A stretch of 64,000 nucleotides of DNA from Gammaproteobacteria bacterium. GTDB taxonomy: Bacteria; Pseudomonadota; Gammaproteobacteria; JACKNK01. Where the stretch lies: assembly GCA_049604295.1 (NCBI GenBank), contig JBMYTL010000007.1, positions 8,172 to 72,171 on the forward strand, given 5' to 3'. Below the pieces are notes generated by a model. It was not told where the DNA came from. It saw nothing but the letters and a program-made list of their open reading frames with translations, and searched no databases. Numbering within the stretch: the first letter of the stretch is position 1; each line of letters starts with the position of its first letter. Shown one piece after another: positions 1 to 64,000 of the stretch. The position numbers were made by a program, and so were the translations under genes.

Positions 1-294
<294 letters not shown>

Positions 295-405
295 TCAGCT
301 ACCAGGGAACCCCGGGACGGCCGCTCAACCGTCGCCCGGCCCAAAGGTGTTTGTTTATGTGTTTTTCAATGTGAGCCGGGGCGCGACACCAGCCGTACCC
401 TGGGT

Positions 406-1167
406 CTATTTCCGAAGCTTGTAGCCCCGGTTCAGAAGGTAGATCGTTATCGCGGTCACCCCCACGAGAAAGGCCGAGGTGACCGCCAGACTCGTCCAGG
501 GCGAGATATCCGACGCGCCCACAAATCCATAACGGAAGCCGTCAATGATATAGAAAAACGGATTGAACCGGGAAACAGCCGCCCAGGTCCCGGGCAGGGA
601 ATGAATGGAATAGAACACCCCGCTGAGGAAGGACAAGGGCAGAATCACGAAATTCTGGAATGCCGCCAGGTGTTCGTATTTTTCCGCGGAGATGCCGGCA
701 ACGATGCCCAACACCCCCAGAAAGGCCGCGCCCAGCACGGAGAACACCAGAGCCCAAACGGGGTGAGGAACCGTGACCTCGACGAAGAACGCCGCCACAA
801 GGGCAACCCCCACGCCAACCATCAGTGCCCGCGAGATGGCGGCCAACGTGAACGCCGCAAAGAACTCCAATGCCGAAATGGGCGCCAGCAGCACGAATAC
901 GATGTTGCCCGCCATCTTGGACTGGATCAGCGACGAGGAACTGTTGGCGAAGGCGTTCTGGATCATGCTCATCATCACCAGTCCGGGCACGAGGAATGTG
1001 CCGTAGCTGATCCCCGGATACACCTCCAACCGTTCCTCCAGAAGATGGCTGAAGATCATCAGGTAGAGCATGGCGGAGATCACGGGCGCCAGCACCGTCT
1101 GCACGGACACTTTCAGGAATCGCATGACCTCCTTGCGATACAGCGTAAAGAAGCCGTAGCGGTTCAT
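406..1167 (-). CDS. ABC-2 type transporter permease (YadH-like)
   Basis: 253-aa ORF, multi-pass hydrophobic. ATGA start/stop overlap with the upstream ATPase gene. Confidence 0.8.
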   Translation of the reverse strand: MNRYGFFTLYRKEVMRFLKVSVQTVLAPVISAMLYLMIFSHLLEERLEVYPGISYGTFLVPGLVMMSMIQNAFANSSSSLIQSKMAGNIVFVLLAPISALEFFAAFTLAAISRALMVGVGVALVAAFFVEVTVPHPVWALVFSVLGAAFLGVLGIVAGISAEKYEHLAAFQNFVILPLSFLSGVFYSIHSLPGTWAAVSRFNPFFYIIDGFRYGFVGASDISPWTSLAVTSAFLVGVTAITIYLLNRGYKLRK

Positions 1168-2093
1168 GGCTCTTGATTTCCGGTCAAGCTCATGAAGACG
1201 TCCTCAAGGCCCGGATTCCGCGTACTCAGCGCATCGATGACAAGCCCGGCAGCGCGCATGGCGTCGAGCACGGTCGCCACCTGGTCCTGACCATGCACCA
1301 GCCTCAGCGTCGCCTTGCCCTCTGAGGCATCGGTCACCAGGGCATCCAGCGCGGCAGGCAGCGCCCCCCCGTGCCATTGCAGGTTGAGCAGGCTGTACGG
1401 GTGCCGATCAAGCAGGGCCTGTTTGCTGTCCAACGCGGCGAGGCGTCCCTGGTCCAGCACCGCGATGCGGTCGCAGAGCGATTCGGCCTCTTCCAGGTAA
1501 TGGGTGGTCAACACGATGGTGTGACCCTCGGCATGCAGTCGCCGCGCGAACGACCAAAGTGACCGGCGCAAGCCCACGTCAACGCCCGCTGTGGGTTCAT
1601 CCAATACGACCACCCGGGGCTTGTGCACCAGGGCCTGGGCGATCAATACCCGTCGTTTCATCCCGCCGGAGAGCGCGTGGAGGTTTTCATCCGCCTTGTC
1701 CGCAAGATCCAGGGTCTCGATCAACTCATCGATCCAGGGCCTGTTGGCCTGACCCAGGCCGAAATAGCCCGCCTGCAGGGTCAACAGTTCACGAACGGAA
1801 AAGAACGGGTCGTAGACCAATTCCTGGGGCACCACACCGAGAGCCGCGCGAGCGCGGCGGAAATCCGCCACCACGTCATGGCCCATGATCTCAACCCGTC
1901 CACTGGAGGCCACCACCAAGCCCGCGATCACACCGATGAGCGTTGATTTTCCGGCCCCGTTAGGGCCCAACAAACCGAAGAACTCGCCATCCCGGATATC
2001 AAAACCGACATCGTCCAGGGCGAGCAGCGATCCAAAACGTTTACTGACGCCCTCAATCCGAACCGCGGCACCCGCGTGGGCCGCCACGATCAA
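1164..2093 (-). CDS. ABC transporter ATP-binding protein (YadG-like partner of the ABC-2 permease)
   Basis: Walker A GPNGAGKST, signature LSGGMKRR, Walker B VVVLDEPT. Start appears to be TTG at 2093 or GTG at 2087. Confidence 0.88.
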   Translation of the reverse strand: MIVAAHAGAAVRIEGVSKRFGSLLALDDVGFDIRDGEFFGLLGPNGAGKSTLIGVIAGLVVASSGRVEIMGHDVVADFRRARAALGVVPQELVYDPFFSVRELLTLQAGYFGLGQANRPWIDELIETLDLADKADENLHALSGGMKRRVLIAQALVHKPRVVVLDEPTAGVDVGLRRSLWSFARRLHAEGHTIVLTTHYLEEAESLCDRIAVLDQGRLAALDSKQALLDRHPYSLLNLQWHGGALPAALDALVTDASEGKATLRLVHGQDQVATVLDAMRAAGLVIDALSTRNPGLEDVFMSLTGNQEP

Positions 2094-2163
2094 GGAAACC
2101 GCGGGGATTCGAATCCCCAGCCGGTCTCACCACCCCCCCACATCGACCGCCCGTCCGGGGTGC

Positions 2164-2475
2164 TCATGAAGCCGACGTACCACGAAGCCCCAAGGCATCA
2201 CCGACACCCATGGCATCGATCAGCTCGCGTAACTGCTTCGGCGCGGAGAAAAACTTCAAGTCTCCACCGGCGCGCCGGGCCGCACGCAGCCACTCCAACA
2301 TCAGAGCCAGACATGAACTGTCCACGCGCCCCAAGGCTTTGAGATCAACCAGATGCGTGCCCGGGCGTTTGACCAACTTGAGCCCGGCACCGTGCAGGGC
2401 CATGGCATTGTCCAGCCGTACATCGCCTACGACGGCGAAACCGGTATCACCGGGAATGAGGCGGGCCTCACTCAC
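2164..2475 (-). CDS. mlaB: STAS-domain protein MlaB (phospholipid ABC transporter accessory)
   Basis: 103-aa STAS-like ORF, 4-bp overlap with mlaC, last gene of the mlaFEDCB order. Confidence 0.72.
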   Translation of the reverse strand: MSEARLIPGDTGFAVVGDVRLDNAMALHGAGLKLVKRPGTHLVDLKALGRVDSSCLALMLEWLRAARRAGGDLKFFSAPKQLRELIDAMGVGDALGLRGTSAS

Positions 2476-3131
2476 GCCGAACCACCCGCTCGGGTCCCGG
2501 TATCCGCGTTGCGCTGCTCGAGTTCACCGATGAGGCCATCGAGACCGACCTTGCGGATCTTCTCGCTGAAGCTGGCCCGATAGTTGGTGATCAGACTGAT
2601 ACCGTCGATCAGCACATCGTTGACCTTCCACTGATCCTTGCGGAAGCGCATCAGGTAATCGATCGGGATCTCCGGCCCGCTGCTGCGCACCACCTCGGTA
2701 CGCACGGTGACCCGTTCACCGTCCGAACTGATCTTGGGTTCCTTGTAATTGATCACCTCATCCTTGAATTCCGACAAAGCGGACGAATAGGTGTGGATCA
2801 ACAGGGTCCGGAACTGGCGGATGAAGGCGATCTTCTCGTCCTTGGTGGCGCGGCGCCAATGCTTGCCCAGGACCAGCTGGGACATGGCGATGGAATCGAA
2901 GTGGGGTACGACGATCTCCTCGACCAGGGTGCGCACGCGGGCCGGATCCTTCTGGATGTTCTCCCGCTCAGCCTTGAGCGTCTCAATCATCTTTTCGGAC
3001 GTGCCGCGCACCACCGCCACGGCATCCTCGGCGGCCTTGCCGTCCTGCGCCCAGACCGGGGAGACGCCCACCAAGGCACCCAGGACGAACAGCGCGGAAA
3101 TCAGTCGGGTCATCATTGAGCCAATCCTCAT
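2472..3131 (-). CDS. mlaC: Periplasmic phospholipid-binding protein MlaC (Ttg2D family)
   Basis: Signal peptide LISALFVLGALVGVSPVWA followed by MlaC-family pattern (HFDSIAMSQLVLGKHWRRATKDEK ... DQWKVNDVLIDGISLITNYR). Confidence 0.85.
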   Translation of the reverse strand: MRIGSMMTRLISALFVLGALVGVSPVWAQDGKAAEDAVAVVRGTSEKMIETLKAERENIQKDPARVRTLVEEIVVPHFDSIAMSQLVLGKHWRRATKDEKIAFIRQFRTLLIHTYSSALSEFKDEVINYKEPKISSDGERVTVRTEVVRSSGPEIPIDYLMRFRKDQWKVNDVLIDGISLITNYRASFSEKIRKVGLDGLIGELEQRNADTGTRAGGSA

Positions 3132-3139
3132 CAGAAAAA

Positions 3140-3619
3140 CTATTTGTCGTCGGATTCCGAAGCCTTGCTGAACAGGAACTGTCCGATGACCTGTTCGAGC
3201 ACGAGGGCCGACTGCGTCCAGCGGATCTGACCGCCGTCCTTGAGGACATCTTCAGCGCCACCGGGTTCCAACCCGACGTAGTTTTCACCGAGCAGGCCCG
3301 CGGTGAATATGCTCGCGCTGGTATCTTCCGGAAACCCCTCATAGGCGGCATCGATATGCATCTCCACGACGGCCTCGAAGCGCTCGGGGTCGTAGTGGAT
3401 CGCACGCACCTTACCGATGCGCACGCCGCCGGACTTGACCGGGGCACGCACCTTGAGGCCACCGATGTTCTCGAAGCGTGCCGTTATGGTGTAGCCCTCA
3501 TTGTTCCCCAGGCTGGCCAGGTTGCTAACCTGCATGGCAAGCAGGAACAGGGCGACCAGTCCTACGGCGACAAAGGCGCCCACCGCGATCTCGGTTGCAC
3601 GAATGCTCATTACCATCAC
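3140..3619 (-). CDS. mlaD: MCE-domain protein MlaD
   Basis: N-terminal TM anchor plus MCE domain ([29 protein letters not shown]). Overlaps the mlaE stop. Confidence 0.85.
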
Positions 3620-4413
3620 TCTCCAAACATCAGGGCGGTGAGCACGAAATCGAGCCCCAATACCGCCAGCGAGGAATTGACCACGGTCCGGGTTGTGGCG
3701 CGACTCACCCCTTCGGACGTGGGCGTACAGTCGTAGCCTTCAAACACCGCAATCCAGGTAACCACGACCCCGAACACCAGACTTTTGACCACGCCGTTGA
3801 GAATGTCCTCAGTCACGCCCACCTTGGCCTGCATCTGGGACCAGAACGCGCCGTCGTCCACACCCAGCAGACCAACGCCGACCATGTAGCCACCGTAGAC
3901 CCCCAGGATGCTGAAAATCGCCGCCAGCAGCGGCATGGAGATGAAGCCGGCCAGGAAACGCGGTGCCACCACCCTGTGCATGGGATTGACCGCCATCATC
4001 TCCATTCCGGAAAGCTGTTCGGTGGCCTTCATCAAACCGATCTCCGCCGTCAGGGCTGAACCTGCCCGCCCCGCGAACAACAGAGCAGTCACCACGGGCC
4101 CCAGTTCGCGCACCAGGGAGAGTGCGACCATGACACCGAGCGATTCTTCCGCGCCGAAATCCACCAGCGTGTTGTAACCCTGTAGGCCCAGGACCATTCC
4201 CACGAACAGCCCGGACACCACGATGATGACCAGGGAGAGGACGCCGACGGAATAGATCTGGGCCAAAAGCAGGCGCGGACGCGCCAGAACCGTGACCGCT
4301 CCGATGAGCATGTTGAGGGCGAATACATGCCCCCGCCCCAGGCGCTCCAGGAATGACAGGGCACGCCGCCCCAGTCCTCGCAGGGTGCATTCGATCAGGT
4401 TCGGCTCAGCCAC
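3616..4413 (-). CDS. mlaE: Phospholipid ABC transporter permease MlaE
   Basis: Polytopic ORF. Proposed GTG start at 4413 ([15 protein letters not shown]) overlaps the mlaF stop by 8 bp, and the longer ORF-track N-terminus would run into mlaF. Confidence 0.82.
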
Positions 4414-5242
4414 GACCACTCTCCAACAGGTCCTGCGCCAGATCATCAGCCGGGTAGTGGAACGGCACGGGCCCATCAGGCTCACCATCCATGAACTGCC
4501 GCACCCAAGCTGATCGGGACCGCGCCAGATCATCGGCGGAACCGTGCTCGACGACTTTCCCCGCGGAGATCACGTACATGTAGTCGGAGATCGACGCGGT
4601 CTCCTTCACATCGTGGGAGACGACGATTCCCGACACGTGCAGGCTGTCGCTCATGCGCCGGATCAGGGACACCAACACCCCCATGGAGATCGGGTCCTGA
4701 CCGGTGAATGGCTCGTCGTACATGATCATCATCGGATCCAGGGCGATGGCGCGCGCCAAGGCGACACGCCGCGCCATACCCCCGGACAACTCACTGGGCA
4801 TGAGATCTCGGGCACCGCGCAGACCGACTGCGTGCAGTTTCATCAACACGAGATCCCGGATCATGGCCTCGGGGAGGTCGGTGTGTTCACGCAGGGGAAA
4901 GGCAACGTTGTCGAATACGGTCAGATCGGTAAGCAGGGCACCGCTCTGGAACAGCATTCCCATGCGGCGACGCAAGGCATACAGGGCGCTTTGGGAAAGC
5001 GAATGTACGTTCTGGCCATCCACACGGATGGAACCGGCATCGGGTTTGAGCTGGCCGCCGATCAGCTTGAGCAGCGTGGTCTTGCCCGTGCCTGAGGGCC
5101 CCATGATCGCCGTGACCTGGCCACGACGGATATCCATGTCGACGCCATCGAAGATGACCCTGGAGCCGCGTTTGAACCGCAGCCCGCGGATTTCAACCAG
5201 TACGTCACCGCCGCGCGGTTTGCCTGAGGCTGTCTGGCTCAT
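4406..5242 (-). CDS. mlaF: Phospholipid ABC transporter ATP-binding protein MlaF
   Basis: Walker [10 protein letters not shown], signature [14 protein letters not shown], Walker [12 protein letters not shown] at 5242 gives [21 protein letters not shown]. Confidence 0.9.
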
Positions 5243-5452
5243 GGGGAGGGGTATGGATCGAGGTTTGAGGTGTGGAGGGCGGCACGGACACCTGTGACCG
5301 CCACGGATGCGGCGACGGCGGCCCCCTGCGTCGCTCACCCGGGCCGGGCGGACGAGCGGCGATTCTCGGGGAGCGCCGGATGCGAGTCAATCACCGACAA
5401 CACCAATGATCGGGGTGAAACGTTCAGCGGACGCCCTCCCCGGCCAGGCGGC

Positions 5453-5965
5453 TCAATAACCCAGCAAACCCGCGAGGACCCGGGCATCGCGCGCCGTCTG
5501 AACGGCCGCCTCGCCCGCGAAGGCGAGCACCACATCCCCGGCTTCCTCGGAAGCTGAACGGCCCCTGCCCTGCATCCAGAGCTCGATGGCCCCTCGCAGA
5601 TCCCGACGCGACCATGGCTCGTCCGCATTCAACACGGCCACCGCCCCCCCGGGTGCACTGTCCGGACCGGTCCAGACGGAATCCACGTCGTAGGGAACGA
5701 TCCATGACACCGATACATCCGGGGCGCCCGATGGTTCGCGGGGCACCCAGAGCGTCAAAACATCCTCCAGGTCCTCCAGGTCCTCCAGGTCCTCCACCAT
5801 GGAATCGAGCCCGTCCATGACCCGCTCCCCGGGCCGTACCACCAGCGCCTCGAACTCATTGGCGTAGTAATCCAGACGCCACTGCGCGGGAATATCGTCG
5901 GGAAAGAAGGACTCCGCCCAGGGCGGGTCCTGCAAGCCCGCGAGCGCAACGATGATCTGGACCAT
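5453..5965 (-). CDS. Hypothetical acidic protein heading the mla operon (no family recognised)
   Basis: 170 aa from ATG 5965 (MVQIIVALAGLQDPPWAESFF...). Same strand as mlaF and 210 bp upstream of it. Contains an (EDL)x3 repeat. Confidence 0.5.
   Translation of the reverse strand: MVQIIVALAGLQDPPWAESFFPDDIPAQWRLDYYANEFEALVVRPGERVMDGLDSMVEDLEDLEDLEDVLTLWVPREPSGAPDVSVSWIVPYDVDSVWTGPDSAPGGAVAVLNADEPWSRRDLRGAIELWMQGRGRSASEEAGDVVLAFAGEAAVQTARDARVLAGLLGY
5764..5790. repeat. Perfect 9-bp tandem repeat x3 (cctccaggt) inside the hypothetical CDS
   Basis: Read directly: cctccaggt cctccaggt cctccaggt. Encodes EDLEDLEDLED on the minus strand. Confidence 0.95.
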
Positions 5966-6186
5966 GTATCTGAAAAACCTCTGAAAAATTGTCGTGGGGA
6001 TCGAGTGGCGCTGGCAGCAGTGCTTCTTACCTTTGCCCCCGTCCCGCTGTACCCGGCCGGCGAATGCGTTGGTGTCGTAGCAACACGGAACGCCGGGCAT
6101 GCACGACGGTCGGAACACCATTCGTCCGGCCGCAAGCGGCCGTTGTATCATCGCGCGCCGTCCCGACCCAGCACCCCGATATCACA

Positions 6187-7158
6187 ATGTTGACGCCCAT
6201 CCTTGCCGTTCTGGCAGGCCTTGCCCTGCTGGTCTGGTCCGCGGAACGTTTCGTCTTCGGCGCGGCCGCCACGGCCGCCGCCCTGGGTGTGCCCACGCTT
6301 CTCGTCGGCCTTGTGGTCGTGGGCTTCGGAACGTCCGCTCCGGAACTCCTGGTTTCGGGCACCGCCGCCCTCACCGGCAACCCCGCACTCGGTGTAGGCA
6401 ATGCCCTGGGATCGAACATCGCCAACATCGCGCTGGTCCTGGGCACCACGGCCCTGGTGACCCCCCTGATCGTGCGCTCCTCCATCATGCGACGGGAATT
6501 CCCGGTGCTGCTTCTGGTCACGGTCGTCGCTGTGGTGGTCAGCGTCATCGGCGAGGAACTGTCGCGGCTGGACGGTGTGATCTTGCTGATAGCCCTCCTT
6601 GCCGCCTTCGCGTGGTTGGTTCGGTTGTCGTTGCGTAGCCCGGATCCCGACCCGCTGAGCGAGGAGATGGAAGCGGAGGTACCGCACGATGTCCCCGTGA
6701 CCAAGGCGTTGATCTGGCTCGTTGTGGGCCTGCTGGTCCTGCTCGGCGCCTCACGCCTGCTGGTCTGGGGCGCGGTCAGCATCGCCCAGACCCTGGGCGT
6801 CAGTGACCTGGTTATCGGACTGACCATCGTCGCCGTCGGCACCAGCCTGCCGGAGTTGGCGGCCGGGATTGCCAGTGCGCTGAAGAACGAGCCCGACCTG
6901 GTGGTCGGCAACGTCATCGGTTCCAATATTTTCAACACTGCGGGTGTCATGGGGCTCCCCGCGCTGCTGGCCACGCTTCCTCTGGACCACAGCGTGCTGA
7001 CGCGAGACCTTCCCCTGGTATGCATTCTCACCATCGCGCTTTTCCTCATGAGCTTCGGACGACGCGGTGAGGGGCGCATCGGGCGCGTCAAAGGAGGCAT
7101 CCTGCTGCTGGTCTTCGTCGCTTATCAGGCACTGCTCTTCCAAGGCACGCTGGCCTGA
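6187..7158 (+). CDS. yrbG: CaCA-family Na+/Ca2+ exchanger-like inner membrane protein
   Basis: Two alpha-repeat motifs (GFGTSAPELLVS and AVGTSLPELAAG ... GNVIGSNIFN). Sits between mlaF and kdsD, the position yrbG occupies in E. coli. Confidence 0.85.
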   Translation: MLTPILAVLAGLALLVWSAERFVFGAAATAAALGVPTLLVGLVVVGFGTSAPELLVSGTAALTGNPALGVGNALGSNIANIALVLGTTALVTPLIVRSSIMRREFPVLLLVTVVAVVVSVIGEELSRLDGVILLIALLAAFAWLVRLSLRSPDPDPLSEEMEAEVPHDVPVTKALIWLVVGLLVLLGASRLLVWGAVSIAQTLGVSDLVIGLTIVAVGTSLPELAAGIASALKNEPDLVVGNVIGSNIFNTAGVMGLPALLATLPLDHSVLTRDLPLVCILTIALFLMSFGRRGEGRIGRVKGGILLLVFVAYQALLFQGTLA

Positions 7159-7234
7159 CCCAGGGCCATCACGACGCGGTTTTCCTGTACCCTGCGCGCC
7201 CATTCCGCACCGCTTTCCACCCACCAACCGCCCC

Positions 7235-8206
7235 ATGAACACAGCCCGCGTACGTGACCTGGCGATCGCCGTGCTCGAAACGGAATCCCGCGCCATTGAG
7301 GCCCTGATAGAACGGGTGGATGACAGTTTCGGCGAAGCCTGCGCGCTGATGCTCGCCTGTGAAGGCCGCAACGTCGTCACCGGCATGGGCAAATCCGGAC
7401 ACATCGGCAATAAAATCGCCGCCACGCTTGCCAGTACCGGCACGCCCGCATTCTTCATGCACCCGGGCGAAGCGAGCCACGGCGACCTCGGCATGATCAC
7501 GCCGCGCGATGTGGTGATCGCCCTGTCGAATTCGGGGGAGACGGGAGAGATCCTGACCATACTGCCGCTGATCTCCCGCCTGGGTGTGCCCCTGATCGCC
7601 ATGACCGGCAACGCCCGCTCCACCCTTGCCCGCGAAGCCACGGTTCACATCGACGTCAGCGTTGCCCAGGAAGCCTGCCCCCTGGGATTGGCACCCACGG
7701 CCAGCACGACCGCGGCACTCGCCATGGGGGATGCGCTCGCGGTGGCGCTGCTGGAGACACGCGGCTTCACCGAGCAGGATTTCGCCTTGTCGCACCCCGG
7801 AGGGAGCCTGGGCCGACGCCTACTGCTGCACGTCAGCGACGTGATGCATACCGGCAAGGAGATTCCGGTGGTGGCCGAGAGCGCCACCCTTGGCGACGCC
7901 CTCATGGAAATGACCGCCAAGGGGCTGGGCATGACAGCCATCACCAGCGCAAGCGGAAAACTGGCCGGGATCTTCACGGACGGCGACCTGCGCCGAACCC
8001 TGGACCGGGGCGTGGACATCCACAGCACCCTGATCGAAGACATCATGACCCGCGCCCCTCAGACCATCGCCCCCACGGAACTTGCGGCGGAGGCCCTGCA
8101 TCAGATGGATGCACGCAAGATCAATGCACTGATCGTCACCGATGGCGATGGCGCACTGCTCGGCGCGCTCAACATGCACGATCTGCTGCGCGCCGGCGTC
8201 GTCTGA
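7235..8206 (+). CDS. kdsD: Arabinose-5-phosphate isomerase (SIS + tandem CBS)
   Basis: SIS motif VVTGMGKSGHIGNKIAATLASTGTPAFF, C-terminal CBS pair. Synteny kdsD-kdsC-lptCAB. Confidence 0.92.
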   Translation: MNTARVRDLAIAVLETESRAIEALIERVDDSFGEACALMLACEGRNVVTGMGKSGHIGNKIAATLASTGTPAFFMHPGEASHGDLGMITPRDVVIALSNSGETGEILTILPLISRLGVPLIAMTGNARSTLAREATVHIDVSVAQEACPLGLAPTASTTAALAMGDALAVALLETRGFTEQDFALSHPGGSLGRRLLLHVSDVMHTGKEIPVVAESATLGDALMEMTAKGLGMTAITSASGKLAGIFTDGDLRRTLDRGVDIHSTLIEDIMTRAPQTIAPTELAAEALHQMDARKINALIVTDGDGALLGALNMHDLLRAGVV

Positions 8207-8252
8207 CCCTGCCAGAAACCTGACCCGATCACCGGCAACGGATACCCGATCC

Positions 8253-8777
8253 ATGCAAGACATCATTTCCAAGGCCCGCGACATCCGCCTGGTCATATTC
8301 GACGTCGACGGCGTGCTCACGGACGGTTCTCTTTATCTCGACGACGAGGGCCGCGAGTACAAGGCATTCAACTCCAAGGACGGCCATGGCATGGCCATGC
8401 TGCAACGCCACGGTGTGACCATCGCCATCATCACCGGTAGGCAGTCGGAGCTTGTGCGCATCCGCATGGAGAGCCTGGGCATCTCCCTCGTGTATCAGGG
8501 TGCCCGCGACAAGCGCCCGGCCTTCGCCGACCTGTTGCGTACCACCGGACTGGAACCCGGACAGATTGCCTACGTGGGTGACGACGTGGTGGACCTACCG
8601 GTGATGAAGGATGTGGGGCTCGCTATCGCGGTGCAGGACGCCCACGACTTCGTCAAGAAACACGCACACTGGATAACGCCCTCCGCGGGTGGACGGGGTG
8701 CCGCGCGCGATGTCTGCGAACTGATCCTCGATGCCCACGGCAAACTCCAGGACGAATTCGCGACCTATCTCGCGTGA
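8253..8777 (+). CDS. kdsC: KDO 8-phosphate phosphatase (HAD family)
   Basis: HAD motif I FDVDGVLTDG, and GDDVVDLPVM. Confidence 0.92.
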   Translation: MQDIISKARDIRLVIFDVDGVLTDGSLYLDDEGREYKAFNSKDGHGMAMLQRHGVTIAIITGRQSELVRIRMESLGISLVYQGARDKRPAFADLLRTTGLEPGQIAYVGDDVVDLPVMKDVGLAIAVQDAHDFVKKHAHWITPSAGGRGAARDVCELILDAHGKLQDEFATYLA

Positions 8778-8828
8778 GACCACGGACTTCGTTCCAGCGC
8801 CCCCCATGAACCCACAGCCGCTCAGTGC

Positions 8829-9479
8829 TTGTACCCAGGTTGCCCCGTGGATCTGCAACGCAGCCTGACCTATCTACTCCTTATCTTCGTCCTGGCCCTC
8901 ACCGGATGGTGGTGGTTGGATGCGATGCCCGAGCCGGAAGTACCGGACACCGCTGAGCGGCATGCCCCGGATTTCTGGTTCGACGGCATGCGCCTGACGA
9001 ACTTCGACGAATACGGGCTGCCGGAGAACCGGGTCATCGCGGAGCGCATGGTCCACTACCGCGACGACGACACATCCGAGTTCACGCACATCCGCTTCTC
9101 CAGTTACAGCGACACCCGCCCTCCCATGCATGTTCATGGCCCGACCGCCTGGATGGACGCCGATGGTGACGTCATTCAGATGTACGGCGCCAATCAGGTG
9201 TTTCGCGACGCCTACGACGCACAATCGTGGTTGCAGGTGGACACCCGAGACATGAAGATTCTGACCAACGACGACTTCGTCACGTCCGAGCACCTGACCG
9301 TCATACGCTCCGAGGACCTCGTCATGAGGGGCGTGGGCATGGACGCCTGGCTCGAAGAAGACCGTCTGCAGCTGCACTCCGAGGTACGCATTCGCAATGA
9401 ACCCGATCACCCGTTTTTGCCTGCTGACGCTTTGCGCGGCACTGATGCCGCTGACGACGGCGAGCGCCCTGAGCACTGA
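8829..9479 (+). CDS. lptC: LPS export protein LptC
   Basis: N-terminal TM (LTYLLLIFVLALTGWWWL), position between kdsC and lptA. The 3' end overlaps lptA by 83 bp. Confidence 0.75.
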   Translation: MYPGCPVDLQRSLTYLLLIFVLALTGWWWLDAMPEPEVPDTAERHAPDFWFDGMRLTNFDEYGLPENRVIAERMVHYRDDDTSEFTHIRFSSYSDTRPPMHVHGPTAWMDADGDVIQMYGANQVFRDAYDAQSWLQVDTRDMKILTNDDFVTSEHLTVIRSEDLVMRGVGMDAWLEEDRLQLHSEVRIRNEPDHPFLPADALRGTDAADDGERPEH

Positions 9480-10014
9480 TGGCGAGCAGCCCATGTACAT
9501 CGAGTCGGATTCCGCCGACATCGATAAGCAGCGCCACGTGCAGGTCTACACCGGCAAGGTGATTCTCTCCCAGGGTAGCCGCCGCCTGTGGGCTGATCGA
9601 CTCGTTGTCTACACCGACGAGGACGACAACGTCGAAAAGGCGGTTGCCACGGGGGCACCCGCCAAGTTCAAGAACCTTCCGGACGGCAAGGAGGATTACC
9701 GCTGGGGTTCGGCCTTGCGCATCGAGTACTACCAGAACCCGGAATTCATGCACCTGATCGAGAAGGCCAAGCTCTGGCGTGGTAAGGACGTCATCTCCTC
9801 CAAGAAGATCATCTACGACGCCGAGCGCGATCGCATGGTATCGGGTAAACGCATCGAGAAATCCGACCCCCGCGTCAACCAGGGCCCCAAGAGCCGCGTT
9901 CGCATCACCCTGCAACCGTCCAAGGCCAAGGATGCAGAGAAGCGCAAGGGCATTCCCAAGCTTCCCGACGGCGCGCTCCCCGAACACGCCATCCCGCCCG
10001 AATTGCGCCGATGA
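9397..10014 (+). CDS. lptA: Periplasmic LPS transport protein LptA (OstA-N fold)
   Basis: Signal peptide [24 protein letters not shown], then the [21 protein letters not shown] pattern. Confidence 0.87.
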
Positions 10015-10736
10015 GTCGCCTCGCAGCCATAGACCTGGTGAAGCGGTTCAAGCGCTTCACCGCGGTCGATCATGTGTCCGTGCAGGTGGAGAGTGGCGAA
10101 GTTGTCGGACTGCTCGGTCCCAACGGCGCCGGCAAGACCACCACCTTCTACATGATGACCGGCCTCGTCCCCGCGGGCAGCGGCATCATCACCCTGGATG
10201 GCAAAGACATAACCGCCTACCCGATGCACGCCCGTGCGCGACTGGGCGTGGGCTATCTGCCCCAGGAACCGTCGGTGTTCCGCAAGCTCTCGGTGGCCGA
10301 CAACCTCATGGCCGTCCTCGAATCCCGCCCCGGACTGAGCCGCGCCGAGCGCCGCGAAATACAGGACAGCCTGTTGCGTGAACTGAACATCACCCATCTG
10401 GCCGAGAAGCAGGGCGTATCGCTGTCGGGAGGCGAGCGCCGCCGCGTGGAGATCGCCCGCGCCCTGGCGGCTGAGCCGCGTTTCATTCTGCTCGACGAAC
10501 CCTTCGCCGGCGTGGATCCCATATCGGTCATCGACATCCAGCGCATCATCGAGCATCTCACCACCCGCAACATCGGTGTGCTCATCACCGACCATAACGT
10601 GCGCGAAACACTGGGCATCTGCGGGCGGGCCTATATCCTCAGTAGCGGGAAGGTCATCGCCGACGGCACACCCGACGCCATCTTGGCCGACAAACAGGTT
10701 CGCGACGTATACCTGGGCGATCAGTTCCGGATGTAG
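10011..10736 (+). CDS. lptB: LPS export ABC transporter ATPase LptB
   Basis: Walker [37 protein letters not shown]. Confidence 0.95.
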
Positions 10737-10904
10737 CCCCCGCCAGTGCCTGCCTCGCGAGGCGGAATGAATATCGCATTGGCAATATCTGTACCGTTTC
10801 CCCCAATCCTCTACAATCGGGAATACACGTTCTGATCAACGGCCACGGACGTCCCGGCCAGAGAGTACCCAGGCGGGCCAGCGCGGCTCCTGAATAGAAG
10901 CGGA

Positions 10905-12434
10905 ATGAAGCAGTCCCTGCAGCTAAAACTCGGCCAGCAACTGGTAATGACGCCCCAGTTGCGGCAGGCCATCAAACTGCTTCAGCTCTCCACCCTGGAC
11001 CTGCAAGGCACCATCCAGGAGCAACTGGACTCCAACCTCATGTTGGAGGTGGACGAGGACGCTGAGCCGGTTGCGGACGGCGCCGATCAGCGCAGTGAAG
11101 GCCCGGACAGCCGCGATGCCGGGGACACCTCGGACAGCTCCGGCGACCCATCACCGGCCTCGGATGATGGCCCCGCCGAACCCGACACCAGCGACTCACT
11201 CACCGCTGCCAGCGAGAACATGCCGGGTGAATTGCCGGTGGATGTGGGCTGGGAGGATATCTACGACCCCTCCCCCGGCCCCTACAATGCCGCGCCCAGC
11301 GATGACAACGCGGTCGATTACTACGAGATAGCAGGGGCCCAGCGCGGCATGGGGTTGCAGGAACACCTGCAATGGCAGCTGGACATGACCCCCATGAGCC
11401 CCCTGGACCGGGTAATCGCCGAGGCGATCATCGACTCCATCGCCGATGACGGCTACCTGCGGTGTGAATTCGACGACATACGCACCGCTGTCGGCAGCGA
11501 GGAGGAAGTCAGCGATGAGGAGATCGAGGCCGTTCTGCACCGGGTCCAGCATTTCGACCCGGCCGGGGTCGCGGCCCGCACACCCGCCGAGTGCCTGACC
11601 GCACAACTCGATCAGCTGGCCCCGGACACCGCGTACCTCGCGGAGGCCCGTCAGGTGGTATCGCGTTTCCTGGACCAACTCGCGGCGCGCGACCTCAAAA
11701 CCATCATGCGACGCCTCAAGCTCGACATGGACACACTCAACGAGGTGATCGACATCGTGCGCTCCCTCAACCCACACCCCGGCCATGCCCTGGACGCGAA
11801 GGAACCCGAATACGTGGTTCCCGATGTTTTCGTCAGCAAGGGCAACGGGCAATGGAGAGTGGATCTCAACCCGGACACGGCTCCAAAACTGCGAATCAAC
11901 AGCCAATACGCAGGCCTCATCCGTCGCGGTGACAACAGCAAGGACAACACCTACATGCGGGACCACCTCCAAGAGGCCCGCTGGTTCATCAAAAGTCTGC
12001 GCAGCCGTAACGAAACCCTTCTCAAGGTGGCAAGCGCCATCGTCGATCGCCAACGCGCCTTTCTCGAACAGGGTGACGAAGCCATGGTCCCCCTGGTCCT
12101 GCGCGACGTGGCTGAAGCCGTGGAAATGCACGAGTCCACTATTTCCAGGGTGACGACCCAGAAATACATGCACACCCCCCGGGGCATCTACGAGTTCAAG
12201 TATTTCTTCTCCAGTCACGTCGGCACCGCTGATGGTGGCGAGTGTTCCGCGACGGCCATCCGGGCCATGATCAAGAAACTCTGTAGCGAGGAGAACCCCG
12301 CTAAGCCCTTGAGCGACAACAAGATCGCCAAGATCCTGGATGAACGGGGCATCCAGGTCGCCCGCCGCACGGTTGCGAAATATCGTGAATCGATGAACAT
12401 CCCACCCTCAAACGAACGCAAGCGCCTGGGGTAA
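10905..12434 (+). CDS. rpoN: RNA polymerase sigma-54 factor
   Basis: N-terminal MKQSLQLKLGQQLVMTPQLRQAIKLLQLSTLDL and C-terminal RpoN box ARRTVAKYRESM. Confidence 0.97.
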   Translation: MKQSLQLKLGQQLVMTPQLRQAIKLLQLSTLDLQGTIQEQLDSNLMLEVDEDAEPVADGADQRSEGPDSRDAGDTSDSSGDPSPASDDGPAEPDTSDSLTAASENMPGELPVDVGWEDIYDPSPGPYNAAPSDDNAVDYYEIAGAQRGMGLQEHLQWQLDMTPMSPLDRVIAEAIIDSIADDGYLRCEFDDIRTAVGSEEEVSDEEIEAVLHRVQHFDPAGVAARTPAECLTAQLDQLAPDTAYLAEARQVVSRFLDQLAARDLKTIMRRLKLDMDTLNEVIDIVRSLNPHPGHALDAKEPEYVVPDVFVSKGNGQWRVDLNPDTAPKLRINSQYAGLIRRGDNSKDNTYMRDHLQEARWFIKSLRSRNETLLKVASAIVDRQRAFLEQGDEAMVPLVLRDVAEAVEMHESTISRVTTQKYMHTPRGIYEFKYFFSSHVGTADGGECSATAIRAMIKKLCSEENPAKPLSDNKIAKILDERGIQVARRTVAKYRESMNIPPSNERKRLG

Positions 12435-12597
12435 GCGGACCTCGCCCGTTCCTGGAACCGCCCAGGGAACACGCGGGCGAAATGACCTCGATTGATGAAA
12501 AGTTACGCAAGCGGCGCCATATTCAATGTCAGGCGGAAATACCGCCCTGGCTTCCGCCGCTGAAGGCGACACGCCAGAACCCAAGAGGACCAAAAAA

Positions 12598-12915
12598 ATG
12601 CAGATAACCGTGACTGGTCGCCATTTCGATGTCACCGACCCCATCCGCAACTACGTGAATGAAAAGATGGAGCGTCTGGAACGCCACTTCGATCACGTTC
12701 ATGAAGTTGATGTGGTGTTGAGCGTCGAAAAACTGGACCAGAAGGCCGAGGCCACGGTCCACGTCAACGGCAACACACTGCACGCGGAAGCACACCACGA
12801 GGACCTGTACGCGGCGCTGGACGCACTCATCGACAAACTGGATCGTCAGGTCCGCAAGTACAAGGAAAAGCTGACGGATCACCATCGCTCGGAAAGCGTC
12901 AAACGCGACATCTGA
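12598..12915 (+). CDS. hpf: Ribosome hibernation promoting factor
   Basis: MQITVTGRHFDVTDPIRNYVNEKMERLERHF. Immediately downstream of rpoN. Confidence 0.9.
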   Translation: MQITVTGRHFDVTDPIRNYVNEKMERLERHFDHVHEVDVVLSVEKLDQKAEATVHVNGNTLHAEAHHEDLYAALDALIDKLDRQVRKYKEKLTDHHRSESVKRDI

Positions 12916-12977
12916 CCCCGCAATGACCCTGCATGCGGGCCGGCGGACCCAGGTCTGTCGGCCCGCTCCGATCTACC

Positions 12978-13445
12978 ATGCAAATACATCAACTCCTGGC
13001 GCCCGCGCGCATCGCCTGTTCCGGACAGGCGTCCAGTAAGAAGCGGGTGCTGGAAAATCTGGCGGACCTGCTCGCCCAAGGCAGCGACCAGGCACTGGAT
13101 GCCACCGAAATCTTCGACAGCCTGCTGGGCCGCGAACGGCTGGGCAGCACCGGTCTGGGACACGGCATTGCATTACCCCACGGGCGTATGCCTTATCACG
13201 GTCCGCCACTGGCGGCGTTCGTCACCCTGAAAAACGGCGTGGACTTCGACGCCCTCGACGGTGAGCCCGTACGCATGCTTTTCGCTCTGGTGATCCCCGA
13301 GGAATCCACGGACGAACACTTACAGATACTCGCCAACCTGGCCCGCATGTTCAGCGATGGCGGGTTTCGCGAGCAGCTCATGGAGTGCGGAGCGCCGGAG
13401 GATGCCCTGAAAGCATTCGCGCACTGGGCCCCACAGGAGCCATGA
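12978..13445 (+). CDS. ptsN: Nitrogen-related PTS EIIA (EIIA-Ntr)
   Basis: EIIA-Ntr pattern with the phosphorylatable-His context GLGHGIALPHGR. Confidence 0.9.
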   Translation: MQIHQLLAPARIACSGQASSKKRVLENLADLLAQGSDQALDATEIFDSLLGRERLGSTGLGHGIALPHGRMPYHGPPLAAFVTLKNGVDFDALDGEPVRMLFALVIPEESTDEHLQILANLARMFSDGGFREQLMECGAPEDALKAFAHWAPQEP

Positions 13446-14389
13446 ATCCCTGCCCGTCCACGGCCGACCAGGTCTTCCAACGCTTGCGAACCACGCTTCG
13501 CTGGGGCTGGGGCGCTGGCGAAGGCGGCCGTGAACGGACCATCTGCAGCAGCACGCACCCCATCGGCCGCGCCATGGTCGGCCACCTCAATCCGCTGCGC
13601 ACACACCGCATCACCATACTGGGGCGCCAGGAACTGGAGTTCATCGAGGCGATGGAATCCGGCAACCGTCACGATTTCGTGACGGATCTGGTAACCCAGC
13701 CGCTCAACATCCTGGTCCTGGCCGATGGCCTGGAGTTACCGGAGTTTCTGCGTGAACCTGCCGATGCGCACGATTTCCCGGTATGGGTCAGTCCGACGCC
13801 AAGCCATGAATTGGTACGCGAGGTCCAGTATTTCGTCGATGGACACCTGACCGTACCGTTGATCCTGCACGGGGTATTGCTGGACGTATTCGGCATGGGC
13901 GTGCTGATCACCGGCGATCCCGGCGTAGGCAAGAGCGAGCTGGCATTGGAGTTGATCAGCAGGGGCCATCGGTTGATTGCGGACGACGCTCCCGAGTTTC
14001 GACGCACCGCGCCCGATACCGTTACCGGAACCTGCCCGGATACGATTCGCGGTTTCATGGAAGTTCGTGGTCTCGGCGTCCTCGACATCAGCGCCATGTA
14101 CGGCGATACCGCGATCAAACCGCGCCAGAACCTGAGGCTCATCGTTCACCTCGAGCGTATGAGCGTCGAACAGATCCATGCCATCGACCGCTTGCGTGGA
14201 AGTCGCAGCACGCACACCATTCTCGAAGTGGATGTGCCCATGGTGACGCTCCCGGTCGCTCCGGGACGGGACCTGGCCGTCCTGCTGGAGACCGCTGTAC
14301 GCAACCAGCACCTGGTGGCCCGCGGCCACGATGCGAGCGAAGTGTTCACGCGCGTTCAATCCGAGGCAATGGCTCGCAAGCAATCCTGA
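13442..14389 (+). CDS. hprK: HPr kinase/phosphorylase
   Basis: P-loop GDPGVGKSELALELISRGHRLIADD and MEVRGLGVLD signature. ATGA overlap with ptsN. Confidence 0.87.
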   Translation: MNPCPSTADQVFQRLRTTLRWGWGAGEGGRERTICSSTHPIGRAMVGHLNPLRTHRITILGRQELEFIEAMESGNRHDFVTDLVTQPLNILVLADGLELPEFLREPADAHDFPVWVSPTPSHELVREVQYFVDGHLTVPLILHGVLLDVFGMGVLITGDPGVGKSELALELISRGHRLIADDAPEFRRTAPDTVTGTCPDTIRGFMEVRGLGVLDISAMYGDTAIKPRQNLRLIVHLERMSVEQIHAIDRLRGSRSTHTILEVDVPMVTLPVAPGRDLAVLLETAVRNQHLVARGHDASEVFTRVQSEAMARKQS

Positions 14390-14452
14390 ATACGGCCCCT
14401 GCACCCACCTCTCTCAACCACAAAACCCGCCGCCCAGCAGCCAGCACCGTCC

Positions 14453-15307
14453 ATGAAACTGACCGTCATCAGCGGCCTGTCCGGATCAGGAAAGAGTATC
14501 GCTCTGCACACACTGGAGGATCTCGACTATTACTGCGTCGACAACCTCCCCCTGGGCCTGCTTCCCTCACTGTCACCTCTGCTTGAGAGCAATCTGGCGG
14601 CGGGTCGGCCAGTGGCGGTCAGCATCGATGCCCGCAATGATGTCTCCGGGCTGAACGCGTTCCCCGGGATCTTGGAAGAGTTATCCCAACAGGGCATCGA
14701 GTGCGAGATCCTGTTCCTGCGTTCCGATGCGGACGCTTTACTTACCCGCTACAGCGAATCACGCCGCAAACACCCCCTCAGTGGTGACGACACCCCCCTC
14801 GCTGAGGCCATCGACCGCGAAGCACGCCTGCTTGAAGGTATTGCCAATCGGGCAGACCTGATCATCGACACCACGCATACCCATGTTCACCAGCTACGGG
14901 AACTGATCCGCGAACGGGTGCACGGACGGCAACCACGTACGCTCTCCGTGTTACTGCAATCATTCGGTTTCAAGCACGGCGTGCCCGCGGATACCGATTT
15001 CGTCTTTGACGTGCGTTGCCTGCCGAACCCGCACTGGGATCCCCAACTTCGCCCCCTGACAGGGCGCGATCAGCCGGTCGCCGAGTTCCTCGCGGGCCAC
15101 GGGTCCGTTCAGGACATGTTCACGCACCTGGAACAATTCATTAAGACCTGGATACCGTCATTCCAGGCGGACAACCGCAGCTACCTGACCTTTTCCATCG
15201 GCTGCACCGGCGGACAACATCGCTCCGTCTATCTCACCGAGCGGCTACATGCCAGCGTGTCGGCGCACTTCCCCAACGTGCTGTTGCGCCACCGGGAGCT
15301 GTCATGA
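14453..15307 (+). CDS. rapZ: RNase adapter / nucleotide-binding protein RapZ (YhbJ)
   Basis: MKLTVISGLSGSGKSIALHTLEDLDYYCVDNLP and C-terminal IGCTGGQHRSV. Confidence 0.92.
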   Translation: MKLTVISGLSGSGKSIALHTLEDLDYYCVDNLPLGLLPSLSPLLESNLAAGRPVAVSIDARNDVSGLNAFPGILEELSQQGIECEILFLRSDADALLTRYSESRRKHPLSGDDTPLAEAIDREARLLEGIANRADLIIDTTHTHVHQLRELIRERVHGRQPRTLSVLLQSFGFKHGVPADTDFVFDVRCLPNPHWDPQLRPLTGRDQPVAEFLAGHGSVQDMFTHLEQFIKTWIPSFQADNRSYLTFSIGCTGGQHRSVYLTERLHASVSAHFPNVLLRHRELS

Positions 15308-15317
15308 GGGAGCTGTT

Positions 15318-15713
15318 ATGAGCGTCGGCGTTCTGATCGTCACCCACAACCGCATCGGCACGGAGTTGCTCGAAACGGTTCGCATCACACTCGGTGGCAC
15401 TCTTCCACTGGCCGCCGCCGCATTGGAGGTCCCCACGGATGTGGACCTGGGCACACTGCGCAAACGGATCGACACCCTGGTCCCGCGACTCGACGGCGGC
15501 GACGGTTTGCTCATCCTCTGTGATGCCTTCGGGGCCACACCCTGCAATCAGGCCCATGCGCTGGTGGATGAACGGGGTGCCCACCTCGTCAGTGGCGTCA
15601 ACCTGACCATGCTGTTGAAGGTATTCAACTACCACACCCTGCCCGTCGACCAACTCGCCATCAAGGCAGCCGAGGGTGCCCGCCAGGGCATCGTCGTCCA
15701 CGCCCCCGACTAG
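15318..15713 (+). CDS. PTS EIIA component, mannose/fructose family
   Basis: MSVGVLIVTHNRIGTELLETV (EIIA-Man His context). 131 aa. Confidence 0.8.
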   Translation: MSVGVLIVTHNRIGTELLETVRITLGGTLPLAAAALEVPTDVDLGTLRKRIDTLVPRLDGGDGLLILCDAFGATPCNQAHALVDERGAHLVSGVNLTMLLKVFNYHTLPVDQLAIKAAEGARQGIVVHAPD

Positions 15714-15721
15714 TGCCCCTC

Positions 15722-15991
15722 ATGCTTGAAACCCAAGTCACCATCGTCAACCGCCTCGGCCTCCACGCGCGCGCCGCCGCCAAGTTCGTGAGCACGGCCT
15801 CCGCATACTCCAGTGAAATACTCATCGGTTCCGATGGTCGTGAGGTCAATGGAAAATCCATCATGGGTGTCATGATGTTGGCGGCCTCCAAGGGCACTGA
15901 ACTGACCTTGAAATCCAATGGCCCGGACGAGCAGGAAGCTCGAGACGCCCTGGTCAGACTGATCGACGAGCGATTCGGTGAGCCGGATTAA
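15722..15991 (+). CDS. ptsH: Phosphocarrier protein HPr/NPr
   Basis: With ATG at 15722 the protein is MLETQVTIVNRLGLHARAA. This places His at position 15 and Ser at position 46 (NGKSIMGVM), i.e. both the EI and the HprK target residues. Confidence 0.9.
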   Translation: MLETQVTIVNRLGLHARAAAKFVSTASAYSSEILIGSDGREVNGKSIMGVMMLAASKGTELTLKSNGPDEQEARDALVRLIDERFGEPD

Positions 15992-16031
15992 ACACCCCGC
16001 GCCCCCCACCGCGCCAGGGACCTGATCCGCC

Positions 16032-17786
16032 ATGGCGCTCGCACTTTCGGGATTGGGGATCGGCGATGGCATCGCCATAGGTGCCGCGCATATCCTCAAT
16101 CGGGAAATACCGGAGGTTCCGGAGTACTACCTCCCCCCCGAAGCCCGTGAGAAGGAAATCCGCCGTTTCCGCCTCTCCCTGGAACGGGCTCGAAATCAAC
16201 TCCAGGCGGTACGTGAGCGTATTCCCCCGGGCACCCGCGCCGATATCGCCGACTTCATTGATGCACACCTGCTCATGCTCGCGGATTCGGCGCTCAGCCA
16301 GGTTCCCGTTGCGATTATCCGCGAGCGCGGCTGTAACGCGGAGTGGGCCCTGAAGCAGCAATGCGATGACCTGTGTTCAGTCTTCGACGAAATGGAGGAT
16401 CCGTACCTGGCCACGCGCCGCGACGACGTGGTGCACGTGGTCACACGGGTACAACGCATCCTCGTCGACGGCGACAACGGCAGTGAACTCCATGGAGAAA
16501 CAGGACAGGAATCCCCGGAGCTGCCCCTGAAAGGGAAAATCGTCCTGGCCGAAGACCTCACGCCCGCCGACATGATCGTGTTGCAACACCAGGGCATTGC
16601 CGGGTTCGTAACCGAATACGGCGGCCCTCTCTCTCACACGGCGATCCTGGCACGCAACCTCAGAATCCCCGCCATTGTGGGTGCGCACTCCGCCCGCCGC
16701 TACCTCCATGACGGCGAGATGCTGGTACTCGACAGCTCGACCGGAGTCGTCCTGCAGGGGCTTGAAGACCCGGGTTTCGAGGAATTCCACTACCGCCAGC
16801 TTCAGGACATGCGGCAGCGGGAGTCGCTGCACGCCTTGCGTGCGGAACCGGCGATCAGCCGTGATGGCCATACCATCGCCCTGCGCGCCAACATCGAACT
16901 GCTGGAAGACGCCCATGCAGCCCGTGAGAACGGCGCGGACGGGGTCGGCCTGTACCGCACCGAGTTCCTGTTCATGAACCGGTCAGACACGCCCGATGAA
17001 GAGGAACACTTTCGCACCTACCGATCGGTGATTGAGGCATTGGATGGACAACCGCTGACCATCCGGACCCTGGATCTCGGCGCCGACAAACCACTCGCCA
17101 CTGACCGCAGTGTGCCCACCAACCCTGCCCTGGGTCTGCGTGCCGTACGTCTATGCCTCAAAGAGCCCGAGCTGTTCATGCCGCAGTTACGCGCCATTCT
17201 GCGCGCTTCGATCCATGGCCAGGTGCGTATCCTCATCCCCATGATCAGCACGCTGCGCGAGATCCAGCAGGTACGTGCCTTGATCCGCACGGCCCGTGAA
17301 GAACTGGAGCGCGCCGGTCACCCCATCGCCCCCGACATCCCCCTGGGTGCAATGATCGAGGTGCCCGCCGCGGCTCTGGCCGCTCATCGCTACGCGCGCG
17401 AACTGGACTTCCTCTCCATCGGGACCAATGACCTGATCCAGTACACATTGGCCATCGACCGGGTCGATGACGAGGTGAACTACCTTTACGACCCCATGCA
17501 TCCCGCCGTGATCAGGCTGCTCAACCTGACCCTGGAAGCGGCCAGATCGGCGGACATACCTGTCTCCCTATGTGGCGAGATGGCCAGTGACCCCCGCTAC
17601 ACCCGCTTCCTTCTGGCCCTGGGCCTGCGCGAGTTCAGCATGCATCCAGCGAGCCTTCTGGACGTGAAGAAAGTCGTGACCGAGACATCCATTGAAGAAC
17701 TGGGCGAACATGTTTCCCGGCTGCTGCACACGGAAGACGAGGGTGAAGCCATACGTGTTCTTCTTGAGGCCCTGAATACCGCCTGA
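16032..17786 (+). CDS. ptsI: Phosphoenolpyruvate-protein phosphotransferase (Enzyme I, no GAF domain)
   Basis: 584 aa, GGPLSHTAILARNLRIPAIVG (active His), PEP-utilising C-terminal barrel (GTNDLIQYTLAIDR, SLCGEMA). Confidence 0.92.
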   Translation: MALALSGLGIGDGIAIGAAHILNREIPEVPEYYLPPEAREKEIRRFRLSLERARNQLQAVRERIPPGTRADIADFIDAHLLMLADSALSQVPVAIIRERGCNAEWALKQQCDDLCSVFDEMEDPYLATRRDDVVHVVTRVQRILVDGDNGSELHGETGQESPELPLKGKIVLAEDLTPADMIVLQHQGIAGFVTEYGGPLSHTAILARNLRIPAIVGAHSARRYLHDGEMLVLDSSTGVVLQGLEDPGFEEFHYRQLQDMRQRESLHALRAEPAISRDGHTIALRANIELLEDAHAARENGADGVGLYRTEFLFMNRSDTPDEEEHFRTYRSVIEALDGQPLTIRTLDLGADKPLATDRSVPTNPALGLRAVRLCLKEPELFMPQLRAILRASIHGQVRILIPMISTLREIQQVRALIRTAREELERAGHPIAPDIPLGAMIEVPAAALAAHRYARELDFLSIGTNDLIQYTLAIDRVDDEVNYLYDPMHPAVIRLLNLTLEAARSADIPVSLCGEMASDPRYTRFLLALGLREFSMHPASLLDVKKVVTETSIEELGEHVSRLLHTEDEGEAIRVLLEALNTA

Positions 17787-17842
17787 GCACCCCCTGAACA
17801 CCGCTTGGACGTCGGCTGTACGCGCTTGGCGCTTACCCGCAA

Positions 17843-18472
17843 CTAGCGCTCCGTCGCATCGCGTGCGCGCAACGCCCCGATATGAGACTCCAGCCGATCC
17901 ATGAAACCGTCCAGACCCTGCTTGCGGATATCACTCTCGAAGTCGCGCCGTAATGTGATGACTGCGCTGATTCCGGCGATCACAACGTCATAGACACGCC
18001 ACTGGCCATCGACGCGGCGCATGGCGTAATTCACGGGGACCGCGGGACGATCACCAATCAGCAACTCCGTCCTGACCGTGGCGCGGTCCGTCTCTCGCGG
18101 CGGCAAAGGCGGCGGAAATTCGATTCGGATGTCATCAGCGTATTCCAATAAAGGCGCCGTGTAGGTCCGAAGCAGCATTTCCCGAAAAAGGCCCTCGAAG
18201 CGGCGCAACTGGACCTCGTCCGCATCGCGCGCGGCCCGCCCCAGGGCCAGGCGTGCCGTGAGCCTGAAATCGAGGGCCGGCATCAGAATCTGCTCGACAA
18301 GCGACATCAATGCCAGGCGATCGCCACTTAGGCGCCCGCGTTCCGCGCGCAGGGCCGTCAGAAGCTGATCGGAGGTATCCCGGACAACGGCGACCGCGGC
18401 ACCGTCCTGGGCCCGTACAGGCATTGCCACGATCACGATCAGAAACAGCGTCAGGAATAACGAACGCAGCAT
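17843..18472 (-). CDS. MlaC/Ttg2D-family periplasmic lipid-binding protein, paralogue 2
   Basis: Signal peptide MLRSLFLTLFLIVIVAMPVRA. MlaC pattern PALDFRLTARLALGRAARDADEVQ ... GQWRVYDVVIAGISAVITLRRDF ... GLDGFMDRL. Confidence 0.8.
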   Translation of the reverse strand: MLRSLFLTLFLIVIVAMPVRAQDGAAVAVVRDTSDQLLTALRAERGRLSGDRLALMSLVEQILMPALDFRLTARLALGRAARDADEVQLRRFEGLFREMLLRTYTAPLLEYADDIRIEFPPPLPPRETDRATVRTELLIGDRPAVPVNYAMRRVDGQWRVYDVVIAGISAVITLRRDFESDIRKQGLDGFMDRLESHIGALRARDATER

Positions 18473-18603
18473 GACTCACCCATCAGTGTCGGCCTGCGCG
18501 ACACCAACCGTGCCGCCCGGGCCATCCAGCTCACTCGGCCCGCGTGCGGCCCACAGTCAGCAGTGTTGCCCTGGCGAGCGCCCGGACGTGGCGAGGCCCC
18601 CGC

Positions 18604-19359
18604 CTACAACCCCTCAAGCTCGGCCTCGAGGGCCTCATCAAGCGCCTCGTCAATGCCAGGAGTCGGCGGATCACCGTCGTAGACCTTGTACATGCGGTTC
18701 TGTCTGTAGGCCTCGCGGGTGAATACGTAGGGATCCAGCGCTGCCTCGTCCCGAACCCGCGAAGCGGTCTTGAGGTTGGCTCGGCTGTTGACGATGCTGA
18801 GCACCGACAAAGGCCCGGTCACACCGCTATCCCAGATGTAGTACATGGGGTTGGTGATGAATGACATCGGAATGTTGCCCACGTCGCGCAGGTTGTTGGG
18901 GCCGGAAAAGGGCACAAACAGGTAGGGGCCCTCGCCCAATCCCCAGACCCCCAGGGTCTGCCCCAGGTCCTCATCGTGGGCCTCGAATCCCATGGGCGTC
19001 GCCACATCAAAGATGCCCAGTAGCCCGATGGTCGAATTGATCGCCAAGCGTGCCGTATCGGATGCACCCTGCTCCACCTTACCCTGCAGCAGGTCGTTCA
19101 CGATCACGTTCACGGTGCCGAGGTTGTCGAAGAAATTGGTCACCCCGTCACGAACGGGGTCCGGCGTGACCAGGATATAGAAGTCCGCGACGGGCTCGAG
19201 GAACGCACGATCAGCAAGGTCCGTCACCCCGTACATGATGCGGTTCACCGGCTCGATGGGGTCTGGGTCATAGGCACCGTAAGGATCGGTTGCGCAACCG
19301 TTAAGCCCCAGGGTCAGCAATGCCAGGAGCGCCAACACAGATTTTCGGAAAGCGTTCAT
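18604..19359 (-). CDS. mlaA: Outer-membrane lipoprotein MlaA/VacJ family
   Basis: Lipobox LTLGLNGC, and VacJ motifs DPIEPVNRIMYGVTDLADRAFLEPV, FFDNLGTVNVIVNDLLQGK. Confidence 0.87.
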   Translation of the reverse strand: MNAFRKSVLALLALLTLGLNGCATDPYGAYDPDPIEPVNRIMYGVTDLADRAFLEPVADFYILVTPDPVRDGVTNFFDNLGTVNVIVNDLLQGKVEQGASDTARLAINSTIGLLGIFDVATPMGFEAHDEDLGQTLGVWGLGEGPYLFVPFSGPNNLRDVGNIPMSFITNPMYYIWDSGVTGPLSVLSIVNSRANLKTASRVRDEAALDPYVFTREAYRQNRMYKVYDGDPPTPGIDEALDEALEAELEGL

Positions 19360-19407
19360 TTAATCCTCATTCTTGAATGCTGTTCCCGCCCCAGGAATCT
19401 AACTCGT

Positions 19408-19431
19408 TACAAACCCGGGAATGGTCCCGGG
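19408..19431 (-). terminator. Possible weak intrinsic terminator after the third MlaC-like gene
   Basis: Minus strand reads CCCGGGA-ccat-TCCCGGG followed by TTTGT. 7-bp GC stem but a short U-tract. Confidence 0.4.
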
Positions 19432-19478
19432 AAACGCCGCGGATGCGCCCACCGCGCGGACAGGCTCGGCGTTACGGT

Positions 19479-20117
19479 TCAGTGACGCCTGCGTGTCTCC
19501 AATTCGTTTTCCAAACTGTTTATCAGTCCGTCCACGCCCCCCTCCGACAGCACCGCATGGTAGCGCCGGTGAAGCAGGGCCAGTTCGGACACCCCATCGG
19601 CCAACACATTCACAACGCGCCAGCCCCGGTCCGAGCGGCGCAGTATATAGCTAAGGCGATGACGCTCACCATCTCCCGATACCCAGGTACTGTTCAGGTG
19701 GGTCAGGTCCAGACCATCCTTTCTTCCCCGCTGATACTGGAATTTTGCGCCCTCGAACGCCCCGGCGCGGGTGGCGTATTCCCCCACCATATAACGGGCA
19801 TGCACATCGATCAGGCGATTGCGCTCCGCCCGTCCCATCTCCGCCCAGGTCGGACCGAGGATGGCCTCGAGCATGAAATCGAGGTCATGGCCGCGGTTGA
19901 TCTCTGGGGCGAGCAGGGCCACCCGCTTGCGCCAGACATTCTCAGTGTCCGCCTCCAGGGCGGCGGCATCAATGAGGGCTGCATGCAGACTTTCCACGGT
20001 GGCCTTCGCCGAGCGCGAAGCGCCGAACACGGGAGCGCAAGAGAACGCCACGATCACCAGGGCCGACACCCACAACGACCGGGATAACCGCCGACCACCC
20101 GGACGTGAACCAAACAT
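19479..20117 (-). CDS. MlaC/Ttg2D-family protein, paralogue 3 (HpnM-like by context)
   Basis: 212 aa from ATG 20117 with signal peptide LWVSALVIVAFSCAPVFGA. MlaC pattern HDLDFMLEAILGPTWAEMGRAERN ... RGWRVVNVLADGVSELALLHRRY ... GVDGLINSL. The longer 403-aa ORF-track version crosses the dxs promoter region and is rejected. Confidence 0.72.
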   Translation of the reverse strand: MFGSRPGGRRLSRSLWVSALVIVAFSCAPVFGASRSAKATVESLHAALIDAAALEADTENVWRKRVALLAPEINRGHDLDFMLEAILGPTWAEMGRAERNRLIDVHARYMVGEYATRAGAFEGAKFQYQRGRKDGLDLTHLNSTWVSGDGERHRLSYILRRSDRGWRVVNVLADGVSELALLHRRYHAVLSEGGVDGLINSLENELETRRRH

Positions 20118-20195
20118 GCTGCGCTGCACTGAAACCATGGGGCGCAAATGATATTCTCTGCGGCTCTTTGCCGCACCCGGAAAACCCTCCCGCCC

Positions 20196-22100
20196 ATGAG
20201 CGCCGAAGCCCGCTTTCCGTTGTTGGAAAGCATCAACTCCCCCGAAGACCTGCGCCAGCTCGATTCCACGCAGTTGCAGGCGGTGGCGGACGAACTGCGT
20301 GCCTTCGTCATCGATTCGGTCTCTCGCACCGGCGGCCATTTCGCCGCCGGACTGGGCACCGTGGAACTGACCTGTGCCCTGCATCACGTATTCAACACCC
20401 CGGATGACCGTCTGGTCTGGGACGTCGGGCACCAGACCTATCCCCATAAGATCCTTACCGGAAGGCGTGACCGAATGGACAGCATCCGCAAACGTGATGG
20501 TCTGTCCGGTTTCCCGAAACGCGGAGAATCCCCGTACGACACCTTCGGTGTCGGGCATGCGGGCACCTCGGTGGGGGCCGCTCAAGGCATGGCGGAAGCC
20601 GCGCGCCTTACGGGGTCTGAGCGCAAAACAGTGGCGATCATCGGCGACGGTGCCATGACCTGCGGCATGGCCTTCGAAGCGCTCAACCATGCGGGTGACA
20701 TCGAATCCGACATGCTGGTCATCCTCAATGACAACAACATGTCCATCTCGCCCAACGTGGGCGCGTTATCGAACTACTTCACCCGCATCATGAGCGGCCC
20801 GCTGTATAGCACCATGCGCGAGGGCGGGAAGCAGTTGCTGCGTCATGTGCCGCCGGTGCGCGAGCTGGCAAAGCGCGCGGAGGAACACATGAAGGGCATG
20901 GTCAGCCCGGGCACCTTGTTCGAGGAAATGGGTTTTACCTACTACGGGCCCATAGACGGTCACGATCTCGGAACCCTGGTGAGCACCCTGCAGAACCTCA
21001 GAGCACTCAAGGGTCCGCGCCTGTTGCACATCGTCACGCGCAAGGGCAAAGGCTACGAGCCCGCGGAGAGCGACCCGGTGAAATGGCATGGGGTCGCTCC
21101 CTTTGACCCGCAAACCGGCAAAGGTGCCCCGCCTCCCGCTCCGGGCAAGGCGCGTCCCAGCTATACCGCCATATTCGGCCAGTGGCTCTGTGACATGGCC
21201 GAAACCGACCCCCGGCTGGTCGGCATCACGCCGGCCATGCGCGAGGGATCAGGTCTCGTCGAGTTCGCCAAGCGTTTTCCGGATCGCTATTACGACGTCG
21301 CGATCGCTGAACAGCATGCGGTGACCCTGGCGGCGGGCCTTGCCTGTGACGGTGTCAAACCCGTCGTGGCCATCTACTCGACATTCCTGCAAAGAGCCTA
21401 CGACCAGGTCGTGCATGACGTGGACCTTCAAAACCTGCCGGTCCTGTTCGCGGTGGACCGCGCCGGCCTGGTGGGGCCCGATGGCGCCACCCACGCGGGC
21501 AGTTTCGACCTGTCCTATCTGCGCTGTCTGCCGAATATGGCGATCCTCGCCCCCAGCGACGAGAACGAGTGTCGGCAGATGCTGTACACCGGCTTTATGC
21601 ATGACGGGCCCTGCACGGTCCGCTATCCCAGGGGCACCGGCCCGGGCGTGGACATTCAACAGGCCATGACGGCACTACCCTGGGCCACCGGCGAAGTACG
21701 ACGTGAGGGCCGGGGCGTGGCGTTGTTGAGCTTCGGCGCGGTTCTACCGGCGGTCATCGAGGCCGCTGAGGAACTCAATGCCACGGTCGCGAACATGCGT
21801 TTCATCAAACCGCTCGACGAAACGCTGGTCACACGGCTTGCCCAGGAACACGATGTGCTGGTGACCGTTGAGGACAACGCGGTCCTCGGCGGCGCGGGCT
21901 CCGCCGTGAATGAGTGTCTTCTGCGCAATGCACACGACGCCGCCTCCAGGCCATCAGTGCTCAACCTCGGACTCCCTGACCGCTACCAGGATCACGGTTC
22001 GCGCGAGGAACTGCTGCGGGAGGCAGGACTTGATCGTGACGGGATCGTCAGCGCCGTCAGGGCTGTGCTTACTGAGTCGCAACCAGAATCTGCGGCGTGA
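20196..22100 (+). CDS. dxs: 1-deoxy-D-xylulose-5-phosphate synthase
   Basis: [17 protein letters not shown]-terminus, [17 protein letters not shown] motif [18 protein letters not shown] ... LNDN. Confidence 0.96.
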
Positions 22101-24735
22101 GCAGGACGGCCACGGCGTAAGTCGGCGTCATGGCGGCGACCAGCAGCCCGAGCACCACGATCTCGCGCATCGCATCGCCCCCCAGGGGCAGCGCGAAGCT
22201 GCCGCCGACCAGTGCCACGAGAACCGTGGCCAAAACGACCCATTGCGGTCGCATCAGGGGTGCGGACATCAGATTTTCCATGACGGGAAGCCCCGCGCGC
22301 CCCTGCACGAGCACCTGCATCGCTGACGCCATACCCAGGAGCAGGATCAGCGGCAGGAAAGCGATGTTCACGTAGTTCCATGCCTCATCGGACAACCAGA
22401 TCCAGGCCGACACCGTGAACACAAGGCCCATCAAGGCCCCGCCCATGAGCAACCCATCGGTCCAACGCCAGCCCACGAGCATCACCAGCGCCACACCGGC
22501 CATAAGCATGAGAAGCACCCCCTTGGCCATGCCCCAGCCCACCGTGGCCGTGGCGCGGTAGATATCCACCGGGGCTCCAATGATCGCGCGGTGTACACGC
22601 CGCACACCTTCCATGTAATCGGCCATACCCACCACGTTGTCGACAGCGCTGGATGGCATGATTTCCATACGTAGCAAGCCATCGCTGGACTTCCAGTAAT
22701 CCACCAGGTCCCGTGGCAGTCTTTTCTCCGTCAGCTCTCCGGTGTTCAGGGCCTCGGAAACCAGCCCATACGCTACCGGATACGTACCCAGAATTGCCCG
22801 TTCCACGTGTCGGATGAGGTTGCGCCGACCGGCAAGATCGTTTTTGAGCCTGTCGCGCAACACACCACTGGTTTCAGCCAATCGGCCGACCGCGGTGGCG
22901 AGCTCGGGAGGGATCCTCTGACCATTGAGAGACCGCAGGGCGGCACGCAGGTCCGGCAGACTTTTCATAAGGTCCGCACCCGCCCCGCGTGGCCCCTGCG
23001 TCCGCGCCGTCTCGAAACCACCCATCAGCAGGCGCAGGCGGGCGAGACGCTTCAGGCGTCCCTCCTGGCCCGGGGGCAGATAGGACAGCAAAGAATCGGT
23101 GCGTGACACCGCGTTGGAGGCATTGAGCCGCTCGGACAGGGCCGCCAGCTCGGAAAAATCATTGACCTGTGTGTTGAGATGCCACGGTGACACCACCGGC
23201 TCGGCCAATAACTCACGGAAGGTCACGGCGGCTTCCCCTCTGATTCCGTAGATGCTCAGGGGGTTGCCGTCGAAGGCCTTGAGGGGAATCACCCCCGCGC
23301 CAATCACGCTCAGCAGCAGCAGCGGCAACAAGGCCATGCGGCGATAGTTAAAGCCCATCCCCGCCAGCACGGCGCCCATGCTCACGCCCTGGATCGAGTC
23401 GCGCGGACCTTCCGGAGCTTTGAACATGTGCAGGAACGCCGGCATGAAGGTGACTGTCACCGCCAAAGCGATCACCCCGCCCGCAGCGCTGACAGTGCCG
23501 AACTCGACGATGCCATCGCGGCCCAGGATGATCAGCGCAAAGCCGGAGCCGAACGCGGTCACCGCGGCCATGATCATCGCCGCACCGGTGCGCATCCCGG
23601 CACCTACCAGGGCCCGGTCATTGGGCAGGGCAGCGATACGGCCGGAAAAATAGGCCATTCCCAGATTGATGGAGAAGTGCGTGGCCAAAGCGGCACTGAC
23701 CAGCACGGCCGCTCCGCTGAGCAGATTCACCGTGCCGAAAAAAAACACCGCCAGGCCCACGGCCGCCGTGCCCGCCAACAGGGCCGATATTCCAACGGCC
23801 ACGGCAATCCTCATGGAGCGGATACCCAGATAGAGCATCAGGCCCGCCAGCCCCGTGGCCAGGAACAGGGCCACCCAATTGAACTCCGCCAGCTCCGAAT
23901 CAGATACCGACAGCAGACCCTGGCCGGTGATCCGCACACGAACCCCTTCGCCAAGGCTGAGGGACCCCGCCGCGGCACGCAGACGATCAGCCAGTTTCTT
24001 AAGGGCCTGGCCCTCACGCTGGGCGGGATCGGGAGCGATGCGCAGGATGCGCCGGTGACCACTATCCGGCCGACGGTCAAAAACCAGGTCCAACCAGGAC
24101 ACCGGCGTGCTGTTGCCTTTCAGTGCCGCCTCCATGGCATCAGTGAGTGCATCCAACACCGGCACGGGCAGCAGGTCCCCCGCATGCTCCCGACGGGCCA
24201 ACTCCGTCAGCCGCGTGGTCAGATGCCCGATGCGCGGCTTCTCGGGCAGCCCGCCCATGAGCGGTTGCAGAACCAGGAGCCGACCCTCGAAACGGCGCAT
24301 CTGCTCCTCGTCGAGACTGAGCAGGCGCAATCCCGCAAGCTCCGAAACACCTTGCGGGTCGTAGACATGCACCACGCCCGGGTCACGACCGATACGTTCG
24401 ATCAGGGCCGCGGCCGCCTCGTGGACGGGCTCTTCCGCCGGTCCATCGATCACCGCGAGAATCGGTTCATGCGCCAAGGGAAACCGCGCGCGGAAATCAC
24501 GCTCCACCTGACGGCGGTTGAGATCAGGCTTCGCGAGGGACAGGGGGCTGGCATCAAAACCCACGCGGGCGTGGATGTACTGTACGGACAGCACCAATGC
24601 GACCAGGGCCGCCGGTACGACCAACCAGGCCATACGCCGGGCGAAGCCCATCCAGGCCACCACGGCCCGAGCCAGGGACAGCGTGATCAGGTCTGAACGC
24701 AGTCCATCGGGCGATTGCGAAGCACCGGAGGCCAT
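22069..24735 (-). CDS. RND/MMPL-superfamily transporter, HpnN-like
   Basis: 888 aa, two 6-TM bundles each preceded by a large periplasmic loop. Start codon shares one base with the squalene synthase stop (TGATG). Confidence 0.78.
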
Positions 24736-25799
24736 CAGGCCCGGATCTCCGGTTGCGGCCCGACCGCGGTGACGCGGCGTTCGCGCTCAGGCTCGAAGCG
24801 GGGAAGCCCGCGCGACATCAACGCCAACATCAACCGCAACATGCCATCCGAGCCGGCGCTGATCTTCGACCCGAGCACGGTGGCCCGCACCGAACGCCGA
24901 CTGATCTTGACCTCGGACCCAGCCCGGAAACCACGCTGAGCATTGACGCGACGCAGGGTCAGAACGGCCATGCCGATGGCCCAGAGGCAGAAGTTGCGGA
25001 TTCCCCGCTCGTGCGCCGGTATGTACAAAGTGAAACGCAGGGCATTGCGTAAGTGCCCCATGGCAATCGCGATCAGGTCGGCAAGCCCCGCCTCAAATCG
25101 GGGGTCGGCGGTATCCGGATCGAGCTCTGACAGATCGAACCCATGAGCTGCGAAAACGTCCCGCGGCAACCAGCACACCCCCCGCGCACGATCGTCCCAT
25201 ATGTCCTTGATGATGTTGGTCATCTGCAAGCCCTGACCGAAGGACACCGACAAAGGGGCCATCGCATCCCGGTTGACGGCGATCTCCTCGGAATAGTCGC
25301 AGAACAGCCCCGTCAGACACTCGCCAACGACGCCGGCCACAAAGTAGCAGTACGCATCGAGCTCGGGCAGATCAGCGAGACCATGAACCGATGCCCCGGC
25401 CTGAAAACGGGCCATACCCCGCGACATGATGCGCACGCAGCGGGCCAGCTCCGCGCGCTGCGCCTCGGAAAAGCCCGCCGTGATGGCGAGTACCCGGGGT
25501 GTTTCCCCAATGAGCTCGTGCTCCATGGGCAAGGTGCTGTCAGACAACAGGGGCTTGAGCGCCTGCGCGAATTGCGCGGAATCCCCTTCACCCATGGTGA
25601 TATCGACCAGCCACTCGGAAAAACGGCTGGTCTGGGCAGGATCCAGGGCAGGGTCGTCCTCGATGGTGTCCGCGATACGGCAGAGCAGGTACGCATTGGC
25701 CACCACACGGTGCAGACGGACCGGAAGCTGGGGAATGGTGAGCGCGAAGGTCCTGGAGACGCCCTGCAGCATCAGATCCTGGAACTGATCGTCGTCCAT
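24735..25799 (-). CDS. sqs: Squalene synthase (farnesyl-diphosphate farnesyltransferase, eukaryote-like SQS type)
   Basis: GVSRTFALTIPQLP, first Asp-rich box YLLCRIADTIEDD, YCYFVAGVVGECL, second box QMTNIIKDIWDD. ATG at 25799 preferred over TTG at 25853. Confidence 0.85.
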   Translation of the reverse strand: MDDDQFQDLMLQGVSRTFALTIPQLPVRLHRVVANAYLLCRIADTIEDDPALDPAQTSRFSEWLVDITMGEGDSAQFAQALKPLLSDSTLPMEHELIGETPRVLAITAGFSEAQRAELARCVRIMSRGMARFQAGASVHGLADLPELDAYCYFVAGVVGECLTGLFCDYSEEIAVNRDAMAPLSVSFGQGLQMTNIIKDIWDDRARGVCWLPRDVFAAHGFDLSELDPDTADPRFEAGLADLIAIAMGHLRNALRFTLYIPAHERGIRNFCLWAIGMAVLTLRRVNAQRGFRAGSEVKISRRSVRATVLGSKISAGSDGMLRLMLALMSRGLPRFEPERERRVTAVGPQPEIRA

Positions 25800-25978
25800 G
25801 GCCTGTACGTTGGCGTGTGAAAGGGGAATGGTCGGCACCGGTTGCGGCCGCAATGGATGGGCGCGCGCGAACGGGATGCCGGACCGGCTATCCCGCGCGG
25901 CGGGTCAGGCGCGCAAGTATATTATGGCGGTCGTCCCGAATCGCCCCCGCCTGCCTCAAAAACGCCCTTAACGCACCC

Positions 25979-26494
25979 ATGAGCATGTCCCACGAAGCCA
26001 CTGACGAAGAATTCGAAGAGAAGAGCAAGTCCCAGGTCAAAAGGGAGATGCAGGCCCTCACGGACATGGGCCGTTCACTGGTCGAACTGAACAGCTCGTG
26101 GCTGGGCCGTATCGAGCTACCCGATGAAGTGCGCCGGGCGGTCGACGATGCCCGCGCCATGTCCAGCCACGGCGCGCGCAAACGCCAGATCAAATACCTG
26201 GGCAAGCTGTTGCGCTCGGTCGATTCGCAGGCCATCGGTGAGGCACTACAGGCCCTGCACCACGAGGGACGTGAGGCGGCCGCGACCGAGAAACGCATAA
26301 CCCAGTTGCGCGACCGGCTCGTCGAAGAGGGTGATGCGGCCCTGGGAGCGGTCTTCGAACGCTACCCTCAGGGCGATCGGCAGCAGCTACGCCAATTGGT
26401 CCGCGCCGCCCGTGCCGAGCACGCAGCCAACCGCCCGCCCTCATCAAGCCGGGCCCTGTTACGCCTGCTGCGGCAGTGGGAAGCGGAAATCTGA
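25979..26494 (+). CDS. yjgA: Ribosome-associated protein YjgA/DarP (DUF615)
   Basis: SKSQVKREMQALTDMGRSLVEL ... ARKRQIKYLGKLLR pattern typical of YjgA. Confidence 0.8.
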   Translation: MSMSHEATDEEFEEKSKSQVKREMQALTDMGRSLVELNSSWLGRIELPDEVRRAVDDARAMSSHGARKRQIKYLGKLLRSVDSQAIGEALQALHHEGREAAATEKRITQLRDRLVEEGDAALGAVFERYPQGDRQQLRQLVRAARAEHAANRPPSSSRALLRLLRQWEAEI

Positions 26495-26522
26495 GCGCCG
26501 CGCGCGGACCCGCGATTCAGAC

Positions 26523-27347
26523 TTATTTCACCAAGCACTGGAAGCGGCGGTGTTCGCCGCTCGGAAAGTTGCGTCGCGCCCCGCGTACCCGCTCCAGATC
26601 AATCTCAGCCACAGCCACGCCCGCGCCACGCCCCTTGTCGACCATGACGCGCCCCCACGGATCGATCACCACGCTGTGACCGTGGGTCTCGCGCCCGTTG
26701 ACATGGAACCCGCCCTGCCCCGCGGCGGCCACGAAAACCAGGTTCTCTATGGCACGGGCCCGCAGCAACACCTCCCAGTGCGCTTTGCCGGTATTCGCGG
26801 TGAACGCGGACGGCAACACCAGCAGTTCCACCCCTTGATCCAGCATGACCCGGAACAGCTCGGGAAAGCGCAGGTCATAGCAGACCGCCACCCCGAGGCG
26901 TCCGAAGGGGCTGTCCATCACCGTCACCGTATCGCCCGGTTCAATGGTCTCCGATTCCGCGTAGCGCTCCTCGGTCTCGGGCACGACGACATCGAACAGG
27001 TGGATCTTGTCGTAGCGGCCCACCTGTTCACCGTGATCGTCAAACACCAGGCTCGCGGCGCGCACCCTGTTCGGGTCCGTACCGCGCAACGGGATGGTCC
27101 CGCCAACGATCCACAGCCCCAGCCTGCGCGCCGTTTCGGACAAAAAATCCTGAACCGGTCCCTGTCCGGGGTCTTCCGCGACCTCCAGCTTGTCCGCTTC
27201 GGCCTGCCCCATGTGCGAGAAATTCTCGGGCAACACCGCCAGACGCGCCCCTTCGGCAGCCGCCTCGCCGAGCAGGCGCCCTGCTTCGAGCAGATTGGCC
27301 TGGACCTGAGGCCCCGAGGCCATCTGAACCACCGCAATCTTGCTCAA
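26523..27347 (-). CDS. Carbon-nitrogen hydrolase (nitrilase superfamily)
   Basis: IAVVQM ... LAVLPENF (Glu), YDKIHLFD (Lys), GVAVCYDLRFPE (Cys). TTG start at 27347. Confidence 0.9.
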   Translation of the reverse strand: MSKIAVVQMASGPQVQANLLEAGRLLGEAAAEGARLAVLPENFSHMGQAEADKLEVAEDPGQGPVQDFLSETARRLGLWIVGGTIPLRGTDPNRVRAASLVFDDHGEQVGRYDKIHLFDVVVPETEERYAESETIEPGDTVTVMDSPFGRLGVAVCYDLRFPELFRVMLDQGVELLVLPSAFTANTGKAHWEVLLRARAIENLVFVAAAGQGGFHVNGRETHGHSVVIDPWGRVMVDKGRGAGVAVAEIDLERVRGARRNFPSGEHRRFQCLVK

Positions 27348-27514
27348 GTCTGAAGTTCCGCTGAGTACGCCATGAGCCGATCATAACCCGTCGAACCGGA
27401 CACGCAGGGAGGCAAAGTGGATCACCGGCACCTGAAAGCCGGGCACCGACCAGCGCACCCCACCCCGGCCCAACGCCTGCGCATCGCAGCCGCGGGCAAA
27501 CGTCGGCCTCGACT

Positions 27515-27943
27515 TCAGAAACTCTTATGAACCTCGATGGCCATGCCGTCACCGGCCGGCCCACCCGGCACCAGGTCGATGTGCTCGGAGGCCACGCCAA
27601 GCGTGGTCAACCAGTCACGTAATTCCCGCGCCCACAAGGTTCCCTGGTCGCCACCGGGATAACGGATCACCATGCGCCCGCCCGGAGTATCCAGCCAACG
27701 CCGCACGGCATCGCGGATCGCGCGGTTGGCGCTCACGCCCAGCGCGCTGCGCGGACGCAACCAATCGGTCGCCGGGATGAGGAACACGGGCGCATCGGCC
27801 ATGGCGGCCCCGGTTGCCGTCGGCGACGCCTGGCCACCCCCATGCGACGCACCCCACGCCTGAGCGGGGCCCAGGGTCTGCAGGGGCAGGATCAGCAAGA
27901 GCATCGCCAGCCGGGCAGAGAAAATACGTCGCTGTTCAATCAT
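27515..27943 (-). CDS. Small secreted hypothetical protein translationally coupled to yhdP
   Basis: 142 aa from ATG 27943 (MIEQRRIFSARLAMLLLILPLQTLGPAQA signal peptide). Start overlaps the yhdP stop by 8 bp. No family recognised. Confidence 0.5.
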   Translation of the reverse strand: MIEQRRIFSARLAMLLLILPLQTLGPAQAWGASHGGGQASPTATGAAMADAPVFLIPATDWLRPRSALGVSANRAIRDAVRRWLDTPGGRMVIRYPGGDQGTLWARELRDWLTTLGVASEHIDLVPGGPAGDGMAIEVHKSF

Positions 27944-30900
27944 TCGCGGCATCCAGCATTGATCCGGTATCGACCGTCTTGTCGTCATCGCCGCCATCCG
28001 GGCCATCATCGGGCTCAACGTACGGTTCTATCAGGGGCTCGTTCCAGGGACCGGTGATACGGTACTGCCTCTTGGCCAGCTTGTTCAGATCCTTCTCGAG
28101 AAGTTTCTGCGCGAGCAGCACCACGGCCCCCACGCCCGTTCCACCGACCAGTGCCCCGGCGATGGGAAAGGTGGAACTGACTCCGGGAATGACATCCATG
28201 ACCTGGTCGTAGGTCTGGTTGCGCAGGTCCATATCACCGCTGATGTTCACCTGGGCGGCGGGGCCATCAACGCTCAGGTTCTCGGTATGGGCGACACCAC
28301 CCACGATACTCACATCACCGCTGATGCTGTTGAAGGCAAAGCCTTTTTCGGTCAGGTCCGTGAAATCACCGCGCACCCGCCGCGTCAGCCCCGGGAGGCT
28401 TATCAGGCCCAGGATGCGCCCCGCGCCCGGATCGACATCCATCATCCGCCCCTCCTTCACCGCGACACTCATGTCGCCATTCATCTTGTCGAAGGTGAAA
28501 TCCATGGGCGGCGCGTCCCAAGCGGCCTCCAGGTGCAGGTTCGCCGATTCGGCCTCCAGGCCCCCGTCGATCGCGAGCCGCTCGAGGGTACCTTCCAGAT
28601 CCCGGGAGACCAGGTCCACGTCGAACTCGGAGCGATGCCGCTCACCATCGAACAACCAACTTCCCCAGGCCCGCATATCGGTGTCGTCGGACTGGATATC
28701 CAACAGGCGCACCTGCAGGCCATCCTCGGTGGGGACCGCATCCAGGGTAAGGCTGCCCAGGTCCATATCGCCGAAACGGAACTGCCCGACGGACATGAGC
28801 ATGGGCGGCAGATCACGCGGATCCGTTGTGCTGTACGAGCGCGCACCCGATGACGCGCCGCCACCAAGATGCAGGCGCTCAAAACTGACCTGTACCGGTC
28901 GCTCACGGCTCGGTGTGCCGGGAAGATGCACCTCCCCCGAAACCTGCCTGCCCTGCAGACCCACGGACCAGGAATCCCCCTCCGGCCGGGCGATCAGGTG
29001 CGTATCGTGGGCGATACGGCCAAAAACCGTGAGCTCCCCCGCCCAGAGTTCAACAAGGGACACAGGCATGATGGGGGCGCCCCCGTCACCCGCGGCAATC
29101 AGGTCCAGGAAGGGGTCAAGATCAATTGCATCAAAACGGCCGCGCAACACCAATCCTGCGTCGGGCAACGGCGGCGCGCCGTTGTTCACATGAACACCCG
29201 CGGCACGCAAAGTGAACGCCTCGTCGTCCTGTTGCAGCCGCAGGCGCGCGCGCAGATCGTTGCCCAGGGTGACATCGACCGGCCCCGGAACCTCGTCGCT
29301 CACCTTGAGTTGCAGGTTCAGTTCCAGCGGCTGCGCCGGGGGCTTGCCCAGCGGCGGAGGCAGGTTCAACGTGGCCTCACGCAGATCAGAGCGGATACGC
29401 ACCCGGGTGCGCGCAGCCGCCCCCGAGCCGGACGTGCGGACCGCGATGTTCCAAAGTGGCTCACCGCTGAGCCACTGATCGAGGCCCTCGGCCCCTTCCC
29501 CAAGCAGACGCGCGGCGCTCATACGCGCACTCATACCGATGTCGAGGGCTCCCGCCGTCTGGCCGGGGGACAAGGTGATGCGCACGGGCCGCTCTCGCAG
29601 TACCGCATCGATTCGATCAGCACGCACCGAGCGGCGGTCGAAACGTACCTCGCCGCGAACCCTGCTGAACGGGATTCGGGGCTTGAGCAGGGTCGCCCGG
29701 GCCGACAGCAGTTCCAGCCGTCCGTCAATCTCGGTTTCCAGCGTATCCAGGGGCAGGGTGACCGCAAGATCCAGAACACCCTCGCCGCTGAAATCGAGCC
29801 GGTTGAGGCCCGGCCCGATCTCCTCGCGCAAGGGACTCTCGTTGACGAAGCGCTGCATGTCCTTCAACGGGCCGCTGGCCTGCCCCTTGATGGACAGGAC
29901 GGCGTTATCCAGATCCGGGATGTGCACCTCGACCTGCTCCAGAACACCATCCCACAAGCGGGCCCTGCGACCATGGACCCAAAGGCTGCGGTTGATAAAC
30001 ACCACATCGGCCTCGGCATCTGTGATCCGCGGCCATCCGTCCCAGTAGTGCAGTTCACCGTCAGTGGCGTGGAAGCGGACCTCAAAGTGCCCCTTTCCGT
30101 TGTCAAAGGGGAAGTCCGCCGGATCGCCACGCAACATGAAACTCCCCTCCGTAACCCTGCCTGCCTTGAAGGCATTGGACAGCCACCGGGTGGTCAGCTC
30201 AGGCATGATCGCGACGGGCAGGTAGCGCGGTGTCGCGGTGCCATCGCCGTCCCAGAGTCGCCCGGTCACGTCCAGGTGGGGGCGGCCATCGGGAGGAAAC
30301 AGGCCGCGCAGGCGCACGCGCGCACTGGCATCGGCATTGCGTAGGTCGAGGTTATCGGTCTCCACGCGCCAGCCCTGTTCGCCGCGCTGCCAAAGTACAC
30401 GCCCCCTTACCTGCCCGAGCTCCAGCGGGGCCCTGAACAGATCACCGAAATCAACGTTCAGGTCTTCGCTGCTCAGGTCCGCACTGCCGCCGTCAGAGTT
30501 CGCACTCAGTTGGACCACGCCCCCCCGCAACCCGGGGATCTCGCCATACCTGTCCGAGTGTATGTCCTCGATACGCGCCTTCACTCCGTAGTGGGGCGCC
30601 TTCACCGGCCCCTCGAGGCTCAGCCGTAGATCATGCACGCTCGCTCGCGGGCGGATACCGATCAACGTTGCGCGCATTCCCTCGGACAAACGTTGACTGT
30701 GAAGTGCAAGGCCGACCAGATCATCGAGACGGGCATGATCCAGCTCGAGGCTGAGGGCCAATTCCCCGTCGCTTTCCGTTGTGCGGCCGGTCAGTGCGAG
30801 ACGCCCCTCGGGCCACGGCCCGGAAGCGCCCACGATGTCCATGGGCTCAATGTTCAACCGCCAATGATCGTCCTCCAAGCGCCACTCGAATTTTCCCGAC

Positions 30901-31877
30901 AAGGCATGGATATCCGGTGCTTCACCGCTGCGCCCCGACCCCGTGGGCACATCCGCTGCATCCGTAGGCGCCAGCATCAGGCCGGACAGGTCCGTATCAC
31001 CGCTGAGCTGGACCAGGGCGGCCTGCTCCCAGCGCGCGGACAGATCGAGGTTCAGACGACCGCCATGCACCTTTGTCCCGAGCACATCTCGATCACTCAA
31101 CCATGCGCCCAGGTTCATATTCTCGAGGGACAAGCGGCCGGTTCCAGACCATTGGGATGAGAACAGGTCACCATCCAGATCGAGCGCCAGCGACAACGCC
31201 CCACCGAAGCGCGGCGGTGGCATCAGCGCACCGCGCAGCCGATGACCGTCACCAAGATTCCCCAGACTCAACTGCGTCACCGTAAAGGGCAAGGGTGGCA
31301 ACCCCGCCCGTCGGCGATCATCACGCCAATGGACCTCGATATCGCGCAGGCGCACCCGTGGGAGCCGCTGCATCCAGGCGACGGCGGCCAGGCGCGCACT
31401 GCCCTCCGATGCCCCGCTGGGAAGGTTCTCAAGCCCTGCCACACTGATGCTGCGATCCTCATGTCTACGCACCCAGAGGCGGGCACCTGACACTTCCAGT
31501 TCATCGATCCGCGGGTCCAGCGCCAATAATGACCGCCATACCGCAAGGTCCACACCCAACTCACCGAATCGCATCAGGCGTTCGCCACCGGGGTGATCGA
31601 GGATGGCCACATCCAGAACACGAAGGCGTAGATCGGCTCCCGTCCAGGAGGATTCCACCCGCCCGATACTCAGGGGCTGACCGAGGGTGCGTGCCAGCCA
31701 GACCTCCATGTGCTGAGGGTTTGCCGCCAGCCAGGCCGCCAGTCCGTGGGTTCCGGCCACCACCAGCACACCCAGCAGCGCAAGCACCAGGAACGGCCAA
31801 CGCACAAGACGCCATGGCCTGCTGTGCAACAGGCGCGTCGGGCGCTTACGGGTGGAGGATTCGTCGGGGGCGTTCAT
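27936..31877 (-). CDS. yhdP: AsmA-like giant envelope protein YhdP
   Basis: About 1310 aa with a single N-terminal TM (WPFLVLALLGVLVVAGTHGLAAWL) and a long beta-rich body. Conserved position after maf-rng. ATG 31877, alternative GTG 31898. Confidence 0.85.
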   Translation of the reverse strand: MNAPDESSTRKRPTRLLHSRPWRLVRWPFLVLALLGVLVVAGTHGLAAWLAANPQHMEVWLARTLGQPLSIGRVESSWTGADLRLRVLDVAILDHPGGERLMRFGELGVDLAVWRSLLALDPRIDELEVSGARLWVRRHEDRSISVAGLENLPSGASEGSARLAAVAWMQRLPRVRLRDIEVHWRDDRRRAGLPPLPFTVTQLSLGNLGDGHRLRGALMPPPRFGGALSLALDLDGDLFSSQWSGTGRLSLENMNLGAWLSDRDVLGTKVHGGRLNLDLSARWEQAALVQLSGDTDLSGLMLAPTDAADVPTGSGRSGEAPDIHALSGKFEWRLEDDHWRLNIEPMDIVGASGPWPEGRLALTGRTTESDGELALSLELDHARLDDLVGLALHSQRLSEGMRATLIGIRPRASVHDLRLSLEGPVKAPHYGVKARIEDIHSDRYGEIPGLRGGVVQLSANSDGGSADLSSEDLNVDFGDLFRAPLELGQVRGRVLWQRGEQGWRVETDNLDLRNADASARVRLRGLFPPDGRPHLDVTGRLWDGDGTATPRYLPVAIMPELTTRWLSNAFKAGRVTEGSFMLRGDPADFPFDNGKGHFEVRFHATDGELHYWDGWPRITDAEADVVFINRSLWVHGRRARLWDGVLEQVEVHIPDLDNAVLSIKGQASGPLKDMQRFVNESPLREEIGPGLNRLDFSGEGVLDLAVTLPLDTLETEIDGRLELLSARATLLKPRIPFSRVRGEVRFDRRSVRADRIDAVLRERPVRITLSPGQTAGALDIGMSARMSAARLLGEGAEGLDQWLSGEPLWNIAVRTSGSGAAARTRVRIRSDLREATLNLPPPLGKPPAQPLELNLQLKVSDEVPGPVDVTLGNDLRARLRLQQDDEAFTLRAAGVHVNNGAPPLPDAGLVLRGRFDAIDLDPFLDLIAAGDGGAPIMPVSLVELWAGELTVFGRIAHDTHLIARPEGDSWSVGLQGRQVSGEVHLPGTPSRERPVQVSFERLHLGGGASSGARSYSTTDPRDLPPMLMSVGQFRFGDMDLGSLTLDAVPTEDGLQVRLLDIQSDDTDMRAWGSWLFDGERHRSEFDVDLVSRDLEGTLERLAIDGGLEAESANLHLEAAWDAPPMDFTFDKMNGDMSVAVKEGRMMDVDPGAGRILGLISLPGLTRRVRGDFTDLTEKGFAFNSISGDVSIVGGVAHTENLSVDGPAAQVNISGDMDLRNQTYDQVMDVIPGVSSTFPIAGALVGGTGVGAVVLLAQKLLEKDLNKLAKRQYRITGPWNEPLIEPYVEPDDGPDGGDDDKTVDTGSMLDAAND

Positions 31878-31949
31878 GACGGGGCCGTGCCGACGCACGG
31901 CGCGGCGGATACGATCCAGTGGATGTCGAGAGGCGGCATCAGGAGCGTG

Positions 31950-33410
31950 CTACATGAGCACGACGTCGAAATTCTCCTGGGTATACAGCGGTTCGGCCTG
32001 GAAGCGGATGGGCTTGTCGATAAAGGACTCGAGGTCCGCTACGGAGGCTGATTCCTCGTCCAACATCATGTCCACCACGGGCTGGCTGGCCACAACCAGA
32101 AGCGACTCAGCATCAAACTGACGCGCCTCCCGCAGGATCTCCCTGAAGATTTCGAAACACACGGTCTCGGCTGTCTTCAAAGTCCCACGACCTTCGCAGG
32201 TGGGACAGGCCTCACAGAGGATATGTTCCAGACTTTCGCGCGTTCTCTTGCGTGTCATCTCCACCAGACCCAGGGAGGAGACCTCGCTGACATGGGTCTT
32301 CGCGTGATCTTTCTCCAGTGCCTTTTCCAAGGCGCGTAAAACCTGGCGCTTGTGCTCATCCAGGGTCATATCGATGAAGTCGATGATGATGATGCCCCCC
32401 AGATTGCGCAGCCGTAGCTGGCGCGCGATGGCCTGCGCGGCCTCCAGGTTGGTCTTGAAGATGGTTTCTTCGAGGTTGCGCCGCCCCACATATCCGCCGG
32501 TATTGACGTCGATGGTGGTCATGGCCTCGGTCTGGTCGATGATCAGGTAACCACCGGACTTGAGCTGGACCTTGCGGTTGAGCGCTTTCTGGATCTCCTC
32601 CTCGATGTTGTACAGGTCGAACAGCGGTCGCTCACCGGGGTAGTGCTCGACCCGGGTGGACATCTCCGAGCAGAACTTCGTGACGAAGTCCTGCACCTTG
32701 TTGTAGCTCTCGCGGGAATCGATGCGCACCTTCTCCAGGCCCAGTCCCACGAAATCGCGCAGGATGCGCAGGGCCAGGGGCAGGTCCTCGTGGACACAGG
32801 TGGGCGGGAAGGCCACGGCGGCCTTCTCCTGCAGGTGATTCCAGAGTTTGACGAGGAAGCGCATGTCATCACGCAAGGCATCCTCGGGAACATGCTCGGC
32901 TGCCGTACGCACGATGAAGCCGAGCTTGCCTTCACTGATCTCCGTGGCACCGGCGATCAGTTCCTTGAGACGGCCCCGCTCATCCTCATCCTCGATCTTG
33001 GTGGAAATTCCCGCGGTAGGGTTATGCGGCATCAGCACCAGGTAACGCGAGGGGATGGTGATATAGGTGGTCAGGCGTGCGCCCTTCGTGCCCAGGGGAT
33101 CCTTGACCACCTGAACCACCACGTCATCGCCCTCCTTGAGCAGCAGATTGATGTCGTCGGTCGGCGCCTGACCCTCCGGCGGATTCTGCGCGACGTCGGA
33201 CACGTGCAGGAACGCCGCGCGCTCGAGCCCGATATCCACGAACGCGGCCTGCATGCCCGGTAGGACACGACTGACCTGGCCCTTATAGACATTCCCGACG
33301 ATCCCGCGACGACGCCGCCGCTCCACCAGGATTTCCTGAAGGACACCGTTCTCGACCACCGCCACGCGCGTCTCCTGCGGCGTGACATTGATCAGGATCT
33401 CCTCGCTCAT
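31950..33410 (-). CDS. rng: Ribonuclease G
   Basis: MSEEILINVTPQETRVAVVENGVLQEI, S1 domain GNVYKGQVSRVLPGMQAAFVDIG, catalytic GGIIIIDFIDM. Confidence 0.93.
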   Translation of the reverse strand: MSEEILINVTPQETRVAVVENGVLQEILVERRRRRGIVGNVYKGQVSRVLPGMQAAFVDIGLERAAFLHVSDVAQNPPEGQAPTDDINLLLKEGDDVVVQVVKDPLGTKGARLTTYITIPSRYLVLMPHNPTAGISTKIEDEDERGRLKELIAGATEISEGKLGFIVRTAAEHVPEDALRDDMRFLVKLWNHLQEKAAVAFPPTCVHEDLPLALRILRDFVGLGLEKVRIDSRESYNKVQDFVTKFCSEMSTRVEHYPGERPLFDLYNIEEEIQKALNRKVQLKSGGYLIIDQTEAMTTIDVNTGGYVGRRNLEETIFKTNLEAAQAIARQLRLRNLGGIIIIDFIDMTLDEHKRQVLRALEKALEKDHAKTHVSEVSSLGLVEMTRKRTRESLEHILCEACPTCEGRGTLKTAETVCFEIFREILREARQFDAESLLVVASQPVVDMMLDEESASVADLESFIDKPIRFQAEPLYTQENFDVVLM

Positions 33411-33447
33411 ACCCGAGGGACGCGGCACGAAACAGGGTTCTTGTTCT

Positions 33448-34050
33448 TCAAAGGACATCGACACCGCTCTCTCTCAACATGGACGCCGTCTCGAACAGGG
33501 GCAGCCCCATCACACCGCTGAAACTACCCTCGAGACGCTCGATGAACACGGCACCACGCCCTTGTATGGCATACCCACCGGCTTTGTCCGTCGGCTCGCC
33601 GCTGTCCCAATAGGCGGACCACTCATCGTCATCGAAGGCGCGCATATGCACGTGACTGACGCTGAGGCGCAAACGTTCCGCTCCCGCCCCGATCAGGGCA
33701 ACAGCGGACAACACGCGGTGTTCGACACCCGACAACAAGCGCCCCATGCGCATGAAATCGTCCCGATCGCGGGGCTTACCGAGTATCGCCCCACCGGCGA
33801 TCACGGCGGTATCGGCACCCAGGACGGGCCGGTTACCGTGGCCCGAGGTACCCCGGGAGGCAGCCATGCCCCCGGCATGGGCCTTCTCCCGAGCCATGCG
33901 TTCGACGTAGACCTCAGGCGACTCGCCGGGAAGTACCGATTCATCAATGGCGGCGGCACAAACCACGAAGCGCACACCGATCTGGTCGAGCAACTCCCGC
34001 CTGCGCGGAGATTGGGAGGCCAGGACAACATCAGGATGAGGTAAGGACAT
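33448..34050 (-). CDS. maf: Maf-like nucleoside triphosphate pyrophosphatase
   Basis: VVLASQSPRRRELLDQIG, LGADTAV, KAGGYAIQG. ATG at 34050. Confidence 0.87.
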   Translation of the reverse strand: MSLPHPDVVLASQSPRRRELLDQIGVRFVVCAAAIDESVLPGESPEVYVERMAREKAHAGGMAASRGTSGHGNRPVLGADTAVIAGGAILGKPRDRDDFMRMGRLLSGVEHRVLSAVALIGAGAERLRLSVSHVHMRAFDDDEWSAYWDSGEPTDKAGGYAIQGRGAVFIERLEGSFSGVMGLPLFETASMLRESGVDVL

Positions 34051-34260
34051 GCCCGGGCCGGTTCGAGGGGTTGGGTATGAGATGGGTGTGACACTCCGCG
34101 AAGGAGGGCCGTTTTGAATAGGGGCCGGGATCATACTATGAGTTGCGCCCCCCCATCGGCGGGCCCCTGATCGTGATGCACCCGCGCCGCGGATTCCCAC
34201 CCTTCCGACACGATCATCAGGCCCGGGTGGCCGCCCGAAGCCCGTTCACTCCCTGCCCGT

Positions 34261-34731
34261 TCACTCCCGGTGATACGGATGGTTCTTGAGCACCGTCCAG
34301 CCGCGGTATACCTGTTCCGCCACCAAAACCCTGACGAGGGCATGGGGAAACGTGAGACGGGAAAGAGACCAGATCAAATCCGCCCGCGCACGACACGCCT
34401 CACTCAAGCCATCCGCACCGCCGACAAGCAGGGCGACATCCCGCCCCTGCGCCAACCAGTCATCCATGCGGTCAGCCAGGTCCCGCGTGGACCAGGTGCT
34501 GCCGTGCTCGTCCAGGGCCACGACCAGGGCCCCTTTGGGCACGGCGGCAAGCAGCGATTGCCCCTCGGCCTCCTTGACGCGACGCGCATCCGCATTGCGT
34601 GCCCGCTTCGCGGGGCTGATTTCCTTCAGTTCGAGTCGGCACTCACGGGGCATCCGCCCGGCGTAGGTCGCATACCCCTCCTCTACCCAGGCAGGCACCC
34701 GCTGGGCAACGGACAACAGGTGGATGCGCAC
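34261..34731 (-). CDS. rlmH: 23S rRNA (pseudouridine1915-N3)-methyltransferase
   Basis: 156 aa SPOUT protein, LLVGGADGL ... LSRLTFPHALVRVLVAEQVYRGWTVLKNHPYHRE. Confidence 0.92.
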   Translation of the reverse strand: MRIHLLSVAQRVPAWVEEGYATYAGRMPRECRLELKEISPAKRARNADARRVKEAEGQSLLAAVPKGALVVALDEHGSTWSTRDLADRMDDWLAQGRDVALLVGGADGLSEACRARADLIWSLSRLTFPHALVRVLVAEQVYRGWTVLKNHPYHRE

Positions 34732-34755
34732 GCGTGACCGCCGTCAGTGATGCCG

Positions 34756-35112
34756 TCAGTGCTGCCGACGGGACTCCGCTTGCGAGTCCTCCGGGGCCTC
34801 CCACAGGCGCTCGAGCTGATAGAACTCGCGCACTGCCGGCAGCATCACATGGACCACGACATCGCCCAGATCCACGAGCACCCATTCGGCGCCGTCCTCA
34901 CCTTCCACACCCAGGGGCTTGATGTCGTGCGCCTTGGCCTCATCGACCACATTTCCCGCGATGGACTTGACGTGGCGGCTGGAGGTCCCGCTCACGATGA
35001 TGAGCACGTCCGTGACACTGGTCTTGTCGCGCACGTCCAGTACGCGGACGTTGACGGCCTTCATGTCCTCCACGGCGTGGAGCATGAGATCTCTGAGTTC
35101 TTCGGTCTGCAT
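34756..35112 (-). CDS. rsfS: Ribosomal silencing factor RsfS
   Basis: [39 protein letters not shown] ... [15 protein letters not shown] ... [10 protein letters not shown]. Confidence 0.92.
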
Positions 35113-35184
35113 GGAGTCCTGGTTGGGCTCGAGGGGATGAAAGGGCAGCGACGCCCTCGTCGGGCCCGGATTATCGCACAGGGT

Positions 35185-37233
35185 TCATTCATCCTGGGCC
35201 AGGGCAATGGCGACATCTCTGAACTGATCTTTCCACTTCTGCGCGCGCTGCGCGCGGAACACCCGCACCTGCGGATACCAGGGCGACGCCGTACCCCCCA
35301 TGGGCCAACGCCAATGAGACACCCGCGGCACCACCACCCACACCCGGCAGCCCAGGGCAGCGGCCAGGTGGCAGACCTGGGTATCGGTGGAGATGATCAG
35401 GTCAAACTGCTTGAGTATGGCGGCCAGATCGGCGAATGAATGCGGCAGGTCGGCGAGATTCTCGAAACCGGGCAGATCGGGGTTGGGGCGACCGTGCTGC
35501 AAGCCGTACCAATTCACGCCACTGACCGCCTGCAACGGGTGCAGGTCCGATTCGTGGCAACTGCCGTAGGGATCGTGCCGACGCGACGGATTCGCCGACC
35601 ACACGAGTGCCACCTTGCGGCCCCTGACCTTGAGGGTGTTGCGCCACTCGTGGGCCTTGCGCTGCGATACCCTGAGGTACGGGATATTCGCCGGGATCGT
35701 GTGCCCCTCGGTGTTGAAAAACCGCGCCAGGGACATGACGGGGCTATGGACATCCCAGTCCCTGCCATGCACCTCCCCGGGGGCTACGTAGGCATCGGCC
35801 AGGTCGGAGTCCTCGGCCAGTTCGCGCATCGACGGCGGCACCTCGAGAATGACCCGCTCGGCCAACACGCGCAGATCATCGAGGTAGCGCAGGAAGATGA
35901 AGGACTCGGAGTTGTCCGGCTCCAGCCAGACAAGGATGCGCTTGCCACGCAGGCTCTCGCCGTGCCAGCGCAGATCCTCCGGAAACCGCCGGGTGAATGC
36001 CGGGGCATAGGTCTGATCGACCAGACGCCATTCCAGCTCCCGCCAACCCTCACGGTAATTCCCCAACAGCAGCTGGCCCGACGCCTTTATCCGGTGCGCC
36101 ATGGGCAGCTTGTGGTTGAGCGCAAGCGCCTGGTCCACCGACTGGATGGACTGGGTCACGTAGCCCGCCTCCAGATACAACTCGGCCAGGTGGATGAGGG
36201 GGATGGGATCCTTGCGGTCCTCATTGGCCAGGAACCGGAACTGCTCGATGGCCCCTTTAAGGTCTCCGTGGCGGTGGCAGGTCAGAGCGAGGTTGAGTCG
36301 ATAAGGCCCCGGGTCCGGGGCCATGCTCACCGCCTTACGCAAGGCCGCGATAGCGCGGGCGTCGTCCCCCATTCCACGCAGGATCAAGCCGATGTTATTG
36401 AATACGCCGGCATCCTTGGGCAGCAGCCGGGCCGTGATCTTGGCCTCGCGCAGGGCTGCCATGGGCAGCCCCGCGGTATTGAGGGCCACGCTCAGGTTGT
36501 TGTGCAACTCGGCATCGGTGGGTTTGAACGCGACCGCCCGGGACAGCTCCACGACGGCCAGGGCGGCTCTCATATTCTGCATGTACAGCAGCCCCAGGCG
36601 AGCGTAGGCCTCCGGGCGTGCGGGATGCTGTAGCGCCAGTGCGCGCAGCTTGGCCTCCGCCTGGGCCGCCTCCGCCGGTACACCGGAAGCCACCAGACCG
36701 ACGCCGGACACCTCCTCGAGCCATTGCGGCGGAACATCCTCCTGGGGCGGCACACCCGCGGCCTCCACGCGCCGCAGACCTGCCACGGCAACAGCGTTTT
36801 CGCGATCGAGGTCCAGTGCGATCCGGTAGTGCGCCTTGGCCAGGGCCACGCGCTTGCGTGCCTCGCACAGACGCGCGAAGTCCAGGTGAAGGCTGGCTTT
36901 TGCGGGATCGAGACGCAGTGCAAGTTCCATATGCGCCAAGGCGGATTCCACGTCACCGGATTTCACCAGGACCCGTGCCAGATCATGCAGTACCGAGGGG
37001 TCTCTCGGATTGGCATCGAGGATGGCCGCCAGGGCCGCTATGGCACCGACCCAATCCCCACGGCGCTGCTCGATACCCGCCATGAGGCGCAAACCGGCAC
37101 CGTTGCGCGGCTCATCCTCGAGGACGGTTCGAACGAGGTCACGCGCCTCGTCCAACTGGCCGTCGCGCACGAGCCGACGGGCATTGACCAGGGTTCGTGC
37201 CGCGGCCTTGCCGGTGTTATCCAGGTCAGCCAT
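35185..37233 (-). CDS. TPR-repeat protein fused to a GT9-like (heptosyltransferase-fold) glycosyltransferase domain
   Basis: About 400 aa of TPR repeats, then the junction motif GNYREGWRELEWR and a C-terminal GT-B half with STDTQVCHLAAALGCRVWVVVP (compare GT9 DSGPMHLAAALGTP). Confidence 0.7.
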   Translation of the reverse strand: MADLDNTGKAAARTLVNARRLVRDGQLDEARDLVRTVLEDEPRNGAGLRLMAGIEQRRGDWVGAIAALAAILDANPRDPSVLHDLARVLVKSGDVESALAHMELALRLDPAKASLHLDFARLCEARKRVALAKAHYRIALDLDRENAVAVAGLRRVEAAGVPPQEDVPPQWLEEVSGVGLVASGVPAEAAQAEAKLRALALQHPARPEAYARLGLLYMQNMRAALAVVELSRAVAFKPTDAELHNNLSVALNTAGLPMAALREAKITARLLPKDAGVFNNIGLILRGMGDDARAIAALRKAVSMAPDPGPYRLNLALTCHRHGDLKGAIEQFRFLANEDRKDPIPLIHLAELYLEAGYVTQSIQSVDQALALNHKLPMAHRIKASGQLLLGNYREGWRELEWRLVDQTYAPAFTRRFPEDLRWHGESLRGKRILVWLEPDNSESFIFLRYLDDLRVLAERVILEVPPSMRELAEDSDLADAYVAPGEVHGRDWDVHSPVMSLARFFNTEGHTIPANIPYLRVSQRKAHEWRNTLKVRGRKVALVWSANPSRRHDPYGSCHESDLHPLQAVSGVNWYGLQHGRPNPDLPGFENLADLPHSFADLAAILKQFDLIISTDTQVCHLAAALGCRVWVVVPRVSHWRWPMGGTASPWYPQVRVFRAQRAQKWKDQFRDVAIALAQDE

Positions 37234-37365
37234 TCAGGCAATCATCACGACACACGGGGTACACCTGCAATGCGGTCGGCGGCACGCCGTCGAACAGGCC
37301 CCCCTCGACACCGCATGACCCCGTTCTGTTGTGTGTACTGAGCCCGCCAAGCCACGCCCCTCCAG

Positions 37366-38007
37366 TCATTGAGCCCGCCCATAGAGCCCTCGCTCCTCGA
37401 TCATCGCGATGACCCGATCCGGCACGAGAAAGCGCACCGAACGCCCCGACCGCAATCGCTCGCGAAGCCCACTGGAAGAAATATCCAGCGGCGGAATTTC
37501 GAAGGCAAGAATGCCCCCGGCCCGTCGCTCGCGCAATTGCGCCACCTGATCAAGCCGGGCACGGGCGTACAAATCGGCGACAGGTCCACCGCGGGGCAAC
37601 GATTCGCCTGGTCTCGACGCGACGACGATATGGGCGATCGAGGGAATCTCCCGCCAACGATGCCAGCGATCCAAACCCGCGAATGCATCGTTCCCGACCA
37701 CCAGACAAAGGGGCCTGTCGGGATACTCCGATGCCAGTTCAGAGAGCGTATCGATGCTGTAGGACGGCCCCGGGCGTTCCAGTTCCCGGCCATCGGCCAA
37801 CAACGCATCTTCACCCTCGAGGGCGGCGCCCAGGAGTGCCAGCCGATCCGCTCCGGACACCGTGGGACGAGCCCTGTGCGGCGGGAGCGCGTTGGGAATG
37901 AGGTGCACCTGACAGGCACCCAGGCGTTCGCGTAACTCAACGGCGAGGCGCAGATGCCCGTGATGGACGGGGTCGAAGGTGCCACCGAACATGACCACCG
38001 GTTGCAT
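37366..38007 (-). CDS. nadD: Nicotinate-nucleotide adenylyltransferase
   Basis: GGTFDPVHHGHLRLA (HxGH) and ISSSGLRERL. ATG 38007 preferred, as the longer start (38055) would overlap proA. Confidence 0.87.
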   Translation of the reverse strand: MQPVVMFGGTFDPVHHGHLRLAVELRERLGACQVHLIPNALPPHRARPTVSGADRLALLGAALEGEDALLADGRELERPGPSYSIDTLSELASEYPDRPLCLVVGNDAFAGLDRWHRWREIPSIAHIVVASRPGESLPRGGPVADLYARARLDQVAQLRERRAGGILAFEIPPLDISSSGLRERLRSGRSVRFLVPDRVIAMIEERGLYGRAQ

Positions 38008-38032
38008 GGGTACTTCGCCCCCGCCGCCGGGC

Positions 38033-39334
38033 TCAGCGCCGGATATGTCCGTCACCCAGCACGATGTATTTGCGGCTGGTCAGGCCCTCGAGTCCAACGG
38101 GGCCGCGGGCATGAATCTTGTCGGTGCTGATACCGATCTCGGCGCCCAATCCATACTCGAATCCGTCGGCGAAGCGGGTGGACGCGTTGACCATGACGGA
38201 GGCCGAATCCACCTCGCGCAGGAACCGCCGGGCGCGGCTGTAATCCTCGGTCACGATGGTGTCCGTATGGTGGGAACCATGACGATCGATATGGTCCATG
38301 GCCGCGTCCATGTCGGAGACCACACGCACCGCGAGCACGGGCGCCAGGTACTCGGTATCCCAATCCGCCTCAGTGGCGGGCGTGACCGAGTCACCCAGTA
38401 TGGCGGCGCTGCGCTCACAAGCACGCAGCTCCACGCCCTTTTCCTGATAGGCGGCGGCCAAGCGGGGAAGCAGCGCGTCGGCCACGCCCTCGTGAACGAG
38501 CAGGGTTTCCATGGCGTTACAGACCCCGTAGCGATGGGTCTTTGCGTTGATAGCGATATCCGTGGCCTTGGTCGTATCGGCCCGATCATCGATGTACACG
38601 TGGCAGATCCCATCGAGGTGCTTGATCACCGGCACGCGCGCCTCGTTGCTGATGCGCTCGATCAGGCCCTTGCCGCCGCGCGGCACGATCACGTCCACGT
38701 ACTCGGGCATGGCGATCAGGCGGCCGACCGCTGCCCGGTCCGTCGTCTCCACCACCTGGACCGCCTGGGCCGGCAACCCCGCGGACTCGAGCCCCGCGCC
38801 GATACAGGCCGCGATGGCCCGGTTGGAATGAATGGCCTCCGAGCCCCCGCGCAAAATGGTGGCATTGCCGGATTTCAGGCACAGTCCGGCGGCATCGGCC
38901 GTGACGTTGGGGCGCGACTCGTAAATGATCCCGATCACCCCCAGAGGCACCCGCATCTGACCCACCTGGATACCCGACGGGCGGAAGGACATGTCCGAAA
39001 TCTCTCCGACCGGATCGGGCAAGGTGGCAATCTGGCGCAAGCCTTCGGCCATTCCCGCGATCCGCTCATGAGTCAGTTCAAGACGATCCAGAAGCGCGGC
39101 ATCCAGACCCCGCTCCCGCCCCGTTTCCAGGTCCTTGGCGTTTTCAGCGCGCAAGGTCTCCGACTCGGCCTCGATCCGATCCGCCATGGCGAGCAGGGCG
39201 GCATTCTTGGCGCCGGTATCGGCACGTGCCATGGCCCGCGCCGCCTCGCGGGCCTGACGCCCGAGAGAATCCATGTACGCGATGACATCCTGTGCGGAGT
39301 CGGAGGTAGACAGTGATTGAGGAGTGGCGTTCAT
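38033..39334 (-). CDS. proA: Gamma-glutamyl phosphate reductase
   Basis: 433 aa aldehyde-dehydrogenase fold, [11 protein letters not shown] (catalytic Cys), [22 protein letters not shown]. Confidence 0.95.
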
Positions 39335-39354
39335 GGTAGTGGGGGGGTTCCGCG

Positions 39355-39382
39355 CATCGGGTTCAGGGCATCGGGTTCAGGG
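39355..39382. repeat. 14-bp perfect tandem repeat x2 (catcgggttcaggg)
   Basis: Read directly in the proA-holA spacer. Confidence 0.95.
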
Positions 39383-39428
39383 CAACCGGAGCACCCGCAT
39401 CAAATCGCGGGGGAGGCCGGGCCGGAAG

Positions 39429-39476
39429 GCCGGTGGATCAGGCCGCCGGTGGATCAGGCCGCCAGAGGGTCAGGCC
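39429..39476. repeat. 16-bp tandem repeat x3 (gccggtggatcaggcc x2 plus degenerate gccagagggtcaggcc)
   Basis: Read directly. The third unit overlaps the holA stop codon (39470-39472). Confidence 0.95.
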
Positions 39477-40519
39477 GAATTCGCCATTATACGTCGCGCC
39501 ATCCGCTGCCCGGAACACAGTTGACTGAGTGCGACGCTCACTTCGAGAAGTTGCGTCCACGGCTCACCTGTTTCCGCGCCTTTCGCGATCCGGTCCGCAC
39601 GGGCGCAGGCCCTCTGGATGGTGAGCAAACCGGCCGCACGGACGTGACGCAATGCGGCACGGTAGGGAGCCGCGCGCTGCGTGAACAGTCGCTGTTCGCG
39701 CAAGACCCGGTCGAGGGCCTGACCCTGGTCCCGCGCGGCGGCCAGCAGTCCCAGCTTGCGCACTCCATCCGCCAGCACCCAGGTGATGAAGACCTCGGAG
39801 ACGCCCTCTCCGCGCAAACCTTCCAGAACATGTACGGCCCGCGCTGCCTGGCCATTGAGCGCGGCATTCACCAGGTCGTAGGGATCGAAACGCGAACTGT
39901 CGGCCACGGCCGCACGCGCCTGTTCGAGGCTGACCGCGCCGGGACCGCAGAGCAGAGCCAGTTTGGATACCTCCTGCGCGGCGGCCAGCAGATTGCCCTC
40001 CACGCGTTCAACCAGCAGTTGCACTACATCGGGCTCGGGCTGCATTCCGGCTTCACGCAGACGCCGCCCCACCCATCCCGGCAGGGCCTTCAATTCCACC
40101 GGCCAGATACGCACCACGACGCCCGCCGCATCGATTGCCTTCACCCATTTCCCCCCCATGGCCCGCTTATCCATGCGCCCGGTGGAGATCAACAACACCG
40201 TGTCCTCGGGCGGCCGCTCCGCATAGGTGGCCAGGGCCTTGGCCCCATCGACGCCCGGGGACGGTTTGGGCATGCGGACATCCAGAATACGTCGGCTGGC
40301 GAACAGGGACAGCGCATCGGCCTCTCCGGCGAGCGCCCCCCAATCGAACGAGGCATCCACATGAAACACCTGGCGCTCGTCGAACCCCTGTCCCCGGGCC
40401 GCCGCCCGAATGGCGTCAGCGGCCTCCATCATCTGCAACGGCTCATCACCGCTGAGCAGGTAGACCGGCGCCAAGCCCTGTTGGAGCGTTCTGTGCAGGT
40501 CCTCGGGGCGGGTCTCCAC
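39470..40519 (-). CDS. holA: DNA polymerase III delta subunit
   Basis: 349 aa, PVYLLSGDEPLQMMEA N-terminus. Conserved leuS-lptE-holA order. GTG start. Confidence 0.85.
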   Translation of the reverse strand: METRPEDLHRTLQQGLAPVYLLSGDEPLQMMEAADAIRAAARGQGFDERQVFHVDASFDWGALAGEADALSLFASRRILDVRMPKPSPGVDGAKALATYAERPPEDTVLLISTGRMDKRAMGGKWVKAIDAAGVVVRIWPVELKALPGWVGRRLREAGMQPEPDVVQLLVERVEGNLLAAAQEVSKLALLCGPGAVSLEQARAAVADSSRFDPYDLVNAALNGQAARAVHVLEGLRGEGVSEVFITWVLADGVRKLGLLAAARDQGQALDRVLREQRLFTQRAAPYRAALRHVRAAGLLTIQRACARADRIAKGAETGEPWTQLLEVSVALSQLCSGQRMARRIMANSA

Positions 40520-40527
40520 GCGCGGGC

Positions 40528-41037
40528 TCAGAGCAAGCGGCGACGCAACTGCGTGAACAGCGAGGCCCCGAGCTGGGCCTGCAGGCGGGCGGTCAACTCG
40601 TCCCGTTCGGTTTCAGTGGCCAGGGGATCGGCCGGATTCGAACGGTAGCGGCCAGTGACGAGCACCGTACCGGCAATCGGCTCCCGCCCCTCCAGAAGCA
40701 GGCGATAACGAACCGAGTTGCGCACCCGGTATTCCACGGCGACCCCGGTGTTGTTCGTGGTCACGTCGTCTCGCTGCACCTCGACCTTGGACAGCTCGAG
40801 AATGCCGTCAGCCGCCTGGGGCGAGGCGACTTCCTGGCCCCCGGCACCGCGAATCTGATCACGCAGACTGCGCCGGAACTCCAGATCAGCGGGATCGGTT
40901 TGCAGGTAGATGCGTTCAAGCCCCTCGGGCAGGGCCACGGAACCCCGCAGCTGATACCCGCAGCCCACCACCAGGAAGGCCAGGGCCAGGGCCAGGCCTG
41001 CACGACAGATGAAGGCGAGGTGCGTTCGGCGATTCAT
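40528..41037 (-). CDS. lptE: LPS-assembly lipoprotein LptE
   Basis: Lipobox LVVGCGYQLRG from ATG 41037. Follows leuS as in most proteobacteria. Confidence 0.82.
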   Translation of the reverse strand: MNRRTHLAFICRAGLALALAFLVVGCGYQLRGSVALPEGLERIYLQTDPADLEFRRSLRDQIRGAGGQEVASPQAADGILELSKVEVQRDDVTTNNTGVAVEYRVRNSVRYRLLLEGREPIAGTVLVTGRYRSNPADPLATETERDELTARLQAQLGASLFTQLRRRLL

Positions 41038-41062
41038 GATGGTTTGCAAACCCGTGCGTGGA

Positions 41063-43792
<2,730 letters not shown>

Positions 43793-43917
43793 TCAATCAC
43801 CATGGGCGTGCGCCTTGGCGGCAACCCTGGAATCCCTGATATTTCATGGACCGGCCCGCGGTCATCATTGCCTTTGATAATCAGCCCCGCTCGAAGCCTT
43901 GAAATCACAATTCCAAG

Positions 43918-44604
43918 ATGCACGCTTCCGACGCCCCACCATTGAGCACGCCGCGCAGCCGGTCATTGAGGATCTGGATCCTGTCGCTTGGGCTGTGCAC
44001 GCTGATTGCGGCGGTTCCCGGCCATGCGGACGCGACTTCCGGCCTGTTCGGCACCACCGAGAAACGCCACCCACGGAACATCAAGCTGTTCCCCAAATGG
44101 GAGGGCATGCGCGAGCGCGCCAAGTCCGACCCGGTCCGGATCCCCGCCTGCAAGTCCAGCTTCTTCACCAGCTGCTTTCAGAAGGACCTGGACGAGCGCC
44201 TCCCTGAGATACGCAAACTCAGCCGACGCGAACAGGTCGAATCGGTACACCAATGGGTCAACCGCATGCAGTACGAGCGCGACAGTACGACCTACGGTGA
44301 ACGCGATTACTGGGCGGCACGTTATGAATCCCAGGAAAAAGACCAGGGGGATTGCGAGGACTACGCGATTTCCAAGTATTACGTGCTCAGGAAACTCGGC
44401 TTTCCCGTAAGCAGCCTGCGCATAGCCGGCGTCAAGGACACCAACCTCAATGTGGGCCATGCTGTCCTGATCGTCTACCTCGATGGTGAGGTCCTGGTGC
44501 TCGACAACCGCATCAAGCACGTCGTCACCGAAGACCGGATCGTTCATTACCTGCCCGTCTACACCATCAATGAAGAGAACTGGTGGAGGCACCGCCCACG
44601 TTGA
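43918..44604 (+). CDS. Bacterial transglutaminase-like cysteine proteinase (BTLCP / LapG-like, DUF920)
   Basis: Signal peptide LRIWILSLGLCTLIAAVPGHA. Cys-His-Asp pattern GDCEDYAISKYYVL ... VGHAVLIVYLDGEVLVLDNR. Confidence 0.82.
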   Translation: MHASDAPPLSTPRSRSLRIWILSLGLCTLIAAVPGHADATSGLFGTTEKRHPRNIKLFPKWEGMRERAKSDPVRIPACKSSFFTSCFQKDLDERLPEIRKLSRREQVESVHQWVNRMQYERDSTTYGERDYWAARYESQEKDQGDCEDYAISKYYVLRKLGFPVSSLRIAGVKDTNLNVGHAVLIVYLDGEVLVLDNRIKHVVTEDRIVHYLPVYTINEENWWRHRPR

Positions 44605-44632
44605 CCCATCCGGGGTCCCGGGAACCCATGTC

Positions 44633-46711
44633 ATGACCGAACATATCGACACATCCTCGAAACGCTCAATGCTTCTGGCCTGGGGTGGACTGCTGGTCTT
44701 TCTCATCGCGGGGTTTGTCGCGGTCACCGTGGTTGCCGAGCGCAATTTCCAACAAAGCCTGCTGTCCTGGCAGGACCGCTTGGGGCTCGTACTGGACAGC
44801 CGCAATGAATCCATCGATCGCTGGCTCACCCGGCAGGTTTCAACGGTCAACGACCTTGCTTCAAACGGTTCACTGCAGTTGTACCTGGCGTTGCTCAGCT
44901 CGGGGGACGGACTCGAGCAGGGCGAAGACTCCGCGGAACTTGTCTACCTGAAGGACATGCTGGTCCTGGCGGCCCATCGGGGAGGCTTCGCCGTGGATCA
45001 GAGCACCCGCGTCATCAATGCCAATGTCGATGCCACACCACTGGCCGGTATGGCGTTGATCGATGCCAATGGCCGAATCCAGGTCGCCACCCCTGATATG
45101 CCCGTACTCGGCCCGGAGGCCCGGGCCGCCATTGAAGAGGCGCGCACCCTGCGACGGCCCGTGCAGATCGACATCCACAAAAACATCGTCGGCACCCCTT
45201 CCATGGGGTTCGTCGTCCCCGTGACCGCGATTCAGGACCCGGAGGCAATCGTCGGCGTGGTCGTCGGCATCAAACCCATCGCGGGGGAACTCTACCCTTT
45301 GCTGCGTCAACGGGGCCTGACCACGCGCACCCATGAGATTTACCTGGTCCGGGCCCGTGACCGGATCATCGAATACATCAGCCCGTTGAGTGATGACACG
45401 CCGCCACTGACCCGCCAACTGGGCATGGACACCCCCGGGCTTGCCGCGGCTTTCGCCATCGCGAACACCGGGCGGTTCACCCGGGGTGTCGATTACCTCG
45501 GGCGCAAGGTACTGGTGTCATCCCGGGCCGTGGACCGGACCGATTGGGTGCTGGTCCATACCATCACCGCGGAGGAAGCCCTGGCCGACGCGCAGCAACG
45601 GCGCCGCGACCTGTACGCCGGCCTGGTCCTGGTTCTGCTTGTTCTCTCTGTCTCTCTGGTCGCCGCCTGGCGACATGGCTCGAGCGTGCGCCATCGCATG
45701 AGCGCAGATGCGCTGCGCACCACCAATGAGGAAATCGAGGCCCAGCGAGCCCTGCTCAAGAGCGTCACCGAGAACACCAACGACTTCATCCTCATACTCG
45801 ACGCCGAGGGTGGGATCGTGTTCGCCAACGCAGCTACCGGCAGGCAATGCGGGACTGTCCCCTTGGAGCTGGTGGGCAAACCCATGGCAACGGTTTTCGG
45901 CCGACACGTGGCCGCGCAGTTGGAGGGCGCGGCCGATCATGCCGCGAGCGCACATCACGAACAGACCCTCACGACCTCGATCTGCACGAAGGATGAGCGC
46001 ACGTTCGCGGTGAGTGCGTCACCCATCCCCGACGGTCGCACACTGATGGTCCTGCGTGATGTCACCGATCTGCTGGCCGCCGAGGAACGCAGTCAACGCA
46101 CCATGTGGCAGCTGGTGCAGACCCTGGCCGGGGTGCTCGATTCCCACGACCCGCACTCCTCCAATCACTCACGCAAGGTCGTCGCGGTGGCCAACGCCAT
46201 CGGTGAGGAACTGCACCTTTCAGAGCAGGACATGGATTCCCTGCGCATCGCGGCGAACCTGATGAATATCGGCAAAATCACCATTCCCGCCGAGATATTG
46301 AGCAAGGAAACCAAGCTCTCGGACGAGGAATTCGCCCTGATCCGCAACGCCATCCCGAACGCAGCGAAGATGCTTTCGGGAGTCGAGTTCGACGGTCCGG
46401 TGGTGGAAGCGATCGCCCAGAGCACCGAACTGCTCAACGGCAAAGGGTATCCACTGGGTTTGTCCGGCGACCAGATCATCATCCACGCCCGCATCCTCGC
46501 GATTGCCAATGCCTTTGTCGCCATGACCCATCCGCGCTCGTTCCGGCGCGCCATGGACCCGGATAAGGCCTCGGGCATCCTCATGCAGGAAACCGACGAG
46601 AAGTACGACCGTCGGGTCGTAGCCGCCCTGATCGTGGCCCTGGGCGGGGAAACCGGGGCGCGATGGCGCGAGGAATGGATGGGCGCGGAGCACACCCGGG
46701 ACGCCGACTGA
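44633..46711 (+). CDS. Membrane sensor: TM, ~285-aa periplasmic domain, TM, PAS, degenerate HD-GYP domain
   Basis: TM1 LLAWGGLLVFLIAGFVAVTVVA, TM2 LYAGLVLVLLVLSVSLVAAW. PAS (LLKSVTENTNDFILILDAEGGIVFAN). HD-GYP-like C-terminus with GKGYPLGL retained but HDIGK read as MNIGK and HHE as STE. Confidence 0.8.
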   Translation: MTEHIDTSSKRSMLLAWGGLLVFLIAGFVAVTVVAERNFQQSLLSWQDRLGLVLDSRNESIDRWLTRQVSTVNDLASNGSLQLYLALLSSGDGLEQGEDSAELVYLKDMLVLAAHRGGFAVDQSTRVINANVDATPLAGMALIDANGRIQVATPDMPVLGPEARAAIEEARTLRRPVQIDIHKNIVGTPSMGFVVPVTAIQDPEAIVGVVVGIKPIAGELYPLLRQRGLTTRTHEIYLVRARDRIIEYISPLSDDTPPLTRQLGMDTPGLAAAFAIANTGRFTRGVDYLGRKVLVSSRAVDRTDWVLVHTITAEEALADAQQRRRDLYAGLVLVLLVLSVSLVAAWRHGSSVRHRMSADALRTTNEEIEAQRALLKSVTENTNDFILILDAEGGIVFANAATGRQCGTVPLELVGKPMATVFGRHVAAQLEGAADHAASAHHEQTLTTSICTKDERTFAVSASPIPDGRTLMVLRDVTDLLAAEERSQRTMWQLVQTLAGVLDSHDPHSSNHSRKVVAVANAIGEELHLSEQDMDSLRIAANLMNIGKITIPAEILSKETKLSDEEFALIRNAIPNAAKMLSGVEFDGPVVEAIAQSTELLNGKGYPLGLSGDQIIIHARILAIANAFVAMTHPRSFRRAMDPDKASGILMQETDEKYDRRVVAALIVALGGETGARWREEWMGAEHTRDAD

Positions 46712-46808
46712 GGTCGACGGCCGCCGCCCCATCGACCGGGCGCGATAGCAACTTGACCGGCACGGCGCCTCCTGCTGGCGACGTCGATTGATGCAGTGCA
46801 TCATCGAC

Positions 46809-46856
46809 GCCTGCCCGCTTTGGCCCCTGCCCGCTTTGGCCCCTGTCCCCTTCGGC
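46809..46856. repeat. 16-bp tandem repeat x3 (cctgcccgctttggcc x2 plus degenerate cctgtccccttcggcc)
   Basis: Read directly, ending 14 bp before the AEC transporter start codon. Confidence 0.95.
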
Positions 46857-46869
46857 CTGACGCCCTTCC

Positions 46870-47748
46870 ATGACCGCCACCATCATCAGCATTGTCTTTC
46901 CGATCTTCGCCCTGGTGCTGATCGGCTTCCTGTACGCGCGCAAGCACGCGCCGGACATGGCGGCAGCCAACAAGCTGAACCTGGACATCTTCACCCCGGC
47001 GCTGATCTTCGCCGTCCTCTCGGGCAAGGATTTCGACCCGGGCCGCTACGAGAGCCTGGCCATCGCGGCCACCGCGGTCGTGCTGGGGTCCGGGCTCCTA
47101 GCCTGGCCCGTCTCCAGGCTCATGGGCTTCCAACACCGCACCTTCATCCCGCCCATGATGTTCAACAACTCCGGCAACATGGGGCTGCCCCTGACGGTGT
47201 TCGCGTTTGGCGACCAGGCCCTGGCCGCGGCCGTGATCCTGTTCATGGTGGAAAACACCCTGCATTTCACCGTCGGCAACTACATGCTCACGGGACGGGC
47301 GAACCCCCTGGTCCTGCTGCGCATGCCCATGTTGATCGCGACGTTTGCCGGACTCATCGTCGGCTACTTCAAGATTCCCATTCCCGGCCCCCTGCACGAA
47401 AGCATCGAGCTGCTTGGGCAGATCGCCATCCCCCTTATGCTCTTCAGCCTGGGCGTGCGCATGACCGGGGTGGATCTGCGCGATTGGAAGATCGGCCTGG
47501 CCGGCGCCATCGTCTGCCCGGTCAGCGGCCTCGCCATCGCATGGGCGGCGGGAACGCTGCTCGACCTGCAGGGGATTCAGCTGGCGCAGCTCATCGTGTT
47601 TGGCGCCCTGCCCCCGGCTGTACTCAATTTCATGTTGGCCGAGAAGTACAACCAGGAACCACGCAAGGTCGCGTCAGTGGTCCTGCTCGGCAACCTCGCC
47701 AGTGTGGCCATCATCCCGGTGGTGCTGGGATTGGTACTGCCCCTGTAG
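46870..47748 (+). CDS. AEC (auxin efflux carrier) family transporter
   Basis: 292 aa, about 10 TM, typical MTATIISIVFPIFALVLIGFLYAR N-terminus. Confidence 0.82.
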   Translation: MTATIISIVFPIFALVLIGFLYARKHAPDMAAANKLNLDIFTPALIFAVLSGKDFDPGRYESLAIAATAVVLGSGLLAWPVSRLMGFQHRTFIPPMMFNNSGNMGLPLTVFAFGDQALAAAVILFMVENTLHFTVGNYMLTGRANPLVLLRMPMLIATFAGLIVGYFKIPIPGPLHESIELLGQIAIPLMLFSLGVRMTGVDLRDWKIGLAGAIVCPVSGLAIAWAAGTLLDLQGIQLAQLIVFGALPPAVLNFMLAEKYNQEPRKVASVVLLGNLASVAIIPVVLGLVLPL

Positions 47749-47910
47749 GCGACCACCCCCTCCCTACACTCAACGGTGGCGCGCCGGGATATGACAAGAC
47801 TATTAAATGCTTTGTATTAGATATTCTTATCTCCCGAGTTCCCAATACTGATTGGCATCTCTCCACTGAGCGGATCATAACTTCGGCTTCACCCTTGCCG
47901 TGGAGCTCCC

Positions 47911-49956
47911 ATGACCGCCGATCTCGCATTCGCCCTTATCTGTGGCGCGCTCGCCATCGCGTACGGCATCGCATCCGTACGTTGGATTCTCTCCAAGCCC
48001 ACGGGCAACGCACGCATGACGGAGATATCCAATGCAGTGCAGGAGGGTGCCCAGGCCTACCTGAACCGGCAGTACACCACCATCGGCATGGCCGGCGCGG
48101 TGCTGTTCATTCTGATCGGCCTGTTTCTCGACTGGGCCACGGCCTTCGGGTTCCTTATCGGCGCGGTATTCTCCGGTGCAGCGGGTTATGTCGGCATGAA
48201 CATCTCGGTACGGGCCAATGTCCGCACCGCCCAGGCCGCGCACGACGGCATGGCCGCCGCCTTCAACGTCGCCTTTCGGGGCGGGGCTATCACCGGTTTG
48301 TTGGTGGTCGGCCTGGGGCTTATCGGGGTCGCCGGGTACTACGCCCTGCTGACCGCCTTCGGTGTTGAGCAGAGCGACGCCATGCACGCCCTGGTCGGGC
48401 TCGGCTTCGGGGGCTCACTGATCTCCATCTTCGCGCGCCTGGGCGGCGGCATCTTCACCAAGGGTGCCGACGTGGGTGCCGACATCGTGGGCAAGGTCGA
48501 AGCGGGAATTCCTGAGGATGACCCACGCAACCCGGCCGTCATCGCGGACAACGTCGGGGACAACGTCGGGGATTGCGCGGGCATGGCCGCGGATCTGTTC
48601 GAGACCTACGCCGTCACGATCATCGCCACCATGCTGCTCGGTGGCTTGACCTTCGCGGGTTCCGCCAGCTACTCCGGCATCGTGTACCCGCTGGTTCTGG
48701 GTGGGGTTTCCATTCTCGCGTCGATCATCGGCACCTTCTTCGTCAAGGTGCACCGGCGCGGCAAAATCATGAATGCGCTCTACAAGGGCCTGATCGTCTC
48801 CGGCGTGTTGGCAGCCATCGCCTTTTACTTCGTGACAGACAAGATGATGGCCGACAACGGCCTCTACAGCGTGGGCGGTCTGTATGGCTCCGCCCTGATC
48901 GGTCTGATCCTGACCGCCGCCCTGGTGGTGATCACCGAGTACTACACGGCCACCGAATACAGCCCGGTACGGCATATAGCCAAGGCATCAACCACGGGCG
49001 ACGGCACCAACGTCATCGCCGGTCTTGGCGTGTCCATGCGCTCCACCGCCCTGCCCGTGCTGGCCATCTGCGCGGCCATCCTGATCTCCTACAACCTCGC
49101 CGGTCTCTACGGCATCGCCATCGCCGCGACTTCCATGCTCTCCATGACCGGCATCATTGTCGCCTTGGACGCCTACGGCCCGATCACCGACAACGCCGGT
49201 GGTATCGCCGAAATGGCGGAGCTGGACCAATCCATTCGCGACATCACCGACCCCCTGGACGCGGTGGGCAACACCACCAAGGCGGTCACCAAGGGTTATG
49301 CCATCGGATCCGCCGGTCTCGCCGCACTCGTCCTTTTTGCCGACTTCACCCACTCGCTTTCCGCCGCGGGCAAGGACCTGGTGTTCCGGCTGGATGATCC
49401 CGCCGTACTCATCGGCCTGCTCATCGGGGGCCTGATCCCCTTCCTGTTCGGGGCCATGGCCATGGAAGCCGTGGGCCGCGCGGCCGGCGGGATCGTCAAC
49501 GAGGTCCGCCGTCAGTTCCGTGCCAAGCCAGGAATCATGGACTACAGCGAGAAGCCCGATTACTCCCGGGCCGTGGACATGCTCACCCGTGCCGCCATTC
49601 GGGAAATGGTGGTTCCCTCCCTGCTTCCGGTACTTGCGCCCATCGTGGTCGCCTTCGGCATGGCATGGCTGCTCGGTGGTGATGCAGGCCCCCTGGCCCT
49701 GGGTGGACTACTCATCGGCACCATCGTCACCGGCCTGTTTGTGGCCATATCCATGACCACCGGCGGAGGCGCTTGGGACAACGCCAAGAAATACATCGAG
49801 GACGGCCACCACGGAGGCAAGGGCTCCGATGCCCACAAGGCCGCCGTGACCGGTGACACCGTGGGCGACCCCTACAAGGACACCGCGGGCCCCGCGGTGA
49901 ACCCCCTGATCAAGATCATCAACATCGTCGCCCTGATGCTGGTGCCCCTGCTCTGA
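47911..49956 (+). CDS. hppA: Membrane-bound proton-translocating pyrophosphatase (K+-independent type)
   Basis: 681 aa with [59 protein letters not shown] (Lys in GNTTKA marks the K+-independent class), [13 protein letters not shown]. Confidence 0.96.
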
Positions 49957-50005
49957 CGCAACCGCACCGGGTGCGTCCATTGCGTACTCCCCCGCTCCCG
50001 AACGC

Positions 50006-50039
50006 AAAAAGCCCCCGGCGTGAAAACCGGGGGCTTTTT
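50006..50039. terminator. Bidirectional intrinsic terminator between convergent hppA and dsbC
   Basis: AAAAA-GCCCCCGG-cgtgaaaa-CCGGGGGC-TTTTT. 8-bp GC stem flanked by an A-tract and a T-tract. Confidence 0.8.
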
Positions 50040-50076
50040 GCATGGTGAGACCCTGCTGGGTATCAGCGCTTCCCGG

Positions 50077-50799
50077 TTAACCCCGGGCTGCTTCCTTGAC
50101 GATCGGCGCCAGTCGGCTGGCGGGAACATAACCCGGAATCACCTCACCATTGGGCAACACGATGGTGGGCGTGCCCGTAATGCCGAAATCGGCACCGGCA
50201 TCCTGGTTCGCCGCCACGGGATTGGCGCAGCTTTTCTGGTCAATGGGCTGACGGCTCTTCGCGAGGGACAGGGCTTCCTTGCGATCGTCCGCGCACCACA
50301 CGCCCACTGCCTTACGGAACGAGGCACTGCCCGGGGGCGTACGCGGGTACAGGATGTAGCGCACGCGAAGTCCGGCGTCGAGGTAGGACTGCAACTCATC
50401 GTGGAATTTCTGGCAGTAGCCACAATCCACATCGGTGAACACGGTGACGGTGTGGTCCGCGGGCGCATCACCGTAGCTGATCATTTCGCTCTCACTGAGC
50501 TTGTCCAGGGCCGTCTTCCTGAGTCCGTTCAAGCGTTCCTCGGCGATGTCCGCGCGACGGGCGATATCGATGATCTTCCCGTTGATGACGTATTTACCGT
50601 CCGAACTGATGTAGTAGATCTTGGTGCCCGCCACGATCTCGTGGAAACCGGGCAGGACGCTGGTGTTGACCTCATCAATCGCGCCGGGTGGGAAGTACTG
50701 GTTGAGGACTGACTGCAGGCCCTCGGGCACATCGGCGGCAAACACACCCGTGGACATCAGCAGTGCGAGCGGGGCTGCCAGGAGTTTCTTGATATTCAT
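50077..50799 (-). CDS. dsbC: Periplasmic thiol:disulfide interchange protein DsbC/DsbG family
   Basis: Signal peptide MNIKKLLAAPLALLMSTGVFA from ATG 50799. Thioredoxin active site FTDVDCGYCQKFH. Confidence 0.85.
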   Translation of the reverse strand: MNIKKLLAAPLALLMSTGVFAADVPEGLQSVLNQYFPPGAIDEVNTSVLPGFHEIVAGTKIYYISSDGKYVINGKIIDIARRADIAEERLNGLRKTALDKLSESEMISYGDAPADHTVTVFTDVDCGYCQKFHDELQSYLDAGLRVRYILYPRTPPGSASFRKAVGVWCADDRKEALSLAKSRQPIDQKSCANPVAANQDAGADFGITGTPTIVLPNGEVIPGYVPASRLAPIVKEAARG

Positions 50800-51039
50800 T
50801 GACTCGATCATTTCCGGTTGGACGCCATTCAATGGGCGCGCAGTATGCCCGCTCTCCGGGCCGGGTCCCACCGACACCCCATGCTGAATAAGGTCCGGCC
50901 TCCCCTCGCCCCCCGGGGGATGAACAGTGCCATGCGGACGACCGGACACACTCAACCCCGGAGCATCTCGGGATATGGATCGGGTGAGGATGAACACATC
51001 GAGCCACGGCCCACTGGCAGGACGAGTCAATTTAGGGTC

Positions 51040-51071
51040 AACGGGTCTATCTCTTTGGAGATAGACCCGTT
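51040..51071. repeat. Perfect inverted repeat, 14-bp arms with a 4-nt spacer (AACGGGTCTATCTC tttg GAGATAGACCCGTT)
   Basis: Read directly. No flanking T-tract on either strand, so operator or REP-like rather than a terminator. Confidence 0.85.
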
Positions 51072-51099
51072 ATAGTGCAGCGCACCATCCGACTGGTCT

Positions 51100-51114
51100 A
51101 TTGGTATTACCAAT
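51100..51114. promoter_or_regulatory. PdhR/FadR-subfamily GntR-type operator (ATTGGT-ATT-ACCAAT)
   Basis: Perfect 6+3+6 palindrome matching the E. coli PdhR box core ATTGGTnnnACCAAT. About 370 bp upstream of aceE. A GATAAT hexamer follows at 51126-51131. Confidence 0.5.
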
Positions 51115-51260
51115 TTTCCGGAAGAGATAATCGGTGCCATGACCCGCGAACCAGGGGATCGAACGAGCAACTGACATACCAGACATCGGGATACGCCCCG
51201 TAGGCCCACAAGGCCACCGGCAGTTTTTCAGCGGAGTCCAAAAGACTCCGATGTTTATCG

Positions 51261-51294
51261 GTCAAGGCACGGCAAACCCGTGCCTGACCTTTTT
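51261..51294 (+). terminator. Orphan intrinsic terminator / attenuator in the aceE upstream region
   Basis: GTCaAGGCACGG-caaac-CCGTGCCTGAC (11 bp with one bulge) followed by C-TTTTT. The U-tract is present only on the plus strand. No annotated gene ends here. Confidence 0.55.
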
Positions 51295-51485
51295 CACACC
51301 TGCCGCGGATCGGATCTCTTCGGTGTCACGCAGACTCCGCGCCAAGGCACAATCGCCCGCGTCTCCGCTTGAGCCACCCAAACAGGGCAGCCCGTGGAGG
51401 CAACCGGGACCGTGTCGTCTACGCCGGGGAACCGCGGCACCGCAAGCGCTTCATTCGCGGTGGGTTTCGAGAGGAAACCCCACCC

Positions 51486-54191
<2,706 letters not shown>

Positions 54192-54201
54192 ATCCAATAT
54201 C

Positions 54202-54339
54202 GAATCGCGAAGACGCGAAGGTCGCGAAGGGGCTGACCGAACAGGCGCCCCGGCCAGGACCGCTGTGATTCACGCCGCTTGCGCATGTGAACAGCGCCTC
54301 AGACCCCATTCCTTCGTGGCCTTCGCGCCTTCGCGGTTC
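54202..54339. repeat. Long imperfect palindromic spacer element, copy 1 (aceE-aceF spacer)
   Basis: Arms gaatcgcgaagacgcgaaggtcgcgaagg / ccttcgtggccttcgcgccttcgcggttc. Central gattcac..N..gtgaac. Homologous along its length to 56001-56138. Confidence 0.85.
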
Positions 54340-54356
54340 CAAACGAGACAAAACCA

Positions 54357-55988
54357 ATGATCAAAGAAATACACGTCCCCGACATCGGTGACTTTTCCGA
54401 TGTCGACGTCATCGAGGTGCTGGTCAGCGTTGGCGACACCATCGCCATCGACGATGCACTCATCACCCTGGAGTCCGACAAGGCCTCCATGGACATCCCC
54501 GCGCCCGAGGCCGGTACGGTGACCGAAGTCAAAGTGGCGGTCGGTGATAGCGTCTCCGAGGGCAGCCTGATCCTCAGCCTTGACGTGGCCGACGCCACGG
54601 CCACCGACAACGCCTCAAGCAAGGAGGGCAAGCCCGCCGCCAAGGCCCCAGCCGCCGCTGACCCCGCACCCAGTGGTTCCGGTGGGGGGTACGGCGGTAC
54701 ATCGCTGGAGGAGATCAAGGTGCCGGACATCGGCGACTTCTCCGATGTCGATGTCATCGAGGTGTTGGTGCAGGCGGGCGACACGATCTCGGCGGACGAT
54801 GCCCTCATCACCCTGGAATCGGACAAGGCATCCATGGACGTGCCCGCCCCAAAGGGTGGCAAGGTCCACGAGGTGAAGGTCGCGGTCGGGGACACCGTCT
54901 CCGAAGGAAGCCTGATCCTGGTGCTTGAATCCGGTTCACCGGCTCCAGTGCCCGCCCAACAAGCATCCACCCCGGCGCCCGCTGCTTCCGCTTCAGCAAG
55001 CGCACCGACCCAAACGGTGGATGCCGATGCCTTCAAACGCGTTCACGCCTCCCCTTCAGTCCGGCGCATCGCCCGCGAGTTGAGCGTGGACCTCACCCAG
55101 GTCACCCCCACCGGTCGCAACGGCCGCGTGACCCAGGACGATGTGAAGGGTTTCCAGACGGGCGCCAGTTCGGCGGCCTCGGCGGCCGCTCCGGCCGCGC
55201 AAGAGGTACCGGCCAAGAAGAAAAAACCCGCCGCCGATTTGGGCGAGCTCGGCATACCGGAAATCGCCCAGCCCGATTGGAGCAAGTTCGGCGACGTCAG
55301 CACCGTGCCCATGAGCCGCATCAACAAACTCTCTGCCAGGCATCTGGCGAAGTCCTGGCTCAACACCCCCCAGGTCACCCATTTCGATGAGACCGATGTC
55401 ACCGGGCTCGAGGCCTACCGCAAGTCCCTCAAGGCGCAGGCCGAGAAGCAGGGCGTGCGCATGACCCCGCTGGCCTTCTACATGAAGGCCGTGACCGCCG
55501 CCCTGAAGGCCTTCCCCAAGTTCAATTCCGCCATGGATGCGGACTGGGAAAACCTCATCCAGCGCGACTTCTACAACATCGCTATCGCGGTGGACACGCC
55601 CGACGGTCTGGTGGTGCCGGTGGTGCGCGACGTCGACAAGAAAGGCCTGTTCGACCTTGCCCGCGACCTGGGCGAGATCTCCGTCAAGGCCCGTGACGGC
55701 AAGCTCAAGGCCGACGACCTGCAAGGTGGCTGTTTCACCATCTCGTCCCTGGGCGGCATCGGTGGCACCAACTTCACGCCCCTGGTGAACGCCCCCCAGG
55801 TCGGCATCCTCGGCCTGACACGCAGCCAGTCGCGCCTGGTGCGCAACGAACAGGGTGAGATCGTCGACGCCCTCATCCAGCCCCTGGCCGTGTCCTACGA
55901 CCACCGGGTCATCGATGGCGCCTACGCCGCCAAGTTCACCAGCTACCTCGCCTTCCTGCTGAGCGACGTGCGCAACCTGATCCTGTAA
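54357..55988 (+). CDS. aceF: Dihydrolipoamide acetyltransferase E2 (two lipoyl domains)
   Basis: Two lipoyl domains (VPDIGDFSDVDVIEVLV ... ITLESDKASMD), E3-binding domain (ASPSVRRIARELSVDL), catalytic YDHRVIDGA. Confidence 0.96.
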   Translation: MIKEIHVPDIGDFSDVDVIEVLVSVGDTIAIDDALITLESDKASMDIPAPEAGTVTEVKVAVGDSVSEGSLILSLDVADATATDNASSKEGKPAAKAPAAADPAPSGSGGGYGGTSLEEIKVPDIGDFSDVDVIEVLVQAGDTISADDALITLESDKASMDVPAPKGGKVHEVKVAVGDTVSEGSLILVLESGSPAPVPAQQASTPAPAASASASAPTQTVDADAFKRVHASPSVRRIARELSVDLTQVTPTGRNGRVTQDDVKGFQTGASSAASAAAPAAQEVPAKKKKPAADLGELGIPEIAQPDWSKFGDVSTVPMSRINKLSARHLAKSWLNTPQVTHFDETDVTGLEAYRKSLKAQAEKQGVRMTPLAFYMKAVTAALKAFPKFNSAMDADWENLIQRDFYNIAIAVDTPDGLVVPVVRDVDKKGLFDLARDLGEISVKARDGKLKADDLQGGCFTISSLGGIGGTNFTPLVNAPQVGILGLTRSQSRLVRNEQGEIVDALIQPLAVSYDHRVIDGAYAAKFTSYLAFLLSDVRNLIL

Positions 55989-56000
55989 TTCACGAAATTT

Positions 56001-56138
56001 GAACCGCGAAGGCGCGAAGGTCGCAAAGGGATCCAGCGACCAAGCGCCCCGGCCAAGAACGCTGCCGTTCACGCTGCCTACGCATGTGAACAGCACCTCG
56101 GAGCCCATTTCTTCGTGATCTTCGCGCCTTCGCGGTTC
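56001..56138. repeat. Long palindromic spacer element, copy 2 (aceF-lpd spacer)
   Basis: Perfect 19-bp terminal arms gaaccgcgaaggcgcgaag / cttcgcgccttcgcggttc. Inner gttcac-N13-gtgaac. Confidence 0.88.
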
Positions 56139-56157
56139 ACAAAAAGAGCAAACCACC

Positions 56158-57912
56158 ATGAGCAACATCATCGAAATCAAAGTCCCCGACATCGGCGACT
56201 TTTCCGACGTGGACGTGATCGAGGTCCTGGTCGCCGCGGGCGACAGCGTGGCCGCCGACGACGCCCTCATCACCCTGGAATCCGACAAGGCCTCCATGGA
56301 CGTGCCCTCCTCCCACGGCGGCACCATCAAGGAAATGAAGATCGGCGTGGGTGACACGGCCTCCGAAGGCACGGTCATCTGCCTGATGGAAGTCACGGGC
56401 GACGCGGCCGCACCATCAGAACCCGCTCCGACCCCGACCAAAGAAACAGCCCCGGCTGTCGAGGCCCCCGCTGCTGCCTCCCATTCCGGGGCCGCCGACG
56501 TGGAATGCCAGATGCTGGTATTGGGTGCCGGCCCCGGCGGTTACACCGCCGCCTTCCGCGCCGCTGATCTCGGTATGAAAACCGTGCTGGTGGAGCGCTG
56601 GGACACCCTGGGTGGTGTCTGCCTGAACGTGGGCTGCATTCCCTCCAAGGCCCTGCTGCACGCCGCCAAGGTCATCGAAGAGGCCGAGGAGATGGGCGAG
56701 TTCGGCGTCAAATTCGCCAAGCCCGAGGTGGACATCGACGCCCTGCGTGGCTGGAAGGATAAGGTCGTCGGTCGCCTCACCGGTGGCCTCAAGGGCCTGG
56801 CCAAGCAGCGCAAGGTGGAAGTCGTTCAGGGCGTGGGCGCCTTCCTCGACCCGCATCATGTGGAAGTCACCAGCGAAGGTGGCGGCAAGACCGTGGTGAA
56901 GTTCGACCATGCCGTGATCGCCGCCGGTTCAGAAGCGGTGAATCTGCCTTTCATCCCCGATGACCCGCGCGTAATCGATTCCACCGGGGCCCTGGCTCTG
57001 GATGGTGTCCCCAAGCACATGCTGGTCATCGGCGGCGGCATCATCGGACTGGAAATGGCCACCGTGTATGCCGCTCTCGGCACCAGGATCACCGTGGTGG
57101 AAATGCTGCCCAACATCATGGCCGGGGCCGATAAGGACATCGTCAAGCCCTACCTCAAGCGCATCCAAAAGCGCTATGAGAACGTCTGGCTGGAGACCCG
57201 GGTGACCGGCGTCGAAGTGGTGGACGCGGGTTTGAAGGTGAGTTTCGACGGCAAGAACGCCCCCGCCGAACCCCAGGTCTACGACCGCATCCTGGTGGCC
57301 GTGGGCCGCACCCCGAACGGCCTCAAGATCGGCGCCGAGAACGCCGGCGTGGCCGTGGACGAACGCGGTTTCGTGCAGGTGACCGACACCCAGATGCGCA
57401 CCACCGCGCCGCACATCTTCGCCATCGGCGACATCATCGGACAGCCCATGCTGGCCCATAAGGCCGTGCATGAAGGCAAGACCGCCGCCGAAGCCGCCGC
57501 CGGACAGGCGAGTCATTTCGACGCGCGTGTCATTCCCTCCGTGGCCTACACCGATCCGGAAGTCGCCTGGGTGGGTGTCACCGAGGAAGAGGCAAAAGCG
57601 CAGGGAATCAAATACGGCAAGGGCGTGTTCCCCTGGGCCGCTTCCGGCCGCGCCCTGTCCCTGGGCCGCGACGAGGGCATGACCAAGCTGATCTTCGACG
57701 AGGAGACCGACCGCCTCATCGGCGCGGGCATCGTGGGCACAAACGCTGGCGATCTCATTGCCGAGGCGGCCCACGCCATAGAGATGGGTTCCAACGCCAC
57801 GGACATCGGGCTTACCGTCCACCCTCACCCGACCCTTTCGGAAACCGTGGCCATGGCGGCCGAGGCCTTCGAAGGGACGATTACGGACCTGTACATGCCC
57901 AAGAAGAAATAA
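56158..57912 (+). CDS. lpdA: Dihydrolipoyl dehydrogenase E3 with an N-terminal lipoyl domain
   Basis: N-terminal lipoyl domain (IKVPDIGDFSDVDVIEVLVAAGD ... ITLESDKASMD). Then FAD site LVLGAGPGGYTAAFRAA, redox-active GGVCLNVGCIPSK, C-terminal HAHPTLSE-like HPHPTLSE. Confidence 0.95.
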   Translation: MSNIIEIKVPDIGDFSDVDVIEVLVAAGDSVAADDALITLESDKASMDVPSSHGGTIKEMKIGVGDTASEGTVICLMEVTGDAAAPSEPAPTPTKETAPAVEAPAAASHSGAADVECQMLVLGAGPGGYTAAFRAADLGMKTVLVERWDTLGGVCLNVGCIPSKALLHAAKVIEEAEEMGEFGVKFAKPEVDIDALRGWKDKVVGRLTGGLKGLAKQRKVEVVQGVGAFLDPHHVEVTSEGGGKTVVKFDHAVIAAGSEAVNLPFIPDDPRVIDSTGALALDGVPKHMLVIGGGIIGLEMATVYAALGTRITVVEMLPNIMAGADKDIVKPYLKRIQKRYENVWLETRVTGVEVVDAGLKVSFDGKNAPAEPQVYDRILVAVGRTPNGLKIGAENAGVAVDERGFVQVTDTQMRTTAPHIFAIGDIIGQPMLAHKAVHEGKTAAEAAAGQASHFDARVIPSVAYTDPEVAWVGVTEEEAKAQGIKYGKGVFPWAASGRALSLGRDEGMTKLIFDEETDRLIGAGIVGTNAGDLIAEAAHAIEMGSNATDIGLTVHPHPTLSETVAMAAEAFEGTITDLYMPKKK

Positions 57913-57943
57913 ACCCCGGAGGTACGCGGACAAAAGCTGTTGA

Positions 57944-58075
57944 ATGGCCACGGATGAACACGGATAAACACCGATCGGGGAACCTCGCGCGGGCGCACAT
58001 GCCGCGTCTGCGCATCGATCCTTCCCACGGGTGGAGAAGCATCCCGTTCGGAAATCCGTTCTCCTTCGTGGCCAT
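57944..58075. repeat. Third long imperfect palindrome, downstream of lpd (different arm sequence, shares tccttcgtggcc with copy 1)
   Basis: Arms atggccacggatgaacacggataaacaccgatcgggg / cccgttcggaaatccgttctccttcgtggccat. Central gcgcacatgccgcgtctgcgcatc. Confidence 0.65.
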
Positions 58076-58105
58076 CCGCAATCCACGATTCCCTGCTACC
58101 GCTCC

Positions 58106-58885
58106 ATGACCCTCATCATCCCCCTGCCCCACGAACAGCACGGTGCCAGCCCCCTGGTGATGCTGCACGGTCTGTTTGGCTCCGCCACGAACTTCCGTAG
58201 CGTGGCCAAACGACTCTCAGCCAAACGCCCGGTTTATTGCCTGGACCTGCGCAACCACGGCAACGCGGACTGGGAGGATGACCATACCTACCCCGCCATG
58301 GCGGCGGACGTGATCAACTGGATGGACACCCAATGCCTTGACCGGGTTGACCTTCTGGGTCACTCCATGGGCGGAAAAGTTGCCATGGCAACGGCCCTCA
58401 CGGAACCCAGCCGAATCCGGCGTCTGGTCAGCGTGGACATTGCACCGGTCAAGTACCGTTCAAGCCTCGGCGAGTACGTGGAGGTGATGCACGGCATAGA
58501 CCTGGGCTCCATGAAATCGCGAGCCGACGTGGACAAGGCCATGGCCGAAGCCATTCCGGAGCAGGGTATCCGCGCCTTTCTGTTACAGAACCTCAAGCGC
58601 GGCGATCAGGGTATGCAATGGCGTATCAATCTTGAGGCCCTGCAGGCCAACATGGCGGCAATCGCGGCTTACCCCGATTTCGGTGCCCGCTCTTTCGACA
58701 ACCCCACGCTGATGCTGCATGGGGGACGCTCCGACTACGTGCTCGAGCGCCATAAGGTCGCCATCTACGCGCTGTTTCCGCGCGCCCGGATCAAGACCAT
58801 CGACGATGCCGGTCACTGGGTGCACGCCGAGCGCCCGGAACAATTCGTCACCGAGGTCGAGGACTTCCTCGACGCCGAACAATGA
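58106..58885 (+). CDS. Alpha/beta-fold hydrolase (YbfF-like esterase)
   Basis: [10 protein letters not shown] oxyanion region, nucleophile elbow GHSMGG, C-terminal DAGHWVH. Confidence 0.85.
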
Positions 58886-58889
58886 CCCC

Positions 58890-58957
58890 GTAGGAGCGGC
58901 GTCCCGCCGCGATCAGCGCAAACCCCGGCCCCCATCGCGCCGGGACGGCGCTCCCAC
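58890..58957. repeat. REP-like inverted repeat pair (GTAGGAGCGGCGTCCCGCCGCGAT ... ATCGCGCCGGGACGGCGCTCCCAC)
   Basis: Read directly. About 21-bp arms with two mismatches. Each arm is itself GC-rich and resembles the gtaggagcg / gtgggagcg REP class. Confidence 0.75.
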
Positions 58958-58973
58958 ACGAAGACCAAACAAC

Positions 58974-59933
58974 ATGAGCCATACCACCAAGCCCGCACCC
59001 GGCGTACCCATGCGCCGCGCCGACAAGGTCGCCCGCATCCCCGTAAAAGTGGTGCCCAGGGCCGAGCCTTTGAAGAAACCCGCCTGGCTGAAGATCCGCC
59101 TGCCCAGCCAGTCCCAGGCCGAACAAGTCCGCGCACTGTTACGCGACAACAAGCTCAACACCGTTTGCGAAGAGGCCGCCTGCCCCAACCTGGCCGAGTG
59201 CTTCGGTCACGGCACCGCCACGTTCATGATTCTCGGCCGGGTCTGCACCCGTCGTTGTCCCTTTTGCGAGGTGGGCCATGGTCGCCCCCTGCCGGTGGAC
59301 GAAGCAGAGGCCGACATGCTGGCCGACGCCGTAAAGACCATGAAACTCAGTTACGTGGTCATCACCTCGGTGGACCGCGATGACCTCAAGGACGGCGGTG
59401 CGAAACACTTCGCGGACTGCGTCAGCGCGGTACGCGCGGCCCGCCCGGGCATCAAGGTGGAGATACTCACGCCGGACTTCCGGGGGCGCATGGACACCGC
59501 GCTCGACGCCATGGCCGTCTCACCTCCTGACGTGTTCAACCACAACATGGAAACCGTGCCTCGCCTGTACAAGGCCGCGCGCCCCGGCGCGGACTACCAG
59601 TGGTCCCTGGACCTGATCAAGGCATTTGGCGAGCGCCACCCAGACATTCCCACCAAGTCCGGCCTCATGGTGGGGCTGGGCGAGACCATGGAGGAACTAC
59701 AGGCCGTCATGCGCGACCTGCGCGCCCACGGCTGCCGCATGCTCACCCTGGGCCAGTACCTGGCACCCAGCGATTCACACCTGCCCGTGCAACGCTACTG
59801 GACGCCCGAGGAGTTCAAGCAGATCGAAGACTTCGGCCTGTCCATCGGCTTTCAGCACGTCGCCAGCGGGCCCTTTGTTCGCTCCAGTTATCACGCGGAT
59901 CAGCAGGCCAAGGGACTCGTCGAGGCCCGCTGA
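58974..59933 (+). CDS. lipA: Lipoyl synthase
   Basis: Radical-SAM CTRRCPFC, N-terminal cluster [21 protein letters not shown]-terminus. Confidence 0.95.
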
Positions 59934-59940
59934 CGATCCA

Positions 59941-60789
59941 TCACACGGGTGTAAGCCCCAGCCCCCTGATGCTCTGACACAGCTGCGTCGCCAGGGCGGA
60001 GCGGGGATTGTGCTGGAGACGAAGATCAACCCCGGGCAAGGACGGCAGCCCATCCCCGGCCGTGGCAACCCTCATTCCATCTCCCACGGCGGATCGTGTG
60101 CGCGCGGTTATCCCCACGCCCGCCGCCACCGCCTCCAGCAACGCATGCAATGAGTCGGCACTGAAACTGACGTACCAGGGCAGGCCGACCTCTTCCAGAC
60201 TCCGCAACGCGAGATCCTTGAACCCGCAGGTGCCCGCGAACAGGGCGAGGGGGATTGGATCGCTACCCGCACCCTGCCAGTAGGCAGGCACCACCCATTC
60301 GACATCCTGGGTACTGAGCAGGTCGCCGTCGGCGTTTCCACCCATGGAGACCGACAGGGACAGGTCCAACTCACCGGCGCTGAACCACTCCAGCAAACGT
60401 TCGCTGGAGGCAACGCGCACCTCCAGCCTGACCCGCGGGTAGTCCTGGCGTAGTCGGCGCAGCAGGCCGGGCAGCGCCGAATCGGCCAGGCCCTGGGAGG
60501 CGCCCAGACGTAGAAGGCCAACGCTCGCCGCCTGGTCCATCGCGGCCACCGCCTGATCGTGGGCGGCGAGAATCCGGCGCGCATGGGAGAGCATGAGTTC
60601 GCCCTGGTGGGTCAGTACACGACGCCGCCCCTCGCGCCGGAACAAGGCCACCCCCGCCGCGTTTTCGAGCCGCTGCATTTGCAGGCTTACCGCAGCCTGG
60701 GTTCGATGGAGTGCACTGGCGGCCCGGGAAAAACTCCCCAGGTCCACGATCGAAACCAGGGCGCGTAGTAACTCGATCTCAAAGTTCAT
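59941..60789 (-). CDS. LysR-family transcriptional regulator
   Basis: wHTH N-terminus FEIELLRALVSIVDLGSFSRAASALHRTQAAVSLQMQRLE. 282 aa. Confidence 0.9.
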   Translation of the reverse strand: MNFEIELLRALVSIVDLGSFSRAASALHRTQAAVSLQMQRLENAAGVALFRREGRRRVLTHQGELMLSHARRILAAHDQAVAAMDQAASVGLLRLGASQGLADSALPGLLRRLRQDYPRVRLEVRVASSERLLEWFSAGELDLSLSVSMGGNADGDLLSTQDVEWVVPAYWQGAGSDPIPLALFAGTCGFKDLALRSLEEVGLPWYVSFSADSLHALLEAVAAGVGITARTRSAVGDGMRVATAGDGLPSLPGVDLRLQHNPRSALATQLCQSIRGLGLTPV

Positions 60790-60900
60790 TGTTAATTCAT
60801 AGTTAATAAATCTTTATGTTTTGTCTGAATATTATTCGTTTTTGTTGACCAACTCATCTTCCTAGGATGCGCGCACCACAACCCACCACAGGACGCATCC

Positions 60901-61278
60901 GTGCCCTACATCCAGATTGATCTCAGCGAAAACATCAGCGACCAACAGGCCCAGGACATCTCAGCGGGGGCCGTGCACATCATGGTCTCGGTTCTCCACA
61001 AGAAGCCCGCGCTGACGTCGGTGGCCATCAATGCGGGCCGCGTGCGCGACTGGTCCATTGGCGGGGGTCCCGCGCCGTCAACCGGCTTCATCCGTGCCCA
61101 CATCACCGAGGGAACGAACAGCGCGGAGGAAATCGAGGAAGCCATCGGCGCATTTCACGGCCTGCTGCGTGACACCCTGGATCACTACGAACCGGTCAGC
61201 TACGTGGTCATCGACGAGGTAGCCTCCGGGAACTGGGGCTTCGGAGGACGCAGCCAAGCCCATCGACGCCGGACCTGA
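60901..61278 (+). CDS. Tautomerase-superfamily protein (4-OT-like, Pro-1)
   Basis: GTG start followed by PYIQIDL (catalytic Pro-1 context), 125 aa. Divergent from the LysR gene across an AT-rich spacer. Confidence 0.6.
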   Translation: MPYIQIDLSENISDQQAQDISAGAVHIMVSVLHKKPALTSVAINAGRVRDWSIGGGPAPSTGFIRAHITEGTNSAEEIEEAIGAFHGLLRDTLDHYEPVSYVVIDEVASGNWGFGGRSQAHRRRT

Positions 61279-61372
61279 AACGCCCCAATCGCACCGCTTG
61301 AAGAGGGACGGCGCGACATGGAATCGGGGCCGGATGGGGGCGAACAGCCCATCGCCGGTGTAGCCTCGCGCG

Positions 61373-63121
61373 ATGAGGCTGATTCACTCCATCAGGGACA
61401 TTCTGATCCACCACCGCCCGGGGCTGCCGTCGGCCCTGCTCACGGCCCTGCTCACGGCCCTGTGTATCGGCCTGGTGATGGGCCCCACCGTTTCCGGCGG
61501 CTTGTTCTGGGATGACCACGCCAACCTGGGCGTTGCCGCGTTCGAATGGGGCCCGGGAGGTCAACTGAGCTGGGCATTCACGAGTTTCCACGGCGGGCAC
61601 TACCAGCCGCTGACCTGGCTCTCGTGGTTCCTGGACCATGCCCTCTGGGGCGATAACTGGCGCGGTTGGCATGTACACAACCTTGTCCTGCATTGGGCCT
61701 CCGCCGTCCTGGTCGCCGTGCTCATCCGCCAACTGGCAGGCGCGCGGGGCAGGTCGGTATCGCCCTGGATCGCCCTACTCGGCGCGCTGCTCTGGGCCCT
61801 TCATCCCATGCGGCTTGAGAACGTTGCCTGGCTGACCGAGCGGCGCGACCTGCTGGCCGCGCTGTTTTACCTCGCGGCGGTAAGCACCTGGCTGTATTGG
61901 CGCGTACATCGCCGCGCCGTCGTCTATGCCCTGTTCCTCGCTCTGGCGGCGCTGTCCCTGCTGGCCAAGGCCTGGGCCATCACCCTTCCCGTGGTCCTGC
62001 CCCTCATTGCCTGGTGGCTGTCCCCCCCTGCGCCGCGCACGCACCAGACCAGCCACTGGCTCAAAGCGCGGTTCCGCGAAACCGCGCCGTTGTGGCCAAT
62101 GGCACTGGCCGCGGCCATGGCGGCATCCCAGGCACAAAGCGGCGCGGGCGCCATGCTCAGTTTCGAGGTCTACGGCCTGGGCGAGCGGCTGCTGCAAAGC
62201 GGCTACGGCTGGGTGTTCTACCTCGCCGCCTCACTCTGGCCCGTGGACTACCGCCCCCTGTACGAACTTGGACCGGTTTACCTGTTCAGTCCGCTGTTCT
62301 TCGGCACCGCGTTGCTCACCACGCTGACCCTGGGGGGCGCAACGCTCTGGGCTCGCCGGTTGCCGGGGGCGTTCGTCAGCCTGGCCGTATATACGGTGCT
62401 GCTGCTGCCCGTACTGGGTATCAGCCAGAGCGGGCCGCAACTGGTGGCCCTGCGTTACGGCTACCTTGCGTCCATTCCGCTGGTCATCGCCCTGATCCTT
62501 TGGTTATCGGCGACGTCAGGTCGCCACCGACCGGTGTCCGTACTGTTGCCGATCACCTTGACCCTGGCGCTGTTCGCCCACGCCGAATCCCGCGTGTGGT
62601 CTGACGAGCTTACCCACTGGGCCCATGCGACCCAGTTGGCGCCCGATTCGAAATGGACCTGGACCAATCTGGCCATGACCCTGGAGCGCAAAAAACGCAT
62701 GGCGGACGCGGCCACCGCCTTTCAACGCGCCCTGGATATCGACGCGGGTTTCTACCCCGCCCTCGAGGGCCGCATACGCGCCCTGTCCGCCCAGGGCCTG
62801 ACCGGGGAGGCCCATGGAGCATTGCTGGACGCCCTGATGCGTTACCCCTACACGGCCGATCTCCATCACCTGGCGGCACTCAATGCGGCAAACCGTGGGG
62901 ACCTGGGAGACGCGGAACATCGATTCTCCGAGGCCTTGCGGCTGCGCCCGGATGACTGGCGTGCCCGCCTCGACCGCGCAAGCCTGCGGCTTCACCGCGG
63001 CGACTTCGGGGGAGCCCGTCGGGACATCGCAACAATCCCTCCCGGCTCGCCGGGTTTCGCTCGCGCTGAACAACTGCGTGCCGGGCTGGATTCACGGGCC
63101 GAACCGCGCTCTGAACCCTGA
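61373..63121 (+). CDS. Polytopic PMT/TMTC-like glycosyltransferase-fold membrane protein with C-terminal TPR repeats
   Basis: About 380 aa with about 10 TM, an N-terminal loop FWDDHANL (DD/DE motif context of GT-C enzymes) and HNLVLHWASAVLV. C-terminal about 180 aa of TPR. Confidence 0.65.
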   Translation: MRLIHSIRDILIHHRPGLPSALLTALLTALCIGLVMGPTVSGGLFWDDHANLGVAAFEWGPGGQLSWAFTSFHGGHYQPLTWLSWFLDHALWGDNWRGWHVHNLVLHWASAVLVAVLIRQLAGARGRSVSPWIALLGALLWALHPMRLENVAWLTERRDLLAALFYLAAVSTWLYWRVHRRAVVYALFLALAALSLLAKAWAITLPVVLPLIAWWLSPPAPRTHQTSHWLKARFRETAPLWPMALAAAMAASQAQSGAGAMLSFEVYGLGERLLQSGYGWVFYLAASLWPVDYRPLYELGPVYLFSPLFFGTALLTTLTLGGATLWARRLPGAFVSLAVYTVLLLPVLGISQSGPQLVALRYGYLASIPLVIALILWLSATSGRHRPVSVLLPITLTLALFAHAESRVWSDELTHWAHATQLAPDSKWTWTNLAMTLERKKRMADAATAFQRALDIDAGFYPALEGRIRALSAQGLTGEAHGALLDALMRYPYTADLHHLAALNAANRGDLGDAEHRFSEALRLRPDDWRARLDRASLRLHRGDFGGARRDIATIPPGSPGFARAEQLRAGLDSRAEPRSEP

Positions 63122-63277
63122 TCTCACGCTTTGAAACGGGTTGCCGGGTGTACCCAGAGGGCTTGGACTATGCTCAACCGGGACGGACGTGCAGCATCGG
63201 CCATGGAGGGCCACCTACACCATCCACTGACGCCCGCTCAGCGTCGACGCCAGATTCGCGCCCGGTGACACGGCCCT

Positions 63278-63955
63278 ATGACATCCATGCGGCTATACAG
63301 CGCTCCTTCCTGCCCCTTCGCCCAACGTTCACGTCTGTTGCTGTTCGAAAAAGGGGTGGAGTACGAACAGATCGACATCGACCTGAAGACCACCCCGGCG
63401 TGGTTCCTGGAAATATCCCCGGCGGGCAAGGTGCCCTGCCTAGAACACGACGGCGAAGTCATCCTTGAATCAGCGGTGATCAATGAATACCTGGACGAGA
63501 TCTACCCGGTTCCCGGGTTTCTGCCCACGAACCCAGTGGCCCGGGCACGATGCCGGTACGCCATCGCACGCCTGGACCAGGCCCTGATTCCCGCCTTCTA
63601 TAAACTGCTGTTGGAACAGGACCCGCAGCGACGCGAGCGTCCCCGGCAGCGGCTGTACGCCGCCTTCTCGGAGTTGGCCCCCATCTGCACAGGCCCCTGG
63701 TTCATGGGTGAACAACTGACGCTGATGGACCTCGCCGTATATCCCTTCTTCGAACGGCTGGCGATGCTCGACCACTACCGGGGCATCGAGCTTCCCGCCG
63801 CCGCGCAGAAGCTTGAGGGCTGGCACCAACGCATGCTGGACCTGCCCAGTGTGCAGACGCTGTTCCGCCCCCCGGAGTTCTATATCGAGGCCTACAGCCA
63901 TTACGCGGACGGCAGCGCCGACGGCATCACCGCCCGCGAGATGCGCGAGACCTGA
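63278..63955 (+). CDS. Glutathione S-transferase family protein
   Basis: Thioredoxin-like N-domain MRLYSAPSCPFAQRSRLLL ... GKVPCLEHDGEVILESAVINEYL. Alpha-helical C-domain. Confidence 0.87.
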   Translation: MTSMRLYSAPSCPFAQRSRLLLFEKGVEYEQIDIDLKTTPAWFLEISPAGKVPCLEHDGEVILESAVINEYLDEIYPVPGFLPTNPVARARCRYAIARLDQALIPAFYKLLLEQDPQRRERPRQRLYAAFSELAPICTGPWFMGEQLTLMDLAVYPFFERLAMLDHYRGIELPAAAQKLEGWHQRMLDLPSVQTLFRPPEFYIEAYSHYADGSADGITAREMRET

Positions 63956-64000
63956 GTGGCGAGGCGCTTGCGTCAGGCGCGCGAGAGGTACTTGCCGGTT

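What the first reader, a model, noticed from the sequence alone, without database searches (positions are those of the whole stretch)
17843..25799. Squalene synthase, HpnN-like RND pump, dxs, and a vacJ gene flanked by two extra MlaC-family carriers: candidate complete inner-to-outer-membrane route for squalene-derived lipids
Seen in the sequence:
- A eukaryote-type SQS (both Asp-rich boxes intact) is translationally coupled (TGATG) to an 888-aa RND/MMPL transporter.
- dxs, the entry step of the MEP isoprenoid pathway, converges on that transporter.
- Divergent from dxs lies MlaC-like paralogue 3, then vacJ/mlaA (an OM lipoprotein), then MlaC-like paralogue 2.
- The canonical mlaFEDCB operon with its own mlaC sits at 2164-5242, so these two carriers are extra copies.

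Established knowledge: HpnN exports hopanoids towards the outer membrane, and an MlaC-family protein (HpnM) is genomically associated with hopanoid genes. MlaA-MlaC-MlaFEDB is a periplasmic lipid shuttle.

Inference: an IM pump, soluble MlaC-like carriers and a VacJ-like OM acceptor next to the lipid biosynthesis genes would form a dedicated Mla-style shuttle for hopanoid or squalene-type lipids. No periplasmic or OM components of that route have been defined experimentally, to my knowledge. No squalene-hopene cyclase lies in the window.
Basis: partly seen in the sequence, partly recalled or inferred. Interest (0 to 1): 0.65.

Follow-up and report, generated by a model that had tools for sequence, protein, structure and literature searches.

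The report
Hopanoid gene cluster stripped to squalene transport
This stretch is a cut-down hopanoid-lipid gene cluster that has lost every gene for making hopanoids but keeps squalene synthesis, a very divergent inner-membrane pump, a periplasmic carrier and an outer-membrane lipoprotein, so it may move squalene itself across the cell envelope.

Summary
All six genes are present at the stated coordinates, SQS and the RND gene overlap in TGATG, and mlaFEDCB lies at 2164-5338.

An HpnN + HpnM (MlaC-like) + HpnS (MlaA-like) hopanoid shuttle was already proposed from genomics (Lawrence et al. 2025, PMC12324291), and that paper notes that TIGRFAM GenProp0761 already lists a VacJ-like lipoprotein.

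What is distinctive:
- **Collinear but stripped.** Related loci read SQS-SHC-HpnG-(PhyH-HpnN-HpnA...)-<dxs-HpnH-HpnI-HpnM-HpnS. Here only SQS-HpnN*-<dxs-HpnM*-HpnS remain, plus an added canonical-type MlaC. No trace of a hopanoid enzyme is found in the 64 kb.
- **The pump sits where the cyclase sits elsewhere**, and it is a near-orphan. It is 22-26% identical to true HpnNs, which share a median of 40% with each other. About 45% of family-invariant residues are changed, including the TM4 Asp, which is His353 here.
- **It is not decaying.** It keeps the HpnN fold (TM 0.81-0.85) and is under purifying selection (dN/dS about 0.07).

Best reading: a hopanoid-derived envelope shuttle retuned for squalene. 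Whether shc exists elsewhere in the genome could not be tested, so an ordinary hopanoid function remains a serious rival.

Verdict: a new variant of a known, still hypothetical, kind of system.

The parts
24735..25799 (-). Squalene synthase of the one-enzyme (eukaryote-like Sqs) type, 354 aa
   Evidence: Pfam SQS_PSY scores 181 bits. TIGR01559 is the best NCBIfam model at 95 bits, below its cut-off of 287. The best PDB matches are true SQS (7WGH, 1EZF) at about 60 bits, against 34-36 for CrtM and PSY. More than 8000 homologues share 56-64% identity. Of the six looked up, five lie directly upstream of SHC; in the sixth (L054) HpnG follows and the contig ends.
22069..24735 (-). HpnN-derived RND (HAE-3) inner-membrane transporter, 888 aa, translationally coupled to SQS, with His353 in place of the TM4 Asp
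   Evidence: TIGR03480 scores 369 bits against a cut-off of 752, aligned over the full length. An exhaustive HMMER search found one close cluster (82% identity) and everything else at 31% or less. The nearest hits are true HpnNs scoring 930-1007 bits. The AF2 model matches HpnN 5KHN and 6WU0 at TM 0.80-0.85, against 0.55-0.59 (normalised by query length) for MmpL4/5. dN/dS is about 0.07. 36 of 78 family-invariant columns are changed.
20196..22100 (+). dxs (1-deoxy-D-xylulose-5-phosphate synthase), convergent with the pump, 32-bp 3' overlap
   Evidence: TIGR00204 scores 875 bits against a cut-off of 466. It holds the same position and orientation as dxs in the hopanoid superclusters L055, L057, L008-L013 and the P0018 contig.
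19479..20138 (-). HpnM-type periplasmic MlaC-fold lipid carrier (212-219 aa depending on start), with a signal peptide
   Evidence: TIGR03481 HpnM scores 121 bits (cut-off 160) against 17 for E. coli-type MlaC, which is the pattern of true HpnMs. It is closest to the HpnMs of hpnH-hpnI-hpnM-mlaA loci. The AF2 model (pLDDT 85) matches MlaC and Ttg2D structures at TM 0.72-0.81 normalised by target length. It is nearly an orphan in the word-based search. dN/dS is 0.18.
18604..19359 (-). MlaA/VacJ-family outer-membrane lipoprotein in the HpnS position (251 aa, lipobox LNGC)
   Evidence: Pfam MlaA scores 228 bits. Its closest homologues (49-55% identity) lie in dxs-hpnH-hpnI-hpnM-mlaA loci or directly after SQS. 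An NJ tree places it in that clade with 46% bootstrap. It is 94% identical to its L007 counterpart, with dN/dS 0.033.
17843..18472 (-). Extra canonical-type MlaC paralogue (MlaC2, 209 aa, signal peptide ...VRA|QDG)
   Evidence: Pfam MlaC scores 139 bits. It is 38% identical (128 bits) to the operon MlaC and only 41 bits to the HpnM-like protein. Canonical MlaCs of mlaED loci score about equally against MlaC1 and MlaC2. It is also present in L007 (72% identity, dN/dS 0.09).
2164..5338 (-). Canonical mlaFEDCB operon, given as context; its MlaC1 is at 2472-3131
   Evidence: Pfam finds ABC_tran, MlaE, MlaD, MlaC and STAS domains.

Best explanation
The block is a pared-down descendant of the gammaproteobacterial hopanoid supercluster.

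**What it keeps and what it lacks**
- It keeps precursor supply: dxs and a one-step squalene synthase.
- It keeps the three envelope-trafficking genes: an HpnN-derived RND pump, an HpnM-type MlaC-fold periplasmic carrier and an HpnS-type MlaA lipoprotein.
- It has gained one canonical-type MlaC.
- It lacks every hopanoid-specific enzyme gene at the locus: shc, hpnG, hpnH, hpnI, hpnA, hpnL and the PhyH-family gene.

**Proposed mechanism**
1. SQS makes squalene at the inner membrane. That the enzyme is intact and conserved is shown.
2. The co-translated pump extracts the C30 hydrocarbon from the inner membrane and hands it through its periplasmic domain to the HpnM-like carrier. This step is inferred by homology to HpnN and to the published HpnN-HpnM-HpnS model.
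3. The carrier docks on the MlaA-type lipoprotein at the outer membrane. This step is inferred.

**Cargo**
The cargo is most likely squalene itself rather than a hopanoid. The cyclase and side-chain genes are gone from their syntenic places. The pump, which is the substrate-handling part, went through a burst of change and was then fixed by purifying selection. The cargo is inferred, not shown.
For: **Collinearity with hopanoid superclusters**
- L055 reads SQS-SHC-HpnG-<dxs-HpnH-HpnI-HpnM-HpnS.
- L057 reads SQS-SHC-HpnG-PhyH-HpnN-HpnA-<HpnL-NTP_transf-<dxs.
- The P0018 contig reads RNaseG-CN_hydrolase-SQS-SHC-HpnG-<dxs-HpnH. Its flanking genes (RNase G, CN hydrolase) also lie beside the window locus, where YhdP and DarP are additionally present.
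- Nine loci read dxs-hpnH-hpnI-hpnM-mlaA.
- The window and L006/L007 keep only SQS-HpnN*-<dxs-HpnM*-MlaA-MlaC2.

**Absence of hopanoid enzymes**
- No SHC, HpnG, H, I, A, L or PhyH similarity appears in the 64 kb at E<=1.
- The intergenic gaps are too small to hold remnants.

**Position of the pump**
- SQS is translationally coupled to the pump (TGATG). In the P0018 contig SQS is coupled to SHC by a 4-nt overlap.

**Selective divergence (window versus hopanoid-locus homologues | among those homologues)**
- dxs 64|70, SQS 60|66, MlaA 50|53, HpnM 23|40, HpnN 24|40.
- The exhaustive search shows no relative between 82% and 31% identity.
- 46% of HpnN-invariant columns are changed, including Asp to His353.

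**Not decay**
- dN/dS is 0.03-0.18 for the five genes where it could be calculated. For SQS synonymous sites were saturated, so only dN (0.16) could be estimated.
- The HpnN fold and the MlaC fold are kept.

**An independent link between SQS and MlaA without a cyclase nearby**
- Five genomes have SQS immediately upstream of an MlaA of the same clade with no SHC within 10 kb. The pair is translationally coupled in L022.

**Precedent**
- Squalene is reported as an abundant membrane lipid in the haloalkaliphilic gammaproteobacterium Thioalkalivibrio ALJ15 (PMC3072093, PMC8092127).
Against: - Only 64 kb of a MAG could be read, so shc and hpnGHI could lie elsewhere in the genome. Hopanoid gene order is fluid: L054 has SQS followed by HpnG, and the group A loci lack SQS-SHC next to dxs.
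- The divergence of HpnM is not unique. L010, inside a complete hpnH-hpnI-hpnM-mlaA locus, also scores below the cut-off (113 bits).
- Support for an HpnS-type clade is modest (46% NJ bootstrap). That clade includes an MlaA with no isoprenoid neighbours (L021), so it may partly reflect taxonomy.
- The MlaA here could be the genome's only MlaA.
- No experiment has yet shown that HpnM or HpnS carries any triterpenoid.
- Replacing the TM4 Asp could mean altered or lost proton coupling.
- The AF2 model of the pump was built from an alignment of true HpnNs, so it leans towards that fold.
Confidence: 0.5

Rival explanations
1. This is an ordinary hopanoid trafficking module. The genome still makes hopanoids from shc and hpnG/H/I encoded elsewhere. 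The block is the HpnN-HpnM-HpnS system proposed by Lawrence et al., and the pump's divergence is lineage-specific drift or adaptation to a lineage-specific hopanoid.
For: - All three trafficking genes are homologous to, and collinear with, hopanoid-locus genes.
- The closest SQS homologues all belong to hopanoid producers' loci.
- Hopanoid gene order varies between genomes (L054; the group A loci lack SQS-SHC next to dxs).
- Most of the genome could not be examined.
Against: - Three separate blocks of hopanoid-specific genes are all missing from their collinear positions, while the transport and squalene-supply genes stayed.
- SQS-SHC adjacency holds in 6 of the 7 SQS contexts seen in hopanoid loci, but here the pump takes that place.
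- The pump is further from every true HpnN (22-26% identity) than the most distant true HpnNs are from each other (32%).
Confidence: 0.3
2. The adjacency is a historical leftover and the genes no longer work together. MlaA and MlaC2, and perhaps the HpnM-like protein, serve the general Mla phospholipid pathway with mlaFEDCB. The HpnN-like protein, having lost the TM4 Asp, was repurposed for another lipid or for a non-transport role.
For: - MlaC2 is canonical-type.
- A canonical mlaFEDCB operon without an mlaA lies in the same window, so this MlaA may be the cell's only one.
- L021 shows an MlaA of the same clade without isoprenoid neighbours.
- The Asp to His353 change and the loss of about 45% of invariant residues.
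Against: - SQS and the pump are translationally coupled in both lineage members.
- The HpnM-like, MlaA and MlaC2 genes stay together under purifying selection.
- SQS-MlaA coupling recurs independently in other genomes.
- The HpnM-like protein keeps the HpnM score pattern rather than the MlaC one.
Confidence: 0.13
3. The SQS-like enzyme does not make squalene. It makes dehydrosqualene, phytoene-like or presqualene products, and the module handles a carotenoid-type or other isoprenoid lipid.
For: - The protein scores below the curated SQS cut-off (95 against 287 bits).
- The SQS_PSY family includes CrtM, CrtB and HpnD.
Against: - Its best matches by NCBIfam and PDB are true squalene synthases, well above HpnD, HpnC, CrtB and CrtM.
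- Five of the six homologues looked up (58-63% identity) lie directly upstream of SHC in loci without hpnCDE, so they must supply squalene there.
- No crtN or crtI-type desaturase was found next to the block.
Confidence: 0.05

Closest known systems
HpnN-HpnM-HpnS hopanoid trafficking hypothesis (Lawrence, Pan, Ollikainen & Belin 2025, bioRxiv, PMC12324291; the paper notes that TIGRFAM GenProp0761 lists a VacJ-like lipoprotein)
   Same: The three protein families are the same (HAE-3 RND pump, MlaC-fold carrier, MlaA-family lipoprotein) and sit in the same relative gene order next to dxs and SQS. The proposed logic is the same: pump, then soluble carrier, then outer-membrane lipoprotein.
   Different: - No shc, hpnG, hpnH, hpnI or hpnA at the locus.
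- The pump sits directly after SQS and is translationally coupled to it.
- The pump fails both curated HpnN cut-offs and has His for the TM4 Asp.
- The carrier is below the HpnM cut-off.
- An extra canonical-type MlaC follows the MlaA.
HpnN of Burkholderia multivorans and B. pseudomallei (PDB 5KHN, 5KHS, 6WU0) and of Rhodopseudomonas palustris. From my own knowledge, Doughty et al. 2011 showed that HpnN is needed for hopanoid localisation to the outer membrane.
   Same: Full-length collinear alignment and the same predicted fold (TM 0.80-0.85). It is the only solved family matched by sequence.
   Different: 22-24% identity. D344 (numbering checked by counting in the alignment) is His353. The TM10 and TM11 motifs are altered. 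That D344, T818 and T819 form the proton relay is recalled from Kumar et al. 2017, which I could not read here.
MlaA-MlaC-MlaFEDB phospholipid shuttle of E. coli
   Same: MlaA-family lipoprotein and MlaC-fold carriers. A complete mlaFEDCB operon lies in the same window.
   Different: The candidate inner-membrane partner here is an RND pump, not the MlaFEDB ABC complex. The HpnM-like carrier scores only 17 bits on the E. coli-type MlaC model. The presumed cargo is a headgroup-less C30 isoprenoid.
BstA-BstB-BstC sterol transport system of Methylococcus capsulatus
   Same: It has the same logic: an RND-type inner-membrane protein plus periplasmic and outer-membrane-associated binding proteins for a squalene-derived lipid. 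That description is from my own knowledge; only the NCBIfam BstA model was tested here.
   Different: BstA similarity is marginal (33 bits against a cut-off of 1400). True HpnNs score 185-250 bits on BstA. No relative of BstB or BstC was looked for.

Membership tests
HpnN (hopanoid RND transporter; TIGR03480, NF052374) | Score at or above the curated family cut-off | tested here: not met
   369 bits against 751.85, and 250 bits against 1100. Its nearest relatives score 930-1007 bits.
HpnN (hopanoid RND transporter; TIGR03480, NF052374) | Full-length HAE-3 architecture and HpnN fold | tested here: met
   The profile is aligned over positions 2-843 of 862. Foldseek TM is 0.80-0.85 to 5KHN, 5KHS and 6WU0, against 0.55-0.59 (by query length) for the next family. 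The model was built from an alignment of true HpnNs.
HpnN (hopanoid RND transporter; TIGR03480, NF052374) | Conserved TM4 Asp (D344 of B. multivorans) and the family-invariant residues | tested here: not met
   The Asp is His353 in the window and in P0136. 36 of 78 invariant columns are changed.
HpnN (hopanoid RND transporter; TIGR03480, NF052374) | Genomic association with shc and other hpn biosynthesis genes | tested here: not met
   No shc, hpnG, H, I or A in the 64 kb. Only positional homology with the HpnN of superclusters L004 and L057 remains.
HpnN (hopanoid RND transporter; TIGR03480, NF052374) | Transports hopanoids to the outer membrane | not testable with these tools
   This needs genetics and lipid fractionation.
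HpnM (TIGR03481; MlaC-like carrier of hopanoid loci) | Score at or above the curated cut-off, and much higher than on the MlaC model | tested here: inconclusive
   120.8 bits against a cut-off of 160.1, so not met. The HpnM-minus-MlaC difference is 104, within the range of true HpnMs (81-193) and far from MlaC1 (27) and MlaC2 (19).
HpnM (TIGR03481; MlaC-like carrier of hopanoid loci) | MlaC fold, exported, and encoded directly upstream of the MlaA-type gene beside dxs | tested here: met
   AF2 with Foldseek gives TM 0.72-0.81 (by target length) to MlaC and Ttg2D. An N-terminal signal sequence is present. The order is collinear with L055 and L008-L013.
HpnS (MlaA-family lipoprotein of hopanoid loci; Lawrence et al. 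2025) | MlaA domain and a lipoprotein signal | tested here: met
   PF04333 scores 227.6 bits. The signal ends ...LGLNGC.
HpnS (MlaA-family lipoprotein of hopanoid loci; Lawrence et al. 2025) | Distinct from the canonical MlaA, either as a separate clade or as a second copy in the genome | tested here: inconclusive
   It falls in a clade with all MlaAs linked to hopanoid loci or to SQS, but the bootstrap is 46% and L021 in that clade has no such neighbours. Copy number in the genome could not be tested.
Squalene synthase (TIGR01559) | Curated cut-off | tested here: not met
   94.6 bits against 286.75. The model is centred on eukaryotic enzymes.
Squalene synthase (TIGR01559) | Both Asp-rich motifs, closest to SQS rather than CrtM, CrtB or HpnD, and homologues that feed SHC | tested here: met
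   DTIEDD and KDIWDD are present. SQS scores 95 bits, above HpnD 70, HpnC 45 and CrtB 37. PDB SQS matches score 60 bits against 34-36. SQS-SHC adjacency holds in five of the six homologue contexts.
Dxs (TIGR00204) | Curated cut-off | tested here: met
   875.4 bits against 465.95.
Canonical MlaC (PF05494; NF011697), for MlaC2 | MlaC domain and closest to operon-encoded MlaCs | tested here: met
   Pfam scores 139 bits. It is 38% identical to MlaC1. Canonical MlaCs score equally against MlaC1 and MlaC2. The E. coli-centred equivalog cut-off (195) is missed by both MlaC1 (82) and MlaC2 (59).

The most novel reading that the evidence does not exclude
This lineage has lost hopanoid synthesis altogether and has converted the ancestral hopanoid export machinery into a dedicated route for squalene. 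The route would run from an RND pump through an MlaC-fold carrier to an MlaA-type lipoprotein and would deliver the acyclic hydrocarbon to the outer membrane. The pump would have been rebuilt around a TM4 histidine. As far as I know, this would be the first dedicated trafficking system for squalene in bacteria. It would also be a natural experiment showing that HpnN, HpnM and HpnS act as one lipid-handling unit. The SQS-MlaA pairs in other gammaproteobacteria would be a minimal version of the same idea.
Probability: 0.35. Interest if true: 0.75.

Novelty: new variant of a known kind. Interest (0 to 1): 0.55.

Why it matters
How bacteria move headgroup-less triterpenoids from the inner to the outer membrane is unsolved. 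Only HpnN has genetic and structural support. HpnM and HpnS are bioinformatic proposals.

This locus separates transport from hopanoid chemistry. The trafficking genes survive under strong selection next to squalene synthase after the cyclase and side-chain genes have gone.

- **If shc is truly absent**, the module can be tested directly as a squalene carrier. The retuned pump then marks which residues define cargo or energy coupling in HAE-3 transporters.
- **If shc is present elsewhere**, the locus is still a compact three-component version of the proposed hopanoid shuttle, convenient for reconstitution.

It also bears on the use of squalene as a permeability barrier in halophilic and alkaliphilic bacteria.

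Tried and rejected
**Searches that gave nothing**
- Looked for shc and other hpn genes in the rest of the window: none.
- Tried to reach DNA beyond the window through edge proteins. Only short Logan contigs were retrievable (L001, L058), and one protein was not on record.
- The metagenome scan with the pump found nothing.
- The P0018 contig has gene calls but no DNA.
- Rfam, tRNA and promoter/terminator scans of the block showed nothing above background.

**Ideas rejected**
- A decaying pseudo-transporter is rejected. The ORF is intact, dN/dS is about 0.07, and the His353 motif is conserved in the relative.
- Membership of another MMPL or BstA family is rejected. BstA scores 33 bits and HAE3 21 bits, and only HpnN is matched in PDB by sequence and by fold.

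**Claims toned down**
- Parallel hyper-divergence of pump and carrier: a true-locus HpnM (L010) is about as divergent, so only the pump's divergence is exceptional.
- A clean HpnS clade: the bootstrap is only 46%.

**Could not be done**
- Kumar et al. 2017 (PMC5488925) is not held, so the functional role of D344, T818 and T819 rests on my memory. Only the residue numbering was checked.
- Pocket volumes of the three MlaC paralogues could not be compared, because no coordinates are returned.

Full report
**Observation.**
- MlaC-family protein, 17843-18472(-).
- MlaA/VacJ lipoprotein, 18604-19359(-).
- A second MlaC-family protein, 19479-20138(-).
- dxs, 20196-22100(+).
- An 888-aa RND protein, 22069-24735(-).
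- An SQS-type enzyme, 24735-25799(-), with both Asp-rich boxes.

The SQS stop and the RND start share one base in TGATG. dxs and the RND gene converge with a 32-bp overlap. A complete mlaFEDCB operon lies at 2164-5338.

The surroundings are core envelope and housekeeping genes: kdsD/C, lptCAB, rpoN, PTS-Ntr genes, DarP, a CN-hydrolase, YhdP and RNase G. No squalene-hopene cyclase or other hopanoid enzyme is detectable anywhere in the 64 kb, even at E<=1.

**What each part is.**
- *SQS.* It is closest to true squalene synthases both in NCBIfam (95 bits, against HpnD 70, HpnC 45 and CrtB 37) and among solved structures (60 bits, against 34-36 for phytoene synthase and CrtM). It has more than 8000 homologues at 56-64% identity.
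- *The RND protein.* It aligns end to end with the HpnN model but scores 369 bits against a cut-off of 752. The only solved relatives by sequence are the Burkholderia HpnN structures. An AlphaFold model (pLDDT 75) matches them at TM 0.80-0.85, against 0.55-0.59 (by query length) for MmpL4/5.
- *The gene next to dxs.* It is HpnM-type. It scores 121 bits on HpnM and 17 on MlaC, the pattern of seven HpnMs taken from real hopanoid loci. The operon MlaC1 scores 109 and 82, and the third copy, MlaC2, scores 78 and 59, both a canonical pattern. MlaC2 is 38% identical to MlaC1. The HpnM-like model has the MlaC fold.
- *MlaA.* It has a lipoprotein signal and a strong MlaA domain.

**Context in other genomes.** Five of the six SQS homologues looked up (58-63% identical) lie directly upstream of SHC and HpnG in hopanoid loci. 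In the sixth (L054) HpnG follows SQS and the contig then ends. Three loci are decisive.
- L055 reads SQS-SHC-HpnG-<dxs-HpnH-HpnI-HpnM-MlaA.
- L057, the context of the second-best true HpnN hit, reads SQS-SHC-HpnG-PhyH-HpnN-HpnA-<HpnL-NTP_transferase-<dxs.
- The P0018 contig reads RNase G-CN hydrolase-SQS-SHC-HpnG-<dxs-HpnH. Its flanking genes (RNase G, CN hydrolase) also lie beside the window locus, where YhdP and DarP are additionally present.

A scan of one genome per GTDB species with the window's MlaA returned 47 loci.
- The closest homologues (49-55%) lie in dxs-hpnH-hpnI-hpnM-mlaA blocks (nine loci), or directly after an SQS with no cyclase, pump or carrier within 10 kb (five loci).
- MlaAs linked to mlaE-mlaD, and MlaAs of taxa such as Pseudomonas, Pseudidiomarina or SAR86, are more distant and fall outside that clade in NJ trees.
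- Bootstrap support for the clade is only 46%. One member, L021, has no isoprenoid neighbours.

Read in the same orientation, the window is SQS-HpnN*-<dxs-HpnM*-MlaA-MlaC2. This is the hopanoid supercluster with the same order and strands, minus every hopanoid-specific enzyme gene, plus one added MlaC. It could have arisen in two ways: by three deletions from an L057-like order, or by the pump replacing SHC-HpnG in a P0018-like order. In either case the pump now sits in the translationally coupled slot that the cyclase holds in the P0018 contig, where SQS and SHC overlap by 4 nt. A second MAG of the lineage, GCA_049604855.1 (contigs L006 and L007), has the same arrangement.

**The pump is an extreme outlier but is functional.**
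- An exhaustive HMMER search of representatives of about 15 billion proteins found one cluster at 82% identity, which is the L006 fragment. Everything else was at 31% identity or less.
- The nearest hits are bona fide HpnNs scoring 930-1007 bits.
- Percent identity of the window protein to hopanoid-locus homologues, against identity among those homologues, is: dxs 64|70, SQS 60|66, MlaA 50|53, HpnM 23|40, HpnN 24|40.
- The window pump is further from every true HpnN (at most 26%) than the two most distant true HpnNs are from each other (32%).
- Of 78 columns invariant among twelve true HpnNs, 36 are changed.
- The TM4 Asp, D344 of B. multivorans, is His353. I verified the numbering by counting in the alignment. 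The same His is present in the relative.
- The TM10 and TM11 motifs are also altered.

Between the two lineage members synonymous sites are near saturation. dN/dS is about 0.07 for the pump, 0.18 for the HpnM-like gene, 0.03 for MlaA, 0.09 for MlaC2 and 0.04 for dxs. For SQS synonymous sites were saturated and only dN (0.16) could be estimated. This points to a past burst of change followed by constraint, not decay.

The carrier is also almost an orphan in the word-based search: itself, one relative at 68%, then 31-32%. However, an HpnM inside a complete hopanoid locus (L010) is about as divergent. I therefore treat only the pump's divergence as exceptional.

**Mechanism.**
- *Shown:* an intact, conserved squalene synthase co-translated with an HpnN-fold pump; an exported MlaC-fold protein of HpnM type; an MlaA-family lipoprotein; conserved linkage of all of these.
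- *Inferred by homology:* the pump takes a C30 isoprenoid from the inner membrane, the HpnM-like carrier ferries it across the periplasm, and the MlaA-type lipoprotein is the outer-membrane station. This rests on HpnN's role in delivering hopanoids to the outer membrane (my own knowledge) and on the model of Lawrence et al.
- *Inferred from locus history:* the cargo is squalene rather than a hopanoid. Diploptene, the simplest hopanoid, is also a headgroup-less C30 hydrocarbon, so the step from one cargo to the other is small.
- *Open:* MlaC2 may let the same MlaA serve phospholipid traffic with MlaFEDB.

Squalene as an abundant membrane lipid has a precedent in a haloalkaliphilic gammaproteobacterium, Thioalkalivibrio ALJ15 (PMC3072093, PMC8092127). 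SQS-MlaA pairs without a nearby cyclase, translationally coupled in a soda-lake Ectothiorhodospiraceae MAG (L022), give an independent link between squalene synthesis and this lipoprotein.

**Rivals.** The main rival is that shc and hpnGHI lie elsewhere in the genome and this is an ordinary, if divergent, hopanoid shuttle. I could not test this. Lesser rivals are that the Mla-type genes simply serve the general Mla pathway, or that the synthase makes something other than squalene.

**Comparison with what is known.** The general idea is already published as a genomic hypothesis (PMC12324291). That paper cites Tripathi et al. 2025 on extra mlaC copies next to hopanoid genes and notes that TIGRFAM GenProp0761 lists a VacJ-like lipoprotein. 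None of the papers I read reports experimental proof for the periplasmic or outer-membrane steps.

The locus works like that system. It fails formal membership of HpnN (cut-offs, TM4 Asp, association with shc) and is below the HpnM cut-off.

I rate it a new variant of a known kind. It is of moderate to good interest because it may uncouple the transport module from hopanoid chemistry.

Noticed in passing
L004 9345-11435; L009 520-4536; L057 7429-9922: Related gammaproteobacterial hopanoid superclusters carry a phosphonate-type cassette between hpnN/hpnA and dxs. It comprises a PEP mutase with an NTP-transferase domain, a TPP-dependent decarboxylase-like enzyme, a class-V aminotransferase and HpnL (LPG_synthase_TM). 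This hints at a phosphonate head group on hopanoids or another lipid.
   Followed up: no
L014 8846-10735; L016, L018, L019; L022 8949-10750: Five genomes have a squalene synthase immediately upstream of an MlaA-type lipoprotein with no SHC, HpnN or MlaC hit within 10 kb. L014, whose neighbours were annotated, sits among unrelated genes (UbiD, sensors, PntAB). In L022, a soda-lake Ectothiorhodospiraceae MAG, the two genes overlap in ATGA.
   Followed up: partly
window 2164-5338, 7067-10736 and 27936-31898: The 64-kb window is unusually rich in envelope-lipid transport genes. mlaFEDCB, kdsD/kdsC, lptC/lptA/lptB and a 1320-aa YhdP all lie within 25 kb of the SQS block.
   Followed up: no
L054 10001-11793: In one hopanoid locus SQS is followed directly by HpnG (PNP_UDP_1) rather than SHC, before the contig ends. 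This shows that the position of the cyclase is not fixed.
   Followed up: no
window 39317-40648(+), 37401-37985(-), 12879-13163(-): These ORFs have coding-like GC3 but no Pfam match. I did not examine whether they are real genes.
   Followed up: no
window 1-64000: No tRNA gene and no Rfam family at gathering threshold occurs in the whole window. No sigma-70-like promoter match occurs in 17600-26100, although the divergent dxs and HpnM-like starts are only 57 bp apart.
   Followed up: no
window 47911-49956 and 5989-7158: A membrane H+/Na+-pyrophosphatase and a Na+/Ca2+-exchanger family protein are present. MlaA has an acidic C-terminal tail. These may fit a saline habitat, but the sample's origin was not established.
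   Followed up: no

Follow-up and report, generated by a model that had tools for sequence, protein, structure and literature searches.

A receptor and protease gene pair of an uncultured gammaproteobacterium as a probable DvhD/DvhG-type c-di-GMP switch

Introduction

The closest described relative of the gene pair considered here is the DvhD/DvhG system of Desulfovibrio vulgaris, in which DvhD, a c-di-GMP receptor that lacks phosphodiesterase activity, controls the adjacently encoded BTLCP protease DvhG (PNAS 2024; Nat Commun 2026). [quoted passage not shown] In the crystal structures of DvhD, c-di-GMP occupies a metal-free HD-GYP domain; phosphodiesterase activity was not detected, and, while the protein retains two metal ligands, no hydrolysis occurred with any of the metals tried (PMC13090378). 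The way in which DvhG is restrained by DvhD is described in the paper as “hitherto unknown”, with an AlphaFold 3 model alone being offered.

Here we analyze a pair of genes located within a 64-kb stretch of DNA (64,000 nucleotides, hereafter the window) from an uncultured gammaproteobacterium. We consider it likely that the pair constitutes an inside-out c-di-GMP switch of the DvhD/DvhG type; as such, it would belong to a kind of switch that has already been described, and its mechanism would not be new. The first-pass annotation of this DNA knew of no characterized example of the architecture, a statement that is out of date since DvhD/DvhG have been described (PMC10990149, PMC13090378).

Results and Discussion

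The locus

Both open reading frames are present on the forward strand, the BTLCP gene at positions 43918-44604 and the receptor gene at 44633-46711, with the BTLCP gene upstream and a gap of 28 nt between them, and the two are probably expressed as one transcription unit. A scan for a sigma-70-like promoter 5' of the pair found none, a result that is uninformative for this organism. The pair adjoins the housekeeping genes leuS-lptE-holA, and a leuS context devoid of type I secretion system (T1SS) genes (HlyD, OEP) and RTX genes is also seen in the relatives at loci L001-L003 and L080. The biggest open reading frames of the window encode YhdP, an 888-aa multi-TM protein, and the products of dxs, ptsP, the RNase G gene and rpoN. 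The genes next to the pair include none for an RTX protein, HlyD or OEP, and neither T1SS, RTX, giant adhesin, Slam or c7-like genes nor a WGxW...PAAG motif were found within the 64-kb window. [quoted passage not shown]

The BTLCP protease

The upstream gene encodes a DvhG/LapG-like periplasmic cysteine protease of 228 aa that matches the Pfam family PF06035 (Peptidase_C93/BTLCP) with an E-value of 3.3e-19 and aligns to the LapG structures 4u65 and 4fgo with E ~1e-17, the GDCEDYA, GHAVL and LVLD motifs being in register with the LapG triad. The catalytic residues are C146 (44353-44355), H181 (44458-44460) and D196 (44503-44505), all on the forward strand, and C146 is flanked by D145 and E147 of the D-C-E calcium motif. 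Judged from this alignment, the active site of the protease is intact with respect to both the C-H-D triad and the calcium motif. The NCBIfam LapG model scores 93.7 bits against an equivalog cutoff of 320, and by its sequence the protein is a relative within the BTLCP family and not a LapG equivalog.

Hydropathy places a hydrophobic stretch near the N-terminus, at residues 16-37 with ...PGHA|DA at its end, and points to a signal peptide of the cleavable type covering approximately residues 1-37; according to the DvhD/DvhG paper, most DvhG orthologs have signal peptides. We rejected a lipoprotein N-terminus, as the “LGLC” sequence has Leu at position -1 and makes a non-canonical lipobox. Pfam, the LapG alignment and hydropathy therefore agree with the identification, made at first pass, of a BTLCP protease with a signal peptide.

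The receptor and its periplasmic domain

The downstream gene encodes a DvhD-like inner-membrane receptor of 692 aa in which a first TM segment, a dCache domain, a second TM segment, a PAS domain and a degenerate HD-GYP domain follow one another. The ATG at 44633 agrees with the NCBI protein P0001, which is 100% identical, and with the alignment of homologs. An upstream start at 44483 (742 aa) was rejected: it would create a 122-nt overlap with the protease gene and is favored neither by the alignment of homologs nor by the NCBI protein. The TM segments are located by hydropathy at residues ~13-35 and ~327-346, leaving a periplasmic part of ~290 aa between them, and a cytoplasmic PAS domain (residues 375-479; 45755-46069, forward strand) is recognized by Pfam PAS_4 (E 4.6e-11) and PAS (E 5.4e-9). 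The order of TM and periplasmic segments, PAS and HD-GYP-like domain that had been read from the sequence 28 bp downstream of the protease gene is thereby recovered by the domain and TM searches.

The periplasmic domain (residues 36-322; 44738-45598, forward strand) was assigned from its predicted structure. The AF2 model (pLDDT 88.9, pTM 0.85) has as its best PDB match in Foldseek the entry 9rc2, the periplasmic domain of DvhD, with an E-value of 4.4e-12 and TM-scores of 0.69/0.78. With 36 bits, the Pfam dCache_1 match stays under the cutoff of 45 bits, and a sequence-only PDB search returned nothing with either the single sequence (E <= 10) or the family profile, so that 9rc2 was recovered by the structure search alone. 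Helix alpha1 of the model is broken at residues 77-78, and a broken alpha1/alpha1' helix is common to the model and to DvhD (PMC13090378). The longest conserved periplasmic stretch of the family, L75-A76-x-N78-x-S80-L81-Q82-L83-Y84 (LAxNxSLQLY), covers this kink and the start of alpha1', which is where the AF3 model of the DvhD paper sets the interface with DvhG.

A dCache domain in this position also allows the signal to be read in the opposite direction. The domain might bind a small molecule of the periplasm, or the protease or its product, with the degenerate HD-GYP domain serving as an output through protein-protein contacts in the cytoplasm and the BTLCP processing or generating the signal. 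Domains of the dCache type are typically ligand sensors, and every Foldseek match after 9rc2 is to a dCache-type domain with which a chemoreceptor or kinase binds its ligand. In addition, the HD-GYP domain is separated from the membrane by a PAS domain, and for DvhD itself the paper leaves room for a ligand in the periplasm (PMC13090378, section 9). We nevertheless regard outside-in sensing as unlikely, in view of the conservation of the nucleotide pocket considered below and of the behavior of the homolog DvhD, which has a Kd of 322 nM for c-di-GMP and reacts to it in cells (PMC10990149). Signaling in both directions could also coexist with an inside-out switch.

The HD-GYP domain has lost most of its metal ligands

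The C-terminal domain (residues 498-662; 46124-46618, forward strand) is a degenerate HD-GYP domain matching Pfam HD_5 with an E-value of 1.4e-39. The cytoplasmic PAS/HD-GYP part matches DvhD (9rbz and 9rc0) with E ~1e-41, the value for 9rc0 being 8.9e-42 over residues equivalent to 113-321, and positions 375-690 of the family profile match 9rc0 with an E-value of 5.5e-77. Among the PDB sequence matches, DvhD is followed in second place by V-cGAP3, an HD-GYP enzyme specific for cGAMP (5z7c, E 4.8e-23), and PmGH (4mcw) is matched with an E-value of 3.7e-19.

The metal ligands were mapped through a HMMER alignment to PmGH 4mcw and through a MAFFT alignment in which PmGH and DvhD were combined with 83 family members. 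Only H189 of the eight PmGH ligands is kept, as H512; E185 is replaced by H508, H221/D222 by M544/N545 (the HD motif reads MN), H250 by A573, H276/H277 by S597/T598 (the HH motif reads ST) and D305 by N626. The GYP motif itself is intact (G605-Y606-P607). The loss is a property of the family, with N replacing D222 in 77 and D305 in 78 of the 83 sensors. The five motif strings quoted in the first-pass annotation are all present, at residues 506, 540, 570, 597 and 624, and both alignments bear out the register of metal ligands that had been set there by eye.

With seven of the eight ligands replaced, no catalysis is expected, and we predict that the domain serves as a c-di-GMP receptor module and not as an enzyme. 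An active HD-GYP c-di-GMP phosphodiesterase that has the protease as a neighbor by chance would agree with the strong Pfam HD_5 match, with the retained GYP motif and with the source annotation of the receptor, “HD domain-containing phosphohydrolase”. This is very improbable given that H512 is the sole remaining ligand, that the replacements have become fixed throughout the family, and that DvhD does not hydrolyze even with two ligands (PMC13090378).

The nucleotide pocket is largely retained

The contacts to the nucleotide have fared differently from the metal site. Of the eight canonical c-di-GMP contacts of DvhD, the receptor has the same residue at five, namely L577, Y621, M646, R650 and E668; Y652 is replaced by F and thus remains aromatic, whereas Y523 and K582 are changed to H508 and F567. 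In the numbering of the receptor, R635 is invariant in all 83 sensors and L562 is found in 80 of them. The retention of most canonical contacts is compatible with binding of c-di-GMP. Moreover, conservation of the pocket (R635, L562 and the retained E653) in parallel with decay of the metal site fits selection for binding and not a generic scaffold, which argues against the outside-in arrangement.

In addition to the canonical contacts, DvhD has a bridging site composed of K520, P567 and R569. The proline is kept in the receptor, while K520 is replaced by H505 and R569 by E554, a glutamate being present at the latter position in 65 of the 83 family members. Because of these changes, the binding of three ligands per dimer and the c-di-GMP-induced locking of the dimer may not apply here; the DvhD paper is itself unsure that the bridging site is general.

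The same mechanism might operate with another physiological ligand, such as 3'3'-cGAMP, pGpG or a further dinucleotide. In nanoDSF, c-di-GMP and 3'3'-cGAMP stabilized the PAS/HD-GYP part of DvhD to about the same extent (PMC13090378, section 11), the rank of V-cGAP3 among the PDB matches points the same way, and the altered contacts include those corresponding to K582 and Y523. On the other hand, E653 is conserved and is the equivalent of DvhD E668, which recognizes guanine specifically through a hydrogen bond to its amino group. In addition, the isolated HD-GYP domain of DvhD prefers c-di-GMP (PMC13090378), and a cGAMP synthase was not found among the ten largest open reading frames of the window. 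We consider a different nucleotide rather improbable.

Distribution of the family and pairing with BTLCP genes

The receptor has relatives in 356 species-level genomes, which belong to the Gamma-, Beta- and Alphaproteobacteria and from which 79 related loci were drawn. A BTLCP gene is present at 70 of the 79, and in all but two it lies directly beside the sensor gene, in tandem or divergent orientation; the co-occurrence suggested as a check at first pass is thus found. One of the related loci, L038 of Sneathiella chinensis, encodes a protein with 37% identity over residues 20-682, and Sneathiella chinensis is in the homolog list of the DvhD paper. By this match of species names, our family appears to be the one defined there. 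The supplements to that paper, the class-level distribution of Fig. 9b apart, make no mention of Gammaproteobacteria or Chromatiales.

The phylogeny of the sensors follows the neighboring export system, which is either none, Slam/T11SS or T1SS/RTX, and this suggests that the module was re-coupled to different routes of surface-protein export. In a sister clade of 27 loci, all outside the window, the pair adjoins the genes for a Slam/type XI secretion protein and for its TbpB-like cargo, at the N-terminus of which a WGxW...PAAG leader is invariant. The PAAG motif suggests that this cargo may be a new class of substrate. The c7 leader, a family-level lead toward T11SS cargo, contains ...WGRWAVLAPAAG...

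It is conceivable, though we put this forward tentatively, that the switch of this gammaproteobacterial lineage gates the release of some other kind of surface protein, whose gene would lie elsewhere in the genome, and not of a T1SS giant adhesin, the Slam cargo of the sister clade being a candidate. If this were true, another outer-membrane export route, unrelated to the first, would come under c-di-GMP-controlled proteolysis by the LapG family. The DvhD/DvhG design is widely distributed far beyond the sulfate reducers; the copy described here adds little else. The family members carry the label “HD domain-containing phosphohydrolase” while being almost certainly receptors and not enzymes.

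A model for the switch

By homology to DvhD/DvhG, from which binding of c-di-GMP, the direction of signaling and control of the protease are carried over, we propose that the 692-aa protein would dimerize in the inner membrane through its PAS/stalk/HD-GYP module, and that the metal-free HD-GYP pocket would bind c-di-GMP without hydrolyzing it. Binding would change the geometry of the stalk, and this change would be transmitted through the TM helices to the periplasmic dCache domain, which in the c-di-GMP-bound state would restrain the secreted, calcium-dependent BTLCP protease. Once c-di-GMP falls, the protease would be freed to cut the anchor of a surface protein at a [T/A/P]AA-G-type site, and this protein would leave the cell surface. 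The inside-out switch with a catalytically dead HD-GYP receptor that was suggested at first pass is supported, by analogy, by the full-architecture homology to DvhD and by the conserved pairing with BTLCP genes. The accompanying idea that the periplasmic domain sequesters the protease goes further than the data for DvhD, for which, according to the DvhD/DvhG paper, it is not established and is represented by the AF3 model only.

Comparison with known systems

The active HD-GYP phosphodiesterases PmGH (4mcw), PA4781 (4r8z), V-cGAP3 (5z7c) and RpfG share with the receptor the fold, the GYP motif and several contacts (L, R and the aromatic clamp); their N-terminal partner domains are unlike those found here, and seven of eight metal ligands are replaced in the receptor. 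Bd1817 (3tm8), to which the family profile matches with an E-value of 2.2e-8, is a degenerate HD-GYP scaffold too, and PA2572, with its “YN-GYP”, is another one; the motifs of both are non-canonical. Both are cytoplasmic proteins of the response-regulator or stand-alone type, without a dCache domain, a BTLCP partner or a shown inside-out role, and phosphodiesterase activity has not been demonstrated for them.

The LapD/LapG system of Pseudomonas fluorescens, with orthologs in Legionella, Vibrio and Bordetella, follows the same logic, in that a c-di-GMP receptor whose enzymatic domain is dead controls an adhesin-cutting periplasmic BTLCP. LapG is homologous to the protease described here. LapD, in contrast, is composed of LapD_MoxY_N, HAMP, GGDEF and EAL domains, none of which was found in the receptor by domain search, and the pocket in which the tryptophan of LapD docks is, according to the DvhD/DvhG paper, occluded in DvhG-type proteases.

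The nearest relatives are DvhD (DVU1020/BfsD) and DvhG (DVU1019/BfsG) of D. (Nitratidesulfovibrio) vulgaris Hildenborough. DvhD has the same succession of TM, dCache, TM, PAS and ligand-deficient HD-GYP and is both the best sequence match of the cytoplasmic half and the best structural match of the periplasmic half of the receptor; as with DvhG, the adjoining gene encodes a BTLCP with the C-H-D triad and the D-C-E calcium motif. This comparison is based on PDB constructs and a fold search, a protein search with the 9rbz fragment having given short fragments only, none of them identical. The HD-GYP domain shares only about 50% and the dCache domain 15% of its residues with DvhD. Where the HD motif is MN here, it is SQ in DvhD, the HH motif reads ST here and MN in DvhD, H250 is also lost here, and K520 and R569 of the bridging site are H and E. 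The host is an uncultured gammaproteobacterium and not a member of Desulfovibrionales, and the protease has a signal peptide of the cleavable type, whereas DvhG has a TM anchor followed by a linker of ~180 residues. Finally, the Dvh genes are located inside an adhesin/T1SS operon, while the pair described here lies beside leuS-lptE-holA, which means that a module of the DvhD/DvhG type can stand alone in a housekeeping neighborhood.

The protease and sensor genes

The first gene of the pair (43918-44604, plus strand) encodes a 228-aa BTLCP (Peptidase_C93) protease (Pfam E 3.3e-19). It also aligns with two LapG structures, 4u65 and 4fgo (E ~1e-17). In these alignments its GDCEDYA, GHAVL and LVLD motifs fall on the catalytic Cys, His and Asp of LapG (C146, H181 and D196), and its D-C-E calcium motif is the counterpart of D316/C317/E318, which were mutated in DvhG, the Desulfovibrio vulgaris BTLCP (PMC13090378). 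By hydropathy, residues 16-37 are hydrophobic, preceded by Arg and ending in PGHA|DA, a sequence pattern that indicates a signal peptide. The sensor gene (44633-46711, plus strand, 692 aa) starts 28 nt further on. Its two strong hydrophobic segments (approximately residues 13-35 and 327-346) enclose a periplasmic domain of ~290 aa, followed C-terminally by a PAS domain (E 4.6e-11) and then by HD_5/HD-GYP (E 1.4e-39). The start at 44633 fits the NCBI protein of the sensor (P0001, 100% identity) and all homologs; an upstream ATG at 44483 is without support. Both open reading frames are thus present as described in the first-pass annotation: the coordinates of the signal-peptide BTLCP with its Cys/His/Asp pattern are exact, with Pfam and LapG alignments in agreement, and domain matches and hydropathy bear out the TM-periplasmic-TM-PAS-HD-GYP layout 28 bp downstream.

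Likeness of the sensor to DvhD

Searched by sequence against the PDB, the C-terminal 232 residues of the sensor find their best match in a non-enzyme, 9rc0/9rbz ('HD domain/sensory box protein', E 9e-42). These entries are the PAS/HD-GYP and c-di-GMP-bound HD-GYP of DvhD (DVU1020) from D. vulgaris Hildenborough (Font et al., Nat Commun 2026, PMC13090378). DvhD has the order TM, dCache, TM, PAS, HD-GYP (PMC13090378; Karbelkar et al., PNAS 2024, PMC10990149). [quoted passage not shown]

The periplasmic domain of the sensor has no PDB relative detectable by sequence search. AlphaFold2, run with 25 homologs, models it with confidence (pLDDT 88.9, pTM 0.85). Of all PDB entries, Foldseek ranks 9rc2, 'DvhD, periplasmic domain', first for this model (E 4.4e-12, TM 0.69/0.78), and classical dCache ligand-binding domains come next. 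The broken alpha1/alpha1' helix highlighted in DvhD (PMC13090378) is also seen in our model (fragment helices 2-41 and 44-55). The longest conserved periplasmic block, LAxNxSLQLY (residues 75-84), runs across the alpha1 kink into the beginning of alpha1', the region where the AlphaFold 3 model of the DvhD authors places the DvhG interface (PMC13090378); judging from these models, the block may be linked to protease binding.

Metal site and nucleotide pocket

The ligand register was checked by HMMER alignment to the active phosphodiesterase PmGH (4mcw) and by aligning 83 members of the family with PmGH and DvhD in MAFFT. The PmGH numbering, reportedly after Bellini et al. 2014, agrees with the PDB chain at a constant offset of 6. 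H189 is kept as H512 of the window sensor; E185, H221/D222, H250, H276/H277 and D305 are replaced by H508, M544/N545, A573, S597/T598 and N626, and GYP is retained (residues 605-607). The register drawn by eye earlier, with metal ligands lost and GYP kept, was therefore right according to both alignments, and with one of the eight ligands left an active phosphodiesterase is highly improbable. Asn occupies the D222 position in 77 and the D305 position in 78 of the 83 sensors; by this alignment, the ligand losses are fixed family-wide.

DvhD numbering was derived from residues named in the paper, the anchors K520-A-P-Y523 and P567-S-R569 being mutually consistent. Of the canonical c-di-GMP contacts, L577, Y621, M646, R650 (invariant, 83/83) and the guanine-reading E668 are identical in the window sensor (L562, Y606, M631, R635 and E653), Y652 is conservatively replaced (F637), and Y523 and K582 are changed (H508 and F567). 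Since the nucleotide contacts are mostly kept and the metal ligands lost, the pocket appears to have been maintained while the catalytic metal centre decayed, which in sequence terms is the signature of a receptor. This same combination speaks against an outside-in sensor with dCache as its input, which we regard as unlikely. The same switch with another dinucleotide as ligand is quite unlikely, given that the guanine-reading Glu is still present. By homology, the pair is probably an inside-out c-di-GMP switch of the DvhD/DvhG type.

At the bridging site P567 is retained (P552), K520 is H505 and R569 is E554, with Glu at the latter position in 65/83 members. A third c-di-GMP at this site may be confined to the Desulfovibrio branch. 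The GYP Tyr, which in DvhD (Y621) touches a c-di-GMP phosphate (PMC13090378), is present in only 39/83 members, including the window sensor; others have GRP, GKP, GIP or a deletion.

Conservation and genomic context

Among genomes searched at one per GTDB species, 356 encode a sensor relative. BTLCP genes are found in 70 of the 79 loci fetched, so that the co-occurrence of BTLCP with a degenerate HD-GYP, proposed for testing, holds in most of these loci. In Gamma- and Betaproteobacteria (31 loci) the gene immediately precedes the sensor gene and shares its strand; in Alphaproteobacteria the two are divergent. Where it is missing, the locus mostly ends at a contig edge or has no upstream sequence. 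Since the DvhD homologs listed in PMC13090378 include Sneathiella chinensis, along with other Alphaproteobacteria, and an S. chinensis locus was recovered here (L038, tied by species name), our family is most likely the DvhD family of those authors.

The window belongs to the MAG of an uncultured gammaproteobacterium. In it, the pair diverges from the holA-lptE-leuS block (39470-43720, minus strand) and is followed by genes for an AEC-family permease, H+-pyrophosphatase, DsbC and aceE. The leuS-lptE-holA context recurs in gammaproteobacterial MAG relatives (L002, L003 and L080) with sensors only 43% identical, so the module is stably inherited at this position, which indicates long-term vertical inheritance. 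The 64-kb window contains no T1SS, RTX or giant adhesin, Slam gene or WGxW...PAAG leader. Among its ORFs, the longest are those for YhdP, a multi-TM protein of 888 aa, dxs, ptsP, RNase G and rpoN. The 888-aa protein (22069-24735, minus strand, adjoining dxs) has many predicted membrane segments in an RND or MMPL transporter-like layout and no Pfam match at E <= 1e-5. Because second substrates of Lap/Dvh systems, e.g., MapA and DVU1545, are often encoded elsewhere (PMC13090378), the lack of a substrate gene in the window is no argument against function. We consider only tentatively that the switch of this lineage controls a non-T1SS surface protein.

Sensor clades and export systems

The NJ tree of sensors has three clades, matching genomic context. 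The leuS-context clade comprises the window, L001, L002 and L003. The Gamma/Beta clade includes Thiohalobacter, Thiogranum, Sulfuricella and Sulfurirhabdus, and in all 27 of its loci with upstream sequence the pair adjoins a SlipAM/TPR_Slam outer-membrane protein (PF04575 at 28 bits, cutoff 22). The Slam-adjacent pair loci are L004-L007, L009-L013, L015, L016, L019, L032, L034, L040, L044, L045, L048, L050, L052, L060, L062, L069, L070, L073, L074 and L079. In two loci labeled Desulfobulbaceae, the Slam gene is 3' of the sensor on the same strand. Across the clade, the Slam gene is usually followed by the gene for c7, a secreted protein of ~340-420 aa (Slam and c7 genes, e.g., L007:2381-3682(-) and L007:1009-2106(-); L012:7714-9015(-) and L012:6355-7380(-)). 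The AF2 model of c7 (pLDDT 81.5, residues 1-80 disordered) matches structures of TbpB, NHBA-C, HphA hemophores, HpuA and hemophilin, all known Slam/T11SS cargo, and some of its 47 database relatives have PF01298 (TbpB_B_D). A single invariant motif, DDSxYxWGxWxxLxPAAG, is found in 44/47 relatives ~20 residues past the signal peptide, within the disordered N-terminal leader, and its PAAG is consistent with the LapG/DvhG cleavage consensus. These features suggest that the switch may govern T11SS cargo in the Gamma/Beta clade; c7 could then stand for a substrate class that is new to LapG-type proteases. Our literature search found no LapG-Slam link, and the T11SS survey PMC8406197 mentions neither transglutaminase-like proteases nor c-di-GMP.

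In the Alphaproteobacterial clade, T1SS genes (ABC, HlyD, OEP), RTX giants and an EAL-like protein are close by. The latter (~420 aa, cytoplasmic; PF00563 at 37.6 bits, C-terminal part of the profile only) adjoins the BTLCP gene in ~9 loci, e.g., L037:7755-9023(-) and L058:2333-3595(-). It could be a c-di-GMP phosphodiesterase acting locally, or else another receptor to which the switch is coupled. L038, L065, L072 and L077 (Sneathiella and relatives) each have two BTLCP-sensor pairs flanking one T1SS cluster, with HlyD-ABC at one end and OEP at the opposite end. Within a locus the sensors belong to different tree branches, suggesting two parallel receptors per secretion locus.

Comparison with known systems

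The inside-out switch inferred earlier from a dead HD-GYP receptor and a BTLCP is judged correct in kind, with DvhD/DvhG as its precedent (PMC10990149, PMC13090378). The accompanying remark that no characterization of such an architecture was known has been overtaken: it was published in 2024 (PMC10990149), and structures followed in 2026 (PMC13090378). The window pair differs modestly from DvhD/DvhG: it comes from another lineage, stands alone in its genomic context, has a protease with a signal peptide, carries MN/ST as motif variants and has an altered bridging site.
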